Shown in pieces: positions 1 through 64,000 of a stretch of DNA of 64,000 bases. The notes below the pieces were generated by a model. The model was not told the origin of the DNA. It searched no databases and worked only from the letters and a program-made list of their open reading frames with translations. How positions within the stretch are numbered: position 1 is the stretch's first letter; every line of letters begins with the position of its first letter. This DNA is from Acidimicrobiia bacterium (lineage in GTDB: Bacteria > Actinomycetota > Acidimicrobiia > Spongiisociales > ZC4RG35), in the NCBI GenBank assembly GCA_965203555.1, contig CBDBCY010000004.1:1824001-1888000 (forward strand), read 5' to 3'. The translations under genes and the position numbers were made by a program.

Positions 1-114
1 TGACTGTGCCATAACCCCACCGGTCGGCAATCCCCTGACGTAAGGCCTCGTTGCTGTCCCGATCATTCCGTCACGAGAGCGCAGAAGGCCGTCTTCCTGG
101 CCCGCGCCCTACGC

Positions 115-393
115 TTGGACAACCCCCCTTTCACCGGTATCTACCCGGATGTCGCAGAGGGCGCCTGGTATACGCCATTTGTGGAGGCGATGGGCGCCCG
201 CGAGCTTACCGATACTCAGGTTTCGGGAAACTACCGGCCCAATGATCCCATGCTCCGTTCGGAGATGGCCATATTCCTGCAAAGGCGTTTCGCCTCGATC
301 AAGCCGGAAGTCATCCGCCTCCTCATTCCAGGACATCCCCGCAGACGCCGCTTATGCCTTTGCCGCGGAAAGCGATTCTGTAATCCGCTGTAA
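115..393 (+). pseudogene. Degenerate S-layer homology (SLH) domain remnant
   Basis: YPDVAEGAWYTPFVEAM...YRPNDPMLRSEMAIFLQR is SLH-like; the next SLH-like segment (SSFQDIPADAAYAFAAE) lies in another frame, implying a frameshift. Confidence 0.55.
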
Positions 394-603
394 CCTGAGG
401 ATGCGGCGTGGATTCCCTTATGGTGAAGCGTCTCCTCCCAAGGCATCTTCACCGCTCTCAGCGTCGGCGACGCCCGGACTTGCGGTCTCAGACCCGACGG
501 CGCCCTCGAATGCTGGGGCCGCAATCGCAAAGAGGAATGAGTCTGGGTCCATCCCCCGTAGCGGCAGACGGCAACTCGCCCTAAACTGGAAAGACCTCTG
601 CCG

Positions 604-674
604 GCGGGTGTAGTTCAATGGCAGAACACGAGCTTCCCAAGCTCGGAGTGGGGGTTCGATTCCCCTCACCCGCT
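604..674 (+). tRNA. tRNA-Gly (CCC)
   Basis: Acceptor stem GCGGGTG/CACCCGC, D arm TAGTTCAATGGCAGAAC, anticodon arm CGAGC-TTCCCAA-GCTCG, T arm GGGGTTCGATTCCCC. Confidence 0.96.
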
Positions 675-781
675 CTCCACCGGACCACGCCGGTGTGATG
701 GCCGCTCCTGGTCAATCGCAACCCTCTTCGTCCGGCTAGTCTAGACGGCAGATTCCAAAGGCCCGCTCCGTGGAGATTTCT

Positions 782-3700
782 ATGACTGACAGATCGTCCA
801 GATTCGTGACTCTTTTCGTAGTGTCGGCGCTGTTTGCGACCCTCCTGGTCAGCCCCGCCGCAGCGGCTGACGGTGGGACCTACGAGGATGTCTCCTCCCA
901 GAGTCCCCACATCCCGGCAATTGATGCCTTGGGGGCACTGGGACTGTTCGTTGAAACGGATTGCGCCGACGGAAGCTTCTGTCCCGATGAGCCCCTGCCT
1001 CGATGGGTGATGGCGGTATGGGTCGCCCGGGTTATCTACGGCGTCGACCCCCGGGAGGAATCACCGTCGACACGGTTCGTTGACCTGTACGACGACATAG
1101 CGTGGGCGGCCCCCCATATCGAGCAGTTGGTCGACTCGGGCATTATCGAGGGATGCGACGTCGATGCGAAAACGTTCTGCCCCGAGGACGGCCTGACCCG
1201 CGGGGAGATAGCGACGGTTCTGACCCGCGCCTTCAAACTTCCGCCGGCCGGCTACGTCGGGTTCGCAGATCTGGTGGGTGTTGAAAACGCCGACGACATC
1301 CATGCTCTTGCCGCGGCAGGGATAACCGTGGGTTGTTCCGCCGATCCCTTCCTTTACTGCCCCTCTTCGGCTGTAACGAGGGCTCAGATGGCGTCGTTCC
1401 TGGCGCGTGCCGCGGGCCTGGTTGCCAAACCCGGCTATCAGCCGGTGACGGATTCGACCCCCCTGCCCACCGATCCGGCGGTGCGAGTCGGGACCCTGGA
1501 CAACGGTTACACCTACTACCTGCGGCAGAACGACAAACCCGGCAACAGCGTGACGCTGCGATTGGTGGTCAGGGCGGGATCCGTCAATGAACCCGAGCCG
1601 GAGTTGGGCATAGCCCACTTCGTGGAGCACATGCTCTTCAGGGGAACGGAAGCCTACACGGGCGAAGAATTGAACGCCACCCTCCGCTCCCTGGGAGTGG
1701 AATCCGGCCCCGACTTCAACGCCGGCGTCTGGTACGACCAGACCGTCTACGATCTCACCGTCACCACGGATCCTGTGGAGAATGTCGACACGGCGTTGCA
1801 TGTGCTGTCGCAGATGGGTCACGCCGCTCTCATCGAACCGGAGACCGTGGATGCAGAGCGTGGCGTGGTGCTGGACGAGGCCCGGTACCGGACTGCCACT
1901 GCAAGCGGCCAGATCTCAGCCGAGTTCGACCGGATATATACCGAAGGGACACCGTACGAGGGCTACTACCCCATCGGGACCGTGTCCGGTATCGAGTCGA
2001 CCACCGCTGAGGACCTGCGGGACTTCTACGAGACGTGGTACGTACCGTCGAACATGGCTATCGTGGCGGTCGGCGACCTGCCCACCGACGAACTCTACGC
2101 TATGGTCGAACGGCACTTCGGATCGATAGAGTCCGGTGCGGCGCCGGATCTCTCCCTTGCCGAGATCACCCCTGACCGGACGGTCTCCTACGACGTGGTG
2201 ACGGACGACGAATATGGTCTCTCCTTCATCTCGCTCGACATCCCGATCCCGACGTTCGACTACGCCACCGTGGGCGGGAACCGTCTCCTCATGATGGAGA
2301 GCCTGGTCGCCACGATGGTTCAGAACCGACTCGAAGACGCCTTCTATCGCGGTGAACTGACCCAGGTGGATGTGCCCCAGTTCCACGCTTTCAATCACAA
2401 CCAGAGACTGCGTTACTACGGCACCAACTGGCAGGGCGAGAATCTCGACACCGCCTCAAAAGATTATCTTTCGGTATTGCGGACGGTTCAACGGTACGGC
2501 TTCAATGATGACGACCTATCCCGCGCCACTGCGGCGTTCGCCACCTCGCTCCAGTACCAACTTGACAACGCCGTGTCGACGAAGGACCTCGCCTACGCGG
2601 AGAGGTACGTCAGCCACTTTTTGTCCGGGGTGGACATAAGCGAGCCGCAGGAACGCTACGACCGGCTCTCGGCTCTCTTGGATGAGGTCACCGCCAAAGA
2701 GCTGACCGATCACTTCCGCTGGCTGATGAACCGGGCGAACCTGATTGTTATCGCAGTGGGTCCCGATGCAGCCAGCGTGCCCACGACGTCCGCTCTTCAA
2801 GCCGCCGTGGAAGCCGCCCGCCCCCGGAGCGAGCCGCCTCCGATCGAGCCCGAGATCGCCAGGTTGATGGAGATTCCCGAGCCGGTGAGCCCGGTTGCCA
2901 CCCGGACATTGACGGTGCTGGACGCCACCGAATGGGAGTTCGCCAACGGAGCGCGGGTGATGTTCGTTTATTCCGATATCGAAGAATCGACGGTCCACCT
3001 TCGGGCCCGGTCCCTGGGGGGATGGTCGACACTCTATCCGGGCGCCCGTGCTTTGGCGCCGCGGGCGGTGGAAGCGGTGCTGGGCAGCGGTTTCGGTGAT
3101 CTAAGCAAATTGCAGATCGACCGGTTCCTGGGAGATAGCACCGCATCGCTGAACGCCGTCATCAATGAAAGAGAAGAGGGTTTCGACGGCGCCTCCAATC
3201 CTGACGACCTTGGCACGCTGTTCCAACTTCTGCATCTGGCTGTAACCGCTCCCCGGGTGGACGACCTCGCCTTCCAACAGGCTCTGAACGCCGCAGCCAT
3301 CCGCACGTCATTTGCCGAAGTGAATCCTGCCTGGCAGGCTTGGGTGGCCTACAACGAGGCGCGTTTCGGCGCCGAGTGGCACCACCCGGTGGCCACCCGG
3401 GAACAACTGGCCACGCTGAGCGCCGAGTCGCTCCTCGGTCTCTTCCGGGCGCGCCTGGGCGAGGTGGACGACATGATGCTGGCGGTGGTGGGAGACACCA
3501 GCGCCGAAGAGGTCGAACGGCTCGCTCGCCACTATGTCGGGACCCTCCCCGCCGGTGACTCCGATACCTTCGCCGACCGCCACGCACCGGCGCCGACCGA
3601 ACTGGTGCGGCGGGAAATACCGGTAACCGCGGACATGAGCGCCGTGTTGCAAATGTATAATGACACCCCGGTTTCCGATTCTCCGTCTGTTCGGGTCAAT

Positions 3701-4174
3701 GGCGACGTGCTGGAATCGATCCTGGATGATCGCCTCTTCCGGCTGGTCCGTGAAGAGTTGGGCGCCTCTTATGTTGCCGGGGTCTCGATTCAAACGGCCT
3801 TGACGCCCACACCCACGATCTACTCGAACCTCTTCTACACGGTTGACGCCGACGGTTATGAAAACGCCTACCAGCAGGTTCTCTCGATTCTGGCCGATCT
3901 GGTCGCCAACGGACCCACCGCCGAGGAACTGGAGCAGGCCAGGACCGTTCTCCGGGCCGACTACAGCGAGCCCAGCAACGGCGCCCTGCTCAGCGTTCTC
4001 ATCAACCGCCTGTACCTCGACGACGACAACCTGCCCACCTCCCAGGGTTCCCTGGAAGAACTCGATGCGGTCACCATCGCTTCGGTGCAGTCCCTGGCCG
4101 CCGTTCTCTACGACAAGGAAGGGCGCGTGGAGATCGTGCGGGTCCCGACCGCCAATCCGGACGGAAGCGGGTAA
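782..4174 (+). CDS. Secreted SLH-domain protein fused to an M16 (PqqL/insulinase-like) zinc peptidase
   Basis: Signal peptide ending PAAAA; SLH repeats ([31 protein letters not shown]); [10 protein letters not shown], inverted zinc motif HFVEH, second-half FANGARV. Confidence 0.88.
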
Positions 4175-4263
4175 GAGTTGACGCAAGTGATGGGATGGCG
4201 GCGGACTCCCCGCCGCCATCCAGTCCCAAGCAGGCAGTTTGTCGCTTCAAGGTATGGGAAACC

Positions 4264-4836
4264 GTGATCTTTTCTGACCGATCGATTCGGGAGGCCCTTT
4301 CCGAAGGCCGACTGGAAATCGATCCCTTCGAGGAATCCAACGTCCAACCTTCGAGCGTCGACTTGCGAGTCGCCTCCACCTTCAGAGTGTTCGCCAACCA
4401 TCTCTATCCCTACATAGATCCTCGCCGGCCTCAGGAGAACCTCACCAGTCTTCATGACGTGGGACGCGATGATCACTTCATCCTGCATCCCGGTGAGTTC
4501 GCCCTGGGCGCCACCTTGGAGCGGGTCCGGTTGGACAATGACATCGTGGCCCGTTTGGAGGGAAAGTCCAGTTTGGGGAGGCTGGGTTTATTGATCCACT
4601 CCACGGCTGGATTCGTTGATCCCGGCTTCAATGGTCACCTCACCTTGGAACTCTCCAACGTCGCCCAGCTTCCCATCGCCATCTACCCCGGAATGCGGAT
4701 CGGGCAGATCAGCTTCTACCAGATGACCACGCCGGCCGACAACCCCTACGGAAGCGGGGTGATCGGCTCCAAATACCAGGGCCAGGCCGGACCCACGGCC
4801 AGCCGGAGTCACCAGGACTTTCGCATCGGCGGCTAG
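4264..4836 (+). CDS. dcd: dCTP deaminase
   Basis: [45 protein letters not shown]; GTG start chosen from the family N-terminus. Confidence 0.95.
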
Positions 4837-4939
4837 GAATGGGCTGTTTCTGAATAGCGACCAGGAATAAGTGTTAAGAGGGGTGGCTCGTGATGGGCGA
4901 TATGTGAACGGCAGCCGTCATCACTGACAGAAAGTCGCG

Positions 4940-4973
4940 AAAAAAGCGGGTGCCCTTTCGGGCCCACTCCCGC
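4940..4973 (-). terminator. Intrinsic terminator (minus strand)
   Basis: GCGGGAGTGGGCCC-GAAA-GGGCACCCGC followed by TTTTTT. Confidence 0.7.
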
Positions 4974-5120
4974 CTCCACCTTGCCGGGTCTAACAACCCC
5001 CGTCCAGCCGGGAACAGGCTTTGCCCAGACATCTGATCCCTCGACGCGGTCCGAACGACGCCGGATCGGACCGTCTCGGTGTTTGGCTCTCATCAATATG
5101 AACCCCTCCCTGGGACAGAA
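4940..5120 (-). ncRNA. Candidate structured small RNA, family unassigned
   Basis: Intergenic rod-like pairing (CGGTCCGA/TCGGACCG core, flanking stems with G-U pairs) ending in a terminator; no convincing ORF. Confidence 0.3.
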
Positions 5121-5234
5121 TCAACCTCCGAATCACTTTTTGTTTCACAACCTGTGACAAGACCGAACGGCAAAATCGGTGTCCCACCACGACAACTCGA
5201 GTCAGTCTCCCGCATTGTCCCGACCGCAATAGCC

Positions 5235-6242
5235 TCAGTACTCGTGGTCGGCGCGGCGCTGGCGGGAAGGCTGCACCCGCGGCGGCTCTCCCGGTTGTTT
5301 GGGATAGTGGGGAGGCCAGGGGGCGTCTCCCAGGCCGTACTCCTCCTCGTCGCGAACCACCCATTCCAAGAGAGTGTGGACTTCCCCCGCCGCCTCATCG
5401 ATCCCCTCGGTCAAATCGCCAACCTCCCGGTACCTGGCCGCGAACCGATCCATGGGAAAGTCTTCGATCTCCACGTCGGGCAGTTCCTCCCAGGCGAGGG
5501 GCGCCGATACATATCCGGTGGGTCTCACTCCGTAGGCCGATGAGACGGTCTTGTCCCGGGCGTTCTGGTTGTAGTCGACAAAGATTCCCTTGCGTTCTTC
5601 CTTCCACCATTTGGTGGTGACCAGACCGGGCAGTCGCCTCTCCAGCTCCCTGGCGAAGGCCAGCACCGCCCTCCGGGTGTGATGGAAGTCATAGGCGCGT
5701 TCTATCCGGACATACACGTGAATCCCCCGGCTTCCGGAGGTCTTGGGCCATCCCCGCAGTCCCACCTCCTCCAGCAACGCGCCTGCTGCCAACGCCACCT
5801 CCTTCACATGGGGGAACCCGAACCCGGGCGTGGGATCGAAGTCGAACCGCAACTCATCGGGGTGGTCGATGTCGTCGGCGCGAACCGGCCAGGGATGCAG
5901 GTCCAGGCACCCCAACTGCGCCAACCGGACGATGTCGGCCTCGGTGGTGGGCACGTTCATCACCCCCGGGCGTTGCGACGGAAACCGAATGTCCACCGTC
6001 TTGAAGGGAGTTCTCCGCTGGGCTCGCTTTTGATAGACGGGAGGCTGCTCCACCCCTTTCATGTAGCGCTTGAGCATGGTGGGGCGGTTGGCCACCCCTC
6101 GCAGCGCTCCCTCCGCGCAAACGACGAAATGCTCGACCACATCCAGCTTGGTCCAGCCCTGTTTCGGAAACACCACCCGGGACGGACTGGAGATCCTCAC
6201 CTCCTCGCCTGCTACCTCGACGAAGGCGACTTCTTTGGCCAT
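5235..6242 (-). CDS. ligD: Stand-alone LigD-type primase-polymerase domain protein
   Basis: ISSPSRVVFP, TKLDVVEHF, DELRFDFDP, KTSGSRGIHV, IFVDYNQNARDKT; no ligase domain. Confidence 0.88.
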   Translation of the reverse strand: MAKEVAFVEVAGEEVRISSPSRVVFPKQGWTKLDVVEHFVVCAEGALRGVANRPTMLKRYMKGVEQPPVYQKRAQRRTPFKTVDIRFPSQRPGVMNVPTTEADIVRLAQLGCLDLHPWPVRADDIDHPDELRFDFDPTPGFGFPHVKEVALAAGALLEEVGLRGWPKTSGSRGIHVYVRIERAYDFHHTRRAVLAFARELERRLPGLVTTKWWKEERKGIFVDYNQNARDKTVSSAYGVRPTGYVSAPLAWEELPDVEIEDFPMDRFAARYREVGDLTEGIDEAAGEVHTLLEWVVRDEEEYGLGDAPWPPHYPKQPGEPPRVQPSRQRRADHEY

Positions 6243-6360
6243 CACAAGGCGGTAGCTTATCTGGAAGGTTGATGGGTGATTCTTCAAGACCACTCCGTCC
6301 TCGCGCCCCAAATCCCTCCGGGTGCAACAGGACGGGCCGATCAGGGGTTCTTTTAAGTAG

Positions 6361-6888
6361 ATGGACGATTTAGCCGAGGCTTTGGCGGCGGACCTGGACA
6401 AGGCCTTTCCCGATCTGGTGTCCCGGTTGCAGAACGGCGTTTTCAGCGGACTGCGCCAACTCACAGGAGATCACCATCAAGCCGAAGATCTGACCCAGGA
6501 AGCCTTCATCCGGGCATACCGGGTAATGCAGACCTATCCTGCCGAACGCATCCGCACCATGCGTCTGCGGGGTTGGGTGTGGACTATCGCCCTGAATCTG
6601 TTGCGTAACCAGGCTCGCGCCGAATCACGACACCCGAGGCCGGTGAGGCTGGAGGAAGTCGGCTACCTTCCGGCGTCGCCTCCGGACTCTGCGGCTTGGC
6701 GCCGGCGATGGATGCTTTTGTCCACAGCCCAAAGAACGGCGGTGATCCTCCGGCATGTGGCAGGTCTTTCCTACCGGGAGATCTCAGAGGCGACCGACCG
6801 TCCCCAAAATACCGTGCGAAGCGACGTCCGCCGCGGGCTCAGCCGGCTGCGTTCCATCATCGCAGAAGAGAACAGGAGTAGCGAATGA
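6361..6888 (+). CDS. ECF RNA polymerase sigma factor
   Basis: Region 2 AEDLTQEAFIRAY...WVWTIALN; region 4 LSYREISEAT...NTVRSDVRRGLSRLR. Confidence 0.9.
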   Translation: MDDLAEALAADLDKAFPDLVSRLQNGVFSGLRQLTGDHHQAEDLTQEAFIRAYRVMQTYPAERIRTMRLRGWVWTIALNLLRNQARAESRHPRPVRLEEVGYLPASPPDSAAWRRRWMLLSTAQRTAVILRHVAGLSYREISEATDRPQNTVRSDVRRGLSRLRSIIAEENRSSE

Positions 6889-7457
6889 ACCCGGAAAAGG
6901 AGTTGGGCCGTTTGATCATCACCGCCCCACCCGCAGTTGCGGAGGGGGTGGCCCTCGGCACCGGTCTGTCCGATGGATTCTCGGTGTTCGAATCGCCGCT
7001 GGGGCCGGTGATGGTGGCCTTCAATCCCCTGGGCGTGTCGGCGGTCGACCTGCTCAGCAAGGGATTCGAACAGCGATTCGAGCAACGGTTCCGAAGAGGC
7101 CTGTTGGAAGCCCGGCCGCCCCGGGACTGGAACGACCTGATTCTCCGTGCACTGGCGGAAGGCATGCCCGGGGCTCTTCCGGTGGATTTCCGCTCGGTTA
7201 CCACCTTTCAGAAGAAGGTGCTGGAGGAGACCGCCGCCATCCCCCGCGGAGAGACCCGTTCGTACGGATGGCTGGCTCGCCGGACCGGGCGCCCCAAGGC
7301 GGCCCGGGCGGTGGGACAGACCATGGCCCGAAACCCCGTCCCCATGGTGATCCCCTGCCACCGAGTAGTCCGCTCCGATGGCCGGATTGGACATTACGGG
7401 CTGGGTGGCGTCGACAACAAGCGGACATTGCTTCGGGTAGAGGGCGCCATAGGGTAG
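6885..7457 (+). CDS. ogt: Methylated-DNA-protein-cysteine S-methyltransferase
   Basis: IPRGETRSYG, AARAVG, active site IPCHRVV; ATGA overlap with the sigma gene. Confidence 0.92.
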   Translation: MNPEKELGRLIITAPPAVAEGVALGTGLSDGFSVFESPLGPVMVAFNPLGVSAVDLLSKGFEQRFEQRFRRGLLEARPPRDWNDLILRALAEGMPGALPVDFRSVTTFQKKVLEETAAIPRGETRSYGWLARRTGRPKAARAVGQTMARNPVPMVIPCHRVVRSDGRIGHYGLGGVDNKRTLLRVEGAIG

Positions 7458-7593
7458 GAACACCTTCGGCCAGGGGTAGGGATCGTCACGGAAACCAGAA
7501 GCCGAGCCTTCCCGCTATTGTGTCGGAAAGTTCACCCAAATCCCCGCACCCCCCTTTGGACAATCATCGCATGACTGAACACCAGGAGAAACC

Positions 7594-9057
7594 TTGAACA
7601 GCCACCCGGCATCGACGAATCTTCCCATCACCGACGGCCTGCTGGTGATCGTAAAAGATGAGTGCGAGACCTGCCATCTGACAATTCCGGTGCTGGAGGA
7701 GTTGATCCGGGGAGGGAAATCCCTGGCGGTGGTCTCACAGGACCGGGCAGACTTCCCTCCCGGCATGGAGGTCGTCCACGACCTTGAACTGGACATCTCT
7801 TGGAAGCTATCCGTCGAAACCACCCCCACCATCTACCGAATCGAGAGCGGGGAGGTGGTCGATCAGCAGGAGGGGTGGCTGAGGAACGGTTGGGAAAGAG
7901 TGGCTGCCGTCAGCGACCTGGGACTTGGCCTTCCGGACCAGCGACCCGGATGCGGCTCGGACACCATGTTGCCCGAGACATATCAGCGTCTGATGCGACG
8001 ACACTCCCCTCACCCGCTGGCGTCGCGGCGGGTGGAGTTGGGAAGCTCCGAAGATCCCATGGAAGCGGCCTTCGCCCGCGGGTGGACCGATGGTCTGCCC
8101 GTGACGCCGCCCACCGAGGAAAGGGTGGCCAGGATGCTGCAGGGAACCGACCTTTCCTCCGATCAACTGGTCTGCGTGCTTCCACCCGACCTGGCCGAAT
8201 GCACCGTGGAAAAGGTGGCGATCAACGCGGTGATGGCCGGGTGTCTGCCCGAGTACCTGCCGGTGGTTCTTGCCGCGGTGAGGGCGGCCGCCACCAGTCG
8301 CTTCAACATCCACGGCATCTCGGCCACCACGTACTTCACAGGGCCGGTGCTGGTGGTGAACGGTCCGATCCGCCGACGGATAGGGATGAATTCCGGCATC
8401 AACGCGCTCGGCCAGGGCAACCGGGCGAACATGACCATCGGGCGAGCCCTCAACCTGGTGGTGCGCAACGTGGGAGGCGCCCGACCCGGAGGGGTGGACC
8501 GGGCCGCACTGGGAAGCCCCGGAAAGCTCTCCTTCTGCTTTCCCGAGGACGAAGAGAGGTCACCCTGGGAACCGCTGTCGGTTGAGCGAGGGTTTTCTCC
8601 CGAGGACTCCACAGTCACCCTCTTCGCCGGTCACGGGCCGATCGAGATAGTCGACCAGCGATCCCGCTCTCCCGAGTCATTGGCCAAGACCTTCGCCTGG
8701 CAGTTGCGCATGCTCGGACATCCCAAGATTGCCGGATTGTCCGACGCCATTGTGGTGGTTTCCCCCGAGCATGCTCGTGTTTTCCGGGAAGCGAATTGGT
8801 CCAAGACTCGGCTCCGCCGGGAAATCTTCTCCCTGCTGACTCTTCCCGCCGAACAGATGGCGGCCGGCGCCGACGGAGTGGCGGAGGGTCTTCCTCCTCA
8901 CGTCGCCGCCGTCAAGCAGAAAGTAATGAAATTCGCACCCGACGGACTCTGGTTCGTTCACGCCGGAGGGGATGCCGGCATGTTCTCTGCGATAATCTCC
9001 GGATGGATAGGTGGAGCAGCCAGTTCGCGGATGACGACCGTGGCCATCGAAAGTTGA
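7594..9057 (+). CDS. Thioredoxin-fold (CxxC) protein fused to a conserved domain of unknown function; partner of the UGSC protein
   Basis: VKDECETC, ETTPT, RPGCGS, then GWTDGLPVTPPTEERV...VEKVAINAVMAGC...GNRANMTIGRAL; AGGAG RBS before TTG. Confidence 0.8.
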   Translation: MNSHPASTNLPITDGLLVIVKDECETCHLTIPVLEELIRGGKSLAVVSQDRADFPPGMEVVHDLELDISWKLSVETTPTIYRIESGEVVDQQEGWLRNGWERVAAVSDLGLGLPDQRPGCGSDTMLPETYQRLMRRHSPHPLASRRVELGSSEDPMEAAFARGWTDGLPVTPPTEERVARMLQGTDLSSDQLVCVLPPDLAECTVEKVAINAVMAGCLPEYLPVVLAAVRAAATSRFNIHGISATTYFTGPVLVVNGPIRRRIGMNSGINALGQGNRANMTIGRALNLVVRNVGGARPGGVDRAALGSPGKLSFCFPEDEERSPWEPLSVERGFSPEDSTVTLFAGHGPIEIVDQRSRSPESLAKTFAWQLRMLGHPKIAGLSDAIVVVSPEHARVFREANWSKTRLRREIFSLLTLPAEQMAAGADGVAEGLPPHVAAVKQKVMKFAPDGLWFVHAGGDAGMFSAIISGWIGGAASSRMTTVAIES

Positions 9058-9068
9058 AGGAACGCCAT

Positions 9069-9581
9069 ATGACCGCATTGCTAGACCCGACCAGCGAACG
9101 AGTAACACATACGCGCTCTTTGAGTCCCCGAATCTCCGATCTCACCACCGGCACGGTCGCTTTGCTGGACATCTCCAAACCCAGAGGCGACGTGTTCATC
9201 AGGAGATTGGAAGAGCTGTTCTCCCAGAGAGGAGTCTCGGTGCGCCATTACCGCAAGCCCACCTTCTCCAAACCGGCGCCGCTCGATCTGCGCCAGCGCA
9301 TCGCCGCCGAGTGCATGGCGGTGGTGGAAGCTTTAGCCGACTGAGGATCGTGCGCGTCGTGCAGTGTGCACGACCTCGTTGATCTTGAAGACCGGGGAGT
9401 TGCCGGAGTGTTCGTGGCTTCTGATCGCTTCGCGCAGGCCGCCGAGACCCAGGGAAAAGCCCTCGGCATGCATCCCCGCCGGGTGCTGACCACCCATCCC
9501 ATCCAGGACCGAAGCGACCAGGAGATGAAGGCTCTCGCCGAGGCCGCCTTCCCGGAGATTCTCTCCGCACTGTCGGCCTGA
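9069..9581 (+). CDS. UGSC-family selenoprotein (Sec at TGA 9342-9344)
   Basis: ORFs 8796-9344 and 9366-9581 are in the same frame; read-through gives EALAD-U-GSCASCSVHD; ATG 9069 follows an AAGGA RBS; SECIS-like hairpin downstream. Confidence 0.88.
9345..9378 (+). promoter_or_regulatory. Bacterial SECIS-like element
   Basis: Perfect 8-bp stem GTCGTGCA-GTG-TGCACGAC (9356-9374) starting 11 nt after the TGA, with G first in the loop. Confidence 0.72.
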
Positions 9582-9584
9582 GCC

Positions 9585-10061
9585 GTGGCGCCTCGGATAA
9601 GCGCCGGGCTGATGGTCTACAGACGCCGCCCCTCCCGGCCCATCGAGGTGCTGCTCGGCCATTACGGGGGGCCGTTCTGGGCTCGGCGCGACCGCGGGGC
9701 CTGGACCGTTTTCAAGGGAAGATCCCACCAGGGCGAAACCCCCTTGGAAACCGCCACCCGCGAATTCGAGGAAGAGACCGGCTGGTCGGCGCCACCGGGC
9801 CCCTGGACGTCACTCCCTCAAGTCAAAGCCGCCAACCAGATCATGAACATCTGGGCGGTGGAAGCCGACTACGACCCGGCCGCTCTCCGACCGGGATTGT
9901 TCACGATGGAATGGCCGCTCCGGTCCGGGAAGTTCCGAGAATTCCCGGAAATCGACCGGGCGCAGTGGTTTTCCGTCCCCGAAGCCCGCCTCAAGATGCC
10001 CGGCAGCCAGGCTGTCCTTCTGGATCACCTGGTCCGGTTACTCGACAATCCTCTTACCTGA
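9585..10061 (+). CDS. NUDIX hydrolase (COG4119-like)
   Basis: SAGLMVYR, GGPFWARRD.GAW, GETPLETATREFEEETG, FPEIDRAQWF. Confidence 0.9.
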   Translation: MAPRISAGLMVYRRRPSRPIEVLLGHYGGPFWARRDRGAWTVFKGRSHQGETPLETATREFEEETGWSAPPGPWTSLPQVKAANQIMNIWAVEADYDPAALRPGLFTMEWPLRSGKFREFPEIDRAQWFSVPEARLKMPGSQAVLLDHLVRLLDNPLT

Positions 10062-10243
10062 TCCCCTACCTCGAAACAGGCTGGATTACTCCGTATCAAA
10101 ACGGAGACAACACCTCAACTGGTGGATTTCCACCTACCCGCGCGGCCTCTTAGCCGGAACCCTTGGTGAGCAAGCACAACATCTAAACAGTCTATAGATA
10201 TCTATGAAATCTAAAGAATATCTGTCGATATCCCTTCTGCGAT

Positions 10244-10969
10244 GTGGGCAATGGTCTGCTGATAACCGTGGACGAATTGCACACGGCGGACATCGCCGAA
10301 ACGAGACGATTCGGCGCCTTGATCCAAAAGATCACTCGCCGTGGCCAGATGCCTGTGGCATTCGTCGGGGCGGGACTGCCACAACTTCTCGGAGACTTGA
10401 TGCGAGGCGACGCGGCCACCTTTCTCCAACGGTGCCACCGCCTTGAAGTCGGACCTCTCAATCTCCACGTAGCCAAAGAAGTGCTGGCGGAGACCTTTCG
10501 CCTGGGAGGATCGCATATCGGTGGGGAAGCCTTGCACGCCGCGGCGCATGCGAGCTATGGCTATCCCTATATGACCCAGTTGGTCGGATACGAGATATGG
10601 AACGCAACCCGCAACCCTGCCGAAGGCATTGATTCCGCTTCGGCCGCCGAAGGGATCGCCACGGCTCAGCGGGTGAGCGGAGAGCTATTCGTCAAGCCGA
10701 CCTGGGACGCGCTTACAGAAAGAGAGCGCGCCTTTCTGACGGCGATGCTGCCGGATCGAGCCGAAACAACGGTCTCCGACATCGCGAAACGCACCGGTAT
10801 GAGCCCCAAACAAGTGAGCGTCTACCGGAGCAGACTCATCCGTCACGATGCAATCACGGCAACGCGGTACGGGTACGTCACATTTGCCCATTCCGCTGCC
10901 CGCCAATGGCTATCCGCCGAAACGCAGGAAGACGACAACCCGTGGCGCCAACCCCGGTTCTCCTTATAA
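10244..10969 (+). pseudogene. 5'-truncated AAA ATPase with C-terminal wHTH
   Basis: Begins at Walker B (LLITVDELH); GYPYMTQLVG and an HTH tail present; no Walker A; in-frame TGA at 10205. Confidence 0.7.
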
Positions 10970-10979
10970 AATCCATGGA

Positions 10980-11384
10980 ATGAGCGAAAAAAGTGTCCTA
11001 CCCCAAACCGAGGCGGAGTGGCGGGAACGATTGGACCCCATGCAATACCAGGTGCTGCGGGAAGGGGGTACCGAGTATCCCTTCACCGGCGACTACTGGA
11101 ACAGCAAGAGGCCCGGCGTGTATGCCTGCGCCGGATGCGGGATGGAGTTGTTCGACTCGGACACCAAATACGACTCGGGCACCGGGTGGCCCTCTTTCTG
11201 GGAGGCCATGGACCCCGAGCGGATCGAGACCCGCGTCGACACCTCCCACGGCATGGTCCGCACCGAAGTCCTGTGCAAAGCGTGCGGGGGACACCTGGGG
11301 CATTTGTTCCCAGATGGCCCCAATCCGACCGGAATGAGGTATTGCCTCAACTCCTGTTCGTTGGATCTCAAGCCTTCCGAATAG
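10980..11384 (+). CDS. msrB: Peptide-methionine (R)-S-oxide reductase
   Basis: GTEYPFTG, CAGC, SGTGWPSF, RTEVLCKAC.GHLGHLF.DGP, RYCLNS. Confidence 0.96.
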   Translation: MSEKSVLPQTEAEWRERLDPMQYQVLREGGTEYPFTGDYWNSKRPGVYACAGCGMELFDSDTKYDSGTGWPSFWEAMDPERIETRVDTSHGMVRTEVLCKACGGHLGHLFPDGPNPTGMRYCLNSCSLDLKPSE

Positions 11385-11412
11385 CCGAAAATCGGTCACG
11401 AACGGGCCTGAT

Positions 11413-11441
11413 TTGATAATTTGACATTGCGGAAATATGAT
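11413..11441 (+). promoter_or_regulatory. Housekeeping-sigma promoter of the dnaK operon
   Basis: TTGATA-17 nt-TATGAT. Confidence 0.65.
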
Positions 11442-11454
11442 ACCCCCTTTGTTA

Positions 11455-11475
11455 GGTTGTAATAGGTAGACAACC
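11455..11475. promoter_or_regulatory. Inverted repeat, candidate repressor operator
   Basis: GGTTGT-N9-ACAACC just downstream of the dnaK promoter. Confidence 0.4.
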
Positions 11476-11544
11476 AAAGCGTTCCCTCTCCACCAGGCTG
11501 AGGGGTCCCGCGCCTGAAAGCGAAAACACGGAGGAGTAACAGAT

Positions 11545-13365
11545 ATGGCATCCGCAGTCGGAATAGACCTCGGAACCACCAACAGCGTGATCGCCGCCCT
11601 GGAGGGCGCCGATCCGGTAATCATCGCCAACGCCGAAGGGTCCAGGACCACCCCGTCGGTGGTGGCTTTCAAAGACGGAGAGATCCTGGTGGGGGAAGTG
11701 GCCAAGCGACAGGCCGTCACCAACCCCAACCTCACCGTCCGTTCGGTAAAACGACAGATGGGCACCGACTGGTCGATCGACGCCGACCAGAAGACCTACC
11801 GCGCCCAGGAGATCTCGGCCCGGGTGCTGCTCAAGCTCAAGCGCGACGCCGAGTCCTACCTGGGCGGGACCGTGACCGACGCGGTGATCACCGTCCCCGC
11901 ATACTTCAACGACGCTCAGCGGCAAGCCACCAAGGAAGCCGGGGTCATCGCCGGGCTGAACGTGCTCCGCATCATCAACGAGCCCACCGCCGCCTCACTC
12001 GCCTACGGGCTGGACAAGGAGAACGATCAGACCATCCTGGTCTTCGACCTGGGCGGCGGGACTTTCGATGTCTCCATCCTGGAGATCGGAGACGGCGTTT
12101 TCGAAGTGAAGTCCACCAGTGGCGACACCGGCCTGGGAGGCGACGACTGGGACGAGGCCATCATCGGTTGGCTGAACAAGCGGTTCCGGGATGAGCACGG
12201 CGTGGATCTGGCCGCCGACCGGATGGCCGGCCAGAGGCTGCGGGAAGCGGCCGAGAAGGCCAAGATCGAACTCTCCACCGTGGCGGAGACCGAGGTCAAC
12301 CTTCCTTTCGTCACCGCCACGTCGGCCGGACCGCTGCATTTGCAGTACAAGCTGACCCGTTCGGAATTCCAGAGGCTGTCCGAGCCGCTGCTCAAGCGCC
12401 TGGAGCGCCCGTTCCTTTCCGCCGTCAGAGACGCCGGCGTCAGGACCTCGGAAATCGACCATGTGGTGCTGGTGGGAGGCTCCACTCGCATGCCCGCCGT
12501 CCAGGAGTTGGTCGAACGACTGTCCGGACGCACGCCCCACCGCGGAGTCAATCCCGACGAGGTGGTGGCCGCCGGCGCCGCTATCCAGGCCGGCGTCCTG
12601 AAGGGCGAGGTGAAGGATGTCCTGTTGCTGGATGTCACCCCCCTAACCCTGGGAGTGGAGACCAAGGGGGCGGTGATGACCAAGATGATCGAGCGCAACA
12701 CCACCATTCCCACCCGCCGGTCGGAGATCTTCACCACCGCCGAAAGCAACCAGTCGTCGGTGGAGATCCACGTCCTGCAGGGCGAGCGGGCCATGGCCAT
12801 GGACAACAAGAGCCTGGGCAAGTTCCTGCTGACCGGGATCCCATCCGCCCCGATGGGCATTCCTCAGATCGAAGTCACTTTCGACATCGACGCCAACGGG
12901 ATAGTCAATGTCTCCGCCAAGGACCTGGCCACCGGCAAGCAGCAGGCCATGACCATCACCGGCGGGACCGCCCTCGACAGGGATGAGATCGACAGGATGG
13001 TCGAAGACGCCGAGCAGTACGAGGAAGAGGACCGTCAGAAGCGAGAGGCCGTCGAGACCCGCAATCAAGCCGATCAACTGGTCCACCAGACCGAAAAGCT
13101 CATGGAGGAGCAGAGCGAGCAACTGACCGAAGAGGAGAAGACCGCTCTGGAATCTGCCCTCTCCGATCTGCGTGCGGTGTTGGAGAACCAGAATGCCGAC
13201 TCGGCAGCGGTGCGCGAGAAGATGGAGGCGGTCATCTCCGCCAGCCAGCAGATGGCCACCCGTCTCTACCAGGAGGCTGCCGTCCAAGCCCAGCAGAGCG
13301 ACGACGACACGGGTGGCGACGACGATGTGGTGGAAGCCGAGATCATCGAGGACGAGGACCAGTAG
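11545..13365 (+). CDS. dnaK: Chaperone DnaK
   Basis: [36 protein letters not shown]; GGAG RBS. Confidence 0.99.
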
Positions 13366-13368
13366 GCA

Positions 13369-14001
13369 GTGGACTCTTCTCATGACACCGAACAGGCAGT
13401 GGATTCGAATCCCCCACTGGAGACAGTCACTGCCGAAGAAGTGGAGATCATGATGGAACAGGACTCGGAGGGGTCGGATGCCGGCCTCTCCGAAGAAGGG
13501 GATGACACCCCCGATCCCGACCAGAGTCTGACCAAGGCGCTGGATGACCTCCGAGAGGCGGAGCAACGGGCGAAGACAGCCCACCAGTCCTACCTCAGGG
13601 CGGTGGCCGACCTGGACAACTATCGCAAGCGCATGCGGCGGGAAAGGGACAACATCGTCGTCCAGGCGGTCGCACGCACGGTGGGGTCCCTCCTTCCGGT
13701 GCTGGACAGCTTCGACGCCGCCCTGGGCCTGCAGGCCGAATCCGAGCAGGGCGAGAGCGTCCTGTCCGGAATGAGAGCGACCTACGACCTGTTGCTGGGG
13801 ACCTTGCAAAACCAGGGCCTGGAGATCATCTCCACCGCCGGGGAGGAATTCTCTCCCCGGGTCCACGAACCGATCAATGCCCCCCCGCCCGGAGAGGGCG
13901 ACTTGATTGTCGCCGACGAAGTCCGGCGCGGGTACCGGTTGAAAGGCCGGCTGTTGCGGGCGGCGTTGGTAATGGTGACCAGAAGGAGCGAATCCGGATA
14001 G
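13369..14001 (+). CDS. grpE: Nucleotide exchange factor GrpE
   Basis: LRAVADLDNYRKR, LLPVLDSF, GYRLKGRLLRAALV; operon position; start uncertain. Confidence 0.95.
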   Translation: MDSSHDTEQAVDSNPPLETVTAEEVEIMMEQDSEGSDAGLSEEGDDTPDPDQSLTKALDDLREAEQRAKTAHQSYLRAVADLDNYRKRMRRERDNIVVQAVARTVGSLLPVLDSFDAALGLQAESEQGESVLSGMRATYDLLLGTLQNQGLEIISTAGEEFSPRVHEPINAPPPGEGDLIVADEVRRGYRLKGRLLRAALVMVTRRSESG

Positions 14002-15114
14002 ATGAACCGCGACTGGGTGGACAAGGACTTCTATCAGACCCTGGGCGTGGGCAAGGCCACTTCGGCTGACGATATCAAGCGCGCCTATCGGAAGCTGGCC
14101 CGCCGGTACCACCCCGACGCCAATCCCGGAGACGACGGCAAAGCGGAGAAGTTCAAGGAAATCTCCGAGGCCTACTCGATCCTCTCCGATCCCAAGCGGC
14201 GTAAAGAATACGACGAGGTCCGCCGGGTGGTCGAGTCGGGTGGATACCGCCACTTCCCCGGCGCAGGCGCCGGCCACGGCTCTCCCTTCGGCGGGCAGGT
14301 CAACCTGGAAGACCTGCTGGGTGGATTCGGCGACCTGTTCGGCGGCGGTAGGCAGCAGGCCGGTGCGGGAAGGGGCCCTGATCTCACCGCCGGTCTCAGA
14401 CTCACCTTCGAGGAGGCATTGGAAGGAACGACGAAATCGATTGCGGTCAAAGGCCAGTCATCCTGTCCCGACTGCAGGGGAACCGGGGCCCGGGCGGGCA
14501 GCGCGCCTGACATCTGCCCCCTCTGCTCCGGCCAGGGCGCCGTCGTCCAGAACCAAGGGCTCTTCTCCTTCAGCCGCCCATGCCACCAATGCCGGGGATC
14601 GGGAAAGTTTATCCGGGATCCATGCCCCGGATGCCGGGGAAGGGGCGCCCGTCACCGGAGCCGGAAGGTACGGGTAAAGGTGCCGCAGGGGGTCAGGGAC
14701 GGGGGCCGGATCAAGATCAGGGGCAAGGGCGGCCCCGGCCGGTCGGGCGGGCCGCCCGGTGACCTGATCGTACAAGTGGAAGTGGAGGCCCATCCGCTCT
14801 TTGAGCGAAACGGCAAGAATCTCAACCTGGTCCTGCCCCTCACCTACACCGAGGCCGCCCTGGGGGCAACCCTGGAAATCCCGACCCTCCACGGATCGGT
14901 CAAGCTGCGCGTCCCACCCGGAACTAATAGCGGAAAGACCTTCCGAGTCCGGGGAGGAGGAGTCCCGACCAGGAAGGGCAGAGCCGGCGACCTGCTCGTG
15001 GAAGCCAGGGTGGAGACTCCCAGGCGGGTAACCAGGAAGCAACGGCAACTGCTGGAGGATCTCGCCGAATTGGACCGGCAAGATATACGCTCCCACTTCG
15101 CGGTGAACAAATGA
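14002..15114 (+). CDS. dnaJ: Chaperone DnaJ
   Basis: J domain HPD, G/F-rich region, four CxxCxGxG repeats. Confidence 0.98.
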   Translation: MNRDWVDKDFYQTLGVGKATSADDIKRAYRKLARRYHPDANPGDDGKAEKFKEISEAYSILSDPKRRKEYDEVRRVVESGGYRHFPGAGAGHGSPFGGQVNLEDLLGGFGDLFGGGRQQAGAGRGPDLTAGLRLTFEEALEGTTKSIAVKGQSSCPDCRGTGARAGSAPDICPLCSGQGAVVQNQGLFSFSRPCHQCRGSGKFIRDPCPGCRGRGARHRSRKVRVKVPQGVRDGGRIKIRGKGGPGRSGGPPGDLIVQVEVEAHPLFERNGKNLNLVLPLTYTEAALGATLEIPTLHGSVKLRVPPGTNSGKTFRVRGGGVPTRKGRAGDLLVEARVETPRRVTRKQRQLLEDLAELDRQDIRSHFAVNK

Positions 15115-15563
15115 GCCGTCGCCAGGAAGCCTTGTTCGTGATTTCGGTGGCCGCCCGGCTGTCAGGCATGCATCCTCAGACCCTGCGCATCTACGAACGG
15201 CGCGGGCTGGTGGCGCCTTACCGCACCGAGGGCGGCACCCGTCGCTATTCCCAGGAGGACATCGACCGGTTGCTTTTGATCAGCGAACTCACCTCGGCCG
15301 GACTCAACTTGGAGGGAGTGAGGATGGTCATGGAATTGCGGGATGAGATCTCGGCGATACGAAAGGAACGCCGAAGAGGACAACGCCAACTGGAACTTCT
15401 GGCCGGCGCCGCCGGTCGGGCGGCTCAACTCGAAGCGGAAAACCAACGGCTGCGAGCCAAGATCCGGGAGTTGGACGACCGGTTGGGCGCCGTGTCCGGG
15501 GAATTGGAAGGCCTTCGCCGCATCTATTACCGGAATTTCCCCACTCCGGGCGACAGCGGATAG
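15111..15563 (+). CDS. hspR: Heat-shock repressor HspR (MerR family)
   Basis: ISVAARLSGMHPQTLRIYERRGLV.P.RT.GGTRRYS; last gene of the dnaK operon. Confidence 0.95.
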   Translation: MSRRQEALFVISVAARLSGMHPQTLRIYERRGLVAPYRTEGGTRRYSQEDIDRLLLISELTSAGLNLEGVRMVMELRDEISAIRKERRRGQRQLELLAGAAGRAAQLEAENQRLRAKIRELDDRLGAVSGELEGLRRIYYRNFPTPGDSG

Positions 15564-15583
15564 CGGCTAATCTCTATTGTCCT

Positions 15584-15865
15584 GTGAGCGACTTCTATCG
15601 AGGGATCCTGCGGGTTATGGACCCCAACGGATTCCTGCTTGATATCGGAGCGGCCGACCTTCGGATCGACGATCCCGCCAGGAATACTTGGAGCGGTGGC
15701 CTGACTGTGTCAAAAGGTTCCTGCCTGGACCGCAAGAGCCTGACCGTCCTGGTCGAAACGGCCGAAGGAACCCGTTCTCTGGCGCAGATCAGCCCTGCTA
15801 CCGAACCCGACCGCGGCCGTTTTGTCAAGATGGATGTGGCGGGTCTGGGGACCCCGCCCTTCTAG
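15584..15865 (+). CDS. Small hypothetical protein (DUF4873-like)
   Basis: Y.G at the N-terminus, W.G.L, C-terminal G.G.PPF. Confidence 0.55.
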   Translation: MSDFYRGILRVMDPNGFLLDIGAADLRIDDPARNTWSGGLTVSKGSCLDRKSLTVLVETAEGTRSLAQISPATEPDRGRFVKMDVAGLGTPPF

Positions 15866-15920
15866 CCCACCACCCGGGCAACGCTCGTTCTCCCCATCCA
15901 CATGGAGACAGTGGCGTAAC

Positions 15921-18428
15921 CTACTCGCCCACGGGAGACCATTCGAGGCCGAATTCGCTGACATCGTTGTCGGTGATCCGTCGAACGTTGTCCCCGTCCG
16001 CATCCATCACAAAGATCTCCCAGTTGCCGGAGCGGTAGCTTTCAAAGGCAATCCGGGCGCCGCTGGGCGACCACACCGGTGACTCGTCCTCAAAGTCGGT
16101 GGCGGTGAGTTGTTGAACGTTGGTTCCGTCCACATCCATCACAAAGATGTCCCTGCTCCCGTCGCGTTCGCTGTGGAAAGCGATGCGGGTTCCGTCAGGA
16201 GACCACGCCGGGCCTCCGTCAGTCACCTCATTGGCGGTGAGCTGTTGAACGTTGGTTCCGTCCACATCCATTACAAACAACTCCCAATCACCTTGGCGGA
16301 GACTTTCGAAGAGAATCCGCGAGCCGTCCGGCGACCATCGGGGATGCCCGTTGTGATACTCGTTGTCGGTAAGCAACCTCACGTCGGAACCGTCGGCATT
16401 CATCACAAAGATCTTCCAACCGGTCTCCTGCCGGCTTTCGAATGCGATGCGGGTCCCGTCCGGCGACCATCTCGGACCCCAATCGAAGGTGTCGAGATCG
16501 GTGAGTTGTCGCACATTGGAGCCATCGGCGTCCATCACATACACGTCGCTGTCCCCGTCGCGGTCGCTGGCGAAGACGATCCGGGTCCCGTCGGGCGACC
16601 ACCTGGGACGCCAGTCATGGGACTCGTTGTCGGTGAGTTTGCGGAGATTGCTTCCGTCGGCGTTCACCACAAACACCTCCACGTCCCCGTCGCGAAGGCT
16701 GCTGAAGAGAACTTGCGAGCCGTCCGGCGACCACATCGGAATGCCATCGGTAGAAGCCGTGTCGGTAAGTTCTCTCCGATTCGTTCCTTCGGCATTGATG
16801 GCCACCACGTCCCAGCGGGGGTTACGATTGCTGGTGTAGACGATCCGGGTCCCGTCGGGCGACCACCTGGGATACTCGTCGTGGTACCTGTCATCAGTGA
16901 GAGCCCGGCGGTTGGAACCGTCCGCCTCCACCACCACGATCTCCCCATATCCGTCCACATGGCTTTCCAAGACGAGGCGGGCACCGTCCGGCGACCACAC
17001 CGGATCCCCGTCCCAGGCCTCGTTGTCCGTCACCTGCAGGATCTGTCCACTGTCCGCATCCACCACAAATATCTCCCAGTCGCCGCCGACATGGCTTTCA
17101 ATAGCGATTCTGGCGTCCACCGGAGACCATTTGGGATCCCGGTCCTCGTGGTCGTTTCGCGTAAGTTGCTCCTGGTTGCCGCCGTCGGCGTCCATCACGA
17201 ACAATTCCCCGTCCCCGTCGCGTTCGCTTACGAAGGCGATCCGGGTCCCGTCCGGCGACCACACCGGATCCCCATCCCAGGTCTCGTTGTGGGTCAGCAA
17301 TACCGCCCCTGTTCCGTCGGCGTCCATCACGAACACATCACTGTCCCCGTCGCGTTCGCTTACGAAGGCGATCCGGGTCCCGTCCGGCGACCACACCGGA
17401 TCGGAATCCCGGAAGGGGTTATGGGTCAGTTGCCGTTGGTCGGCGCCGTCGGCGTCCATCACGAACACATCGTGACCGCTTACGAAGACGATCCGGGTCC
17501 CGTCCGGCGACCACACCGGATCCCCATCCGATGGGACACTGTAAGTGAGCCGCCTCACGTTGGCGCCGTCCTCGTCCATCACATACAACTCGGAAGAAAA
17601 GTCCCGATGGCTGTGAAAAGCGATGCGGGTTCCGTCCGGCGACCACGCCGGATCGGAATCCCTGGTGTCGTTCTCGGTCAGGCGCCGCACGTTGGAACCG
17701 TCCGCATCCATCACAAAGAGTTCATCGTTGCCCTCCCATCTGGTGAATGCCAGGCGTCCGGTGGGACCTTCCGGCAGCGGAGGAATGTAGTGGAGGGCAC
17801 GAGCCAGGGCGACCGCCATGTCCCCCCTGGTGATCGGAGCGTCAGGACAATACCTGAACAGTCCACCGGGACAGCCTTCCGCGATACCGGCGCCGGCCGC
17901 GGCGCCGATGTCCCCGGCATGGATGTTCCCTGCGACGTCGATGAACCCGGCCACCGGATCAGGCCTCAGACCCAGAGCGCGAATCAGAAAGCTCGCCAAC
18001 TGCCCGCGTGTCGCCGGAGCGTCCGGACAGTAGAGATCACGATCCTTGGAACATCCAATCGTCACTCCCTTTTCCGCCAGCAACTCCACATAGGGCGCCC
18101 ACCATCGGGCGGGGTCCACGTCCTTGAACCGCGACGTCTCCACCGGAGCGGGTTCCTCGTCCTCCAAGATCCGGCCCATCCACACCGCAGCCGCCCACCG
18201 CTCGAGCACCTCGTCCGGACAGACCGAGCCGTCCTCGCATTCCGTGCCGTCCAAGATCCCCCTCTTTGCCAAGGCATCCATTGCCGTTTGCACAGTCGCC
18301 TGGTCAGCGGCGCTGTCGGCGCCCGCCGCCACCGGGCCGAACAGGGTCAGCACCATCCCGATCACTCCTGCCACCGCCAACGAGCGGCGCCGTGACAACC
18401 AACCCTGACCGCTACCCTGGATACCCAT
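15921..18428 (-). CDS. Secreted SLH-domain protein with 14 TolB/PD40-like beta-propeller repeats
   Basis: Signal peptide, SLH repeats with CP motifs, 14 WSP-containing repeats of ~44 aa. Confidence 0.9.
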   Translation of the reverse strand: MGIQGSGQGWLSRRRSLAVAGVIGMVLTLFGPVAAGADSAADQATVQTAMDALAKRGILDGTECEDGSVCPDEVLERWAAAVWMGRILEDEEPAPVETSRFKDVDPARWWAPYVELLAEKGVTIGCSKDRDLYCPDAPATRGQLASFLIRALGLRPDPVAGFIDVAGNIHAGDIGAAAGAGIAEGCPGGLFRYCPDAPITRGDMAVALARALHYIPPLPEGPTGRLAFTRWEGNDELFVMDADGSNVRRLTENDTRDSDPAWSPDGTRIAFHSHRDFSSELYVMDEDGANVRRLTYSVPSDGDPVWSPDGTRIVFVSGHDVFVMDADGADQRQLTHNPFRDSDPVWSPDGTRIAFVSERDGDSDVFVMDADGTGAVLLTHNETWDGDPVWSPDGTRIAFVSERDGDGELFVMDADGGNQEQLTRNDHEDRDPKWSPVDARIAIESHVGGDWEIFVVDADSGQILQVTDNEAWDGDPVWSPDGARLVLESHVDGYGEIVVVEADGSNRRALTDDRYHDEYPRWSPDGTRIVYTSNRNPRWDVVAINAEGTNRRELTDTASTDGIPMWSPDGSQVLFSSLRDGDVEVFVVNADGSNLRKLTDNESHDWRPRWSPDGTRIVFASDRDGDSDVYVMDADGSNVRQLTDLDTFDWGPRWSPDGTRIAFESRQETGWKIFVMNADGSDVRLLTDNEYHNGHPRWSPDGSRILFESLRQGDWELFVMDVDGTNVQQLTANEVTDGGPAWSPDGTRIAFHSERDGSRDIFVMDVDGTNVQQLTATDFEDESPVWSPSGARIAFESYRSGNWEIFVMDADGDNVRRITDNDVSEFGLEWSPVGE

Positions 18429-18640
18429 CACAAACTCCTCTTCAGGTAGACCAAGACACCCGCGGCTAACAATACTCCCTGACATCCTTTCTCGATGGGA
18501 ACTCGAATAGCCGCGCTTCGGTGGGGCAAGAGTCAGAGAGCACTGTTTGCATGGCAAGAGCCGCCTCCACGTAGCGCGGGATGTTGAATAAGCTGTAGCG
18601 AAAGAGTGACTCTCCCGTCCGATTCTGCAATATTCTCAAG

Positions 18641-19324
18641 GTGACAATGGCCGATCATGTGGTATGGGATTGGAACGGCACCCTTTGGGACGACCTTCCC
18701 CAGGTACATCAAGCCACCAACGCCGCCCTTCGGGAAGTGGGCGGCCCTTCTCTGACCCTCTCCGAATACGTCGGTTTGTTCACCCGCCCTCTACCGATGT
18801 TCTATCGGCGGGCGTTGGGGCGAGATCTCACGCCGCCGGAGTGGGAACGGGTCAACCGCCGGTTCATGGACTCATACACAAGCACCCTCCACCTCGCCCG
18901 GCTGGCTTCCGAAGCCCTACCGGCGCTGGAGATGGCATCCCGCAACGGCGCCACCCAGTCCATTCTTTCTCTTTATCCCCATGATTCCCTGACTTCACTG
19001 GTCGCAAAACTTGGTATTTCCCATTACTTCACTCGCGTCGACGGCCTGCGAGGCACCCCGGACAGCAGCAAGGTCGGCATGTTTGCGGAACATCTGCGAG
19101 AGGCCGCGGCAGACATTCCTCCCCACCGGGTGGTGATGATCGGGGACACCGATGACGACTTGGCGGCGGCCCAGGCGTCCGGAAGCGCCGGCATACTCAT
19201 CAATCATCACGGGTACCACCCGCTGGGGGACCCCACCCTCGACAGTTTCTTTGCAGAAGGACTCATACAAGCTCTCGGGCGAGCCGGTCTGAAGCATCCG
19301 GATGCGCAGGCTTCCTGCCGATAG
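18641..19324 (+). CDS. HAD-family hydrolase
   Basis: VVWDWNGTL, motif IV MIGDTDDD. Confidence 0.88.
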   Translation: MTMADHVVWDWNGTLWDDLPQVHQATNAALREVGGPSLTLSEYVGLFTRPLPMFYRRALGRDLTPPEWERVNRRFMDSYTSTLHLARLASEALPALEMASRNGATQSILSLYPHDSLTSLVAKLGISHYFTRVDGLRGTPDSSKVGMFAEHLREAAADIPPHRVVMIGDTDDDLAAAQASGSAGILINHHGYHPLGDPTLDSFFAEGLIQALGRAGLKHPDAQASCR

Positions 19325-19710
19325 GGTTGCATTCGCCTCGCCGGCTTGCCGGGGTGGGCATGTGGAGCATGGGGACGGGTCGCGAAAAGACGGGGCCGAT
19401 AAGGGTTGACTCTGTCACACCGGAGGTTGCATATTGGTGAGGTCGAAACACCTCCCGGTCCGTTCCGACGTCGCCCGGACCGCGCAGCCGCTCTGATGAG
19501 CGGAGAGGTCATACTCCTTTCGGGACACGGTCTCCGGCAAGACCAGCAGACCGCGTCCTGAGTTCTTGGCGGTGGCGGCGGGGGACGGGCCCAACGGGTC
19601 CGGTAGGCAGAGCAATTTTTCGCGGAATAAACACTGTTTTCGCGATTCCCGCCAATAGGACCCACCCGTTGATCTCTAATACAATCCTTGCAAGTGGAGC
19701 GTTATCTAAC

Positions 19711-19734
19711 ATGAATACTGCTACTGATATTCAT
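19711..19734. promoter_or_regulatory. Inverted repeat, likely TA autoregulation operator
   Basis: ATGAATA-N10-TATTCAT just upstream of the antitoxin. Confidence 0.55.
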
Positions 19735-19749
19735 ACCAGGGGTTTACAA

Positions 19750-19965
19750 ATGCGGATTTCCGAACGCGGACAAATCACCATACCCAAACGGCTGAGGGAA
19801 CGATTTGGAATGCATCACAATGTCGAAGTCGAAATCATTCCCGTGGACAATGGCCTGCTTATCCAGAAAATGACAGCGGCGCCACACCCCGTGGATCGTG
19901 TGTACGGGATTCTGGGCGGGGATCGGAACACCGACGACTATATCGAGGAGATACGCGGCAGGTGA
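19750..19965 (+). CDS. vapB: AbrB/MazE-type antitoxin
   Basis: MRISERGQITIPKRLRERFG; GTGA overlap with the PIN gene. Confidence 0.9.
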   Translation: MRISERGQITIPKRLRERFGMHHNVEVEIIPVDNGLLIQKMTAAPHPVDRVYGILGGDRNTDDYIEEIRGR

Positions 19966-20366
19966 TCACCGCGGTTGACACGAACGTCCTGCTGGATGTG
20001 TTCCTGCCCGACACACATCACGGCGCCCGGTCTCGGCAGTTGCTCAAGCATGCTTATAACCGAGGGGCGATCCTTGTCTGCGATGTCGTTTACGCAGAAC
20101 TGGTTCCATTGTTCGCAGCGCGCGCCGCCCTCGACAAGGCATTGCGGGAGATCAGTGCCACAACATCCCCGATTGACGTCGCCATCGCCTGTGAAGCCGG
20201 CTCTCGTTGGTCCCGATATCGAAAGGCCGGTGGGCCCAGGAGTAGGATAATCACCGACTTCCTGATCGGCGCCCATGCCGTTGCTCGGTCTGACTTCTTC
20301 CTGACCAGAGATCGTGGCTTTTTCGCTGCCTATTTTCCTGAACTGCAAAGGCCCGACATCGCTTAG
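19962..20366 (+). CDS. vapC: PIN-domain toxin
   Basis: AVDTNVLLD, VYAEL, DFLIGAHA, LTRDRG. Confidence 0.92.
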   Translation: MITAVDTNVLLDVFLPDTHHGARSRQLLKHAYNRGAILVCDVVYAELVPLFAARAALDKALREISATTSPIDVAIACEAGSRWSRYRKAGGPRSRIITDFLIGAHAVARSDFFLTRDRGFFAAYFPELQRPDIA

Positions 20367-20397
20367 AAGCCGGGACAAACATCCGGCTTCCTGTCCC

Positions 20398-21363
20398 TCA
20401 TCCCTCCAACCGGGCCAGATTGTGGTGGGTTTGCATGTAGCGGACAGTACCGGTGCCGGCCCGCATCGTGACGCTGTGGGTAATGGCTTGATCATGGCGG
20501 AATTCGACGCCTTTGAGGAACTCCCCGGTAGTCACCCCGGTGGCGGCCAGATACGCCTCGTCGCCCCCCACCAGATCCGAAGTGGTCATCACCCGATCAA
20601 GATCCATGTCGTGATCAGCCGCATATCGACGTTGCCGGTGGGTACCGGCCCAGAGGCGAGTCTGGATCTCTCCCCCCATACACCGCATCGCGGCAGCCGC
20701 AATCACCGCTTCCGGCGATCCACCGATGCCCACCAGCAAATCGATGCCCGTCTCCGGTCGTGCGGTGGCGATGGCGGCGGAGACATCGCCATCACCGATC
20801 AACCTGATGCGCGCTCCGGCCTGACGTATCTTTCCTATGTAGTCCTGGTTTCGAGGTCGATCCAACACAATCACTGTCAGCTGGTCGAGATCCAGCCCTT
20901 TGGCCTTGGCGACCTGCTCCAAGTTGTGGCGGACCGGCGCCTCCAGATCAATCACACCGGCCGCCTCCGGACCCACCGCCAGCTTGTCCATGTATACCAG
21001 GCTGCCCGGAGGGAACATGGTGCCCCTCTCTGCCACCGCTATCACCGACAGAGCGCCCGGCCCTCCCCGTGCAGTCAAAGAGGTGCCGTCCACCGGGTCG
21101 ACGGCTATGTCAACCCGACTCCCGCTGCCGCTTCCCACCCGTTCGCCGTTGTGCAGCATCGGGGCATGGTCTTTTTCCCCCTCCCCGATCACCACCACGC
21201 CGTCCAAGTCGATGGTGCTCAGGCGCTCTCGCATCCCGTCCACCGCTGCCTGGTCAACCGCTTCCTTGTCGGCCCTGCCCTGCCAGTGAGCGGCCGCTAT
21301 CGCCGCCTGCTCGGTTACCTTGGCCAGATCCAGGGCATAGCTGGGACCCATGTCCGGGTTCAT
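20398..21363 (-). CDS. glpX: Fructose-1,6-bisphosphatase class II
   Basis: VVIGEGEKDHAPML, DIAVDPVDGT, YMDKL, DGDVS. Confidence 0.95.
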   Translation of the reverse strand: MNPDMGPSYALDLAKVTEQAAIAAAHWQGRADKEAVDQAAVDGMRERLSTIDLDGVVVIGEGEKDHAPMLHNGERVGSGSGSRVDIAVDPVDGTSLTARGGPGALSVIAVAERGTMFPPGSLVYMDKLAVGPEAAGVIDLEAPVRHNLEQVAKAKGLDLDQLTVIVLDRPRNQDYIGKIRQAGARIRLIGDGDVSAAIATARPETGIDLLVGIGGSPEAVIAAAAMRCMGGEIQTRLWAGTHRQRRYAADHDMDLDRVMTTSDLVGGDEAYLAATGVTTGEFLKGVEFRHDQAITHSVTMRAGTGTVRYMQTHHNLARLEG

Positions 21364-22553
21364 CACGACACCCTGATCACCAAGGCGTCCCCCTGACCCC
21401 CGCCACCGCAGAGGGCCGCCGCGCCCAAACCGCCTCCGGCTTCCCGCAGCGCGTTGACCAGGGTTACCACCAGCCGCGCCCCCGTGGCGCCGATGGGATG
21501 ACCGATCGCCACGGCCCCACCGTACACGTTGACTCTGTCGAACGGGATCCCCAGCATCTGGGCAGACCACAGAGCCACTGCCGCGAAGGCCTCGTTGATC
21601 TCAACCATGTCCAAGTCCGAAACAGCCAGATCAGCCCGTTTCAGAGCCACTCTGATGGCGTCGGCCGGACGCTCGTGGAGCGTGGCATCCGGTCCCGAGG
21701 ATTGACCGTAGGCTACGATCTCCGCCAGGATCGGCGCCCCGATCGCCTCGGCGGCGGAGCGACTTGCCACCACCAGGGCCGCCGCACCGTCAGAGATCTG
21801 GGAGGAGTTGCCGGCGGTGAGAGTTCCGTCCTCGGTGAAGGCCCGCCGCAGCCCACCCAGTTTCTCGACACTGATCCCCGATCTGATTCCCTCATCGGCC
21901 GCAACCTTCACCGGGCCGCCGCGGCGTTGCGGGACCTCCACTGCAACGATCTCACGGGCGAAGTGGCCCTCCTCGGTTGCCCGGGCGGCGCGCCGATGGC
22001 TTTCCGCCGACCATTCGTCCTGCTGAGTGCGGGTCACGCCCAACCGAGTGTTCACTCCATCCGACATCTCCCCCATTGTGGATTGATTGAAGGCGCAGAA
22101 CAGGCCGTCATGCAACATCACGTCCACCAATTGGCCGTCGCCCATCCGACGACCGGACCGGAAACCATGGAGCACATGCGGAGCGTTGCTCATCGATTCC
22201 ATCCCTCCCGCCACAATGAAATTGGCGTCGCCCAAACGAATCCCGTTGGACGCCAAACCCACCGCCGTCAATCCCGAGATACACACCTTGTTGACATTGA
22301 GGGCAGGGATAGTCATGGGCAGACCGGCTTTGACCGCTGCCTGGCGAGCAGTTATCTGGCCCTCGCCACCCACCAAGACATGGCCGAAAATGACTTCATC
22401 CACGTCACTTGAGGAAATGCCGGATCGGGCGACTGCCGCAGCAATAGCCCGGGCGCCCAGATCGACTGCCCTCAGCGGTGACAGTCCCCCCAGATAGCGC
22501 CCAACAGGGGTACGGGCGACGGAGCAAATGACTGGATTGTTGGAATTCATCAT
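21363..22553 (-). CDS. Acetyl-CoA C-acetyltransferase (thiolase)
   Basis: NKVCISG, AGGMESMS, EINEAFA, GHPIGATG, LCGGGG. Confidence 0.95.
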   Translation of the reverse strand: MMNSNNPVICSVARTPVGRYLGGLSPLRAVDLGARAIAAAVARSGISSSDVDEVIFGHVLVGGEGQITARQAAVKAGLPMTIPALNVNKVCISGLTAVGLASNGIRLGDANFIVAGGMESMSNAPHVLHGFRSGRRMGDGQLVDVMLHDGLFCAFNQSTMGEMSDGVNTRLGVTRTQQDEWSAESHRRAARATEEGHFAREIVAVEVPQRRGGPVKVAADEGIRSGISVEKLGGLRRAFTEDGTLTAGNSSQISDGAAALVVASRSAAEAIGAPILAEIVAYGQSSGPDATLHERPADAIRVALKRADLAVSDLDMVEINEAFAAVALWSAQMLGIPFDRVNVYGGAVAIGHPIGATGARLVVTLVNALREAGGGLGAAALCGGGGQGDALVIRVS

Positions 22554-22671
22554 CACCCGGAGGGTACCGGACGGCGGGTCGCTTTCTATCCGGGTAACCC
22601 GGATTGACCCGTAACCCCCATGCCCTGCATTTTGTCTAAAGGTTCGGACAGCGGGAAGCCTTCTTATCAAA

Positions 22672-23076
22672 TTGCTCAACTTGGACCATGTCGGAATAGC
22701 GGTGCACGATCTCGACCACACCCTGGACGAGTATCGGACCAAGTACGGCGTAACGCCCCTTTACCGGGAAACCGTCTCCTCCCAGGGCGTGGAGGAGGCG
22801 ATGATCCCATTGGGAGGGTCGTTCATCCAGTTGCTCCAACCACTGGGCGCCGACACTCCGGTGGGTCGCTTCCTGTACGCCAAGGGCGAGGGAGTCCATC
22901 ACCTGGCCTACGCGGTGGCCGATATCGAGGCCGCCCTGCATCACCTCAAAGGGCAGGGAGCGCAGCTGGTGGACACCGAGGCCCGCCCAGGCGGCGGCGG
23001 TACCCGCATAGCCTTCGTCCACCCCCGTGATCTGGCAGGAACCCTCATCGAGTTGGTGGAGCCGTCCGATGATTGA
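22672..23076 (+). CDS. mce: Methylmalonyl-CoA epimerase (VOC fold)
   Basis: DHVGIAV, IQLLQP, GEGVHHLAY.V, GTLIELVE; divergent from the thiolase. Confidence 0.88.
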   Translation: MLNLDHVGIAVHDLDHTLDEYRTKYGVTPLYRETVSSQGVEEAMIPLGGSFIQLLQPLGADTPVGRFLYAKGEGVHHLAYAVADIEAALHHLKGQGAQLVDTEARPGGGGTRIAFVHPRDLAGTLIELVEPSDD

Positions 23077-23314
23077 TCTTATAGAAATCAAAGGCGGCGC
23101 CGGCGACTACGAGGCAGCCGTGCTGGCAGCGGTTTTGGACCAGATGAGGAGACGGAGGCAGACGCTTCGAGCGCGCCGTCCGCACATCTCCAAGCCTCTT
23201 TCCGCCTGGATGAGAGCGGGTTCCCTCACTTCGGCCGATCCCCTGCCCCGCCCCGATCCGGGTGCCAACGGTGACACCGCCCCCACCAAACCGCCGGAGA
23301 CATCCTGGCTGTGA
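23069..23314 (+). CDS. Acyl-CoA carboxylase epsilon-subunit-like small protein
   Basis: IEIKGG...EAAVLAAVL...SAW; overlaps the end of mce. Confidence 0.55.
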   Translation: MIDLIEIKGGAGDYEAAVLAAVLDQMRRRRQTLRARRPHISKPLSAWMRAGSLTSADPLPRPDPGANGDTAPTKPPETSWL

Positions 23315-23431
23315 ACCCTGCCGGTGGCCGAGCGCACCAGTTGGCGTGACAGCTACCGAAAGGTGGTCTGGCCGGCCTCGGCCAGACCACTACGCTAGGG
23401 AGTACCAGTCCGTAAGCGAGGAAGTACCAGC

Positions 23432-24085
23432 GTGAAGTTGAGATTCGCAGAAGAAATCGTCCTGCTCCTGCTCCGAGACCACGACGGAAGATTCGTGCGG
23501 GTGCCGAACTGGTCGCTCGAATACGCCATGGCAGGCGGGGTATTGATGGACCTGGCCATGGAGAACCGAATCGACACCGACCTCGAGAACCTGATCCTGA
23601 TCGACTCCACGCCGGTGGGAGACAGCCTGCTCGACCCCACCTTGGCCGAGATAGCAGCCGACGGGGTGCACTCCACCCGGCACTGGATGGAACGAACGGT
23701 CGAACGCGCCGGCGATATCCACCAGGAGGCTCTTGCCAGACTGGTGGAACGCGGCATCTTGGAAAAGCAGGAAAAACGGTTTCTGTGGGCGTTCCGGGCC
23801 CGCCGCTATCCGCTGGTGGACGGCAGAGCCGAACGAGAAGTGAAATTACGCATCATGGAGGTCCTGTTCTCTGACGAGATCCCCGATCCCCGTGACATCA
23901 TGCTCATCTGCCTGGTCGATGCCTGCGGAATCTTCAATGAACTGCTGTCCAAGCACGAACTCGGCAATGCGGCCGATCGGATTGCCCAGGTGCGCCGGAT
24001 GGACCTGATCGGGCAGGCGACAACCCAGGCCATCCGTGACATCGAATTCTCGATCGCTGTGTCGGTACAACCGCACATGTATTGA
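23432..24085 (+). CDS. GPP34 (GOLPH3/Vps74-like) family protein
   Basis: LRFAEEIVLLLL, AGGVLMDLA..NRI, LVERGIL...RRYP. Confidence 0.85.
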   Translation: MKLRFAEEIVLLLLRDHDGRFVRVPNWSLEYAMAGGVLMDLAMENRIDTDLENLILIDSTPVGDSLLDPTLAEIAADGVHSTRHWMERTVERAGDIHQEALARLVERGILEKQEKRFLWAFRARRYPLVDGRAEREVKLRIMEVLFSDEIPDPRDIMLICLVDACGIFNELLSKHELGNAADRIAQVRRMDLIGQATTQAIRDIEFSIAVSVQPHMY

Positions 24086-24095
24086 GGTTCGGGCG

Positions 24096-25649
24096 CTACC
24101 TCCTTCCACCGGCCCACAGCGACCGCAACTCCCTGCTTCCCGACCACCAGGCCACTGTGGCGAACACCACTGCGACGGTCGCCCCTCCCGCCAGAAAGCC
24201 CCCCGCCGCTTCCGCCAACGACCAGGCGCCATTGGCTGGGAACAACCGGGCAACCCACCAGCCCGCTGCCGCCGCTGCGGTCCCCGCCAGCATGCAGCGG
24301 CCCAGACCCGCCGCCAGACGCCTTCCCTCCGCCCCCCGGCCCCGCATCCAATAGACGGTCAATCCGACGGCGTACGCCGCCATGGACAGGACGCTGGCCC
24401 AGACCAACCCCTGGACGTCCCAGGCGGCCACCAGCAACACCGACAGCAGGACCGCCAACGCCGCGGCCAGGGTGCCGATCAACACCGGAGGCCACATCTG
24501 TCGCTCTGCGTAGAAGGACCGCGCGATCACCTGATGAATACCCCACGCCGGGATCGTCAGCGCATAAAAGGACAGCAACCGAGCAACCAGTTCCGAATCG
24601 TCGGCGCTGAAGGCTCCCCATTGCAGAATCAGCCGCACCCCCGGACCCCCCACCGCCAGCACCGCCGCGGCCGCTCCCGTTCCCAGGAACAAGGTCATCC
24701 TGGCGGTCCGCAGGGTTGTTTCGGTCAACTCGTCGCTCCGGCCGGCCGCCGCCAGGGACGCCAGGAAGGGAAAGGCCGCCACTCCGGCTGCCTGAGCCAC
24801 CATCCCCACCGGCACCATGTTCAGCACCCGGGCGAAGGAAAGAGCGGAAATCCCCCCCTCCCCGGTCAGTTGGCCGAAAAACCGGATGAATTGCTCATCG
24901 AGGACCGCCACCGACTGGCCCACCATCAAGGGCAGCGCCAGCGCCAGATAGGTACGCACCGCCGGATGCCTCCAGGCCACCCCTTTCACCAGCCTCAATC
25001 CCACCCGGCGCGCCCCCCACCACTGGATCGAAAAATTCCCGATCGCCGCGCCGGCCAGGGCGCCCCACACGAACCCGTCGGCGGGTGGCGGATCAGCCAG
25101 AACACTTCCCGCCAGCCCTCCCACGATTATCGCCAGGTTGTAGATAATGGGGGCCGCCACGGGCGTCAGGAACCTCCGATGGGCGTACTGGTAGGCCATG
25201 AGCAGCGACCCTCCGACAAAGAACACCTGCGCGGGAAGGGCGATCCTGGTGAGCCGGATCACTTCTGCGAGTTGGCTGGGTGACAACCGGGGATAGACCA
25301 GTTCCAGAAGAGGGGTCGTCCAGATCATCAGCACGGCCGTCAGGACGATGGTGAGACCGGTCACCACCCTGAAGACGGCCACAAAAGCCTGGTTGCCGCC
25401 CAGTGAATCGTCCGCCTGCAATCGAGCGGTGAGGATCGGAACGAAGGTGATGGTCAGGTAGCCGCCGGCCAGCAGGTAGTTGAGCAGGTCGGGGACCAGG
25501 AAGGCCGCCCGGTAGACGTCTCCCACAGCATTGACTCCGATCAGGGCGGCCAGCATCGTCTCTCGGGCCAGCCCCAGAATCCTCGATAGCAGCACCCCCG
25601 CCGAGACCACCACCGCCGCGGCGCCCATCCCCATCGCTCTTCCCCTCAT
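24096..25649 (-). CDS. murJ: Lipid II flippase MurJ
   Basis: LSRILGLARE, AF.VPD, TFVPIL; many TM helices. Confidence 0.9.
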   Translation of the reverse strand: MRGRAMGMGAAAVVVSAGVLLSRILGLARETMLAALIGVNAVGDVYRAAFLVPDLLNYLLAGGYLTITFVPILTARLQADDSLGGNQAFVAVFRVVTGLTIVLTAVLMIWTTPLLELVYPRLSPSQLAEVIRLTRIALPAQVFFVGGSLLMAYQYAHRRFLTPVAAPIIYNLAIIVGGLAGSVLADPPPADGFVWGALAGAAIGNFSIQWWGARRVGLRLVKGVAWRHPAVRTYLALALPLMVGQSVAVLDEQFIRFFGQLTGEGGISALSFARVLNMVPVGMVAQAAGVAAFPFLASLAAAGRSDELTETTLRTARMTLFLGTGAAAAVLAVGGPGVRLILQWGAFSADDSELVARLLSFYALTIPAWGIHQVIARSFYAERQMWPPVLIGTLAAALAVLLSVLLVAAWDVQGLVWASVLSMAAYAVGLTVYWMRGRGAEGRRLAAGLGRCMLAGTAAAAAGWWVARLFPANGAWSLAEAAGGFLAGGATVAVVFATVAWWSGSRELRSLWAGGRR

Positions 25650-26515
25650 GACCCGGTCGCCCGGCGCAGTTTCGATAGAGGGGCGGCAGTCTCCTTCAAC
25701 TCTTCCAGTACCCGGTCGGGCACGGTCAGGTCCCCCCGGCCGACTCCCAGCCTTATCTCCTGCTTGAAACGCCCGTGATAGTCCGAACCCCCGGTGGGAA
25801 TCAAACCGTGCAGCCGGGCCAGCCTGGCGAGCGTGTGGCGGGTGGGCGGCTCGTACGCTCCGTAGTAGGCCTCCATGCCGTCCATTCCCTGAGCAGCCAG
25901 TTCGCCCAGCAATTCGGAAAGCTCACCGCCCTCCAATCCCAGGGTGAGGGGATGAGCCAGAACCGCCACTCCCCCCACCGCGTGCGCCATTTCAATTGCC
26001 TCAACGGAACCCAGCCGGTATCTCTCGGCGTAGGCGGGACATCCCCTGCCCAGATACCGTCTAAAGGCCTCCGGGATGTCGGCGACATATCCTTTCCTGG
26101 CCAGGAGGGAGGCAAAGTGGGGCCGGCCGATAGTTCCTTCGCCACCTTCCTTCTTCACTTCCTCCATGGTTACCTCCACCCCCAGGGACTGGAGATGTTC
26201 GGCTATCTGCAGGTTGCGGCGCATCCTGGCCCGGCGCACCGGCGCCAGCCGGGATTGGAGGAGGTCGGCGTCTGAAACCAGCAGCACCAGCATGTGCATG
26301 GCGCCCCCGCGCCAATCCAGGGACAACTCCACTCCCTCGACCAACTCTATGCCAGCGCCCCAAGCCGCCTCCTTGGCCTCCTTCAATCCCTGCGTTGTGT
26401 CGTGATCGGTGATCGCCACTGCCGACAATCCCAGGGCGGCGGCCGCCTCCACCAGTTGGAACGGCGAGTCGGACCCGTCGGAGGCGGTGGTATGCGTGTG
26501 GAGATCGACCCCCAT
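25646..26515 (-). CDS. PHP-domain phosphoesterase
   Basis: DLHTHTTASDG, AITDHDT, GRPHFA, GGSDYHG. Confidence 0.92.
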   Translation of the reverse strand: MGVDLHTHTTASDGSDSPFQLVEAAAALGLSAVAITDHDTTQGLKEAKEAAWGAGIELVEGVELSLDWRGGAMHMLVLLVSDADLLQSRLAPVRRARMRRNLQIAEHLQSLGVEVTMEEVKKEGGEGTIGRPHFASLLARKGYVADIPEAFRRYLGRGCPAYAERYRLGSVEAIEMAHAVGGVAVLAHPLTLGLEGGELSELLGELAAQGMDGMEAYYGAYEPPTRHTLARLARLHGLIPTGGSDYHGRFKQEIRLGVGRGDLTVPDRVLEELKETAAPLSKLRRATGS

Positions 26516-26528
26516 CCCAGGGGCCTGT

Positions 26529-27323
26529 TCAGGGTCCGACGGTTATCTCCACCGATTCGATATAAAGGGCTTCCCGGGGAAGGCTCTGTTCACCGGTGGG
26601 AGACAGGGAGGTCGGTATCTGGGCGATGAGGTCCAAAACTTCCAAGCCTTCGGTTATGCGACCCAAAACGTTGTATTGCGGGTTGAGGAACGGAGCGTCA
26701 TCCAGCATCCAGAAGAACTGGCTTCCGGTGGTGTTCTTCCCGGCGTTGGCCATGGCCGCAACGCCTACGTTGTACTGGTAGTCCTCGGGGGGATACTCGT
26801 CTGCGATCTCGTAGCCAGCGTCTTCCCGTCCGGTGGCGGAAGGATCGCCTCCCTGTACAACAAACCCCTGCAGAATCCGGTGGAAGACCGTACCGTCATA
26901 GAACCCCTGCCTGGCCAGGAATACGAAAGAGTTGACGGTCTCCGGATAGCTGGTGTCCAGTTCCATCACTACTTCCCCGCAGGAGGTTTTCACTCGGGCG
27001 ATGACTACGTCCCCGGGCACGATCCCCTGCGGTTCAAACCCCTCGAAGCTCATCGGCCGGAGGGGAGGAGGCACCGCCGCCTGGCAGGCTGGGGGTTTTT
27101 CACGGTATTCCCGGTAGGTGTCGGACAACTCCCCGGATGCTTCTCCTCCTTCGTCCTCACCTCCACCCAGGTTGCAGACCACCAGAACCGCAACCAGGAC
27201 GACGGCCATTCCCAGCCCGATACCCAACCTCTTCAGGTTTTCCTTGCGGGACTGTCTCTTTTTCTCCGCTTGCAGGCGCGCCGCTTTGGCGGCCTTTTGG
27301 CGCTGTCGCTTTTGCTTACCCAC
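26529..27323 (-). CDS. Membrane-anchored cyclophilin-type peptidyl-prolyl isomerase
   Basis: FYDGTVFHR, VQGGDP, AMANAG.NT.GSQFF; N-terminal TM helix. Confidence 0.93.
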   Translation of the reverse strand: MGKQKRQRQKAAKAARLQAEKKRQSRKENLKRLGIGLGMAVVLVAVLVVCNLGGGEDEGGEASGELSDTYREYREKPPACQAAVPPPLRPMSFEGFEPQGIVPGDVVIARVKTSCGEVVMELDTSYPETVNSFVFLARQGFYDGTVFHRILQGFVVQGGDPSATGREDAGYEIADEYPPEDYQYNVGVAAMANAGKNTTGSQFFWMLDDAPFLNPQYNVLGRITEGLEVLDLIAQIPTSLSPTGEQSLPREALYIESVEITVGP

Positions 27324-27608
27324 CTACAAATTCCCCCGTACATCAGATCTACCCGCGGCGCGCCCCTGAACCACAACTGTGGTGGGTCCGCACACGAACC
27401 GTACCGTGCCCCATTCTACGCCGCGCCTGTTCCCTGCGGGGCGGCGCGACAGTCGACGGATACGCCTCGAATGCCGTCCCCCCTGTCCGCCGGTGGGGAT
27501 TGGCGACTGTGCGCTGGGTAACGATGCCAAGTCCGGTCCGGCCAACCGCAGTCCCAGGGAGGCCGGAAAGCCGTAAGATTGTGGTAGCCTTCTTTCGCTC
27601 TCCTGGAT

Positions 27609-28849
<1,241 letters not shown>

Positions 28850-28853
<4 letters not shown>

Positions 28854-29863
28854 GCGTCGGCCTGGCCGTGGTGGGCGCCACCGGGGCAGTGGGTCGGACC
28901 GCGCTCGAAATCCTTGCCGACCGTAACTTCCCCATGGGTCAATTGCGCCTCTTTGCTTCGGCCCGGTCGGCCGGGAGGAAGCTCTCCACCGCCTGGGGAA
29001 AGGTGGAAGTGGAGGATCTGGCCGAAGTCGATCCAGAGGGAATCAAGGTGGCGATCTTTTCCGCCGGCGCCGCCCGGTCGAGGGCATATGCGGGGCGCTT
29101 TGTCGAAGCCGGGGCGGTGGTGATCGACAACTCCTCGTGCTTTCGGATGGATCCCGGCGTGCCCCTGGTGGTGGCGGACGTCAACGACCACGCCATCGGT
29201 TCACACCAGGGAATAATCGCCAATCCCAATTGCACAACCATGGTGCTGATGATGGCGGCGGCGCCTCTGCATCGGGCGGCGGGACTCCGTTCGATGGTGG
29301 CCACCTCCTTTCAATCGGTGTCGGGGTCCGGGCAGAAGGGAGTGACCGAGCTTTCCCAACAGATAGAGCACTTCAAAGGAGACCGTTCAGGCTTGACGCA
29401 GGGGGGTTGGGCCGATCCGGGCGGAGAGGTCTACAGCCGTCCCATAGGGTTCAATGTCCTGCCGCTGGCCGGATCCGAGACCGAACACCATTACACCGAC
29501 GAGGAGTGGAAGCTGGTCAACGAGTCCCGAAAGATCCTGGAGCATGCCGAATTGGCGGTCGAGCCCACCTGCGTGAGAGTGCCGGTGATGGTAGGCCACG
29601 GCGTGGCGGCCTCAATGTGGTTCAAACGTCCCCTAAGCCGAACCGAGGCCTTGGGCATTCTGTCCGAAGCACCCGGGGTGGAGGTATGGGACCATCTTCC
29701 CCCCACCCCCCTGGACAGCGCCGGCAAAGACCCGACACTGGTGGGCCGGGTCCGGGAGACGACGGGAGCGCCGGGAGGGATCAACCTCTGGGCGGTAGGC
29801 GACAACCTGCGCAAGGGGGCTGCGTTGAACGCCGTTCAGGTGGCCGAACAGCTGATGCTCTGA
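28850..29863 (+). CDS. asd: Aspartate-semialdehyde dehydrogenase
   Basis: VVGATGAVG, IANPNCTT, CVRVPV..GH, DNLRKGAALNAVQ. Confidence 0.97.
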
Positions 29864-29915
29864 GAAGTTCCCTGTTCCGGGTAGTGAGCTTGCTACCCCA
29901 GAGTGGCGTCTCGGG

Positions 29916-31682
29916 TCAGAATGCCCACAGTCGGGGAATGAAAATGACGGACAGTATCCAGAAGATGACATTGAGCGGCGCCCCGGCCCGCAAAAAGTCG
30001 GCGTACTTGTACCCCCCGGGGTTGTAAATCATGGTGTTGGTCTGGTAGCCCACCGGAGTTGAGAATCCGGTGGAGGCAGCGAACGTAATGGCCATCAGGA
30101 AAGGCCGGGGGTCCACGCCGACCTGCTCGGCGGTGGAGATGGCTATGGGGGCCAGCAACACCGCCGCCGCGGCGTTGCTCATCGTCTCGGTCATGATGGC
30201 GGTCAGTAGGTAAAAAGCGGCCAGGATGGCCACCGGACCCAGATCTCCCACCAGCGCCACGGTTTGTTCGGCCAGCCAACCCGCCGCTCCGCTGGTGTGC
30301 ATAGCCACACCCAGAGGAAGCACTCCGGCCAGGAGGAAGATCACCTGCCAGTTGATGGCGCGGTAAACGTCCTCTGGTTGAAGGATCCGGGTCATTACCA
30401 GGGCAACGCAGCCGAGCAGGGCGGCCACCAGAATCGGCAGGATATCGAACGCAGCCAAACCTACGACCACCACAAGGATCCCGATGGCCAAGGGCGCCTT
30501 GTGGCGCAGGACACTGCCAGGAATCTCATTCAGAACGATCAGATCGCTGCCGCGTCGCAGATCACGAATCTGCGCCTCTTGGGCCTGTATCAGCAGGGCA
30601 TCCCCCAAGCGGAGCCTGATCGAACTGAGTTTGTCGTTGATCGTTTCGCCCTTGCGCTGCATGCCCAGCACCAGCGCCCGGTAACGGTTGCGGAAGTCGG
30701 TTTCCTTGAGGGTGTGCCCGATGAGTCTCGAATCGGGCGCCACCAGGGCTTGAACGACGCGAAGATCCTGGCTCTGCAGGGTGTCGTCGCGCAGTTCGAA
30801 ATCGGCGTTGATTCTCAGGCCCATGGTTCCCCGGAGGCGGATGAGGTCGGGAAGAGACCCGCGGACCAGCAACACGTCATCAGGTTGGAGGGTCCTTCTC
30901 AGCGGTGCCCACCCGTCTTCCCCGGCGTTGCGCACCCTCAGAACAGTTATGTCGTGATCCTCTCCCAGCCTGCTTTCCAACACTGACTTTCCCACCAGGG
31001 GGGACCCGCCGCGAATCCTGAGTTCGGTGATGTATTCACCCAAGTGATATGCGATCGACAACTCCGGCGTGGGGCGGGCCGGCAACAACCATCGTCCGAA
31101 CAGCAGAAAAAACGCCACTCCGGCTGCAAATAGCACAAGGCCCATCCGCGTGAACTCGAACATGCTGAACGCTCCGTACCCCGCTTCCTCGGAGATCGCA
31201 CTCACCAGCAGATTGGTGGAGGTCCCGATCAGGGTGCAGACCCCCCCGAACTGGGAGGCGTAGGAAAGGGGGATCAGCAGTTTGGAGGCGGCGATTCTCC
31301 GTCGGTTGGCGAGAATGGTCACCAGGGGAATGAACACGGCCACCGCAGCCGTGTTGTTGACGAAAGCCGACATAATCGTGACCGTCACCATGATCACCAC
31401 CAGCGCCGTGTAGTGATTGCGGCTGAAGCGCACCATCAACCGGCCGACCGTGGCAGTGGCGCCGGTCTTCTGCAAACCGGCACTGAGAACGAACATGGCG
31501 GCCACGGTCAGCGTAGCCGGATTGCTGAACCCCGAGAAACCCTCCCCGACGGTCACCAGGCCCAAGACCAGTAACACTCCCAGACCCAGGATGGCGACGA
31601 TGTCCAGGGGGTACCGCTCGGAGACGAACAACACCACGACCCCAACCAGGACCCCCATCACTATGAGGCCCTCGCCCGTCAT
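29916..31682 (-). CDS. SLC13/DASS-family permease with TrkA-C domains
   Basis: GFSNPA, SAFVNNT, GGVCTLIGTSTN, TPVGYQTN. Confidence 0.92.
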   Translation of the reverse strand: MTGEGLIVMGVLVGVVVLFVSERYPLDIVAILGLGVLLVLGLVTVGEGFSGFSNPATLTVAAMFVLSAGLQKTGATATVGRLMVRFSRNHYTALVVIMVTVTIMSAFVNNTAAVAVFIPLVTILANRRRIAASKLLIPLSYASQFGGVCTLIGTSTNLLVSAISEEAGYGAFSMFEFTRMGLVLFAAGVAFFLLFGRWLLPARPTPELSIAYHLGEYITELRIRGGSPLVGKSVLESRLGEDHDITVLRVRNAGEDGWAPLRRTLQPDDVLLVRGSLPDLIRLRGTMGLRINADFELRDDTLQSQDLRVVQALVAPDSRLIGHTLKETDFRNRYRALVLGMQRKGETINDKLSSIRLRLGDALLIQAQEAQIRDLRRGSDLIVLNEIPGSVLRHKAPLAIGILVVVVGLAAFDILPILVAALLGCVALVMTRILQPEDVYRAINWQVIFLLAGVLPLGVAMHTSGAAGWLAEQTVALVGDLGPVAILAAFYLLTAIMTETMSNAAAAVLLAPIAISTAEQVGVDPRPFLMAITFAASTGFSTPVGYQTNTMIYNPGGYKYADFLRAGAPLNVIFWILSVIFIPRLWAF

Positions 31683-31866
31683 GCCAACACCGGGAACCGA
31701 ACCGTGAGCAACCCGCGGCGAATGCAAATGTCCACTTCGAACAGTTTACGGGTAGCGGCGGGAATGGGAAGCGTATCCCCGGTCACCGAATCGACCGACC
31801 TCGCGGCCCGGGCCGCGGGAGATTGACCCGATCCGGCCCCGTTTGCCCACAACTAGGCTGGCGGGC

Positions 31867-32706
31867 ATGACTTTGAGGATCACAACCTCCGACGGGACCC
31901 GGATCGCATATCACGAGGTCGGCGCCGGCGCCCCACCCATCCTGTTTGTCCACGGCATCTACGGCAACCGGCTCGGTTTCGGTCTCCAGGAGCGGTACTT
32001 TTCACCCAACCACCGCTGCGTGGCAGTCGATCTCCGGGGCAACGGCGACAGCGACAAACCCGACGAGCCCTACTCGATGGCGCAATACGCCGATGACGTG
32101 GCGGAGGTCATCGGCCACCTGGGACTGGGGCGGACCGTCCTGGTGGGCCACAGCATGGGTGGCCAGGTGGTCATCTCCGTCGCCGAGCGCCATCCCGAAC
32201 TGGTGGCGGCCGTGGCCAGCCTGGACTCGCCCAGCAACATCCCCGGATGGCAGGACCGCTTCCATGGACCCTTCGATCACCTCATGACTTTCGACGGGCC
32301 CTACCGGGAGACGGTCCGTTCCTTTCTCAGCGCCGCCTACCTCCCCACCGACAATCCGGCCTGGGTGGCAGGCCTTGAGGAGCGCCTCGCCGGCATACCC
32401 GACCATGTGATCGTCAGAGCCTGGCAAGCGATGAGCGCCTACGATCCCACAGAGTCGTTGCGCCGGATGAAGTGTCCCTACCTGTACATCGACAGCGGTC
32501 AACCTGACATCGATCTCGACCGCATCCGGGAACTCTGCCCGCAGTTGGTGGTAGGCAAAACGGTAGGCGCGGGGCACAAGGCTCTACAGGACGTGCCCGA
32601 TCAGATCAACGCCATGCTCAACCGCTTCATCCAGCACGCCGACGCCATCGCGGCGGAGATGATCCGCACCGGCGGAGTCTTCCAATACAACTTCCCTAAG
32701 ACCTGA
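31867..32706 (+). CDS. Alpha/beta-fold hydrolase, array copy 1
   Basis: FVHG, DLRG.G.S, nucleophile elbow GHSMGG, GAGH; TAGGCT 7 nt before ATG. Confidence 0.9.
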   Translation: MTLRITTSDGTRIAYHEVGAGAPPILFVHGIYGNRLGFGLQERYFSPNHRCVAVDLRGNGDSDKPDEPYSMAQYADDVAEVIGHLGLGRTVLVGHSMGGQVVISVAERHPELVAAVASLDSPSNIPGWQDRFHGPFDHLMTFDGPYRETVRSFLSAAYLPTDNPAWVAGLEERLAGIPDHVIVRAWQAMSAYDPTESLRRMKCPYLYIDSGQPDIDLDRIRELCPQLVVGKTVGAGHKALQDVPDQINAMLNRFIQHADAIAAEMIRTGGVFQYNFPKT

Positions 32707-32735
32707 AACCCACGACTGAACGGATCGCTTAACCC

Positions 32736-33578
32736 GTGACTGAATCATTCATCACCTCCGACGGAGTCCGTATCGCCTATCACCAGGTAGGCGCCGGCGA
32801 CCCGGCCATCCTCTTCATCCACGGCGCGTACAGCAACCGAAGGGGCTTCGGCTTCCAGGAGGACTATTTTTCGCCCGACCACCGCTGTGTTGCAGTGGAT
32901 CTGAGGGGTAGCGGCGACAGCGACAAACCCGACCACCTTTACACCATGCCCCAGCACGCTGATGATGTAGCTGAACTCATTCGCCACCTCGGTCTCGAAA
33001 AACCCGTGCTGGTGGGACAGAGCTTGGGCGGCCAGGTGATCATCTGCGCGGCAGCCCAGTATCCCGAACTGGTCGGCGCCATAGCCAGCCTGGACTCACC
33101 CAGCAACATTCCAGGATGGCACCAGCGTTTCCATGAACCCTTCGATCACCTGATAGCAAAGGGCGGCGGGCCGCTACGGGAGGCGCTGCAAATGTTCCTC
33201 AGCGCCGCCTACCTACCCACCGACGACCCCTCTCGACTCGGGGGAATGGCCGAGCGCCTGGCGGAGGTTCCCGACCATGTCATCTACAACACCTGGCACG
33301 GCAAGAGCGACTTCGATCCCGGTCCGGTGCTGCGCCGAGTGAAGTGCCCCTATCTCTACATCGACTGCGGCCAGCCCGATCTCGACCTCGACCTGCTGCG
33401 GAAGCTGTGCCCCCAGGTGGTGATCGGAAAGACCGTCGGCGCCGGACACAAAGCCCTCCAGGACGTACCCGACCAGATCAACGCCATGCTCAACCGCTTC
33501 ATCCAACACGCCGACGCCATCGCAGCGGAGATGATCCGCACCGGCGGAGTCTTCAAATACAACTTCCCCGAGCCCTGA
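32736..33578 (+). CDS. Alpha/beta-fold hydrolase, array copy 2
   Basis: GQSLGG elbow; paralogue of copy 1. Confidence 0.9.
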   Translation: MTESFITSDGVRIAYHQVGAGDPAILFIHGAYSNRRGFGFQEDYFSPDHRCVAVDLRGSGDSDKPDHLYTMPQHADDVAELIRHLGLEKPVLVGQSLGGQVIICAAAQYPELVGAIASLDSPSNIPGWHQRFHEPFDHLIAKGGGPLREALQMFLSAAYLPTDDPSRLGGMAERLAEVPDHVIYNTWHGKSDFDPGPVLRRVKCPYLYIDCGQPDLDLDLLRKLCPQVVIGKTVGAGHKALQDVPDQINAMLNRFIQHADAIAAEMIRTGGVFKYNFPEP

Positions 33579-33675
33579 GCCGCCCCTGCTCGGAGGAAAC
33601 CGGAGTCATCCAGTTGCTGTGACCTGCGAAGGGCGCTTCAAAGGCCGTCGGGTATTCGCAACTAAGCTCCGGCTG

Positions 33676-34512
33676 ATGACTGAATGGATTACTACCTCGG
33701 ACGGCGTCGGCATCGCATACCACCAAGTAGGAGAAGGCGACCCCGCCATCGTCTTTATTCATGGCGCCTACAGCAACCGTAGAGGCTTCGGCTTCCAGGA
33801 GGAGTACTTCTCGCCCAACCACCGTTGCGTAGCGGTTGATCTTCGGGGCCACGGCGAAAGCGACAAGCCTGATGATGTTTACACCATGGACAGGCACGGA
33901 GACGACGTGGCTGAACTGATCAGTCACCTGGGGTTGAGTAAACCGGTGCTGGTGGGACAGAGCATGGGCGGCCAGGTGATCATCGCCGCTGCCGCCCGGC
34001 ATCCCGATCTGGTGGGCGCTGTCGCCAGCCTGGACTCCCCCAGCAACATTCCAGGATGGCATCAGGGACACCATGGTCCCTACCAACACCTGATGACCGC
34101 AGACGGTCCGTTCCGGGAGACACTCATAGCCTTTCTCAGCGCCGCCTATCTGCCTACCGACGACCCCTCCCGGGTTGGGGGGATGGCCGAGCGGCTATCG
34201 GAGGTCCCCGACCATGTGATTCTCAACAGTTGGCGGGACAAGAAGGATTACGATCCCACCCCCACCCTGCGCCGAGTCAGGTGCCCCTATCTTTACATCG
34301 ACTGCGGCCAGCCCGATCTCGACCTCGACCTGCTGCGGAAGCTGTGCCCCCAGGTGGTGATCGGCAAGACCGTCGGCGCCGGACACAAGGCCCTCCAGGA
34401 CGTGCCCGACCAGATCAACGCCATGCTCAACCGCTTCATCCACCACGCCGACGCCATCGCCGCCGAGATGGTCCGCACCGGCGGGGTCTTCAAATACAAC
34501 TTCCCCGAGTAG
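33676..34512 (+). CDS. Alpha/beta-fold hydrolase, array copy 3
   Basis: GQSMGG elbow; TAAGCT 7 nt before ATG. Confidence 0.9.
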   Translation: MTEWITTSDGVGIAYHQVGEGDPAIVFIHGAYSNRRGFGFQEEYFSPNHRCVAVDLRGHGESDKPDDVYTMDRHGDDVAELISHLGLSKPVLVGQSMGGQVIIAAAARHPDLVGAVASLDSPSNIPGWHQGHHGPYQHLMTADGPFRETLIAFLSAAYLPTDDPSRVGGMAERLSEVPDHVILNSWRDKKDYDPTPTLRRVRCPYLYIDCGQPDLDLDLLRKLCPQVVIGKTVGAGHKALQDVPDQINAMLNRFIHHADAIAAEMVRTGGVFKYNFPE

Positions 34513-34533
34513 AGGATGGTGTATACTGCTACT

Positions 34534-34758
34534 ATGCGGCGTATACAGCTATACTTGGACGAACACTTGGACGAGGCTCTCTCGACCCGGGCCGCGCAGA
34601 TGGCAGTCTCGCGTTCATCCTTGGTACGCGATGCAATAAGGGCCTCGCTAGGTGCACATCTGACAACACTCGCCGATCCGGTGGACAATCTCATCGGATG
34701 CCTCGACATCGAACCGGGTGACGACATCGATTCAGTGATCTACGGGCTAGAGGAGTGA
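34534..34758 (+). CDS. vapB: Ribbon-helix-helix (CopG-like) antitoxin
   Basis: MRRIQLYLDE...SRSSLVRDAI; TATACT 6 nt before ATG; GTGA overlap with the toxin. Confidence 0.85.
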   Translation: MRRIQLYLDEHLDEALSTRAAQMAVSRSSLVRDAIRASLGAHLTTLADPVDNLIGCLDIEPGDDIDSVIYGLEE

Positions 34759-35156
34759 GATTCGCGGACACCTCATTCTGGATTGGTCTCCAGGTTGCCC
34801 GGGATCGCCGCCATGATGACGCAAAGATGCTCTGGCTGGACAATCGCGGCCCGGTACGGACATCGAATCTTGTGTTAGGAGAGACATGGACCTGGTTACG
34901 CCGGAAGGCCGGCCATGCTCCCGCGGTTCGCTTCCTCTCAACAATTCAGCGGTCAAACCGAGTGTCGGTGGCTATCGTGACCCCGCCGATAGACGAGCAG
35001 GCCTGGAGATGGCTGGAACGTCATGATGAACGAGCATATTCCTATGTCGACGCCACCAGCTTTGAGATCATGCGGCGAGAGCGCATCAGCCTGGCGCTGG
35101 CGTTTGACGGTGACTTCACTTCCGCTGGGTTTGTGGAACTGCGGCCCACGTCTTGA
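34755..35156 (+). CDS. vapC: PIN-domain toxin
   Basis: FADTSFW, LGETWT, SYVDATSF, AFDGDF. Confidence 0.92.
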   Translation: MRFADTSFWIGLQVARDRRHDDAKMLWLDNRGPVRTSNLVLGETWTWLRRKAGHAPAVRFLSTIQRSNRVSVAIVTPPIDEQAWRWLERHDERAYSYVDATSFEIMRRERISLALAFDGDFTSAGFVELRPTS

Positions 35157-35182
35157 GTCGACGCTTCGTAATCCGGCTAATG

Positions 35183-35844
35183 GAAAGTGACAACCCGACG
35201 AGATCTACACCATGGAACAACACGGAGACGACGTGGCCGAGTTGATCCGCCACCTGGGCCTGGAGAGGCCGGTCCAGATGGGCCAGGGCATGGGCGGCCA
35301 GGCGATCATCTCCTCCGCCGCCCGTCACGCCGAACTGATAGGAGCGATAGGCAGCCTGGACTCACCCAGCAACATTCCAGGATGGCACCAGCGTTTCCAT
35401 GAACCCTTCGATCACCTGATAGCAAAGGGCGGCGGGCCGCTACGGGAGGCGCTGCAAATGTTCCTCAGCGCCGCCTACCTACCCACCGACGACCCCTCTC
35501 GACTCGGGGGAATGGCCGAGCGCCTGGCGGAGGTTCCCGACCATGTCATCTACAACACTTGGCACGGCAAGAGCGACTTCGATCCCGGGCCGGTGCTGCG
35601 CCGTGTCAGGTGCCCCTATCTCTGCATCGATTGCGGCCAGCCCGATCTCGACCTCGACCTGCTGCGGAAGCTGTGCCCCCAGGTGGTGATCGGAAAGACC
35701 GTCGGCGCCGGACACAAAGCCCTCCAGGACGTGCCCGACCAGATCAACGCCATGCTCAACCGCTTCATCCAACACGCCGACGCCATCGCCGCGGAGATGA
35801 CCCGCACCGGCGGGATCTTCCAATACAACTTCCCCACCAGCTAG
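35183..35844 (+). pseudogene. Alpha/beta hydrolase copy 4: 5'-truncated, chimeric, nucleophile Ser->Gly
   Basis: Homology starts abruptly at ~35183; lacks the HG oxyanion segment; GQGMGG; 35352-35558 identical to copy 2 33086-33292. Confidence 0.85.
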
Positions 35845-35958
35845 CTACAGCACTGCCCGAGTCGTCTGCTCTTTGCCTGTGGGTGGACTCGCTCATCAGC
35901 TGAGGTGCTAGAGTGCGAAGTGGCGCTGAGTGGGGAAAATGCCTCCAGGAAGAAGTGT

Positions 35959-36357
35959 ATGAATACGGAAGCCGCGGCCGGAAGGGGGGCGGATGTCGCC
36001 CTTGACCTGGGGCATCCTGGTCTGCCCAGGGACTGGGTTGAACACGTATTGAGTGTCGTCGTGTCGTATGATCCGGATAAGGTCTTTTTGTTCGGATCGG
36101 TAGCGCAGGCAGAGGACACTGTCCGCTCTGACATTGATTTGCTCGTGGCCATAGACAGGGTGCCGGTGGAAGAATGGTTTGAGTGGGAGTTCAGAATTGC
36201 CCTGGAGGCGGAACGACGCTGTCCGTTCAAGGTGGACGTGTCCTTGACAGATCTGGAGGACCTGGTACGGAGGCGAAACGTGGTGGGCAATCCGTGCAAA
36301 TGGGTGGCGGAGGGAGGTCGCCTGATCTATGACAGGAATTCAGGCGTGCTGTTGTGA
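35959..36357 (+). CDS. Minimal nucleotidyltransferase (MNT) antitoxin
   Basis: KVFLFGSVAQ...SDIDLLV (GS-X10-DxD), C-terminal EGGRLIYD. Confidence 0.85.
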   Translation: MNTEAAAGRGADVALDLGHPGLPRDWVEHVLSVVVSYDPDKVFLFGSVAQAEDTVRSDIDLLVAIDRVPVEEWFEWEFRIALEAERRCPFKVDVSLTDLEDLVRRRNVVGNPCKWVAEGGRLIYDRNSGVLL

Positions 36358-36764
36358 GTTATCTGCCGGACAACAATGAGGATGAATCCAGAGCGTATCT
36401 GGTAGAGGCATCTGTCTATTTTGAAGGGGCTGTCAGAAAAATGCGGGACGAACAGAGAGCGTGGAAACAGGCTTGTCGAGAGTTCGTCAGCTCATCGGAG
36501 ATGGCATTGAAAGCAGTACATGTCTATTACGGAACAGAACCGGACCGCACTCATCGGGTCCACGAGCTCTATGAAAGTTGTCCGGATGAAACAATTCGGC
36601 TTCTTAACATCCAGCCGGAGGACCTGAGGACCTTTTCCAGTTGGTACCTGTCCCCGTATCACATAGCCAGGGGCGCAACCAGGCGGAACGTTGAAATGTG
36701 CGAGAACATTGTCGGCAGAATTCTGAACTGGGCGGCAGGGATCGTTGACGACACAGATCACTAA
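36354..36764 (+). CDS. HEPN-domain protein
   Basis: EMALKA, RTH...L; GTGA overlap with MNT. Confidence 0.75.
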   Translation: MSYLPDNNEDESRAYLVEASVYFEGAVRKMRDEQRAWKQACREFVSSSEMALKAVHVYYGTEPDRTHRVHELYESCPDETIRLLNIQPEDLRTFSSWYLSPYHIARGATRRNVEMCENIVGRILNWAAGIVDDTDH

Positions 36765-36788
36765 TAGCTGAACTCCTATGCGAGCGAT

Positions 36789-36863
36789 CCGCGTCATCCA
36801 CCGCGCCGAGGGAATCGCAGCGGAGATGATCCGCACCGGCGAAGTCTTCCAATACAACTTCCC
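36789..36863 (+). pseudogene. Orphan 3' stub of an array hydrolase (~25 codons)
   Basis: Encodes IHRAEGIAAEMIRTGEVFQYNFP, matching the C-terminus of copies 1-5. Confidence 0.85.
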
Positions 36864-37060
36864 GAGAGGCGAGTCGAAGGTGGGTCATTCGGTCGACGAG
36901 GTTCTGCCAACACCGAGACGAGACCTGATCGCGCCGGACCCAACCGCCAACCGAAAAATATCTAACTGCACGCCGAGCGAAATATCCCGCCTTCCCCTCC
37001 TCGGCCCGCTCCTGTGTGGCAGACAGCGCGCCGCACACCGGCTTTAGCCCTGGGCGGACC

Positions 37061-37483
37061 TCAACGATGAACCGTGAAGGCCCGGCGCAGACCCGAACCG
37101 TAGCGGTAAACCGCGAAGTCGGCGTCGAACGCTATAGCTTCCTCGATGCCGTGACGTTCCATGACAACCCAACTCGTCCGATCAGTCATCGAGAAGTCCT
37201 GGTCGCTGAACATCCTCCCGATTCTCAGGGCGGCGCGGACGTCGTCTGGAGTCGCCGTCAACACTTCGGCGAGCCTTCGATCCATGATGGTCCTCACCAA
37301 GGCATCCGCCAGGTTGGGGTTCCGTCGGTAGCGCGCTATGGCCCATGTTTCCACAAGAACGTGATCGGTGGTAGCCAGCCGCCCTGCATGGTCACTTAGC
37401 AGGCGAACTGCCCGGTCATGGGAGGCGTCGTCGCCGGCCGCCGCCGCGTACCACGCACTTGTATCGACAAAGACGCGATTCAA
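37061..37483 (-). CDS. vapC: PIN-domain toxin
   Basis: VFVDTSAW, VLVETW, FSMTDRTS, AFDADF. Confidence 0.9.
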   Translation of the reverse strand: MNRVFVDTSAWYAAAAGDDASHDRAVRLLSDHAGRLATTDHVLVETWAIARYRRNPNLADALVRTIMDRRLAEVLTATPDDVRAALRIGRMFSDQDFSMTDRTSWVVMERHGIEEAIAFDADFAVYRYGSGLRRAFTVHR

Positions 37484-37762
37484 TCAGCGGTCCCTCGCGC
37501 CTATTGCTTTGCGATCCGACTGTTCGGCAACCGCCTCCGTGATCATTTCATGTTTGTTGCGGGCGATGTCGGTCGGCGCGCCTCGGCTGCCCAGGAAGCC
37601 GACGAGCGGTGTGATGTCACCGGTCAGATTCCGGGATGCCGCATCATCGGCGCGGATCAATTCTCGTATATAACCGGAAAGGCTCAATCCACGCTCTTGC
37701 GCTCGATTTTTGGCCATTGCATGCAAAGACGAACCGAGTAACACGTTGGTAGGTTTGGTCAT
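37484..37762 (-). CDS. vapB: RHH-like antitoxin
   Basis: AQERGLSLSGYIRELI, TDIARNKHE; abuts vapC; TATAAT upstream on the minus strand. Confidence 0.8.
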   Translation of the reverse strand: MTKPTNVLLGSSLHAMAKNRAQERGLSLSGYIRELIRADDAASRNLTGDITPLVGFLGSRGAPTDIARNKHEMITEAVAEQSDRKAIGARDR

Positions 37763-37858
37763 ACGTTCACCCCAAAAGAATCCTACGCATACTGCGCAAC
37801 ACATTATAGGCATCCCTGTGAGTCTCCGCCCTGCCTGCACAAACTATGCTCCGATCCC

Positions 37859-38698
37859 ATGACTGAACGGTTCACCACCTCCGACGGCGTTCGCATCGCA
37901 TACCACCAGGTAGGCGTCGGCGACCCGGCCATTATCTTCATTCACGGCGGATTCGGAAACCGAGGGGGCTTCGGCTTTCAGGAAGACTACTTCTCGCCCA
38001 AACACCGCTGCCTGGCAGTGGATCTGCGGGGTCACGGCGACAGCGACAAACCCGACGAGATCTACACGATGGAAAAGCATGGCGACGACGTAGCCGAGTT
38101 GATCCGCTCCCTGGGCTTGGAGAAGCCAGTCCTGGTGGGCCAGAGCATGGGCGGACAGGTGATCATCTCCGCCGCCGCCCGTCACCCTGAGTTGATAGGG
38201 GCGATAGCCAGCCTGGACTCACCGAGCAACATCCCCGGATGGCATGCCCGCCATCACGGTCCCTTCGATCACCTGATGACCGCGGACCAGGATTTCCGAG
38301 AGACCCTTCGCCGATTTCTGATGGCTTCATACCTGCCCACCGACGATCCGTCTCGGGTGGGGACCATCGCCAAGCGACTGGCCGAAGTCCCCGATCATGT
38401 AATCCTCAACGGCTGGCAGGGGATGATGGGCTTCGACTGTGGACCGATACTGGCCGCAGTGCAGTGCCCCTATCTGTACATCGACTGCGGCCAACCCGAT
38501 CTGGACCTGGATCTCCTGCGTGAGTTGTGCCCGCAGGTGGTGATCGGAAAGCCGGTCGGCGCCGGACACAAGGCCCTCCAGGACGTGCCGGACCAGATCA
38601 ACGCCATGCTCAATCGCTTCATCCAACATGCCGACGGGATAGCGGCCGAGATGATCCGCACCGGCGGAGTCTTCAAATACAACTTCCCCGACAACTGA
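37859..38698 (+). CDS. Alpha/beta-fold hydrolase, array copy 5
   Basis: FIHGG, GQSMGG; TATGCT 8 nt before ATG. Confidence 0.9.
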   Translation: MTERFTTSDGVRIAYHQVGVGDPAIIFIHGGFGNRGGFGFQEDYFSPKHRCLAVDLRGHGDSDKPDEIYTMEKHGDDVAELIRSLGLEKPVLVGQSMGGQVIISAAARHPELIGAIASLDSPSNIPGWHARHHGPFDHLMTADQDFRETLRRFLMASYLPTDDPSRVGTIAKRLAEVPDHVILNGWQGMMGFDCGPILAAVQCPYLYIDCGQPDLDLDLLRELCPQVVIGKPVGAGHKALQDVPDQINAMLNRFIQHADGIAAEMIRTGGVFKYNFPDN

Positions 38699-38820
38699 AC
38701 CCGACGCATCCGTCCCAAGCCAACAGCGATCGACGGCGGATTCAACACGCCTTCCCACCGATAGCATCCTCTGCCCGGTAACATCATCCGCGTGACAGGC
38801 TGGGACCTGAAAGGGGGGTT

Positions 38821-41019
38821 GTGAGCCGTCCCAAAGGCGGGACAAACCGTTCCCAACGGAAGAGGAAGCCCAAATTGCCGACGCCCTATTGGTGGGATAG
38901 CAACTCGCCTCAGTGGTCGGGGAGGCGATCCAAGCGAGGCCCGGCAACCTGGGTCCCACCCGGTGGAAGGATCCAAGTGGCGGGACGGGTGATCGAGGGT
39001 GGGATGGTCTACACCGGCGCCGGCGCCCTGGCGGCGAACGGCCGCGGATCCGAGCCGAGCCTCATCGATCCCCGCCTTCCGGTCAACTGGAAGGGCAGGG
39101 GCCGCGCCGGGGGCTTCACGTCCCACAACCCGTCATACCGACGGGCCGACCCGCGGGTTCGGGCCGCCTATCTTCAGTGGCTGGCCGGAGGGCGCCGGAA
39201 CCGTTACACCTCCATCGGCAACGTGTTCCTGTTCTTCTACGGGCTCGAACGCCGTCTGTTCGCCGACCTCGGCGCCGACCTCCACCTTCCCGAGGTGGAA
39301 GTCATCCTGGCCGAGATCGAACGTCTCCGCGGCATATACGGCCAGGAGAGATCATTCCTCAAGAGCGCCGGTGAACTGCTGGATTTCGTGGAAGGCGTCC
39401 GGTCGTTGACCACCGACGTCCAACCGGTTCCATGGACTCCGGACCGACCCTGGTCCGGGGTTCCGGCATCGGTCCGGGTCGGCATCGGCAGATATGTTGC
39501 GAAAAGTTCCCCCATTCCGGCCGAATGGGCCCTCAGCTACCTCCGCCACCATCCCCAAGGGCAACTGCGAACACCGGCCAGGCGCGTTGCCGCCGAGTTC
39601 GACCAGTTGTTCGCCATACGCTACGGGGAGCGGTTCGGACCGGGTATCCGAACGCCGAGACCGGCCGAGCACATCCAGCTCATGTACCGGGCCGCATCCT
39701 CCGGATTCCACGGAGGAGTACACGTCACCTGCGATCCCATTCCCGACGTGACGCGCGACCCGTCGCTGATCATCAAGCTGAACGAGTTGGCCAGGCAATG
39801 CCACGAGGAACTCGACGCCTACAGCCGTCTGATCGGGCGATACCCCGACCGGGCCGGCACCCCGGCCGCGGTCGGGCTGCTGCCCGATGCCCTGCTCGCC
39901 ACCCACGGTAGGACAACTCTTGACATTCTCCGGACCTGGACCTCGGAAGTGCTGGCCGACCGGCCCACAGCGGTGGTTCCCCTCGATGATCTGGTGGAGC
40001 AGTGGTCGCCCGGCCACCCCCCGAAACTCACCAAGGCCACGGTCTCTGCGCTGGCCTTCACACTCGCCAACCTCGGCGTGGGCATCGAACCCGATGTCCG
40101 TTTCGGTTCTTCTCCTCCCGGTCCCGGTACCCGGGCGGTGCTGTTCCCGCTTCCCGAGGGTGACCGGGGAAAGCCCACACCCCGGTACCGCGCCGTCCTT
40201 TCCCTGGTGTTCCTGGGTGCCTTGGTGGCCGCCGCCGACGGGGCCGTCAACCCCATCGAACACCGATTCCTCACCAAACGACTGGAGGGGATCACCGGAC
40301 TCGACACCGCCGACCGGGCCAGACTGGAGGCCCACCTGACATGGCTCGGCGTCCGGAAACCTCGCCTGCAGGATGCTCAACCCAGAGTGAAAAAGATGCA
40401 ACCCCGGGATCTGCCCAAAGTGGGAACCCTCCTGATCGAGTTGGCAGCCGCCGACGGGACCGTCAACTACGAAGAGATTGCCGTTCTGGAAAAGTTGTTC
40501 CAACTGATGGGCCTCGACGAAGCCCACCTGTACGGCCGCGCCCACACCCTGGATTTGGCGGATCGCGGTCCGATCAGCGTAGGGGAGAAGGCACCCGGCG
40601 CTCGTTGGGAGATACCCGACTCCGGCGGGGTTTCCGCGCCGCAATCGCCCGTGAACCTGGACCCGGCCAAGATCCGGGACCGCTTGGCCGAGACGGACCG
40701 GGTGGCGCACCTGCTGGCCGACATCTTCGTGGACGACGACCCGCCGCCGGAGATAGAGTCGGGCGTCAACGGTTCGGATCCCGAGTCGGCTATCGAGGGA
40801 CTGGACGGGCCGCACCGGCAGTTGTTGGACGCGCTGGCCGCCCGAGCGGAGTGGGATCGTGGTTCCGCCGAGGAGTTGGCCCGCTCCTTCGGGTTACCGT
40901 TCCTCGACAGCGCCCTCGACGTCATAAATGAAACCGCCCTCGACCACTGCGGTGAATCGGTGGTCGAGGGAGATGACCCCATGGTGCTCAATGCCGATGC
41001 CATCAAGGAGCTGATTTGA
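38821..41019 (+). CDS. sngA: TerB_N/TerB/TerB_C protein (Shango SngA-like)
   Basis: EPSLID..L.V, YLQWLAGGR, IGNVFLFFYGLERR, two ADG.V TerB motifs, ALDVINE tail. Confidence 0.85.
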   Translation: MSRPKGGTNRSQRKRKPKLPTPYWWDSNSPQWSGRRSKRGPATWVPPGGRIQVAGRVIEGGMVYTGAGALAANGRGSEPSLIDPRLPVNWKGRGRAGGFTSHNPSYRRADPRVRAAYLQWLAGGRRNRYTSIGNVFLFFYGLERRLFADLGADLHLPEVEVILAEIERLRGIYGQERSFLKSAGELLDFVEGVRSLTTDVQPVPWTPDRPWSGVPASVRVGIGRYVAKSSPIPAEWALSYLRHHPQGQLRTPARRVAAEFDQLFAIRYGERFGPGIRTPRPAEHIQLMYRAASSGFHGGVHVTCDPIPDVTRDPSLIIKLNELARQCHEELDAYSRLIGRYPDRAGTPAAVGLLPDALLATHGRTTLDILRTWTSEVLADRPTAVVPLDDLVEQWSPGHPPKLTKATVSALAFTLANLGVGIEPDVRFGSSPPGPGTRAVLFPLPEGDRGKPTPRYRAVLSLVFLGALVAAADGAVNPIEHRFLTKRLEGITGLDTADRARLEAHLTWLGVRKPRLQDAQPRVKKMQPRDLPKVGTLLIELAAADGTVNYEEIAVLEKLFQLMGLDEAHLYGRAHTLDLADRGPISVGEKAPGARWEIPDSGGVSAPQSPVNLDPAKIRDRLAETDRVAHLLADIFVDDDPPPEIESGVNGSDPESAIEGLDGPHRQLLDALAARAEWDRGSAEELARSFGLPFLDSALDVINETALDHCGESVVEGDDPMVLNADAIKELI

Positions 41020-42371
41020 CAACCGTAGACCTCGCCTCCGGCCGCATCCGTCCCCGGGACCGAGACGCGGTCATCCAGTCGTTGCGCGCCGGGGTCGTAC
41101 CCCGGGTCGGCCAGCAGCACATCCAGGTGGGGCGCGCCGATGAGGTAGTCGCGCTCCTCGGCGACATCCACCGGATAGCCGACGGAGGTTCGGCTATCCG
41201 GTTGGTGATCGGTGAGTACGGGGCCGGTAAGTCCTTCTTCCTGAACCTGGTGCGTTCCATCGCGCTCGAGCGCAAGCTCGTCACCGTTCACGCCGACCTG
41301 TCACCCGAGCGACGCCTCTACGCCACCGGCGGCCAGGCCCGAGGTCTGTACGCCGAGTTGATGCGCAACCTGTCGACGCGGGCGAAACCGGAGGGCGGCG
41401 CCATGCCGTCGGTGGTGGAACGCTTCATCACCGCCGGCCTGGGCGAGGCTCGCTCCCGTAACGTCGACCCGGAGACCGTGATCCGCGAACGGCTCGCCGA
41501 GCTCCAGGAGCTGGTCGGCGGATACGACTTCGCCGAAGTGATCGCCGCCTACTGGCGCGCACATGACACCGGCCAAGAACAGTTGCGCTCCGATGTGGTG
41601 CGCTGGCTCCGCGGCGAATTCTCGACCCGCACCGACTCCCGGAAGGCGCTCGGGGTGCGCACCATCATCGATGATCGCAGCTTCTACGACCATTTGAAGC
41701 TGTTCGCCCGGTTCGTCCGTCTCGCCGGGTTCTCCGGTCTCCTGGTCTGCCTGGACGAGATGGTGAACCTCTACAAGATGTCGCACACCCGGGCCCGAAA
41801 CTCCAACTACGAACAGGTGCTGCGCATCCTCAACGACTGCTTGCAGGGTTCGGCCGCCGGACTCGGGTTCGTGTTCGGCGGCACCCCCGACATGCTGTTC
41901 GACACCCGGCGCGGCCTCTACTCGTACCCGGCGCTGCGTTCGCGCCTGGCCGAGAACTCCTTCACGCGCCAGGGGCTGGTGGACTTCTCCGGACCGGTGC
42001 TGCGGCTGGCCAACCTGTCTCCCGAGGACATGTTCGTGCTGCTGACCAAAATCCGGCATGTCTTCGCGAGCGGCGACCCTGATGCCCACCTGGTGCCCGA
42101 CGAGGCGTTGACCGCGTTCATGAACCACTGCGCGGCCCGGGTCGGTGACGCCTACTTCCGCACGCCGCGCACCACGATCAAGGAGTTCGTGGACCTCCTC
42201 TCGGTCCTTGACCAGAACCCCGGCGTGGAATGGTCCGATCTGATCGACCGGGTCAAGATCGAGCCGGAGACCAATCCGGATCTGTTGCCAATGGGAAGCG
42301 GCGCCGGACCCCCGCAGCCCAATCCGGAAGCGGCGGCCGGTGATGACAACCTCAGCCATTTCCGTCTCTGA
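41016..42371 (+). CDS. sngB: DUF2791 P-loop ATPase (Shango SngB-like)
   Basis: IQSLRAGVVP..G...IQVGR, GEYGAGKS, CLDEMVNL, ALRSRLAEN. Confidence 0.9.
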   Translation: MTTVDLASGRIRPRDRDAVIQSLRAGVVPRVGQQHIQVGRADEVVALLGDIHRIADGGSAIRLVIGEYGAGKSFFLNLVRSIALERKLVTVHADLSPERRLYATGGQARGLYAELMRNLSTRAKPEGGAMPSVVERFITAGLGEARSRNVDPETVIRERLAELQELVGGYDFAEVIAAYWRAHDTGQEQLRSDVVRWLRGEFSTRTDSRKALGVRTIIDDRSFYDHLKLFARFVRLAGFSGLLVCLDEMVNLYKMSHTRARNSNYEQVLRILNDCLQGSAAGLGFVFGGTPDMLFDTRRGLYSYPALRSRLAENSFTRQGLVDFSGPVLRLANLSPEDMFVLLTKIRHVFASGDPDAHLVPDEALTAFMNHCAARVGDAYFRTPRTTIKEFVDLLSVLDQNPGVEWSDLIDRVKIEPETNPDLLPMGSGAGPPQPNPEAAAGDDNLSHFRL

Positions 42372-44691
42372 AGCCGCCGCCGACCCCTCTGCGGCGTTCA
42401 CCCGGTTGCACCCGCGGATACAGCGCTGGATATACGACCAGGGATGGACCTCGCTGCACGACGCGCAGGAGCGCGCCATCGGTCCGATCCTGGACGGCGA
42501 TCGCGATGTGATCATCGCCGCGGCGACCGCCGCCGGGAAGACCGAGGCCGCTTTCCTGCCAGTCCTTTCGAACCTGGCGGACGCCATCGACCGGATTTCG
42601 CCCGTTCAGCAGGCCCCGTGGACGGACTACGACCCGTGGGCGGAACCGGCGACCGGAAGACCCGTGGGGGTGCAGGTGCTGTACGTGTCGCCGATGAAGG
42701 CGCTGATCAACGATCAACACGGACGCCTCGCCCAGATGTGCGAACGGGTGGATATCCCCGTGCATCGCTGGCATGGAGACGTCTCGGCGGCGGCGAAACA
42801 GAAGCTGGTGGCCGACCCGGGCGGCGTGCTGCTGATAACCCCCGAGTCCTTGGAGGCCCTTTTCGTCAACCGGGGGCCGCTCGCGCCTCGCCTGTTCGCC
42901 GGGTTGGACTACATCGTGATCGATGAGCTCCACTCCTTTCTGGCCACGCAACGGGGCGTCCAGTTGCAATCGCTGATGAACCGAGTCGAACTGGCGATCC
43001 GCCGGAGACCGCCCCGTATCGGACTGTCGGCCACCCTCGGCGACATGGCGCAGGCCGCCGCCTTCCTCCGCCCGACCGACCCGGAGCAGGTCTTGGTGGT
43101 CGAGTCGAGGTCCGACGGCAGGGAGTTGATGCTCCAACTGCGCGGCTATGTCGCCGACTGGCCGACGGCCGGCGTGGAGGACGGGAGGGAACGGACCGTC
43201 GACCCTGCGCCGGTCGACTCGGCGGGACACGCGCAGGAGATCGCCGCGCACTTGTTCCGACATCTGCGCGGCAATGACAACCTGGTGTTCGCCAACACAC
43301 GCAACCATGTGGAGACCTACGCCGACCTGCTCGCTCGTCGCAGCGACCGGGAGCGGGTCCCCAACGAGTTCTGGCCCCACCACGGGAACCTGTCCAAGGG
43401 TTTGCGCGAAACCATCGAGACCAATCTGAAAGACCGCACCCGACCGGCCACGGCGGTGAGCACGTCCACACTCGAGCTGGGAATCGACATAGGATCGGTT
43501 GCGAGCGTGGCCCAGATCGGACCACCGCCTTCGGTCGCATCCCTGTGGCAGAGGCTGGGCAGATCGGGTCGCCGCCATGATCCCGCCGTACTGCGACTGT
43601 ACGTGACCGAACCGCCCCTCGACGAGCGGTCCTCTCCCGTTGACAGGCTGCGCTGCAACCTCGTGCAGACCACCGCCATGGTGCGCCTCATGCTCGGGCA
43701 GTGGCTCGAAACCGCCGACGATCCCGGATTCAACTACTCGACGCTGGTCCAGCAGATCATGTCGGTGATCGCGCAGCACGGCGGCGCCACCGCCGCCGAC
43801 CTGTACGGAGCGCTGTGCGGACCCGGTCCGTTCCGGCTCGTGGACCAGGGGAGGTTCGCTCGGCTCCTCCGCGCCATGGCGTCCCACGACCTCCTGATCC
43901 AGGCTTCCGACGGCCTGCTGTTGTTCGGGACGGCCGGGGAACGTCAGGTCAATCACTACCGCTTCTACGCCGCATTCCACACCGCCGACGAGTGGCGGGT
44001 CGTGAACCGCGGCCAGACCCTCGGCACGCTCCCCATCTACCAGCCCCTTCGTCAAGGCGTGTTGCTGATCTTCGGCGGGAAACGTTGGGAGGTCACCCGT
44101 GTCGACCGGTCGGCGCGCGTCGTGGAGTTGGAAAGGTCAGCGGGCGGCGTACCACACTTTTCCGGCGGCCACGGACCTGCCGTGTCGGACCGGGTCCGGG
44201 CGGAGATGGCAGCCGTGTACCGATCCAGCGACATCCCGGCATGGCTCGATCCGGTAGCGCAGCGGCTTCTCTCCGAGGGCAGAGCAGCGTACCGCCGACT
44301 CCGGCTGGCCGATACCACGGTGGTCACCGACGAATCGGGGGTGTTGCTGTTCCCCTGGGCCGGTGACCGCGCTCTCTACACCGCCGTGATGGCGTTGATC
44401 GACCAAGGCGTCGAAGCCAGCGTAGAGGGTCCCGCCATCCGGATTGTCAAGACCGGCGCCAATGAGACCTCGGCCACAATCGCCCATCTCCTCGCCAACC
44501 CTCCCCCGGCGCCTGAGGCCCTGGCGGCAGTCGTCGAGAACCGCGAGATCGACAAGTGGGACCGGGTGCTCGACGAGACTTTGGCCTGCGAGTCCGCGGG
44601 CGCCCGACTTTTCGACATCGACGGCGCCTGGGCGCTCTTCGCCCGGGTTGCGCCGGACCTGGCCGAAACCCCGAAGCAAAATCCGTGCTGA
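42340..44691 (+). CDS. sngC: Lhr-like DEAD/DEAH helicase (Shango SngC-like)
   Basis: ATAAGKTEAAF, DELH, LSAT, TSTLELGID, QRLGRSGR. Confidence 0.9.
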   Translation: MMTTSAISVSEAAADPSAAFTRLHPRIQRWIYDQGWTSLHDAQERAIGPILDGDRDVIIAAATAAGKTEAAFLPVLSNLADAIDRISPVQQAPWTDYDPWAEPATGRPVGVQVLYVSPMKALINDQHGRLAQMCERVDIPVHRWHGDVSAAAKQKLVADPGGVLLITPESLEALFVNRGPLAPRLFAGLDYIVIDELHSFLATQRGVQLQSLMNRVELAIRRRPPRIGLSATLGDMAQAAAFLRPTDPEQVLVVESRSDGRELMLQLRGYVADWPTAGVEDGRERTVDPAPVDSAGHAQEIAAHLFRHLRGNDNLVFANTRNHVETYADLLARRSDRERVPNEFWPHHGNLSKGLRETIETNLKDRTRPATAVSTSTLELGIDIGSVASVAQIGPPPSVASLWQRLGRSGRRHDPAVLRLYVTEPPLDERSSPVDRLRCNLVQTTAMVRLMLGQWLETADDPGFNYSTLVQQIMSVIAQHGGATAADLYGALCGPGPFRLVDQGRFARLLRAMASHDLLIQASDGLLLFGTAGERQVNHYRFYAAFHTADEWRVVNRGQTLGTLPIYQPLRQGVLLIFGGKRWEVTRVDRSARVVELERSAGGVPHFSGGHGPAVSDRVRAEMAAVYRSSDIPAWLDPVAQRLLSEGRAAYRRLRLADTTVVTDESGVLLFPWAGDRALYTAVMALIDQGVEASVEGPAIRIVKTGANETSATIAHLLANPPPAPEALAAVVENREIDKWDRVLDETLACESAGARLFDIDGAWALFARVAPDLAETPKQNPC

Positions 44692-44775
44692 TGGAAATGC
44701 CCCGTTGACAATAGGTATGTTTATTGTGGTAGCCCGACATCATTGGGAAAGGGGCTGTACGTGAGGGAGATCACC

Positions 44776-44955
44776 ATGACCACCACCCCGTGCAACCAAG
44801 TGACCACCGTGCGCCTCGCCGCAGCGCCCTTCAGTCTGGAATCGGTCCACGGATCCGTCACACCCGCCCGGACCCCCGAGGACTTCAAGAATATCTCCCG
44901 CCACGCCAAAGAGTCCAAGGCCGCCGACACCATGCAGAAACTCCGTGAGACATGA
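44776..44955 (+). pseudogene. Small ORF resembling the C-terminal half of an AbrB-type antitoxin
   Basis: VRLAAAPFSLESVHGSV.P...PEDF; GGGAG RBS and TTGACA upstream; no toxin follows. Confidence 0.35.
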
Positions 44956-44994
44956 TGTCAACAAAACCGTGTCCAACACCACAGTCGTCGGCGC

Positions 44995-46491
44995 CTATCC
45001 CTCGTCCGCCGGAGAGCCCAAGCGGGTGGCCAAAGCCTGATCGTATTGCCGTCCCACCACCAGGAGGAACAGGTCCAGCGGCAACTCTCCGATCCCGTCG
45101 GTGGTCTCCCGGGGGCTCAGGGAAATCGGGTCGTGGGCCACCACCAGGTAGCAATGCCCCCGGAAGCGGGGATGCTGCTCCATGAAAGAGAGCAAACCAG
45201 CCCGACTGTGTCTCCTGGACAGCGCTATCTCGAAGGCCACCGGCTGACGGGGATCATCGTAGATCAGGTCTACTTCTCGGTTCCTGTGTCTCCAGTAAAA
45301 GACCCGCACCCTCTCCTGTCGGCCCAGGGCGTGTAGATGCGAGGCTGCCAGATTCTCGACCAGTTGACCCTGTACGCTGCCTGGTTCCTCCCCATAGGAG
45401 GGACGCTGCAGGATGGCGCTGCGCAGAGCGGGATCAACCAGATAGTACTTCCGGCCCCGACGCTGCGTGGCCCGCTCCCCGCTCCAATAACCCGGTAGGG
45501 GAAATACCATGTACGCCCATTCCAGGTAGGACAGATACGAGTCCACAGTCGGTGCGCTGATCGCCAGGCTCCGAGCGAGGTTCTGAGGCGACGCCAGCCC
45601 TCCCGGCCGGTCGGCCAGGAGATAGGCCAACTTTTCCACCACCAACGGACGCGCAACAGCGGCCCATTGCTGAATATCCCGATAGATCACTCTCTCCACC
45701 GCATCGGAACGCAGCTTCTCCATCAGATCAGCCAAAGATGCCTGCCCTGCCGGCATGCTCGGAAGTCCTGGCCATTGCTTTGCTCCCTCCCGCGCCAACA
45801 ACAGTTCTGGATACCCTCCCACCGCCAGCAGCCGATCTCGGATTCGGGAAACATGTGACGGAAGGGCGACCATCAGGTTCTCCTCCAAGGTCTGGGACAA
45901 CTGCGGGCCGGGATCGACAGAGAAGGAGAACCTCAGGAGACGGAGAGCCTCGCTCAATAGGCAGGGTCCCAGATAGAACTCGTCCCATCTGCCCACCCCG
46001 CTCTCCAACCGGCCCTGCCGCAATGCGGATGCCGCACTCGAACTGGCCGTGAGCTTGATAGGCAGTCCCTGATCGTAAAACTGTTTGAACCACAGGTCCC
46101 AGCGGTCGGCGTATACGAGTTCGTCAAGGAACCAGAACACCGGCTTGTCATGAGTGGCGCCGGATCGAGATATCACAAACTGGGCCAACTCCTCCAGGTC
46201 TTGCAGCGCAAGTCGGGGATGATCGAGGGATACCCACCAAATCCGGTGGGCGGGAATTCCGTTGTCGAGCAGGCGTCGCACCGTTTGGTACATAGTTACC
46301 GTCTTGCCCGTACGTCGCGGTCCGAGGATTATCAGAAATCGATGCAGATAGTCGCCCAGAAGCCGCATCCACAGCCATCGCGCCATGGGACGCTCCTTCA
46401 ACGGCTTGAACCGCTCCGGAATGTCGCTCGTGCTGTGCCAAGGATTCTGGTGGGTTAGCGTCGATATAACTTGCGGGTCCAGCATAACCAA
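44995..46491 (-). CDS. AAA_14 / DUF4143 ATPase
   Basis: NPW, Walker A GPRRTGKT, Walker B WFLDEL, GGYPE, KYYLVDP, EVDLI. Confidence 0.9.
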   Translation of the reverse strand: MVMLDPQVISTLTHQNPWHSTSDIPERFKPLKERPMARWLWMRLLGDYLHRFLIILGPRRTGKTVTMYQTVRRLLDNGIPAHRIWWVSLDHPRLALQDLEELAQFVISRSGATHDKPVFWFLDELVYADRWDLWFKQFYDQGLPIKLTASSSAASALRQGRLESGVGRWDEFYLGPCLLSEALRLLRFSFSVDPGPQLSQTLEENLMVALPSHVSRIRDRLLAVGGYPELLLAREGAKQWPGLPSMPAGQASLADLMEKLRSDAVERVIYRDIQQWAAVARPLVVEKLAYLLADRPGGLASPQNLARSLAISAPTVDSYLSYLEWAYMVFPLPGYWSGERATQRRGRKYYLVDPALRSAILQRPSYGEEPGSVQGQLVENLAASHLHALGRQERVRVFYWRHRNREVDLIYDDPRQPVAFEIALSRRHSRAGLLSFMEQHPRFRGHCYLVVAHDPISLSPRETTDGIGELPLDLFLLVVGRQYDQALATRLGSPADEG

Positions 46492-46749
46492 ATGACTCGA
46501 CTGGCTTTGGCTTATATGCTATTCTAAGCAAAACTGCTTTGGCTTAGAACCCCTGTTAAGAAAAGTACGGCCAGAATTCCTTTTCCGTTGTGCAACTGCC
46601 CGCGATGAGATGGCCACGCCGATACCGAACCAATACCACAGATTTGTGAAGGCCTTCTCTGAAGAAACGCCACCCACCTCACCGATCACCGCTATCACCA
46701 GATCCGCCGGTTGACGGCGGGTAAGGTTCATTCTCAACCCCTCGGGCTG

Positions 46750-49683
46750 TCAGGACTGTGGCCGGTTGGCCAAGGCGCGGGCTATGAAGGAGGCCATCTG
46801 GTCGCGCCGCACCGGATCATGGGGACAGTAGGCGGGGGGATCGGCCGAGCAACCCCTGGTGACATCGGCCGCCAACAGACCTTCGACCGCTCCCGCGTAC
46901 CACTGGTCGGCGGGTACATCTGCAAAAGCTCCCCGCGGTGTCACCTCGTCTATGAAATCGAAACCCCGAGCCATCCACACCGCCATCTCCAGACGGGTCA
47001 GCGCGTCATCGGGACGAAAGGCGGTCTCTTCTTCAACGCGGACGATGCCAAGATCGGCAAGACGCTCGACATATCCCAGGTACCAGACACCCGGAGAAAC
47101 ATCGGAGAATCGGCTGGTGACAGCTGCGTCATCGATTGTTTCATCCAGCGCCCTCATCAGAAAGGCAGCCATTTGCGCACGCGTCACGGGTTGGGACGGA
47201 CAGTACGAGTTGCCGCCGCAGCCCACCGTGATACCCAGATCGGCAATGATCTCGATGTTCTTTTCATGAATGTTGCCGTCATCATCGGCAAACCTTCCCG
47301 TGTGCTCCTCCTCGGCGGATCCATCCGTGACCTCGACCACAAAATCGTCACCGATCCGTTCCACCACCGTGACCGTTATTCCTTGCCATGTATAACCATC
47401 CCCCACCTCCATCACATGCGAAACAGTATCCTCCAAGTCAATCGGGACTGTCCCGGCAGCAGCAACGACAGCTTGCGTCGGCCGTTCTGTGCCGAAGCAG
47501 GCTTCGTAGTCTGGGTAATAGAAACATCTAGGTGGTTGCTGGTCTACAAAATACGATTCGACCCCTTCTTTGGGAATCCCCGCATCGAACCCCTTCTTGA
47601 CCCGTGCGCCCAGCGCGATAAAGCCGCTCTGATCCGACCTCAGCACCAGCATCTGAGTACCACCAGCACCCAACGGACCAAGCGTGTACCGCGACCTGCC
47701 GCTCTCATATATCTCCACCTCCGACGGATCCATCCAACCGGCTGCATATCTGTTGATCGCGACAGTACCCACCTGGAGACCCGGCACGGCATCGCTGTCG
47801 CCCATAACATCCATCGGATGGTCATATGGGGAGAAGCGATAAGAGTGCGGAAAACCTATCGCATGTCCCATCTCATGAGCAACCGTAGACAAAACCGGCA
47901 ATGGAGAATCCGAAAAGACTCCTGGTGGCAAGCTGCCAGGCTCAGCCACTGCTTGACCACCGATATACAGATCGCGCCTGTTATCCGGATAAGTGGTATC
48001 AAAGCTCAGGCGTACTTGAACAGGAGAAGAAAAGCCTATTGCTCCTATGCCCCCAAAACTTGCCGTTGTAACTTTGTTGACGATCAGTATTGCGCCCTCT
48101 GCTCTGTCCTTGGGATTTATACGTTGCGAGGCTTCATTTACAGGGCCTGTGCAACCTCCCCAATTATCAAAAGCCGCCGCCTCTATCACCCCGCCTGCCC
48201 GAAACGATGGTCGGTAACGGCCCCTTGATAGCCATTTGAAATACGGGACCATCTCAGCCTGCAACAGGTCTATCGTTTCCTCCAAGGAGATGTCGAGAGT
48301 ACCCTCTGGTACCTCGCAAATCCACACATCCCAAAGATCCTCATCCAAACTGTAGTGAGTAGTCACATTGAACCCGGCGATCAAACCCAAAGGATCGTCT
48401 GTATACAGTTCCTCTTTCCGTTCACTGGTATGTCTCTCTTTATTGTCGTCGTCGGCAAAGCGGTTCGAGGAAGGCTGATCGTCCACCTCTACCACAAAAG
48501 CATCACCGATCCGTTCCACCACCGTGACCGTTATTCCTTGCCATGTATAACCATCCCCCACCTCCATCACATGCGAAACAGTATCCTCCAAGTCAATCGG
48601 GACTGCCCCGGTAGCAGCAACAACAGCTTGCGTCAACCTTGACGATGGAAGGCAGGCTTTATAGAAAAAGATCCCGCAGGATTGTTGGTCTACAAAATAC
48701 GATTCGACCCCTTCTTTGGGAATCCCCGCATCGAACCCCTTCTTGACCCGTGCGCCCAGCGCGATAAAGCCGCTCTGATCCGACCTCAGCACCAGCATCT
48801 GAGTACCACCAGCACCCAACGGACCAAGCGTGTACCGCGACCTGCCGCTCTCATATATCTCCACCTCCGACGGATCCATCCAACCGGCTGCATATCTGTT
48901 GATCGCGACAGTACCCACCTGGAGACCCGGCACGGCATCGCTGTCGCCCATAACATCCATCGGATGGTCATATGGGGAGAAGCGATAAGAGTGCGGAAAA
49001 CCTATCGCATGTCCCATCTCATGAGCAACCGTAGACAAAACCGGCAACGGTGTCCTCAGCACAATATTAGGAAGACTGCCGGGTTTGGCCACCGAGGCGC
49101 CACTCAGTGATAACTCGCGGCCGTTTCTCGGGTAAGTGGTGACACCATCCAGCCCCGCTTTCAACTTGACCGAAGAAACGTTGTCTATAAACCCTATGCT
49201 GCCAGTGCTGTTGGATATGAATTTATTGACAATAACAATGGCGCCTTCAGGCCTCTCCGCTGATTCTATATTTTCCGAAGCCTCGGATACCGGTTCGCTA
49301 CAACCTCTCCCATAGTCGTAAGACACCGCCTCTACTACCCCACCCACCCGGAAGGATGGGCGATAACGACCCTTTGAAATCCAACTGAAATAAGGGACCA
49401 CCTCTGCTCTCAACAGTTCCACCGTCTCCTCTGGAGAAATAGCCAAAGTACCCTCTGGAAGCTCGCAAATCCACACATCCCAAAGATCCTCACCCAAACT
49501 GTAATGAGTAGTCACATTGAAAGCAGTGATCAACCCCAAGGGATCATCTTCATACAACTCGTCATTTCGTTCGGCCGCCGCTGCTGCCGACGATGGCGCA
49601 AGCAACAAGATGGCTAAGCCAGCAAACAGCACCGCAGACATTATCAGATTCACCGGGGGTCGGCCAGCGGGAATCCGCCACAT
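46750..49683 (-). CDS. Secreted SLH-anchored protein with two tandem metzincin-like metalloprotease domains
   Basis: HEMGHAIGFPH and PMDVMG twice; C-terminal SLH repeats; signal peptide; start uncertain. Confidence 0.85.
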   Translation of the reverse strand: MWRIPAGRPPVNLIMSAVLFAGLAILLLAPSSAAAAAERNDELYEDDPLGLITAFNVTTHYSLGEDLWDVWICELPEGTLAISPEETVELLRAEVVPYFSWISKGRYRPSFRVGGVVEAVSYDYGRGCSEPVSEASENIESAERPEGAIVIVNKFISNSTGSIGFIDNVSSVKLKAGLDGVTTYPRNGRELSLSGASVAKPGSLPNIVLRTPLPVLSTVAHEMGHAIGFPHSYRFSPYDHPMDVMGDSDAVPGLQVGTVAINRYAAGWMDPSEVEIYESGRSRYTLGPLGAGGTQMLVLRSDQSGFIALGARVKKGFDAGIPKEGVESYFVDQQSCGIFFYKACLPSSRLTQAVVAATGAVPIDLEDTVSHVMEVGDGYTWQGITVTVVERIGDAFVVEVDDQPSSNRFADDDNKERHTSERKEELYTDDPLGLIAGFNVTTHYSLDEDLWDVWICEVPEGTLDISLEETIDLLQAEMVPYFKWLSRGRYRPSFRAGGVIEAAAFDNWGGCTGPVNEASQRINPKDRAEGAILIVNKVTTASFGGIGAIGFSSPVQVRLSFDTTYPDNRRDLYIGGQAVAEPGSLPPGVFSDSPLPVLSTVAHEMGHAIGFPHSYRFSPYDHPMDVMGDSDAVPGLQVGTVAINRYAAGWMDPSEVEIYESGRSRYTLGPLGAGGTQMLVLRSDQSGFIALGARVKKGFDAGIPKEGVESYFVDQQPPRCFYYPDYEACFGTERPTQAVVAAAGTVPIDLEDTVSHVMEVGDGYTWQGITVTVVERIGDDFVVEVTDGSAEEEHTGRFADDDGNIHEKNIEIIADLGITVGCGGNSYCPSQPVTRAQMAAFLMRALDETIDDAAVTSRFSDVSPGVWYLGYVERLADLGIVRVEEETAFRPDDALTRLEMAVWMARGFDFIDEVTPRGAFADVPADQWYAGAVEGLLAADVTRGCSADPPAYCPHDPVRRDQMASFIARALANRPQS
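47348..49047. repeat. Intragenic duplication with identical blocks
   Basis: 47540-47901 = 48686-49047 (362 bp) and 47348-47450 = 48503-48605 (103 bp). Confidence 0.92.
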
Positions 49684-49843
49684 TGATGCCTCGTCGGGAG
49701 GAACGGTTGGAATCACCCCCCTTGTGGATGGCCTGTCACGATCGGAACTGCCAGGGTTTTTCATCACTCGGCAGTCTACAAAGGCGGATATCCAGAAAGG
49801 GGCCGTCCCGCAGGGCAAGGCGGATCGCCACGGATCTAGATAT

Positions 49844-50758
49844 TCATCCGGCGATGGACATAACCAAGCCGACCGCAACCAGGCCTACCCCTGTCCATTG
49901 CAGGCGGTGGAGGCGTTCCTGGAAGAACATAACACCACCTATTACTGCGATGACCCTCCCGCTCTGGGAGAGTATCCCGATCAGCCAGGCGGGAGCATAG
50001 GCCAGACCGTATCCGAAGGTAACGAAGGAAACGGCGTCGATGATTCCCACCAGCCCCAGCAGCCACCCGTTTCGCCAGGTGACCTTCGACTCCCCGGCCT
50101 CCCACTCCTGTAACCGGGAAGACTCTCGTTTCTGAAGCCGGTGTTGGGTTATACGGGAGATGATCACATACACCGCAAAGACATAGATCACCGTATAGAA
50201 GCGCTGGGTGATGATGGTCCAGTTCGAGTCGAGTCCGTCACGGATGGGAATCTTCAGGCCGGCGTTGGACAGCGACCCCACCAGCACCGCAATCATGGCA
50301 AAGACCGGACCCCAGGTAACCAGGCGTATCTTGGCCCCCCGCTCGATTACCAGCGAAGCAAGCACCGCCCCCAAGGCGGCGATAGGAATCCCGATCCATT
50401 GCACGGTGCTCGGCCGCTCGGCAAGCAACCAGTACGAGTAAAGCACGGTGATGGCCCCGGAAAGAGCGCTAATGGGACTGACCACCGACACGGGACCCAG
50501 TCGAAGAGCCATGTAGCTTCCCAGAAAAGAGCCGCCCGCCGCAGCACCCAGCAACCCCAGGAAGATGATCTGGTCGGTGGTGATCTCGAACGGAACGCCG
50601 ATGATCACCGCAAAGGCGATCATCACCACAAAGGCGATCGTGAGAGTGATGGTCGTGGACCGCAACACTCCGAAGCGGCGGGCCACCACCGCCGTCAATA
50701 GGTTGTTTACACCTAGCGTCACCGCCGTAATCAGCCCGAAGATGACACCGGTCACCAT
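49844..50758 (-). CDS. EamA/DMT-family transporter
   Basis: ~10 TM helices, GPVSVVSPI, ERP...QW.G duplicated. Confidence 0.88.
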   Translation of the reverse strand: MVTGVIFGLITAVTLGVNNLLTAVVARRFGVLRSTTITLTIAFVVMIAFAVIIGVPFEITTDQIIFLGLLGAAAGGSFLGSYMALRLGPVSVVSPISALSGAITVLYSYWLLAERPSTVQWIGIPIAALGAVLASLVIERGAKIRLVTWGPVFAMIAVLVGSLSNAGLKIPIRDGLDSNWTIITQRFYTVIYVFAVYVIISRITQHRLQKRESSRLQEWEAGESKVTWRNGWLLGLVGIIDAVSFVTFGYGLAYAPAWLIGILSQSGRVIAVIGGVMFFQERLHRLQWTGVGLVAVGLVMSIAG

Positions 50759-50844
50759 AGTGCTATCCGTTCCATGTAGACAAACACCGGAAAGCCCGTC
50801 GGCATTGACAGGCACCTTCCTCTCAAACAGAATCCGGCTACGCC

Positions 50845-52065
50845 TCAGACCTCATGAACGGTTTCGGCACGCGCCGCACCGGCCGCGCCAGCCACCTTTG
50901 AAATATCTGTGGTACCGGCAGCCCGTTGTGGCATCCAACTCACCAGCCTGTTGAACATCTGGTTCAGCATGTAGAAGGTCAGGAGCGAATAGCAGGCCAC
51001 CACGAACGCCACAATCACTAGCCGGGCGGTGTTGGTTTCCTGCACAGCAATGCTGGCCATGTGTCCAAGTCCGGTGGGGAATCCCAGAAACTCGGCCGCG
51101 ATTGTCAGAGACCACCCCAGTCCGGCGGAGAGCAATAGAGCAGTACGCAATTCGGGCATTGCCCCTGGCACTATCACTCTAAAGTAAGTGTATGGTCGCG
51201 ACGCGCCAAGTGTTCTGGCGCTTTCGATGTACCGGTCGGGCACGTTGGCCACCGAGTTCATAGTAGCCACCACCAACGTCACCCACACACCGAAAGCAAT
51301 AAAGGCGACGGCGCCCCGGAAATTGGCGCCCAACCCGAACTGCAACCAGGGTATGGCCGCCAAAAGAGGAATCATCCGCAAGAAATTCATGGGAGCCCAG
51401 GCTGTCTGGCGCAGGACCGGCCAATAGGGAATGGCCATACCGGTAGCGATGCCGACCACCAAACCAATGGCCAAGCCAACTAACAACCTGGATAGGGTCA
51501 TGAAGGAGTGGAAACCCAGCGCTAGAAAAACCGCCGGCCAAGTCCGGGCCTCATCACCCCCCATCGAGGCGGGGTAGGGCGCCAATTCCTCAAATCGCAC
51601 CTCCAAATGGAGAATTGGGACATTGTTGAGCAACCAGTCCCCGGACATCCTGTAAAGGGTGTCTCCGAACACGTAATCCCAGCCAGGAACCAAGGGATGT
51701 TCCAAGGTCCCTTCCGGCGCCACGATGGACACCACTTGCCATCCCACCAACAACACTGCCCAGGTGATAAAGAAGAGCGGGTTCTTCTTCATCGCGTTCT
51801 TCAACCTCCGAGGCGCGTTTAGCAAACCCCGACCTATCCTGGCCAGCATCCTGACGGACCTGGAAAAGCGAAGCGCAAAAGGCCAAACCCAGAACAGAAC
51901 CGCCCACAAAACCAAGAATGTCCAAGTGAGAAAAAGCACATCGGCCTGCCGCGTCCAAGTCGTCAGAGGAAAGCGGTCAGGCAGCAGCAGCAGCAGCCAT
52001 GGCACCGCTAGGAACCAGACAAGCCACCCTACCCAGAAAACGCTGGGGCGAATCGACTTATTCAA
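50845..52065 (-). CDS. ABC transporter permease (SsuC/TauC-like)
   Basis: EAA loop IESARTLGAS, PGAMPEL, IAAEFLG; TTG start overlaps the ATPase stop. Confidence 0.88.
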   Translation of the reverse strand: MNKSIRPSVFWVGWLVWFLAVPWLLLLLPDRFPLTTWTRQADVLFLTWTFLVLWAVLFWVWPFALRFSRSVRMLARIGRGLLNAPRRLKNAMKKNPLFFITWAVLLVGWQVVSIVAPEGTLEHPLVPGWDYVFGDTLYRMSGDWLLNNVPILHLEVRFEELAPYPASMGGDEARTWPAVFLALGFHSFMTLSRLLVGLAIGLVVGIATGMAIPYWPVLRQTAWAPMNFLRMIPLLAAIPWLQFGLGANFRGAVAFIAFGVWVTLVVATMNSVANVPDRYIESARTLGASRPYTYFRVIVPGAMPELRTALLLSAGLGWSLTIAAEFLGFPTGLGHMASIAVQETNTARLVIVAFVVACYSLLTFYMLNQMFNRLVSWMPQRAAGTTDISKVAGAAGAARAETVHEV

Positions 52066-52838
52066 ACCTTGGTTGCCTCTTCTTCGGTGATGCCCAGATG
52101 TTGCAGGATCACCTTGGTGATCCGCACCGCCTCGGCGCCGGCCCGGACATCTTCGTCGCGGGGACGGGGGAGGGTGACCGGGATATCGTCCACCAACTTG
52201 CCTTCGGCCAACAGAATCACGCGATCGGCCAGGATCAGCGCCTCCTCGATATCGTGGGTGACGAAGAAGATGGTCTTTTTGCTCTCTTCCCACAAATCCA
52301 AAAGCACATCATGCAGGTTGCGGCGTGTGAAGTAGTCAAGCGATCCGAAGGGCTCGTCCATCAAAATCACATCCGAACCCACCGCCATGGCCGACGCCAG
52401 CGCAACCCTCTTACGCATCCCTCCGGAGAGTTCCCGCGGCCAAGAGTCGGCAAAATCGGTCAAACCCACTGCCTCCAGCCAATGGGCAGTGATCTCTTCT
52501 CGTTCCTTTTCGGGCGTCTTCATGGCGCGCAGGCCGAATTCCACATTCTCCTTGACATGCAACCAAGGGAACACCGTGTCCTGCTGGAAAACCATTGCTC
52601 TATCGGCGCCCGGCGCGGACACCACCTCGTCACCCAATCTCACCTGCCCTGCAGTGGGGGGCTGCAGACCTGCCAGCACTCGAAGAAGGGTGGTCTTGCC
52701 GTGCCCGGAGCGTCCCACCACACATACAAACTCGCCGCTCTGCACGTCGAAGTTGACATCTTGAAGAGCATTCACCAACTGCCCGGACCGGTGTTCGAAC
52801 ACACACCATAGGTTCTCGAAAGTGACGACTCTTGACAT
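52062..52838 (-). CDS. ABC transporter ATP-binding protein (SsuB/TauB-like)
   Basis: GRSGHGKT, LSGGM, LMDEPF, FVTHD. Confidence 0.95.
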   Translation of the reverse strand: MSRVVTFENLWCVFEHRSGQLVNALQDVNFDVQSGEFVCVVGRSGHGKTTLLRVLAGLQPPTAGQVRLGDEVVSAPGADRAMVFQQDTVFPWLHVKENVEFGLRAMKTPEKEREEITAHWLEAVGLTDFADSWPRELSGGMRKRVALASAMAVGSDVILMDEPFGSLDYFTRRNLHDVLLDLWEESKKTIFFVTHDIEEALILADRVILLAEGKLVDDIPVTLPRPRDEDVRAGAEAVRITKVILQHLGITEEEATKV

Positions 52839-52851
52839 ACTTTCCTCCTTG

Positions 52852-53808
52852 CTAAAGCCCTAGTCGGCGACCGGCCTCGGACCACCGGGTTATGAAACGG
52901 ATTCCCACCACCAGCAAACCGTCGACCACAACGGCCAGCACACCGAGAAACACAGTCAGGGAAACCAGTGCCTCTGCAGCACCGAACGTGCCCATCAAAA
53001 AACTCCATATCCGGATCAGAAACCCTCCCCCCAACTGTGGCCCGAGCACCTCCACCAAGGCACCCAGCCCCCAAGCGCCGGCCAGAGCGATCCGAAAGCC
53101 TCCGGCTATTTCGGGCACCGTCCCCTTCAAATACACCCATCGGAATATGGATCGGGGGGTCCCTCCCAAAGTAAGAGCGGATTCCACAATACCCACCGGG
53201 ATATTCTCCGCTGCCCGGCGGCTGAAAAAATACATGAGCAGAGTGGTGTAGAAGGTAATCAACCCGATCGTGGTCAGGAGAGGAATCTCGATCCCGAACC
53301 AGATCACAAAGAAAGGAGCAGCGATGAAGATGGGGGCCGTACCGAAAAAGGAAGCGACCGGTGTTACTACCTCGGCAATCTTGGGAAAGACCAGACTGCC
53401 CAGTCCCATCGACAAGCCAAAGATCGTCCCAAGGGCAGCTCCAATCAGGATGTTCTTGGTGGTCTCCATCAGATGGAGCACATAGCCAAAGCAGATATCG
53501 GGGATGTTTGAGATCCTTTCGCTGGCAAGCTCCGGACAGGCCTGCGTTATATATCTGCTTTGCAAACCTTCGCTAAACAGGAAGTTCTGCACGAAGTGGG
53601 CGATGGTATTCCAGGGCCTCGGCATAAAGGTCTGAGGATCGTCCATCAGAAAGAGGAGAGGGGAAATGGGCGAGGCCAACCATTCCCAGATCGCGAAAAA
53701 CGACACCATTCCCAGCAATAAATAGATCACATAGGCGATTCGGCGCCGCCGACTGTCGCGCCTTGCCTTCGCTCTCACATCAAGAACGTCGGTGTTGGTC
53801 ATCGTCAC
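52852..53808 (-). CDS. ABC transporter permease
   Basis: VESALTLGG EAA loop, TM helices. Confidence 0.88.
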   Translation of the reverse strand: MTMTNTDVLDVRAKARRDSRRRRIAYVIYLLLGMVSFFAIWEWLASPISPLLFLMDDPQTFMPRPWNTIAHFVQNFLFSEGLQSRYITQACPELASERISNIPDICFGYVLHLMETTKNILIGAALGTIFGLSMGLGSLVFPKIAEVVTPVASFFGTAPIFIAAPFFVIWFGIEIPLLTTIGLITFYTTLLMYFFSRRAAENIPVGIVESALTLGGTPRSIFRWVYLKGTVPEIAGGFRIALAGAWGLGALVEVLGPQLGGGFLIRIWSFLMGTFGAAEALVSLTVFLGVLAVVVDGLLVVGIRFITRWSEAGRRLGL

Positions 53809-53844
53809 TGGAGATCTGTTCCTTGCTCGGTTGGTTATTTACAG

Positions 53845-53888
53845 GCCAAACGCGGGGCCGGACGGACTTTGCCCGACCCCGCGTCGGC
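53845..53888 (-). terminator. Stem-loop between the binding-protein and permease genes
   Basis: CGCGGGGTCGG...CCGGCCCCGCG hairpin, weak U tract. Confidence 0.45.
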
Positions 53889-53924
53889 TGTTTCTTGTCT
53901 ACTCAGACAAACGGTACCCGGAGG

Positions 53925-55673
53925 CTAGCCGATAAGGGCGGCCTCGAGGAAACGCTGTGCGTCGTAGAAGTTGTAACGGTCATAGAAGACATGGGCCTGA
54001 TCAACCAACGCCTGCTGGCTCTCAGAGAGATCCATATCCATAGCGCGGGCGAACAGATCGTCGGAGCGGTCCTGCATGGCCTTCAGGTCGTAGTAGAGCT
54101 CCTGGGCCAGCAAGAACTCCTCCAAGCCTGCCTGCGTATCGTAGGTAGCCGACAGAGTCCCTTGAGACTTCAGCTTCTCGATCTGTGTCCTGAACACCGT
54201 CTCGGGGTGATAGCTGGGCAGGCTCAAGTCCCACAGGGCTTCCTGGTCTTCCCAGTTGAAGGATGGGTCGATCGTATCCCAGATGATTCCGATGTCTTCG
54301 GGTTCCATGCTCAGGGAGCGCTTCTCATTGATGATGTTGGCCTCGATTTCCCACAACTCGTACTGAGTTTCGGGATCTTCCAGAGCGGCAAAGATGCGGT
54401 TGGCGACGGAGATGATCCGGTAAGCCAAGTCCTTGTTCTCTTCCACCCACGCGCGACGGGCCAGCAGGCCGGTGCCGCCGACGGTGGCGGAGGCGATAGC
54501 GGTCTGTTGAGAGGCCGCGTCATGCTCATACATCATGGCGAAGTTGATCAGCGGGTCCCAACCATTACGCATCATCTGCACCAAGGTTGGAGCACCGTAG
54601 GGCATTGCGAAATCAATGCGCCCCGCAACTGCCGAGAGCTCCACAATCGTGGGGTCGTCGACATAGACCGGCTGGGCATAGTTACGCCAGTCGTTGGTGG
54701 TAACCCGGATTGGCTGTACATTGCCATCGGCATCAAGGTTGGGGGTCCCGTCCCTATTCAACAACACCAGTTGGTTGCCTTCAGCGTCAAGCACCGGGAT
54801 GTCCTCTTCGACATCTTCCCACCACTGCGGGAGGTATGCAAAGAAGGCGTCAGAATACTGAGCCTGAGTCGTGCTGTGCGGCGGGATATGAACTTCGGCG
54901 CCCACCAACTGCTCAACAGCGGCTTGGGCGGCTTCGGGGAAGGTCATCCCTTCATCCATGAACTCCAACGCGGTCTTGGCGTCGCTGTCAGGCGACACGA
55001 GGATGGCGTAGCCAACGTAGATGTCGGCGAAGTGGATCGGCGGAATGGTCTGACCGAAGGTCTCCAACGTTCCGAACACTCCCGGCACCCAGCCTTGGGC
55101 AACGTCACCATCACCGCGCTGCAACCAGGGAACGATCTCCTGGGAGGCAGTGAAGTAGTGATAGGTGGGAGTGTTGGGAGTGATGGTGATGTTCAACTCA
55201 TCCCACCAGCCCAACTCGATCGGAATCTGCCAGTAGGCGAGATCGGCGCAGCAGGGATAGATGCCCATGCGCACCTCAGCTGCCCGGATCGGGGGCGCTT
55301 CCACCATCGAAGCCATTTCCAGTTCCATCGCCGCTTTCTCAGCAGCCGCCTCGGCTTCTTCAGCCATCGCGGCAGCCTCATCGGCCTTCATCTGCGCCTC
55401 TTCCAGAGCAGCCTCGGCCTCAGCGTCACCAGCTGCGGCAGCAGCCTTGGTGGCTTCCAACTCGGCCATCGCAGCCTCAGCAGCCGCCTCGGCAGCAGCA
55501 GCATCCGCAGCCGCGGCATCCGCAGCCGCCTGGGCATCCGCAGCCGCCTGGGCTTGAGCCGCAGCCTCAGCCTGGGCCTCAGCAGCTGCATCCTCTGCCT
55601 CCTGATCGCCGCAGGCCGAAGCCAGCAAAGCCAAGGCCGCCATCAATACGATGACACCTTTCAGTTTCTTCAT
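53925..55673 (-). CDS. ABC substrate-binding lipoprotein with an Ala/Glu-rich linker
   Basis: Lipobox LASAC, low-complexity A/E stretch, first gene of the ABC operon. Confidence 0.8.
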   Translation of the reverse strand: MKKLKGVIVLMAALALLASACGDQEAEDAAAEAQAEAAAQAQAAADAQAAADAAAADAAAAEAAAEAAMAELEATKAAAAAGDAEAEAALEEAQMKADEAAAMAEEAEAAAEKAAMELEMASMVEAPPIRAAEVRMGIYPCCADLAYWQIPIELGWWDELNITITPNTPTYHYFTASQEIVPWLQRGDGDVAQGWVPGVFGTLETFGQTIPPIHFADIYVGYAILVSPDSDAKTALEFMDEGMTFPEAAQAAVEQLVGAEVHIPPHSTTQAQYSDAFFAYLPQWWEDVEEDIPVLDAEGNQLVLLNRDGTPNLDADGNVQPIRVTTNDWRNYAQPVYVDDPTIVELSAVAGRIDFAMPYGAPTLVQMMRNGWDPLINFAMMYEHDAASQQTAIASATVGGTGLLARRAWVEENKDLAYRIISVANRIFAALEDPETQYELWEIEANIINEKRSLSMEPEDIGIIWDTIDPSFNWEDQEALWDLSLPSYHPETVFRTQIEKLKSQGTLSATYDTQAGLEEFLLAQELYYDLKAMQDRSDDLFARAMDMDLSESQQALVDQAHVFYDRYNFYDAQRFLEAALIG

Positions 55674-55852
55674 GGGTTTTCCTTCCGCTCGCTTACTCGT
55701 CGTGCCTTGTGTGTGCACGTTTTCCGAAGTGGCTTATGTCGGCATACCGACTCCCGCCTAAATATATAGCACCCAGAAGTCCTTATTCGCAAAACAGGCG
55801 TCTTTTTTGGATCCTGGGGCGGGGTTGGCCCGGTTCCATCCCGGAGGTGCAG

Positions 55853-58087
55853 TTACCCGGCTGATCGCAGTCCGGCAGATACCCGGCCCGGTGTCAAGGG
55901 AAGTTGATTGAACCACACCCCTGTCGCATCGAAAAGAGCAGCGGACACCGCGGGCGCCAGTGGAACGAAGGGCATCTCCGCCATACCACGCACGCCCCAC
56001 GGACCGCGGGGATCGGGGATCTCCACGATGACGCTCTCCACCCGTTCCGGTATGTCACCGATGCCCGGAATCAGATAGGTGCTGAGATGCGGATTCAGAA
56101 TCCTCCCCTGTTCGGTGACAAGTCTTTCGGTTACCGCATAACCGTGAGCCTGAGCCACTGCTCCTTCGATCTGCCCTCTGACCAAGCCGGGGTTGATCGC
56201 TTTGCCGACATCCACAGCACACACCACCGACTCCACCTTCACATGTCCGGTGTCCAAGTCGACAATCACCTCCACCGCCTCGGCCATCCAACCGTATGCG
56301 AAGTTGAGTTCGCCGGCCCCGGTTTGAGGGTCAAAGGTCTCCGTGGGCGGCGGCACGAACCGGAACTTGCCGAGCGCCGGACGGTCTCCCTCGAGCCAGC
56401 GCTTCTGGGCCTCTTCAGTGGCCCCCAGAATGGAGTTGCCGGCCATCCAGGTCAGCCTGGAAGCGGAGGCCGATCCCGAGTCGCCGGTGTAGGCCGTGTC
56501 GGAATACCGGGTCTTCACCATCTCGACATCCACTCCGGCCGCCTCGGCGGCCATCTGGGCAAAGGCGGTGTGGGCGCCCTGCCCGACTTCGGCGCCGCTG
56601 TGATACAACACCACCTCTTCCACTTCCTTGTCGCCCCACAACTCCACGGCTGCCTCGCATCGCTCCGGGAAACCGAAGGAGAACCCGACATTCTTGAATC
56701 CGCAGGCAAATCCCCTCCCGCGACGCTGACGGGAAGCATCGGCCGGCAGGGACCTGAATACCGGGAAGGCGGCGGTCACGGTCTTCGGCGGATCGTCCCA
56801 TCCCGCCCGGTCGGCACAGGCCTCTATCACTTCGGGAAGGCTCACCACCGATGGGACGGCTGTTCCCCAATGACCGACGTCGCCCTCCCTGAAGCAATTG
56901 CGAAGCCGCAGTTCCACGGGATCCATGCCGAGTTCCACGGCCAGGCGGTTCATCTGGCCCTCGGCCGCCATGGCTCCCTGCGGGGCGCCGAATCCCCGAA
57001 AGGCCCCTCCCGGCACCGAATGGGTGTATACCACCCGTGAATCCACTTTCAGGTTGGGAACCCGGTAGGGCCCCACGGTGCACAGGTGCATGTTCCCCAT
57101 GACCTTGTCGGAGGTGTAGTTGTAGGCTCCGGCGTCCAGCCAACCCTCCGCCTCCACCGCCGTAATCAGGCCCTGGCGGGTGGCGCCCCAGCGGGCATGG
57201 ATTACAGCCCGGTGGCGTTTGTGGTGCCCGACGATGCTCTCCTCTCGGGACCACACCGTCCTGACCGGTCGGTGAATTCCTTTTCGAGCAAGCTTTCCCA
57301 CTGCCAGCGCCATCACGATCTGCAGCGACATGTCCTCCCGACCGCCGAACGCCCCTCCGATGGCCGGGTAGATGACTCTGATCCGTTCCGGTTGCAGATC
57401 AAGCGCATGGGCGATTTGTTCCTGGTCCTCGTGGGTCCACTGCCCGGCGATCTCGACGGTGATCCGGTCCTGAGAATCCAGGTAGGCCAAGGCCGCCTCC
57501 GGCTGGAGGTAGGCATGTTCCTGCAGGGGAAGCACATATGTGCCGCTTGCCTGCACGTCGGCGGCCCGCCATCCCTCCTCCATATCTCCCACCCGGAACT
57601 TGAGATGCTGGTAGGTATTGGTGCCCAAACCGTTCTCGGGATGAACCAGCACCGAGTCGGTGCGGGCCGTCTCCAGGTCGGGGACCAGCGGAAGGTCCTC
57701 CCATTCAACCCGGAGCCGCCTGGCGCCTTCCTCGGCCTGCCGGCGCGTCTCCGCCACCACCACTGCGATCTGGTCCCCCTCCCAGCGGCTGACATCGGAG
57801 GGGATCTCGCTGCGGCCTGTCGCTCCCACCCCCACCAGCACCGGCTGATCGAAACGGGTCAGCCCGTATTCGTTGACCGGCACGTCGGCAGCGGTCACCA
57901 CCTCCACCACCCCCGCCGCGGTCAGGGTTGAAGATGCATCCATCGACAGCATCCGTGCATGAGGCCGCCCGCTGAACACCACCTTGGCGTACAGCGCGTT
58001 GTCTCGGTGCAGGTCCGCCGGGTAGAGCGCCTCTCCGGTGGTTTTGGATAAGGCGTCGCGGCGCGGCGCCGATAGACCGATGCTCAC
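55853..58087 (-). CDS. Xanthine dehydrogenase family molybdopterin-binding subunit
   Basis: QEHAYLQPE, IGGAFGG, AFRGFGAPQ, GQIEG, GVRGMAE. Confidence 0.93.
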   Translation of the reverse strand: MSIGLSAPRRDALSKTTGEALYPADLHRDNALYAKVVFSGRPHARMLSMDASSTLTAAGVVEVVTAADVPVNEYGLTRFDQPVLVGVGATGRSEIPSDVSRWEGDQIAVVVAETRRQAEEGARRLRVEWEDLPLVPDLETARTDSVLVHPENGLGTNTYQHLKFRVGDMEEGWRAADVQASGTYVLPLQEHAYLQPEAALAYLDSQDRITVEIAGQWTHEDQEQIAHALDLQPERIRVIYPAIGGAFGGREDMSLQIVMALAVGKLARKGIHRPVRTVWSREESIVGHHKRHRAVIHARWGATRQGLITAVEAEGWLDAGAYNYTSDKVMGNMHLCTVGPYRVPNLKVDSRVVYTHSVPGGAFRGFGAPQGAMAAEGQMNRLAVELGMDPVELRLRNCFREGDVGHWGTAVPSVVSLPEVIEACADRAGWDDPPKTVTAAFPVFRSLPADASRQRRGRGFACGFKNVGFSFGFPERCEAAVELWGDKEVEEVVLYHSGAEVGQGAHTAFAQMAAEAAGVDVEMVKTRYSDTAYTGDSGSASASRLTWMAGNSILGATEEAQKRWLEGDRPALGKFRFVPPPTETFDPQTGAGELNFAYGWMAEAVEVIVDLDTGHVKVESVVCAVDVGKAINPGLVRGQIEGAVAQAHGYAVTERLVTEQGRILNPHLSTYLIPGIGDIPERVESVIVEIPDPRGPWGVRGMAEMPFVPLAPAVSAALFDATGVWFNQLPLTPGRVSAGLRSAG

Positions 58088-59535
58088 GGGATCTCTCCCG
58101 ACGCTTCCGCAACTGCCTGAATGATCGGGTAGTAGCCGGTGCAGCGACACAGGTTGCCGCTCAGAGCGGTTCGGATCTCTTCATCGGTCGGATCGGAGAT
58201 TTGTTCCAGGAGCTTGGCGGCCGACATCAGGAAACCGGGAGTGCAGTAGCCGCACTGAACGGCGCCGGTCCGGCAGAAAGCCGATTGCACGGGATGGAGC
58301 CCGCCGTCGGCGAGGCCTTCCACCGTGACGATCTCCGCCCGATGAGCCCGGGGAGCGGGCGTGAGACAGGAAAGGGCCGCTTCGTCGTCCAGGAACACCA
58401 TGCACGCGCCGCACTCTCCCTCCGCGCACCCCTCCTTGGTTCCGGTGAGGGACGTTCCCGCCGCCGGACCCGCCACATCCCGAAGCCAGTCGAGGAGGGT
58501 CAGATCGCCCCCGCTTCGGGTGACGACCGGCGTCCCGTTGACCACCGCCTCGATGGGATCGCCCTCCCGGTGGGAAAGAGCCCCCTCCAATGTCGGCTGA
58601 TGGGTGGCGCCGAACTGCACGGGGCGGGAAGGAACAGCCAACCGTTCCTCGCCGTTGCTCATGGCGGTGAGAGCCCGACGCACCATCACCTCGGTGGTCC
58701 ATCTCCGGTACTCGGCTGTTCCCCGCAGGTCGTCGATCGGTTCAATGTCCCCTGCTGCGACCCGGGCGGCCGAAGCAATGGTTTCTTCGTCCAGCGGCCT
58801 GCCCAACAGCGCCTGTTCGGCCCCCGGCGAACGCACGATAGTCGGGGCCACGCTCCCCAGGGCGATGCGGGCCAGGGTCACAGAGCCTTTCGCGTCGCGT
58901 TCCAGAACCAACGCCATATGCACCACCGAGATGGCCTGCGCCATCCGCAGCCCCAGCTTGACGAACACCCCCGACTGTTCACCGCCCAGTCCGGGGAAGG
59001 TGATGGCGGTCACCATCTCGTCCGACGCCAGGGTGGTGGACCGAAAGCCCGGATAGAAGTCGGCCAGAGCTTGCTGCCGCTCACCTCGCTCGGAGCGAAT
59101 GGCCAACCGGGCGTCCAAGGCGTTAAGAGCGGAGATGGTGTCGTTGGCGGGGCTTGCCGTGACCAGGTTCCCCACCACCGTGGCCCGAGCCTGCAGGGGA
59201 GGCGCCCCGACCTCCACCGATGCCTGCGCCAGAGGAAGAGCCCGGTCCCACAGCAGCTGCGAAGAAACTACGTCGGCATGGGTCACCAGGGGTCCCAGAT
59301 GGATATCTCCACTGGGATCTTCTTCGATGCGATCAAGACCCGCGATGCGGGAGATATCCACCAGCACCTGCACGCCCGGCCGAACCCCTCGACGAATTTC
59401 CAGCACCAGGTCGGTCCCCCCGGCAATCAACCGTGCCCCCTCCCGGTGGTCGGCCAGCAGCGCCAGGGCTTCCTCCACTGTGGAGGGCGACTCGTATCGG
59501 TCGGTCAGGTCGGCTCGGTGCTGAACGTCGTGCAA
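58084..59535 (-). CDS. Fused FAD-binding + 2x[2Fe-2S] subunit, xanthine dehydrogenase family
   Basis: AGGTDL, ATVVGNL..ASPA.D; GCAEGECGAC, QCGYCTPG, NLCRCTGY. Confidence 0.93.
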   Translation of the reverse strand: MHDVQHRADLTDRYESPSTVEEALALLADHREGARLIAGGTDLVLEIRRGVRPGVQVLVDISRIAGLDRIEEDPSGDIHLGPLVTHADVVSSQLLWDRALPLAQASVEVGAPPLQARATVVGNLVTASPANDTISALNALDARLAIRSERGERQQALADFYPGFRSTTLASDEMVTAITFPGLGGEQSGVFVKLGLRMAQAISVVHMALVLERDAKGSVTLARIALGSVAPTIVRSPGAEQALLGRPLDEETIASAARVAAGDIEPIDDLRGTAEYRRWTTEVMVRRALTAMSNGEERLAVPSRPVQFGATHQPTLEGALSHREGDPIEAVVNGTPVVTRSGGDLTLLDWLRDVAGPAAGTSLTGTKEGCAEGECGACMVFLDDEAALSCLTPAPRAHRAEIVTVEGLADGGLHPVQSAFCRTGAVQCGYCTPGFLMSAAKLLEQISDPTDEEIRTALSGNLCRCTGYYPIIQAVAEASGEIP

Positions 59536-59540
59536 AGTAA

Positions 59541-60134
59541 TTATCCCTCGGTCTTGGAACTGTTGTAGACGAGCCCCCCGCCCCTCACATAGTCTCGGAG
59601 CACGGCAACCGCCTCCGCCCGGAGCACATCCTGGACAACCTCGATCCCTCGTCGCTGCAAGCCTTCCACCCAGTCAACCGGTCGATTTCCTTCATCGAAT
59701 CCTACTGAACGAGCATCTTCCTCACGGGCGCCGATCACCACCCTGGAGACTCCCGACCAGGGGACCGCCCCCAGGCACATCGCGCAGGGAGAGCAACTGG
59801 TGACCAGTTCGGTGAGGCCCCCGGCGCCTTCGGTCAGGTCGAAGTTTCCCACTGCCTGTCCGGCGAGACAGATCGCCACCACCTCGGCATGGGCGGCGGC
59901 GGAGGTGGTGGGCACCACCAGATTGACCCCCAGCGCGATGAGACGGCAGGTCGAAAGATCGAAAACCGCCGCCCCGAACGGGCCGCCCGTTCCCTCCAGC
60001 ACGTTGCGGCGGGAAAGCTCCACCGCCAATCCCATGCGTTCCTCCCGGGAAGGGAAGGCCTGCCCCGGCCTCACCAAATCATGAGCCCAAGGGGGCAGAT
60101 CCCAACGCATGCTGACCGGGAGAGATGAGACCAT
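59541..60134 (-). CDS. CDA-superfamily deaminase (guanine deaminase-like), copy A
   Basis: GGPFGA, HAE, SPCAMC, GFDEG, C-terminal VYN. Confidence 0.88.
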   Translation of the reverse strand: MVSSLPVSMRWDLPPWAHDLVRPGQAFPSREERMGLAVELSRRNVLEGTGGPFGAAVFDLSTCRLIALGVNLVVPTTSAAAHAEVVAICLAGQAVGNFDLTEGAGGLTELVTSCSPCAMCLGAVPWSGVSRVVIGAREEDARSVGFDEGNRPVDWVEGLQRRGIEVVQDVLRAEAVAVLRDYVRGGGLVYNSSKTEG

Positions 60135-60142
60135 ACTCGATC

Positions 60143-60712
60143 CTACATCCCCCCTCCCCCACTCGCGTATTCCCGCAGCACCCCCACCGCCTCGGCTCGG
60201 AGGACATCCTCGGTGACCGCCATCCCCTGCCGCCTCAGCCGTTCCACCCAGTCGGGAGGCCGACTGCTCCCGCCCAACCCGAGCGACCGGGTGTCCTCCT
60301 CGCGGGCGGCGATCACCAGGCTGGACACTCCCGACCCGAGTATCGCGCCCTGGCACATCATGCAAGGGGCGCAACTGGTCGCCAACTCGACCGGACCCCC
60401 GCTCCCCACCCTCAGATCGTGGTTTCCCGCCGCTGCACCGGCCATACACACCGCTACCACCTCGGCATGGGCGGCCACGGTGGCGCTCGGTTTCACCACA
60501 TTGACCCCCAGCGCCATGAGACGGCAGGTCGAAAGATCGAAAACCGCCGCCCCGAACGGATCCCCCGTCCTCTCCAGCACGTTGCGGCGGGAAAGCTCCA
60601 CCGCCAATCCCATGCGTTCCTCCCGGGAAGGGAAGGCCTGCCCCGGCCTCACCAAATCATGAGCCCAAGGGGGCAGATCCCAACGCACGGTGACGGGAAG
60701 TGACGAGGCCAT
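60143..60712 (-). CDS. CDA-superfamily deaminase paralogue, copy B
   Basis: HAE, APCMMC; 5' portion identical to copy A. Confidence 0.82.
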   Translation of the reverse strand: MASSLPVTVRWDLPPWAHDLVRPGQAFPSREERMGLAVELSRRNVLERTGDPFGAAVFDLSTCRLMALGVNVVKPSATVAAHAEVVAVCMAGAAAGNHDLRVGSGGPVELATSCAPCMMCQGAILGSGVSSLVIAAREEDTRSLGLGGSSRPPDWVERLRRQGMAVTEDVLRAEAVGVLREYASGGGGM

Positions 60713-60715
60713 GCT

Positions 60716-62179
60716 TCAGGCCCCGGAAGCCGCCATCTGATTGAACTCTTCGATCAGCGGATCGATCCTCTCGCCGGCGCCGCGGATTCTCTCCCAGTAG
60801 CCGGCGTCGTACCACTGATCCTCCAACTCGGTGGCGGATTTTCCCTGCTGCTCGACCCACGTGAAGTACTTGAGGCTGTGGATACGCCGCCGCTGCGGGT
60901 AGGTCAGCTCCGCCATGTGATCGGTGGAGGCGCCCAGCAGGTAACGGTGATAAAGCCCCGCCGCGTCCGCCGTGCTCAACTCGCCATGGTCCTCGGCGAG
61001 TTCCACCAGGCGGCTGCGGTACAGATCCATGGAGTCGGTGAGCACGGTGAACACCAGATCCTGTCGGCCCAACTCGTACCACTTGGCCATCTTGACAGCC
61101 GCCAGTAGGTTTGCCGCTCCCGAAATGCCCAGTAGGTCGAGCCTTTCGATGACACTGGCCGAAACCCCCTGGGAGGCCAGGTACTCCTGTCCGGCCGGCT
61201 CGTTGAAAAGCCGGATCAGACCCAGTGGTGCAGCGTCATCGATGGCGACCACCATGTCGGTGTTGCGCACATTGTGGATCCAGGGGATGTGTTTGTCGCC
61301 GATCCCCTCTATCCGATGTTCCCCGAACCCGCCCTGGAGCATGGTGGGACACTGCAGGGCTTCACCGGCCGCGATCCTGCTGCCCGGGAACTGCTCCTTT
61401 ACAAAGTCGCCGGAAGCCAGTGTCCCCGATGAGCCGGTGGTCAGGGCAACTCCGGCCAGCCGGTCTCCGTCATCCATGAGTTCTGATGCGAGGTCGGCGA
61501 AGGCGGGACCGGTCACCGAATAGTGCCACAGGTAGTTACCGAACTCGTCGAATTGGTTGAAGATCATTATGTCCCTACCGGACCGGCGCAACTCCCAGCA
61601 CTTGTCAAAGATCTCCTTGACATTGCTCTCCGAGCCGGGCGTGGCGATCACTTCGTCAGCCACCTTGTCCAGCCATTGGAACCGCTCCCGGCTCATTCCC
61701 TCCGGGAGGATGGCGATGGAGCGACAGGACAGTATCCGCGAGTCGTACGCCCCTCCCCGACAGTAGTTGCCCGTGGATGGCCAAGCCGCCAACTGGCGGG
61801 TGGGATCGAACTGACCGGTGACCAGCCGGGGCGCCAGGCAACCGAAAGCAGCCCCCACCTTGTGAGCGCCGGTCGGGAACCATTTTCCCACCAGCGCCAC
61901 CACCCGGGCGTCGCAGCCCGTCAACTCCGGGGGGAACTCCATGTAGTTCAGCCCTCCGAAGCCGCCGCCCTGCTCCACGGGCTCGTTCCGCCAGGTGACC
62001 CTGAACAGATTGGCCGGGTGCATATCCCACAACCCGACTCCGGCGAGTTGCTCCTTTATCGGATCGGGCGCCAGCTGGGGGGAGCGCATCTGGGCGAAGG
62101 TGGGAACAACCAATCCCAACTCGCCTGCTCTGCGCGCCACCCGCTCGCGTACCTCGGGGACGACGGTCAGATCAATCAT
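60716..62179 (-). CDS. PLP-dependent enzyme, fold type II (cysteine synthase/TrpB-like)
   Basis: FPTGAHKVG, PSTGNY, TGSSGT, HRIEGIG. Confidence 0.85.
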   Translation of the reverse strand: MIDLTVVPEVRERVARRAGELGLVVPTFAQMRSPQLAPDPIKEQLAGVGLWDMHPANLFRVTWRNEPVEQGGGFGGLNYMEFPPELTGCDARVVALVGKWFPTGAHKVGAAFGCLAPRLVTGQFDPTRQLAAWPSTGNYCRGGAYDSRILSCRSIAILPEGMSRERFQWLDKVADEVIATPGSESNVKEIFDKCWELRRSGRDIMIFNQFDEFGNYLWHYSVTGPAFADLASELMDDGDRLAGVALTTGSSGTLASGDFVKEQFPGSRIAAGEALQCPTMLQGGFGEHRIEGIGDKHIPWIHNVRNTDMVVAIDDAAPLGLIRLFNEPAGQEYLASQGVSASVIERLDLLGISGAANLLAAVKMAKWYELGRQDLVFTVLTDSMDLYRSRLVELAEDHGELSTADAAGLYHRYLLGASTDHMAELTYPQRRRIHSLKYFTWVEQQGKSATELEDQWYDAGYWERIRGAGERIDPLIEEFNQMAASGA

Positions 62180-62389
62180 GAGGGCTCTTTACCTTTTGTT
62201 AAAACGCTTGTGGAAAGCATAGCTCGCGGGAAATATAGGAGGACCAGGGGATTGGATTTCCTCTCGTCGGCGGACCGCGAGAACGAGAATCTCCGTAACT
62301 GCCCGTCCGTCAGACCGCCGGCTACCGGCTGGCCCCGTGCCGTGGGATGAAACCAGTTTCACGGTGGACCGGTTTCCCACCCGCAGGCT

Positions 62390-62758
62390 ATGCTGAGAGT
62401 CCGTATGGTGTTGGAACGACGCACACGATCCTCTGTGTCCCCCGAGTTGGAACAGAAGCTGCTCGGCGAGATCGAGGAGAGGGACAACCGTATCTATCAC
62501 CCTGACTGGGACTTCTATGAGGAGATGGTGGCGAAAGCCCCGCCGAGCGGGCGGGTGGGTGTGCCCCACCGGGTGACGGGCGAGATGGTCGGGATCAATC
62601 TGCTGACGGACACCCTGGACGACATCGTGGCCAGATGCGGTTTCCCCGAACACGAGCGGGACGAGACGTTGCGTTTCTACCGCTCGTATTTGCTGGATCG
62701 CCTCCGCTACCGGGACAAAACCGAGGTTCCTGCTCGTATTGCCCTTCTGGAGGAATAA
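62390..62758 (+). CDS. Hypothetical protein (possible antitoxin partner)
   Basis: Protein-like ORF in the gap between two minus-strand genes. Confidence 0.55.
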   Translation: MLRVRMVLERRTRSSVSPELEQKLLGEIEERDNRIYHPDWDFYEEMVAKAPPSGRVGVPHRVTGEMVGINLLTDTLDDIVARCGFPEHERDETLRFYRSYLLDRLRYRDKTEVPARIALLEE

Positions 62759-62805
62759 CCTTCTGCGACGGTTGTTCCCTTCTTGGCCGAGTTCCTGTTG
62801 AGACT

Positions 62806-63181
62806 GTGCCCTGCTACTACGATCCACAGCCGTTATTGAACTGTGAGACACCGGACGGTCCAGTGTTTTGGCCACACCCTGACGATGCTCGGGTGGACTT
62901 CACGGATACGGCATTTAAGCACAACGTCCCGGCGGAGCTGATTCTCGATGTAATGGCCGCGGACCCCGTTCCAATGGCTCTTGAACCGAACGCTCCGCAC
63001 GATGACGACTTTGTCTTCGGAACGCCCTCCACCTTGGCGAACGTAAAAGTCGAATCGTCATCGGAGACTTGAGATAGCGTTGAGACAAGACTTGAGCGAC
63101 AAGTGGAAAGAGATATCCGACACGCTCAACCTGCAGGTGCCTCGTTGTGTGGTGTTCCACGCCATGTACAAGTCGATATAG
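62806..63181 (+). pseudogene. Frameshifted putative toxin (AxKH...LEI...VFHAM type)
   Basis: TAFKHNV in one frame and RRLEIAL...VVFHAM in the next; joined by deleting one A in AAAA 63045-63048. Confidence 0.5.
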
Positions 63182-63305
63182 GCCTGTCCACCACCAAGCC
63201 CGGCGGAGGTTGATCCGTAGCGTCTTCGTCTCTGCTCATCATTCGTTCAAGGACCGCGAGCGGCGGTCCGTCCACCCCATTGACTTGGCCGTCCTCCGGC
63301 CCTTA

Positions 63306-64000
63306 TCAAACCGAAAAGCGGCTGGCCAGGCGTTCGGCCAGTGTCTCTATCTCCGGATCGACCCTGAGCGGGGCCTCGCCGCTCTCGGTCACCGCCCGCA
63401 TGGCGGCGTACGACCGCCCGATGGCGGCGTCGACGTCCTTCAGGCCGTTTCCGGTGCTGATCACCACCACCCGCTCCCCCTCCTCCACAAGACCCTGTCG
63501 GCGGGCCACTCTCAGGCCCGCCGTAGCGGCCGCTGCCGCCGGTTCGGCGAACACGCCCATGCGCTGGCCCATGGTGACCATTGCGGAGAGAATTTGCGCA
63601 TCGGTGACCTCCACGAAAGCACCCCCGGTCTCGGTCACCGCCGCCATCGCCTTGAAGCGGTCCCGCGGAAGATCGGCAGAGATGCTGTCGGCCACCGTCT
63701 CCGCCGGAATGGGCGGCTTGGTCATCAGATCCTCTCCGTTCTTCCAAGCCTGGACCATGTATGAGCTACCCGCCGCCTGGGCGCCGATCAGCCTGGGAAC
63801 CCGGTCTGTCCATCCCAGTCGTTGAAGGTCCGCGAAGCCCTTGTGGACCCCGCCGATGATGCAGCCGTCACCCACGCTCACCACCACCACATCGGGAACC
63901 TCAAACCCCAATTGCTCCCATATCTCGTAGGAGACGGTCTTCTTTCCCTCCGTCATGTAGGGGTTGAACCCCGTGTTGCGGTTGTACCAGCCGTACTGGT
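63306..64000 (-). CDS. thrC: Threonine synthase-like PLP enzyme (5' end outside window)
   Basis: NPYMTEGKKT..YEI, VSVGDG, ADSIS, FAEPA, TGNGLKD. Confidence 0.85.
   Translation of the reverse strand, partial: QYGWYNRNTGFNPYMTEGKKTVSYEIWEQLGFEVPDVVVVSVGDGCIIGGVHKGFADLQRLGWTDRVPRLIGAQAAGSSYMVQAWKNGEDLMTKPPIPAETVADSISADLPRDRFKAMAAVTETGGAFVEVTDAQILSAMVTMGQRMGVFAEPAAAAATAGLRVARRQGLVEEGERVVVISTGNGLKDVDAAIGRSYAAMRAVTESGEAPLRVDPEIETLAERLASRFSV

Follow-up and report, generated by a model that had tools for sequence, protein, structure and literature searches.

The locus was examined in a marine actinobacterium, Acidimicrobiia bacterium (GCA_965203555.1, contig CBDBCY010000004.1; labelled G000), within a window of 64,000 nucleotides, the whole stretch of DNA that was analysed. 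It was compared between species of one genus, giving 17 loci made up of G000 and the loci of 16 relatives. Tandem hydrolase copies, 3–8 in each, were found in 15 of the 16 congeners between the lysC-asd and EamA transporter genes, and G033 also carried tandem copies. Synteny placed asd at the locus in 14 of the 16 relatives and EamA in all 16; the exceptions at the left flank were G015, where the contig is too short, and G033, which has a different left flank. The features of the G000 locus, including its toxin-antitoxin (TA) pairs, are as follows.

29916..31727, reverse strand, SLC13/CitMHS-type permease with two TrkA-C domains (Pfam CitMHS 291 bits, Na_sulph_symp, TrkA_C)
31867..32706, forward strand, H1, intact alpha/beta hydrolase of type T1 (Pfam; elbow GHSMGG, HG, GAGH; T1 clade support 100); the longest open reading frame begins at TTG 31843
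32736..33578, forward strand, H2, intact hydrolase of type T2 (Pfam, elbow and HG motifs, tree)
33676..34512, forward strand, H3, intact hydrolase of type T3 (Pfam, motifs, tree); longest open reading frame from 33619
34516..34758, forward strand, TA1 RHH (CopG-type) predicted antitoxin (RHH_1 27.8 bits; likely true start ATG 34534)
34755..35156, forward strand, TA1 PIN (VapC-type) predicted toxin (PIN 52.8 bits; 4-nt overlap with the antitoxin)
35187..35844, forward strand, H4, dead hydrolase copy (sequence comparison; open reading frame 35212–35844, homology from about 35187)
35905..36357, forward strand, MNT nucleotidyltransferase, MntA-like predicted antitoxin (Polbeta 36.1 bits, NTP_transf_2)
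36354..36764, forward strand, HEPN protein, HepT-like predicted toxin (HEPN 34.9 bits; 4-nt overlap with the MNT gene)
36775..36866, forward strand, orphan stub, the final ~90 nt of a hydrolase gene with the body absent (D7 copy 36789–36863, 89%)
37061..37483, reverse strand, predicted PIN toxin of the inverted pair (PIN 53.3 bits)
37484..37762, reverse strand, presumed antitoxin of the inverted pair, 92 aa (position upstream of the PIN gene)
37859..38698, forward strand, H5, intact hydrolase of type T5 (Pfam, motifs, tree, structural model)
38821–41019, forward strand, SngA, TerB (PADLOC E 7e-69; Pfam TerB_N/TerB/TerB_C)
41016–42371, forward strand, SngB, ATPase (PADLOC E 1e-180; Pfam BrxC_BrxD)
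42340–44691, forward strand, SngC, helicase (PADLOC E 5e-264; Pfam DEAD, Helicase_C)
44995..46491, reverse strand, AAA_14/DUF4143 ATPase matching candidate defence family PDC-S01 (Pfam, PADLOC)
32622–32696, 33494–33568 and 34431–34505, forward strand, copies 1–3 of the conserved 75-nt hydrolase 3′ end (repeat family D7)
35760–35834, 36789–36863 and 38614–38688, forward strand, copies 4–6 of the same 3′ end (repeat family D7)

The gene order given in the original prediction was confirmed by the open reading frames and their Pfam domains, and by contigs from three independent studies. Its domain calls also held in Pfam, except for the small gene upstream of the inverted PIN gene, which is RHH-like by eye only and gave no Pfam match. 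The hydrolase repeats are 74–98% identical and short-read contigs end inside them, so that paralogous repeats might have been joined wrongly in a metagenome-assembled genome. Such an artefact is most improbable, as every cargo junction was bridged by contigs of runs X1, X4 and X5 (three studies) with 0–43 mismatches, and complete single-contig relatives agree on the orthologous gene order. The contigs of all three runs spanned the junctions of H3, the RHH-PIN pair and H4 (34413–35381); they also spanned H4, MNT-HEPN, the stub and the PIN-antitoxin pair, running from 35760 to 38584, 38167 and 37650 respectively, with those of X1 and X4 continuing into H5. The misassembly that had been named as a possible refutation was therefore not found. 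The identical arrangement in these contigs fits stabilisation of the locus as well as recent common descent.

The products of H1, H2, H3 and H5 passed the Abhydrolase_1 and Abhydrolase_6 cut-offs (78–84 bits against a cut-off of 25.8) and contain the G-x-S-x-G elbow, the HG oxyanion motif and the catalytic histidine, while no NCBIfam equivalog was reached at its cut-off. Residues S96, H237 and D209 are invariant across 76 copies, and we infer that D209 is the catalytic acid. The structural model of H5 (pLDDT 89.6, pTM 0.91) has a core sheet with an inserted helical cap at residues 125–203, the helices at 128–200 lying between strands 115–119 and 205–208. Across the 76 full-length copies the mean column entropy was 1.13 bits in the cap and 0.95 bits in the post-HG loop, compared to 0.19–0.29 bits in the C-terminal helix and tail, and 19 of the 30 most variable positions fell in the cap. 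These entropies, mapped on the H5 model, bear out the predicted contrast between a near-invariant C-terminus and a variable cap and post-HG loop.

A tree built on codons 1–210 resolved five orthology types, each a single clade with support of 96–100. The order T1-T2-T3-T5 was found again in G004 and G008, and likewise in G007 with the second copy untyped, so the intact genes show the fixed order in relatives that the original prediction had listed as counting against it. The hydrolase array is thus old, with its intact genes in a fixed order across species. The types differ mainly in the cap, where dN was 0.32 between paralogues versus 0.096 between orthologues, and the orthologue dN/dS of 0.09 in the cap indicates purifying selection within each type. 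The proposal of a diversified hydrolase repertoire is upheld by this conservation, and as each type keeps its own cap it presumably also has its own substrate. On this reading the array would consist of esterase-like alpha/beta hydrolases that have sub-functionalised and have long been passed on vertically, and that may act on small esters or lactones.

The 3′ ends of the genes have a different history. The terminal 75 nt are present in six copies with 89–96% identity, and from about nt 630 onward identity was 0.92 between paralogues of the same genome, 0.87–0.89 between orthologues and 0.87–0.89 between non-orthologues. For the final 150 nt, monophyly of T5, T1 and T3 was rejected by AU tests (p 0.016, 0.001 and 0.006), and C-terminal dS was 0.41 within genomes versus 0.68 between orthologues. 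The terminal 150–200 nt of all copies, which encode the final helix and the G-G-V-F-x-Y-x-F-P tail, have been homogenised by gene conversion within the genome. The repeat is coding sequence, and its conservation at the protein level extends to homologues that are 43–48% identical.

Two further pieces of hydrolase sequence in G000 are dead. H4 lacks codons 1–63, and hence the HG motif, and its elbow reads GQGMGG with the nucleophile serine replaced by glycine; the prediction that the hydrolases keep the nucleophile elbow was correct for H1, H2, H3 and H5 and failed for this copy. No Pfam family matched H4 at E 0.001. The copy is chimeric, with the first 150 nt closest to H5 and the remainder H2-like. 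Seven of nine 50-nt windows from 35337 were 98–100% identical to H2 and the other two 88%, and this near-identity was counted as support for gene conversion. The stub is the only orphan hydrolase 3′ end among the 17 loci. The sisters G007 and G008 have ~80 nt between T3 and T5. In G000 all the additional material lies in this T3-T5 spacer, namely both remnants, which probably derive from at least one redundant hydrolase copy that decayed, and all three TA pairs of the locus, placed in and around H4 and the stub.

TA1 is a predicted type II VapBC system, as its domain pair, single operon and 4-nt overlap fit that class. The antitoxin open reading frame starts 3 nt past the H3 stop codon. The MNT-HEPN pair is a predicted type VII HepT/MntA system by domain pair, gene order and 4-nt overlap. 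The HEPN protein of HepT/MntA systems is defined by an R-x4-6-H motif; R-x4-H (RTHRVH) occurs in the HEPN translation and GS...DIDLL in the MNT translation, and the MNT protein scored 31 bits against NCBIfam MntA, under the cut-off of 60. The MNT region has a lower G+C of 0.55. The inverted-pair PIN protein has a 78–82% identical homologue in G009, located outside the array and interrupted by an IS21 element, and the product of 37484..37762 is 75% identical to a G009 homologue that is also encoded upstream of a PIN gene. TA1 recurs in G008 behind T5 (antitoxin 75% and PIN 87% identical; nucleotide homology block 34517–35165). In three genomes TA1 or its relic follows a hydrolase gene, of another type in each, and lies within 3–18 nt of that gene's stop codon, a placement that random insertion does not obviously predict. 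Relatives of TA1 in G010 and G001 sit behind an unrelated gene, the G010 copy being 85 kb from the array, indicating that TA1 is not array-specific. TA pairs were present at the loci of G000, G008 and G009, with a TA relic in G006. In 13 of the 16 relatives' loci no TA was detected near the array by tblastn with six TA proteins or by Pfam on open reading frames from large gaps (41 large and 111 small, the latter giving 0 matches to TA families).

The three genes at 38821..44691 were confirmed as a Shango operon by gene content, with a predicted anti-phage role. Shango is described as three genes for a TerB-domain protein, an ATPase and a DEAD/DEAH helicase (PMC10250203). The Shango block of G008 is 86% identical and is placed between T2 and T3. 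TA1 and Shango are thus common to both genomes, yet they stand behind different hydrolase types, consistent with relocation. Of 63 hydrolase spacers, 45 were no longer than 150 nt and 10 were longer than 500 nt. The long spacer of G007 contains a methylase, Vsr, a SNF2 helicase, a PDC-S36-like protein and a transposase fragment; others contain an IS element (G002) or a ParA-like gene (G033), and duplicated neighbouring genes occur in those of four genomes. As sister spacers carry Shango, the methylase/Vsr/SNF2 island or an IS element, the array is a general cargo site. The edges also vary, with the SLC13 permease on the left flank present only in G000 and G008 (94% identical) and homologues of the AAA_14/DUF4143 ATPase found at other positions of the same locus in G006, G007 and G009. 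PDC-S01-like ATPases were identified by PADLOC in G000 and G007, and by Pfam domains and tblastn only in G006 and G009. The same interval between conserved genes therefore holds different defence systems among genomes, as in a core defence hotspot.

The original prediction was that the TA pairs were selected because they kill segregants in which recombination between the hydrolase repeats has removed part of the array, so preserving a substrate-diversified repertoire. Nowhere else in the genome are PIN/HEPN genes clustered as tightly as in these three pairs, which fit within 2.3 kb (P 0.009 if placement is random) and are flanked by long direct repeats of 74–91% identity. Their order is identical in the contigs of three studies. 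TA cassettes have been reported to limit cassette loss in the sedentary chromosomal integrons of Vibrio (Richard et al. 2024, PMC13108822). This explanation is nevertheless unlikely for the array, where 3–7 copies persist in the 13 relatives' loci without detected TA, the intact genes hold one order across species, and no TA pair lies between H1, H2 and H3. It is the decayed hydrolase pieces that adjoin the TA pairs, and sister species carry non-TA cargo in the same spacers. Two other TA triples of similar density occur in the G000 genome, within 4.3 and 6.8 kb and outside tandem repeats, so that TA density elsewhere, which had been set as a refuting observation, was found. Counter-selection of array collapse by the TA pairs is thus not supported.

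A second explanation is a cassette platform operating without an integrase, in which circles of cargo plus a hydrolase 3′ end would excise and re-insert at any copy by host homologous recombination; the units RHH-PIN-H4, MNT-HEPN-stub and PIN-antitoxin-H5 would each end in the 3′ repeat. MNT-HEPN does lie between two copies of the 3′ end (35760–35834 and 36789–36863), TA1 and Shango have diverged between G000 and G008 about as much as core genes yet follow hydrolases of a different type in each, the G007 island joins the second hydrolase copy within its final codons, and both hydrolase copies preceding Shango end in AAC-TGA. An orphan 3′ end was however found in only 1 of 17 loci, the right ends of the G008 Shango block and the G007 island lack any hydrolase fragment, and a tree of the last 180 nt did not group the 3′ ends that precede the same cargo. 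TA1 relatives also follow an unrelated gene, and because the spacers are so short any intergenic insertion abuts a hydrolase 3′ end, making such a platform unlikely. A site-specific, integron-like array with the hydrolase 3′ end as an attC-like site is suggested by the cassette-like layout with six direct repeats, but is close to refuted: the 121-nt sequences spanning the six repeat copies folded no better than shuffles (z −1.5 to +0.5) and contained no attC-like fold, and the repeat is coding sequence conserved as protein. An Rfam search of 28000–47000 gave no match. The three tyrosine-recombinase (Phage_integrase) matches in the genome, at C4:709 kb, at C4:2525 kb and on C1, all lie outside the window and the genome has 0 resolvase matches, in agreement with the predicted lack of an integrase in the window.

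The locus is probably a conserved enzyme array that also serves as a hotspot on the chromosome where defence and TA cargo gather. The observations show that the cargo varies, that dead hydrolase copies lie next to the TA pairs and that the assembly is sound. The short spacers and two edges of the array would form the hotspot, where horizontally acquired TA pairs, Shango, restriction-modification-like genes and IS elements may accumulate and turn over. Cargo could arrive and move on mobile elements, or through homologous recombination in which the hydrolase repeats serve as the shared sequence; the G000 genome contains no mobile-element scar or recombinase that accounts for its arrival. The TA pairs would be passengers, either selfish or related to defence, that inserted at a place where this carries no cost, rather than a device selected for holding the array together. 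Post-segregational killing by the predicted TA pairs may incidentally disfavour deletions of the T3-T5 interval. The tightest TA cluster of the genome lying in one spacer could also arise from selection for retention.

The array with its cargo is a new example of phenomena that are already known. The hydrolases share their fold and helical cap with small bacterial carboxyl/aryl esterases and cofactor-free haloperoxidase-type hydrolases (4uhc, 1va4, 1zoi, 1a8s), a Foldseek search of the H5 model giving esterases at TM 0.72–0.78, and the closest relative by sequence was the meta-cleavage-product hydrolase DxnB2 (4lxg; phmmer E 6e-20). The G-x-S-x-G elbow, HG oxyanion motif and C-terminal histidine are common to the array enzymes and these esterase/haloperoxidase-type relatives, but identity to the best solved relatives is only 21–25% and the array family has its own C-terminal tail. 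The bacterial paralogues tufA and tufB undergo concerted evolution by gene conversion, and in both cases paralogue segments stay similar within a genome while orthologues diverge. Unlike tufA/tufB, conversion in the array is limited to the last 150–200 nt of 3–7 tandem copies and the remaining ~650 nt keep clean orthology.

The interleaving of TA pairs with arrayed genes separated by direct repeats, where loss of a TA pair would kill the cell, resembles the Vibrio integrons as reported. The array differs from them in having no integrase, attC sites or promoterless cassettes; the units repeated in it are long-established orthologues whose order is fixed, and in relatives the array persists without detected TA pairs. 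Sponge-symbiotic Actinobacteriota have been reported to be enriched in TA and restriction-modification genes (PMC11706023). A parallel to the cargo is seen in cDHS1 and cDHS2 of Pseudomonas aeruginosa, described as core defence hotspots with Shango among their contents (Johnson et al. 2023, PMC10250203), where conserved genes likewise bound a fixed interval with differing immune systems in each genome and transfer by homologous recombination through the conserved flanks was also proposed. That study, as described, covered thousands of isolates, while the present comparison covers 17 genomes across species of a genus, and the array cargo is small (0.65–6.8 kb) in contrast to that of cDHS1 and cDHS2. 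Unlike these hotspots, the present one lies inside and beside an array of tandem paralogues, and so offers several internal landing sites.

Four intact alpha/beta-hydrolase genes (H1, H2, H3 and H5) were located between a permease gene and the Shango anti-phage operon, whose SngA, SngB and SngC genes were confirmed using PADLOC. Three toxin-antitoxin (TA) modules and two hydrolase fragments are interleaved with them.

Features of the hydrolase locus (window positions)
29916–31727, minus strand: permease gene, left neighbour of the hydrolase array
34516–35156: RHH/PIN TA module (VapBC-type), interleaved with the hydrolases
~35187 to 35844: region of hydrolase homology of H4, the truncated copy
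35905–36764: MNT/HEPN TA module (MntA/HepT-like), interleaved with the hydrolases
~36775–36866: hydrolase 3' stub of 90 nt
37061–37762: inverted PIN gene with a small upstream gene, the third interleaved TA module
44995–46491: AAA_14/DUF4143 gene, next after Shango, with a PADLOC match to the candidate defence family PDC-S01

The layout of hydrolases and TA modules in the original prediction was found to be correct from the ORFs, domains and repeat copies, with the exception of H4. The hydrolases had been said to keep the nucleophile elbow; H4 lacks its first 63 codons and its nucleophile serine is gone (GQGMGG). H4 is also chimeric: its first 150 nt are closest to H5 (84–86%), and from 35337 onwards seven of nine 50-nt windows compared with H2 are 98–100% identical, the other two being 88% identical. 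Six copies of the final 75 nt of the hydrolase gene occur in the window, at 89–96% identity, and across the whole 3.4-Mb genome close hydrolase copies are confined to this locus. Scan counts for promoters and terminators in 31600–45100 were not above those of shuffled sequences, and an Rfam search of 28000–47000 gave no matches. Repeats of another kind occur elsewhere in the window. An 878-aa ORF at 15921–18557 (minus strand), beta-propeller-like by eye, contains 11 tandem 132-nt (44-aa) repeats of 61–75% identity. A 1042-aa SLH-domain protein at 46750–49878 (minus strand) gave two weak matches to the HExxH metallopeptidase motif, and its gene contains an internal duplication of ~1.15 kb (47330–47835 against 48485–48981), parts of which are 96–100% identical.

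The gene order was upheld against misassembly by Logan contigs from metagenome runs X1, X4 and X5, which represent three studies; X4 is labelled sponge metagenome and X5 coral metagenome, while X1 is possibly the source sample and is therefore not independent. The junctions from H3 through RHH/PIN to H4 (34413–35381) are bridged in all three runs with 0–8 mismatches. The junctions from H4 through MNT/HEPN and the stub to the inverted PIN-antitoxin pair are bridged from 35760 to 38584 in X1, 38167 in X4 and 37650 in X5 (0–43 mismatches), the X1 and X4 contigs extending into H5 and the X5 contig stopping within the antitoxin gene. The order is therefore real and common to populations that are ~98–99% identical; contigs cannot reveal rare variants, and those of X1 give no cover at 41.5–46 kb. 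Three contig joints, 33828 to 38024 in run X7 and 31922 to 32799 and 32825 to 33787 in X5, were considered as deletion variants and rejected. Each joint connects paralogues in register, its sides are short (25–41 nt) and extra letters lie in between; these joints look like genes of relatives or cross-matching repeats. Downstream of Shango, at 44954–44990, 35 nt are swapped for 201 other letters in the X4 and X5 contigs, which is a strain-level difference.

The hydrolase array is old and the order of its intact genes is fixed. Among 40 relatives searched, 15 of the 16 congeners carry tandem copies, as does G033, a genome of another family; the remaining congener, G011, has an assembly of 290 contigs with 89% completeness. 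The lysC-asd genes flank one side in 14 of the 16 fetched loci and EamA transporter genes flank the other side in all 16. Among the 80 hydrolase-derived pieces of the 17 loci, 76 are full length, and a tree built on the first 660 nt clusters the copies by position and not by genome. When codons 1–210 were compared across the seven members of the clade to which this genome belongs, the five position-defined orthology types each formed a single clade with support of 96–100. The intact genes of this genome belong to types T1, T2, T3 and T5, and their order recurs in three relatives: in G004 with spacers of 14–105 nt, in G008 with Shango between T2 and T3, and in G007 with an island of 6.8 kb separating the second and third copies. 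The second copy of G007 was excluded from the trees because of its altered end.

Several further hydrolase copies and remnants were observed among the relatives. G033, which is classified in a different family of this order, has hydrolases of three types (67–85% identical) and EamA (84% identical) without adjoining lysC-asd; transfer of the block or a classification quirk could explain this. A lone extra paralogue, 66–69% identical to H5, lies ~30 kb from the array in nine genomes of the other clade (clade B; for example G002:C1:2474733–2475563) and was not detected in the clade of this genome. Remnants in G012 (L023 5868–6269) and G001 (L013 12016–12201) have an internal deletion with the start and C-terminal tail kept; the former is in frame (134 aa) and the latter has stop codons inside. 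The spacer between the second and third hydrolases of the other clade holds a conserved region of ~340 nt without an ORF but with conserved blocks (L022 9415–9753), found also in G002, G012, G013, G014 and G016, and this stretch may be regulatory or encode an RNA.

Orthologous hydrolases gave a dN/dS of 0.09, in the core as in the cap. The cap comprises residues 125–203 of a confident structural model (pLDDT 89.6) and contains 19 of the 30 most variable alignment positions; its dN is threefold higher between paralogues (0.32) than between orthologues (0.096). The closest solved folds are small esterases, aryl esterases and cofactor-free haloperoxidases, with TM scores of 0.72–0.78 at 21–25% identity. 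We therefore infer a substrate-diversified repertoire, as originally predicted, and one that is ancient. The top sequence match was the C-C hydrolase DxnB2 (E 6e-20), and no NCBIfam equivalog matched the hydrolases at cut-off. An enzyme array this long-lived and sub-functionalised may be relevant to the nutrition of a sponge- and coral-associated actinobacterium.

From approximately nt 630 onwards, 60-nt windows gave the same identity for orthologues and non-orthologues (0.87–0.89 each), with paralogues of the same genome at 0.92. In the last 150 nt the types scatter, requiring 14 changes against a shuffled mean of 14.2, and AU tests rejected monophyly for T5 (p 0.016), T1 (p 0.001) and T3 (p 0.006), the types having been defined on columns other than these. 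The dS of codons 244–277 was 0.41 within genomes and 0.68 between orthologues, compared to 0.9–1.25 elsewhere. The conserved 3' end is a gene-conversion tract, and the locus is a clean natural example of gene conversion limited to one end of tandem enzyme genes. Constraint at the protein level adds to this conservation. The C-terminal tail is the least variable part of the protein (0.19 bits), and homologues that are just 43–48% identical share a similar terminal G-x-[FY]-x-Y motif.

The relatives did not bear out the appealing idea that the array is guarded against collapse by TA pairs. Six TA-protein queries detected TA genes only in G008, where RHH/PIN follows the last hydrolase, and in G009, outside the array, together with a relic in G006 consisting of the C-terminal half of an RHH gene behind T1; the same queries found none in the remaining 13 loci. 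The short spacers are too small for a TA pair, and none of the 111 small ORFs of the large spacers matched a TA family. All cargo of this genome sits in the single T3-T5 spacer, which is 81–82 nt in G007 and G008, and it surrounds two dead hydrolase pieces, with no TA between the living H1, H2 and H3. The genome is TA-rich, with 33 PIN and 7 HEPN matches, and although the triple at the array is its tightest (2.3 kb, P 0.009), similar triples span 4.3 and 6.8 kb in regions without long tandem repeats, giving three within 8 kb where 0.1 was expected. The 13 loci without detected TA, the dead copies beside this genome's modules and the TA clusters away from repeats together argue against stabilisation. 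Overall, the observation in the original prediction is confirmed and its interpretation partly supported. G010 and G001 carry relatives of RHH/PIN that follow an unrelated gene of 271 aa next to an amidase; the G010 pair is 85 kb away from the array. The region around the window is likewise TA-rich, with a further PIN gene at 19974–20330 (plus strand) and, ~1.1–1.9 kb before the window start (C4:1822079–1822893), a HEPN match beside a 53% identical MNT homologue.

RHH/PIN (block 34517–35165, 84% nucleotide identity) and Shango (block 38703–44716, 86% identity) are common to this genome and G008. Their divergence is similar to that of core genes, yet in G008 they lie behind different hydrolase types, which points to movement within the locus, for which recombination among the repeated genes is the simplest route. 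The route by which the cargo arrived is one that we infer. The MNT/HEPN module (G+C 0.55) is flanked by two copies of the hydrolase 3' end, an arrangement consistent with a circle having integrated through that homology or with the remnant of a deletion. No homologues of this block or of 36864–37145 were found in the 16 loci, and among species-representative genomes none of 52 pattern matches to HEPN was confirmed by tblastn.

The bracketing of MNT/HEPN would also be the clearest footprint of a broader explanation, in which the 3' end would serve as a shared homology site through which circles of cargo plus 3' end are captured, moved from one array position to another and exchanged between strains by host recombination. 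The gene-converted 3' end could then be more than a by-product, and the locus would be an integron-like gene-capture platform without an integrase. No recombinase was found in the window. We consider this explanation improbable because an orphan 3' end occurs in only one of the 17 loci; moreover, co-travel of 3' ends with cargo did not show in a tree of the last 180 nt. Shared AAC-TGA and GTC/GGG variants were too weak as evidence of co-travel, and attC-like folding of the 3' repeat gave no signal and was rejected.

Spacer contents vary widely between genomes. Of 63 spacers in 17 arrays, 45 are ≤150 nt, 8 are 151–500 nt and 10 exceed 500 nt. The long spacers hold three TA pairs in this genome, Shango in G008, an IS element with an rve transposase in G002, a ParA-like gene in G033 and, in four genomes of the other clade, a duplicated neighbour block of EamA and a 534–567-aa protein without a Pfam family. 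The 6.8-kb island of G007 (L019 6600–13454, second-third hydrolase spacer) encodes a C5-methylase, Vsr, a SNF2 helicase, a NOV_C/PDC-S36-like protein and an uncharacterised 448-aa protein, with a DDE transposase fragment at its left edge. The island junction takes the place of a hydrolase stop codon, making that hydrolase ~25 residues longer. The array edges carry DUF4143 ATPases in G006, G007 and G009, a solute-binding protein in four genomes, an IS481 element in G013, a serine recombinase in G004 and, in G009 (L021 4007–6971), an IS21-type element, with an rve/Mu-transposase C-terminal domain and IstB, that interrupts a homologue of the inverted PIN/antitoxin pair. Between asd and the first hydrolase of G004 (L016 5861–8043, minus strand), a resolvase N-terminal domain is encoded by a 203-aa ORF that overlaps another of 547 aa lacking any family match, and the two may be one large serine recombinase.

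Two systems that seem to be one are thereby separated, a long-lived enzyme array and a fast-turning defence/TA hotspot in its spacers. The main interest of the locus is as a tidy natural case and a search site, the interval from lysC-asd to EamA being a place to seek new defence genes in uncultured Acidimicrobiia. No published description of the array was found in titles and abstract openings on TA modules or hydrolases of sponge-symbiont Acidimicrobiia, and the words hydrolase, esterase and tandem do not occur in PMC11706023. The concept of core defence hotspots is published, and Shango itself was found in one (PMC10250203). The variation of cargo at this locus fits that idea, and the locus adds a new example to phenomena already known, an old array of paralogues with 3' gene conversion doubling as a defence/TA hotspot.
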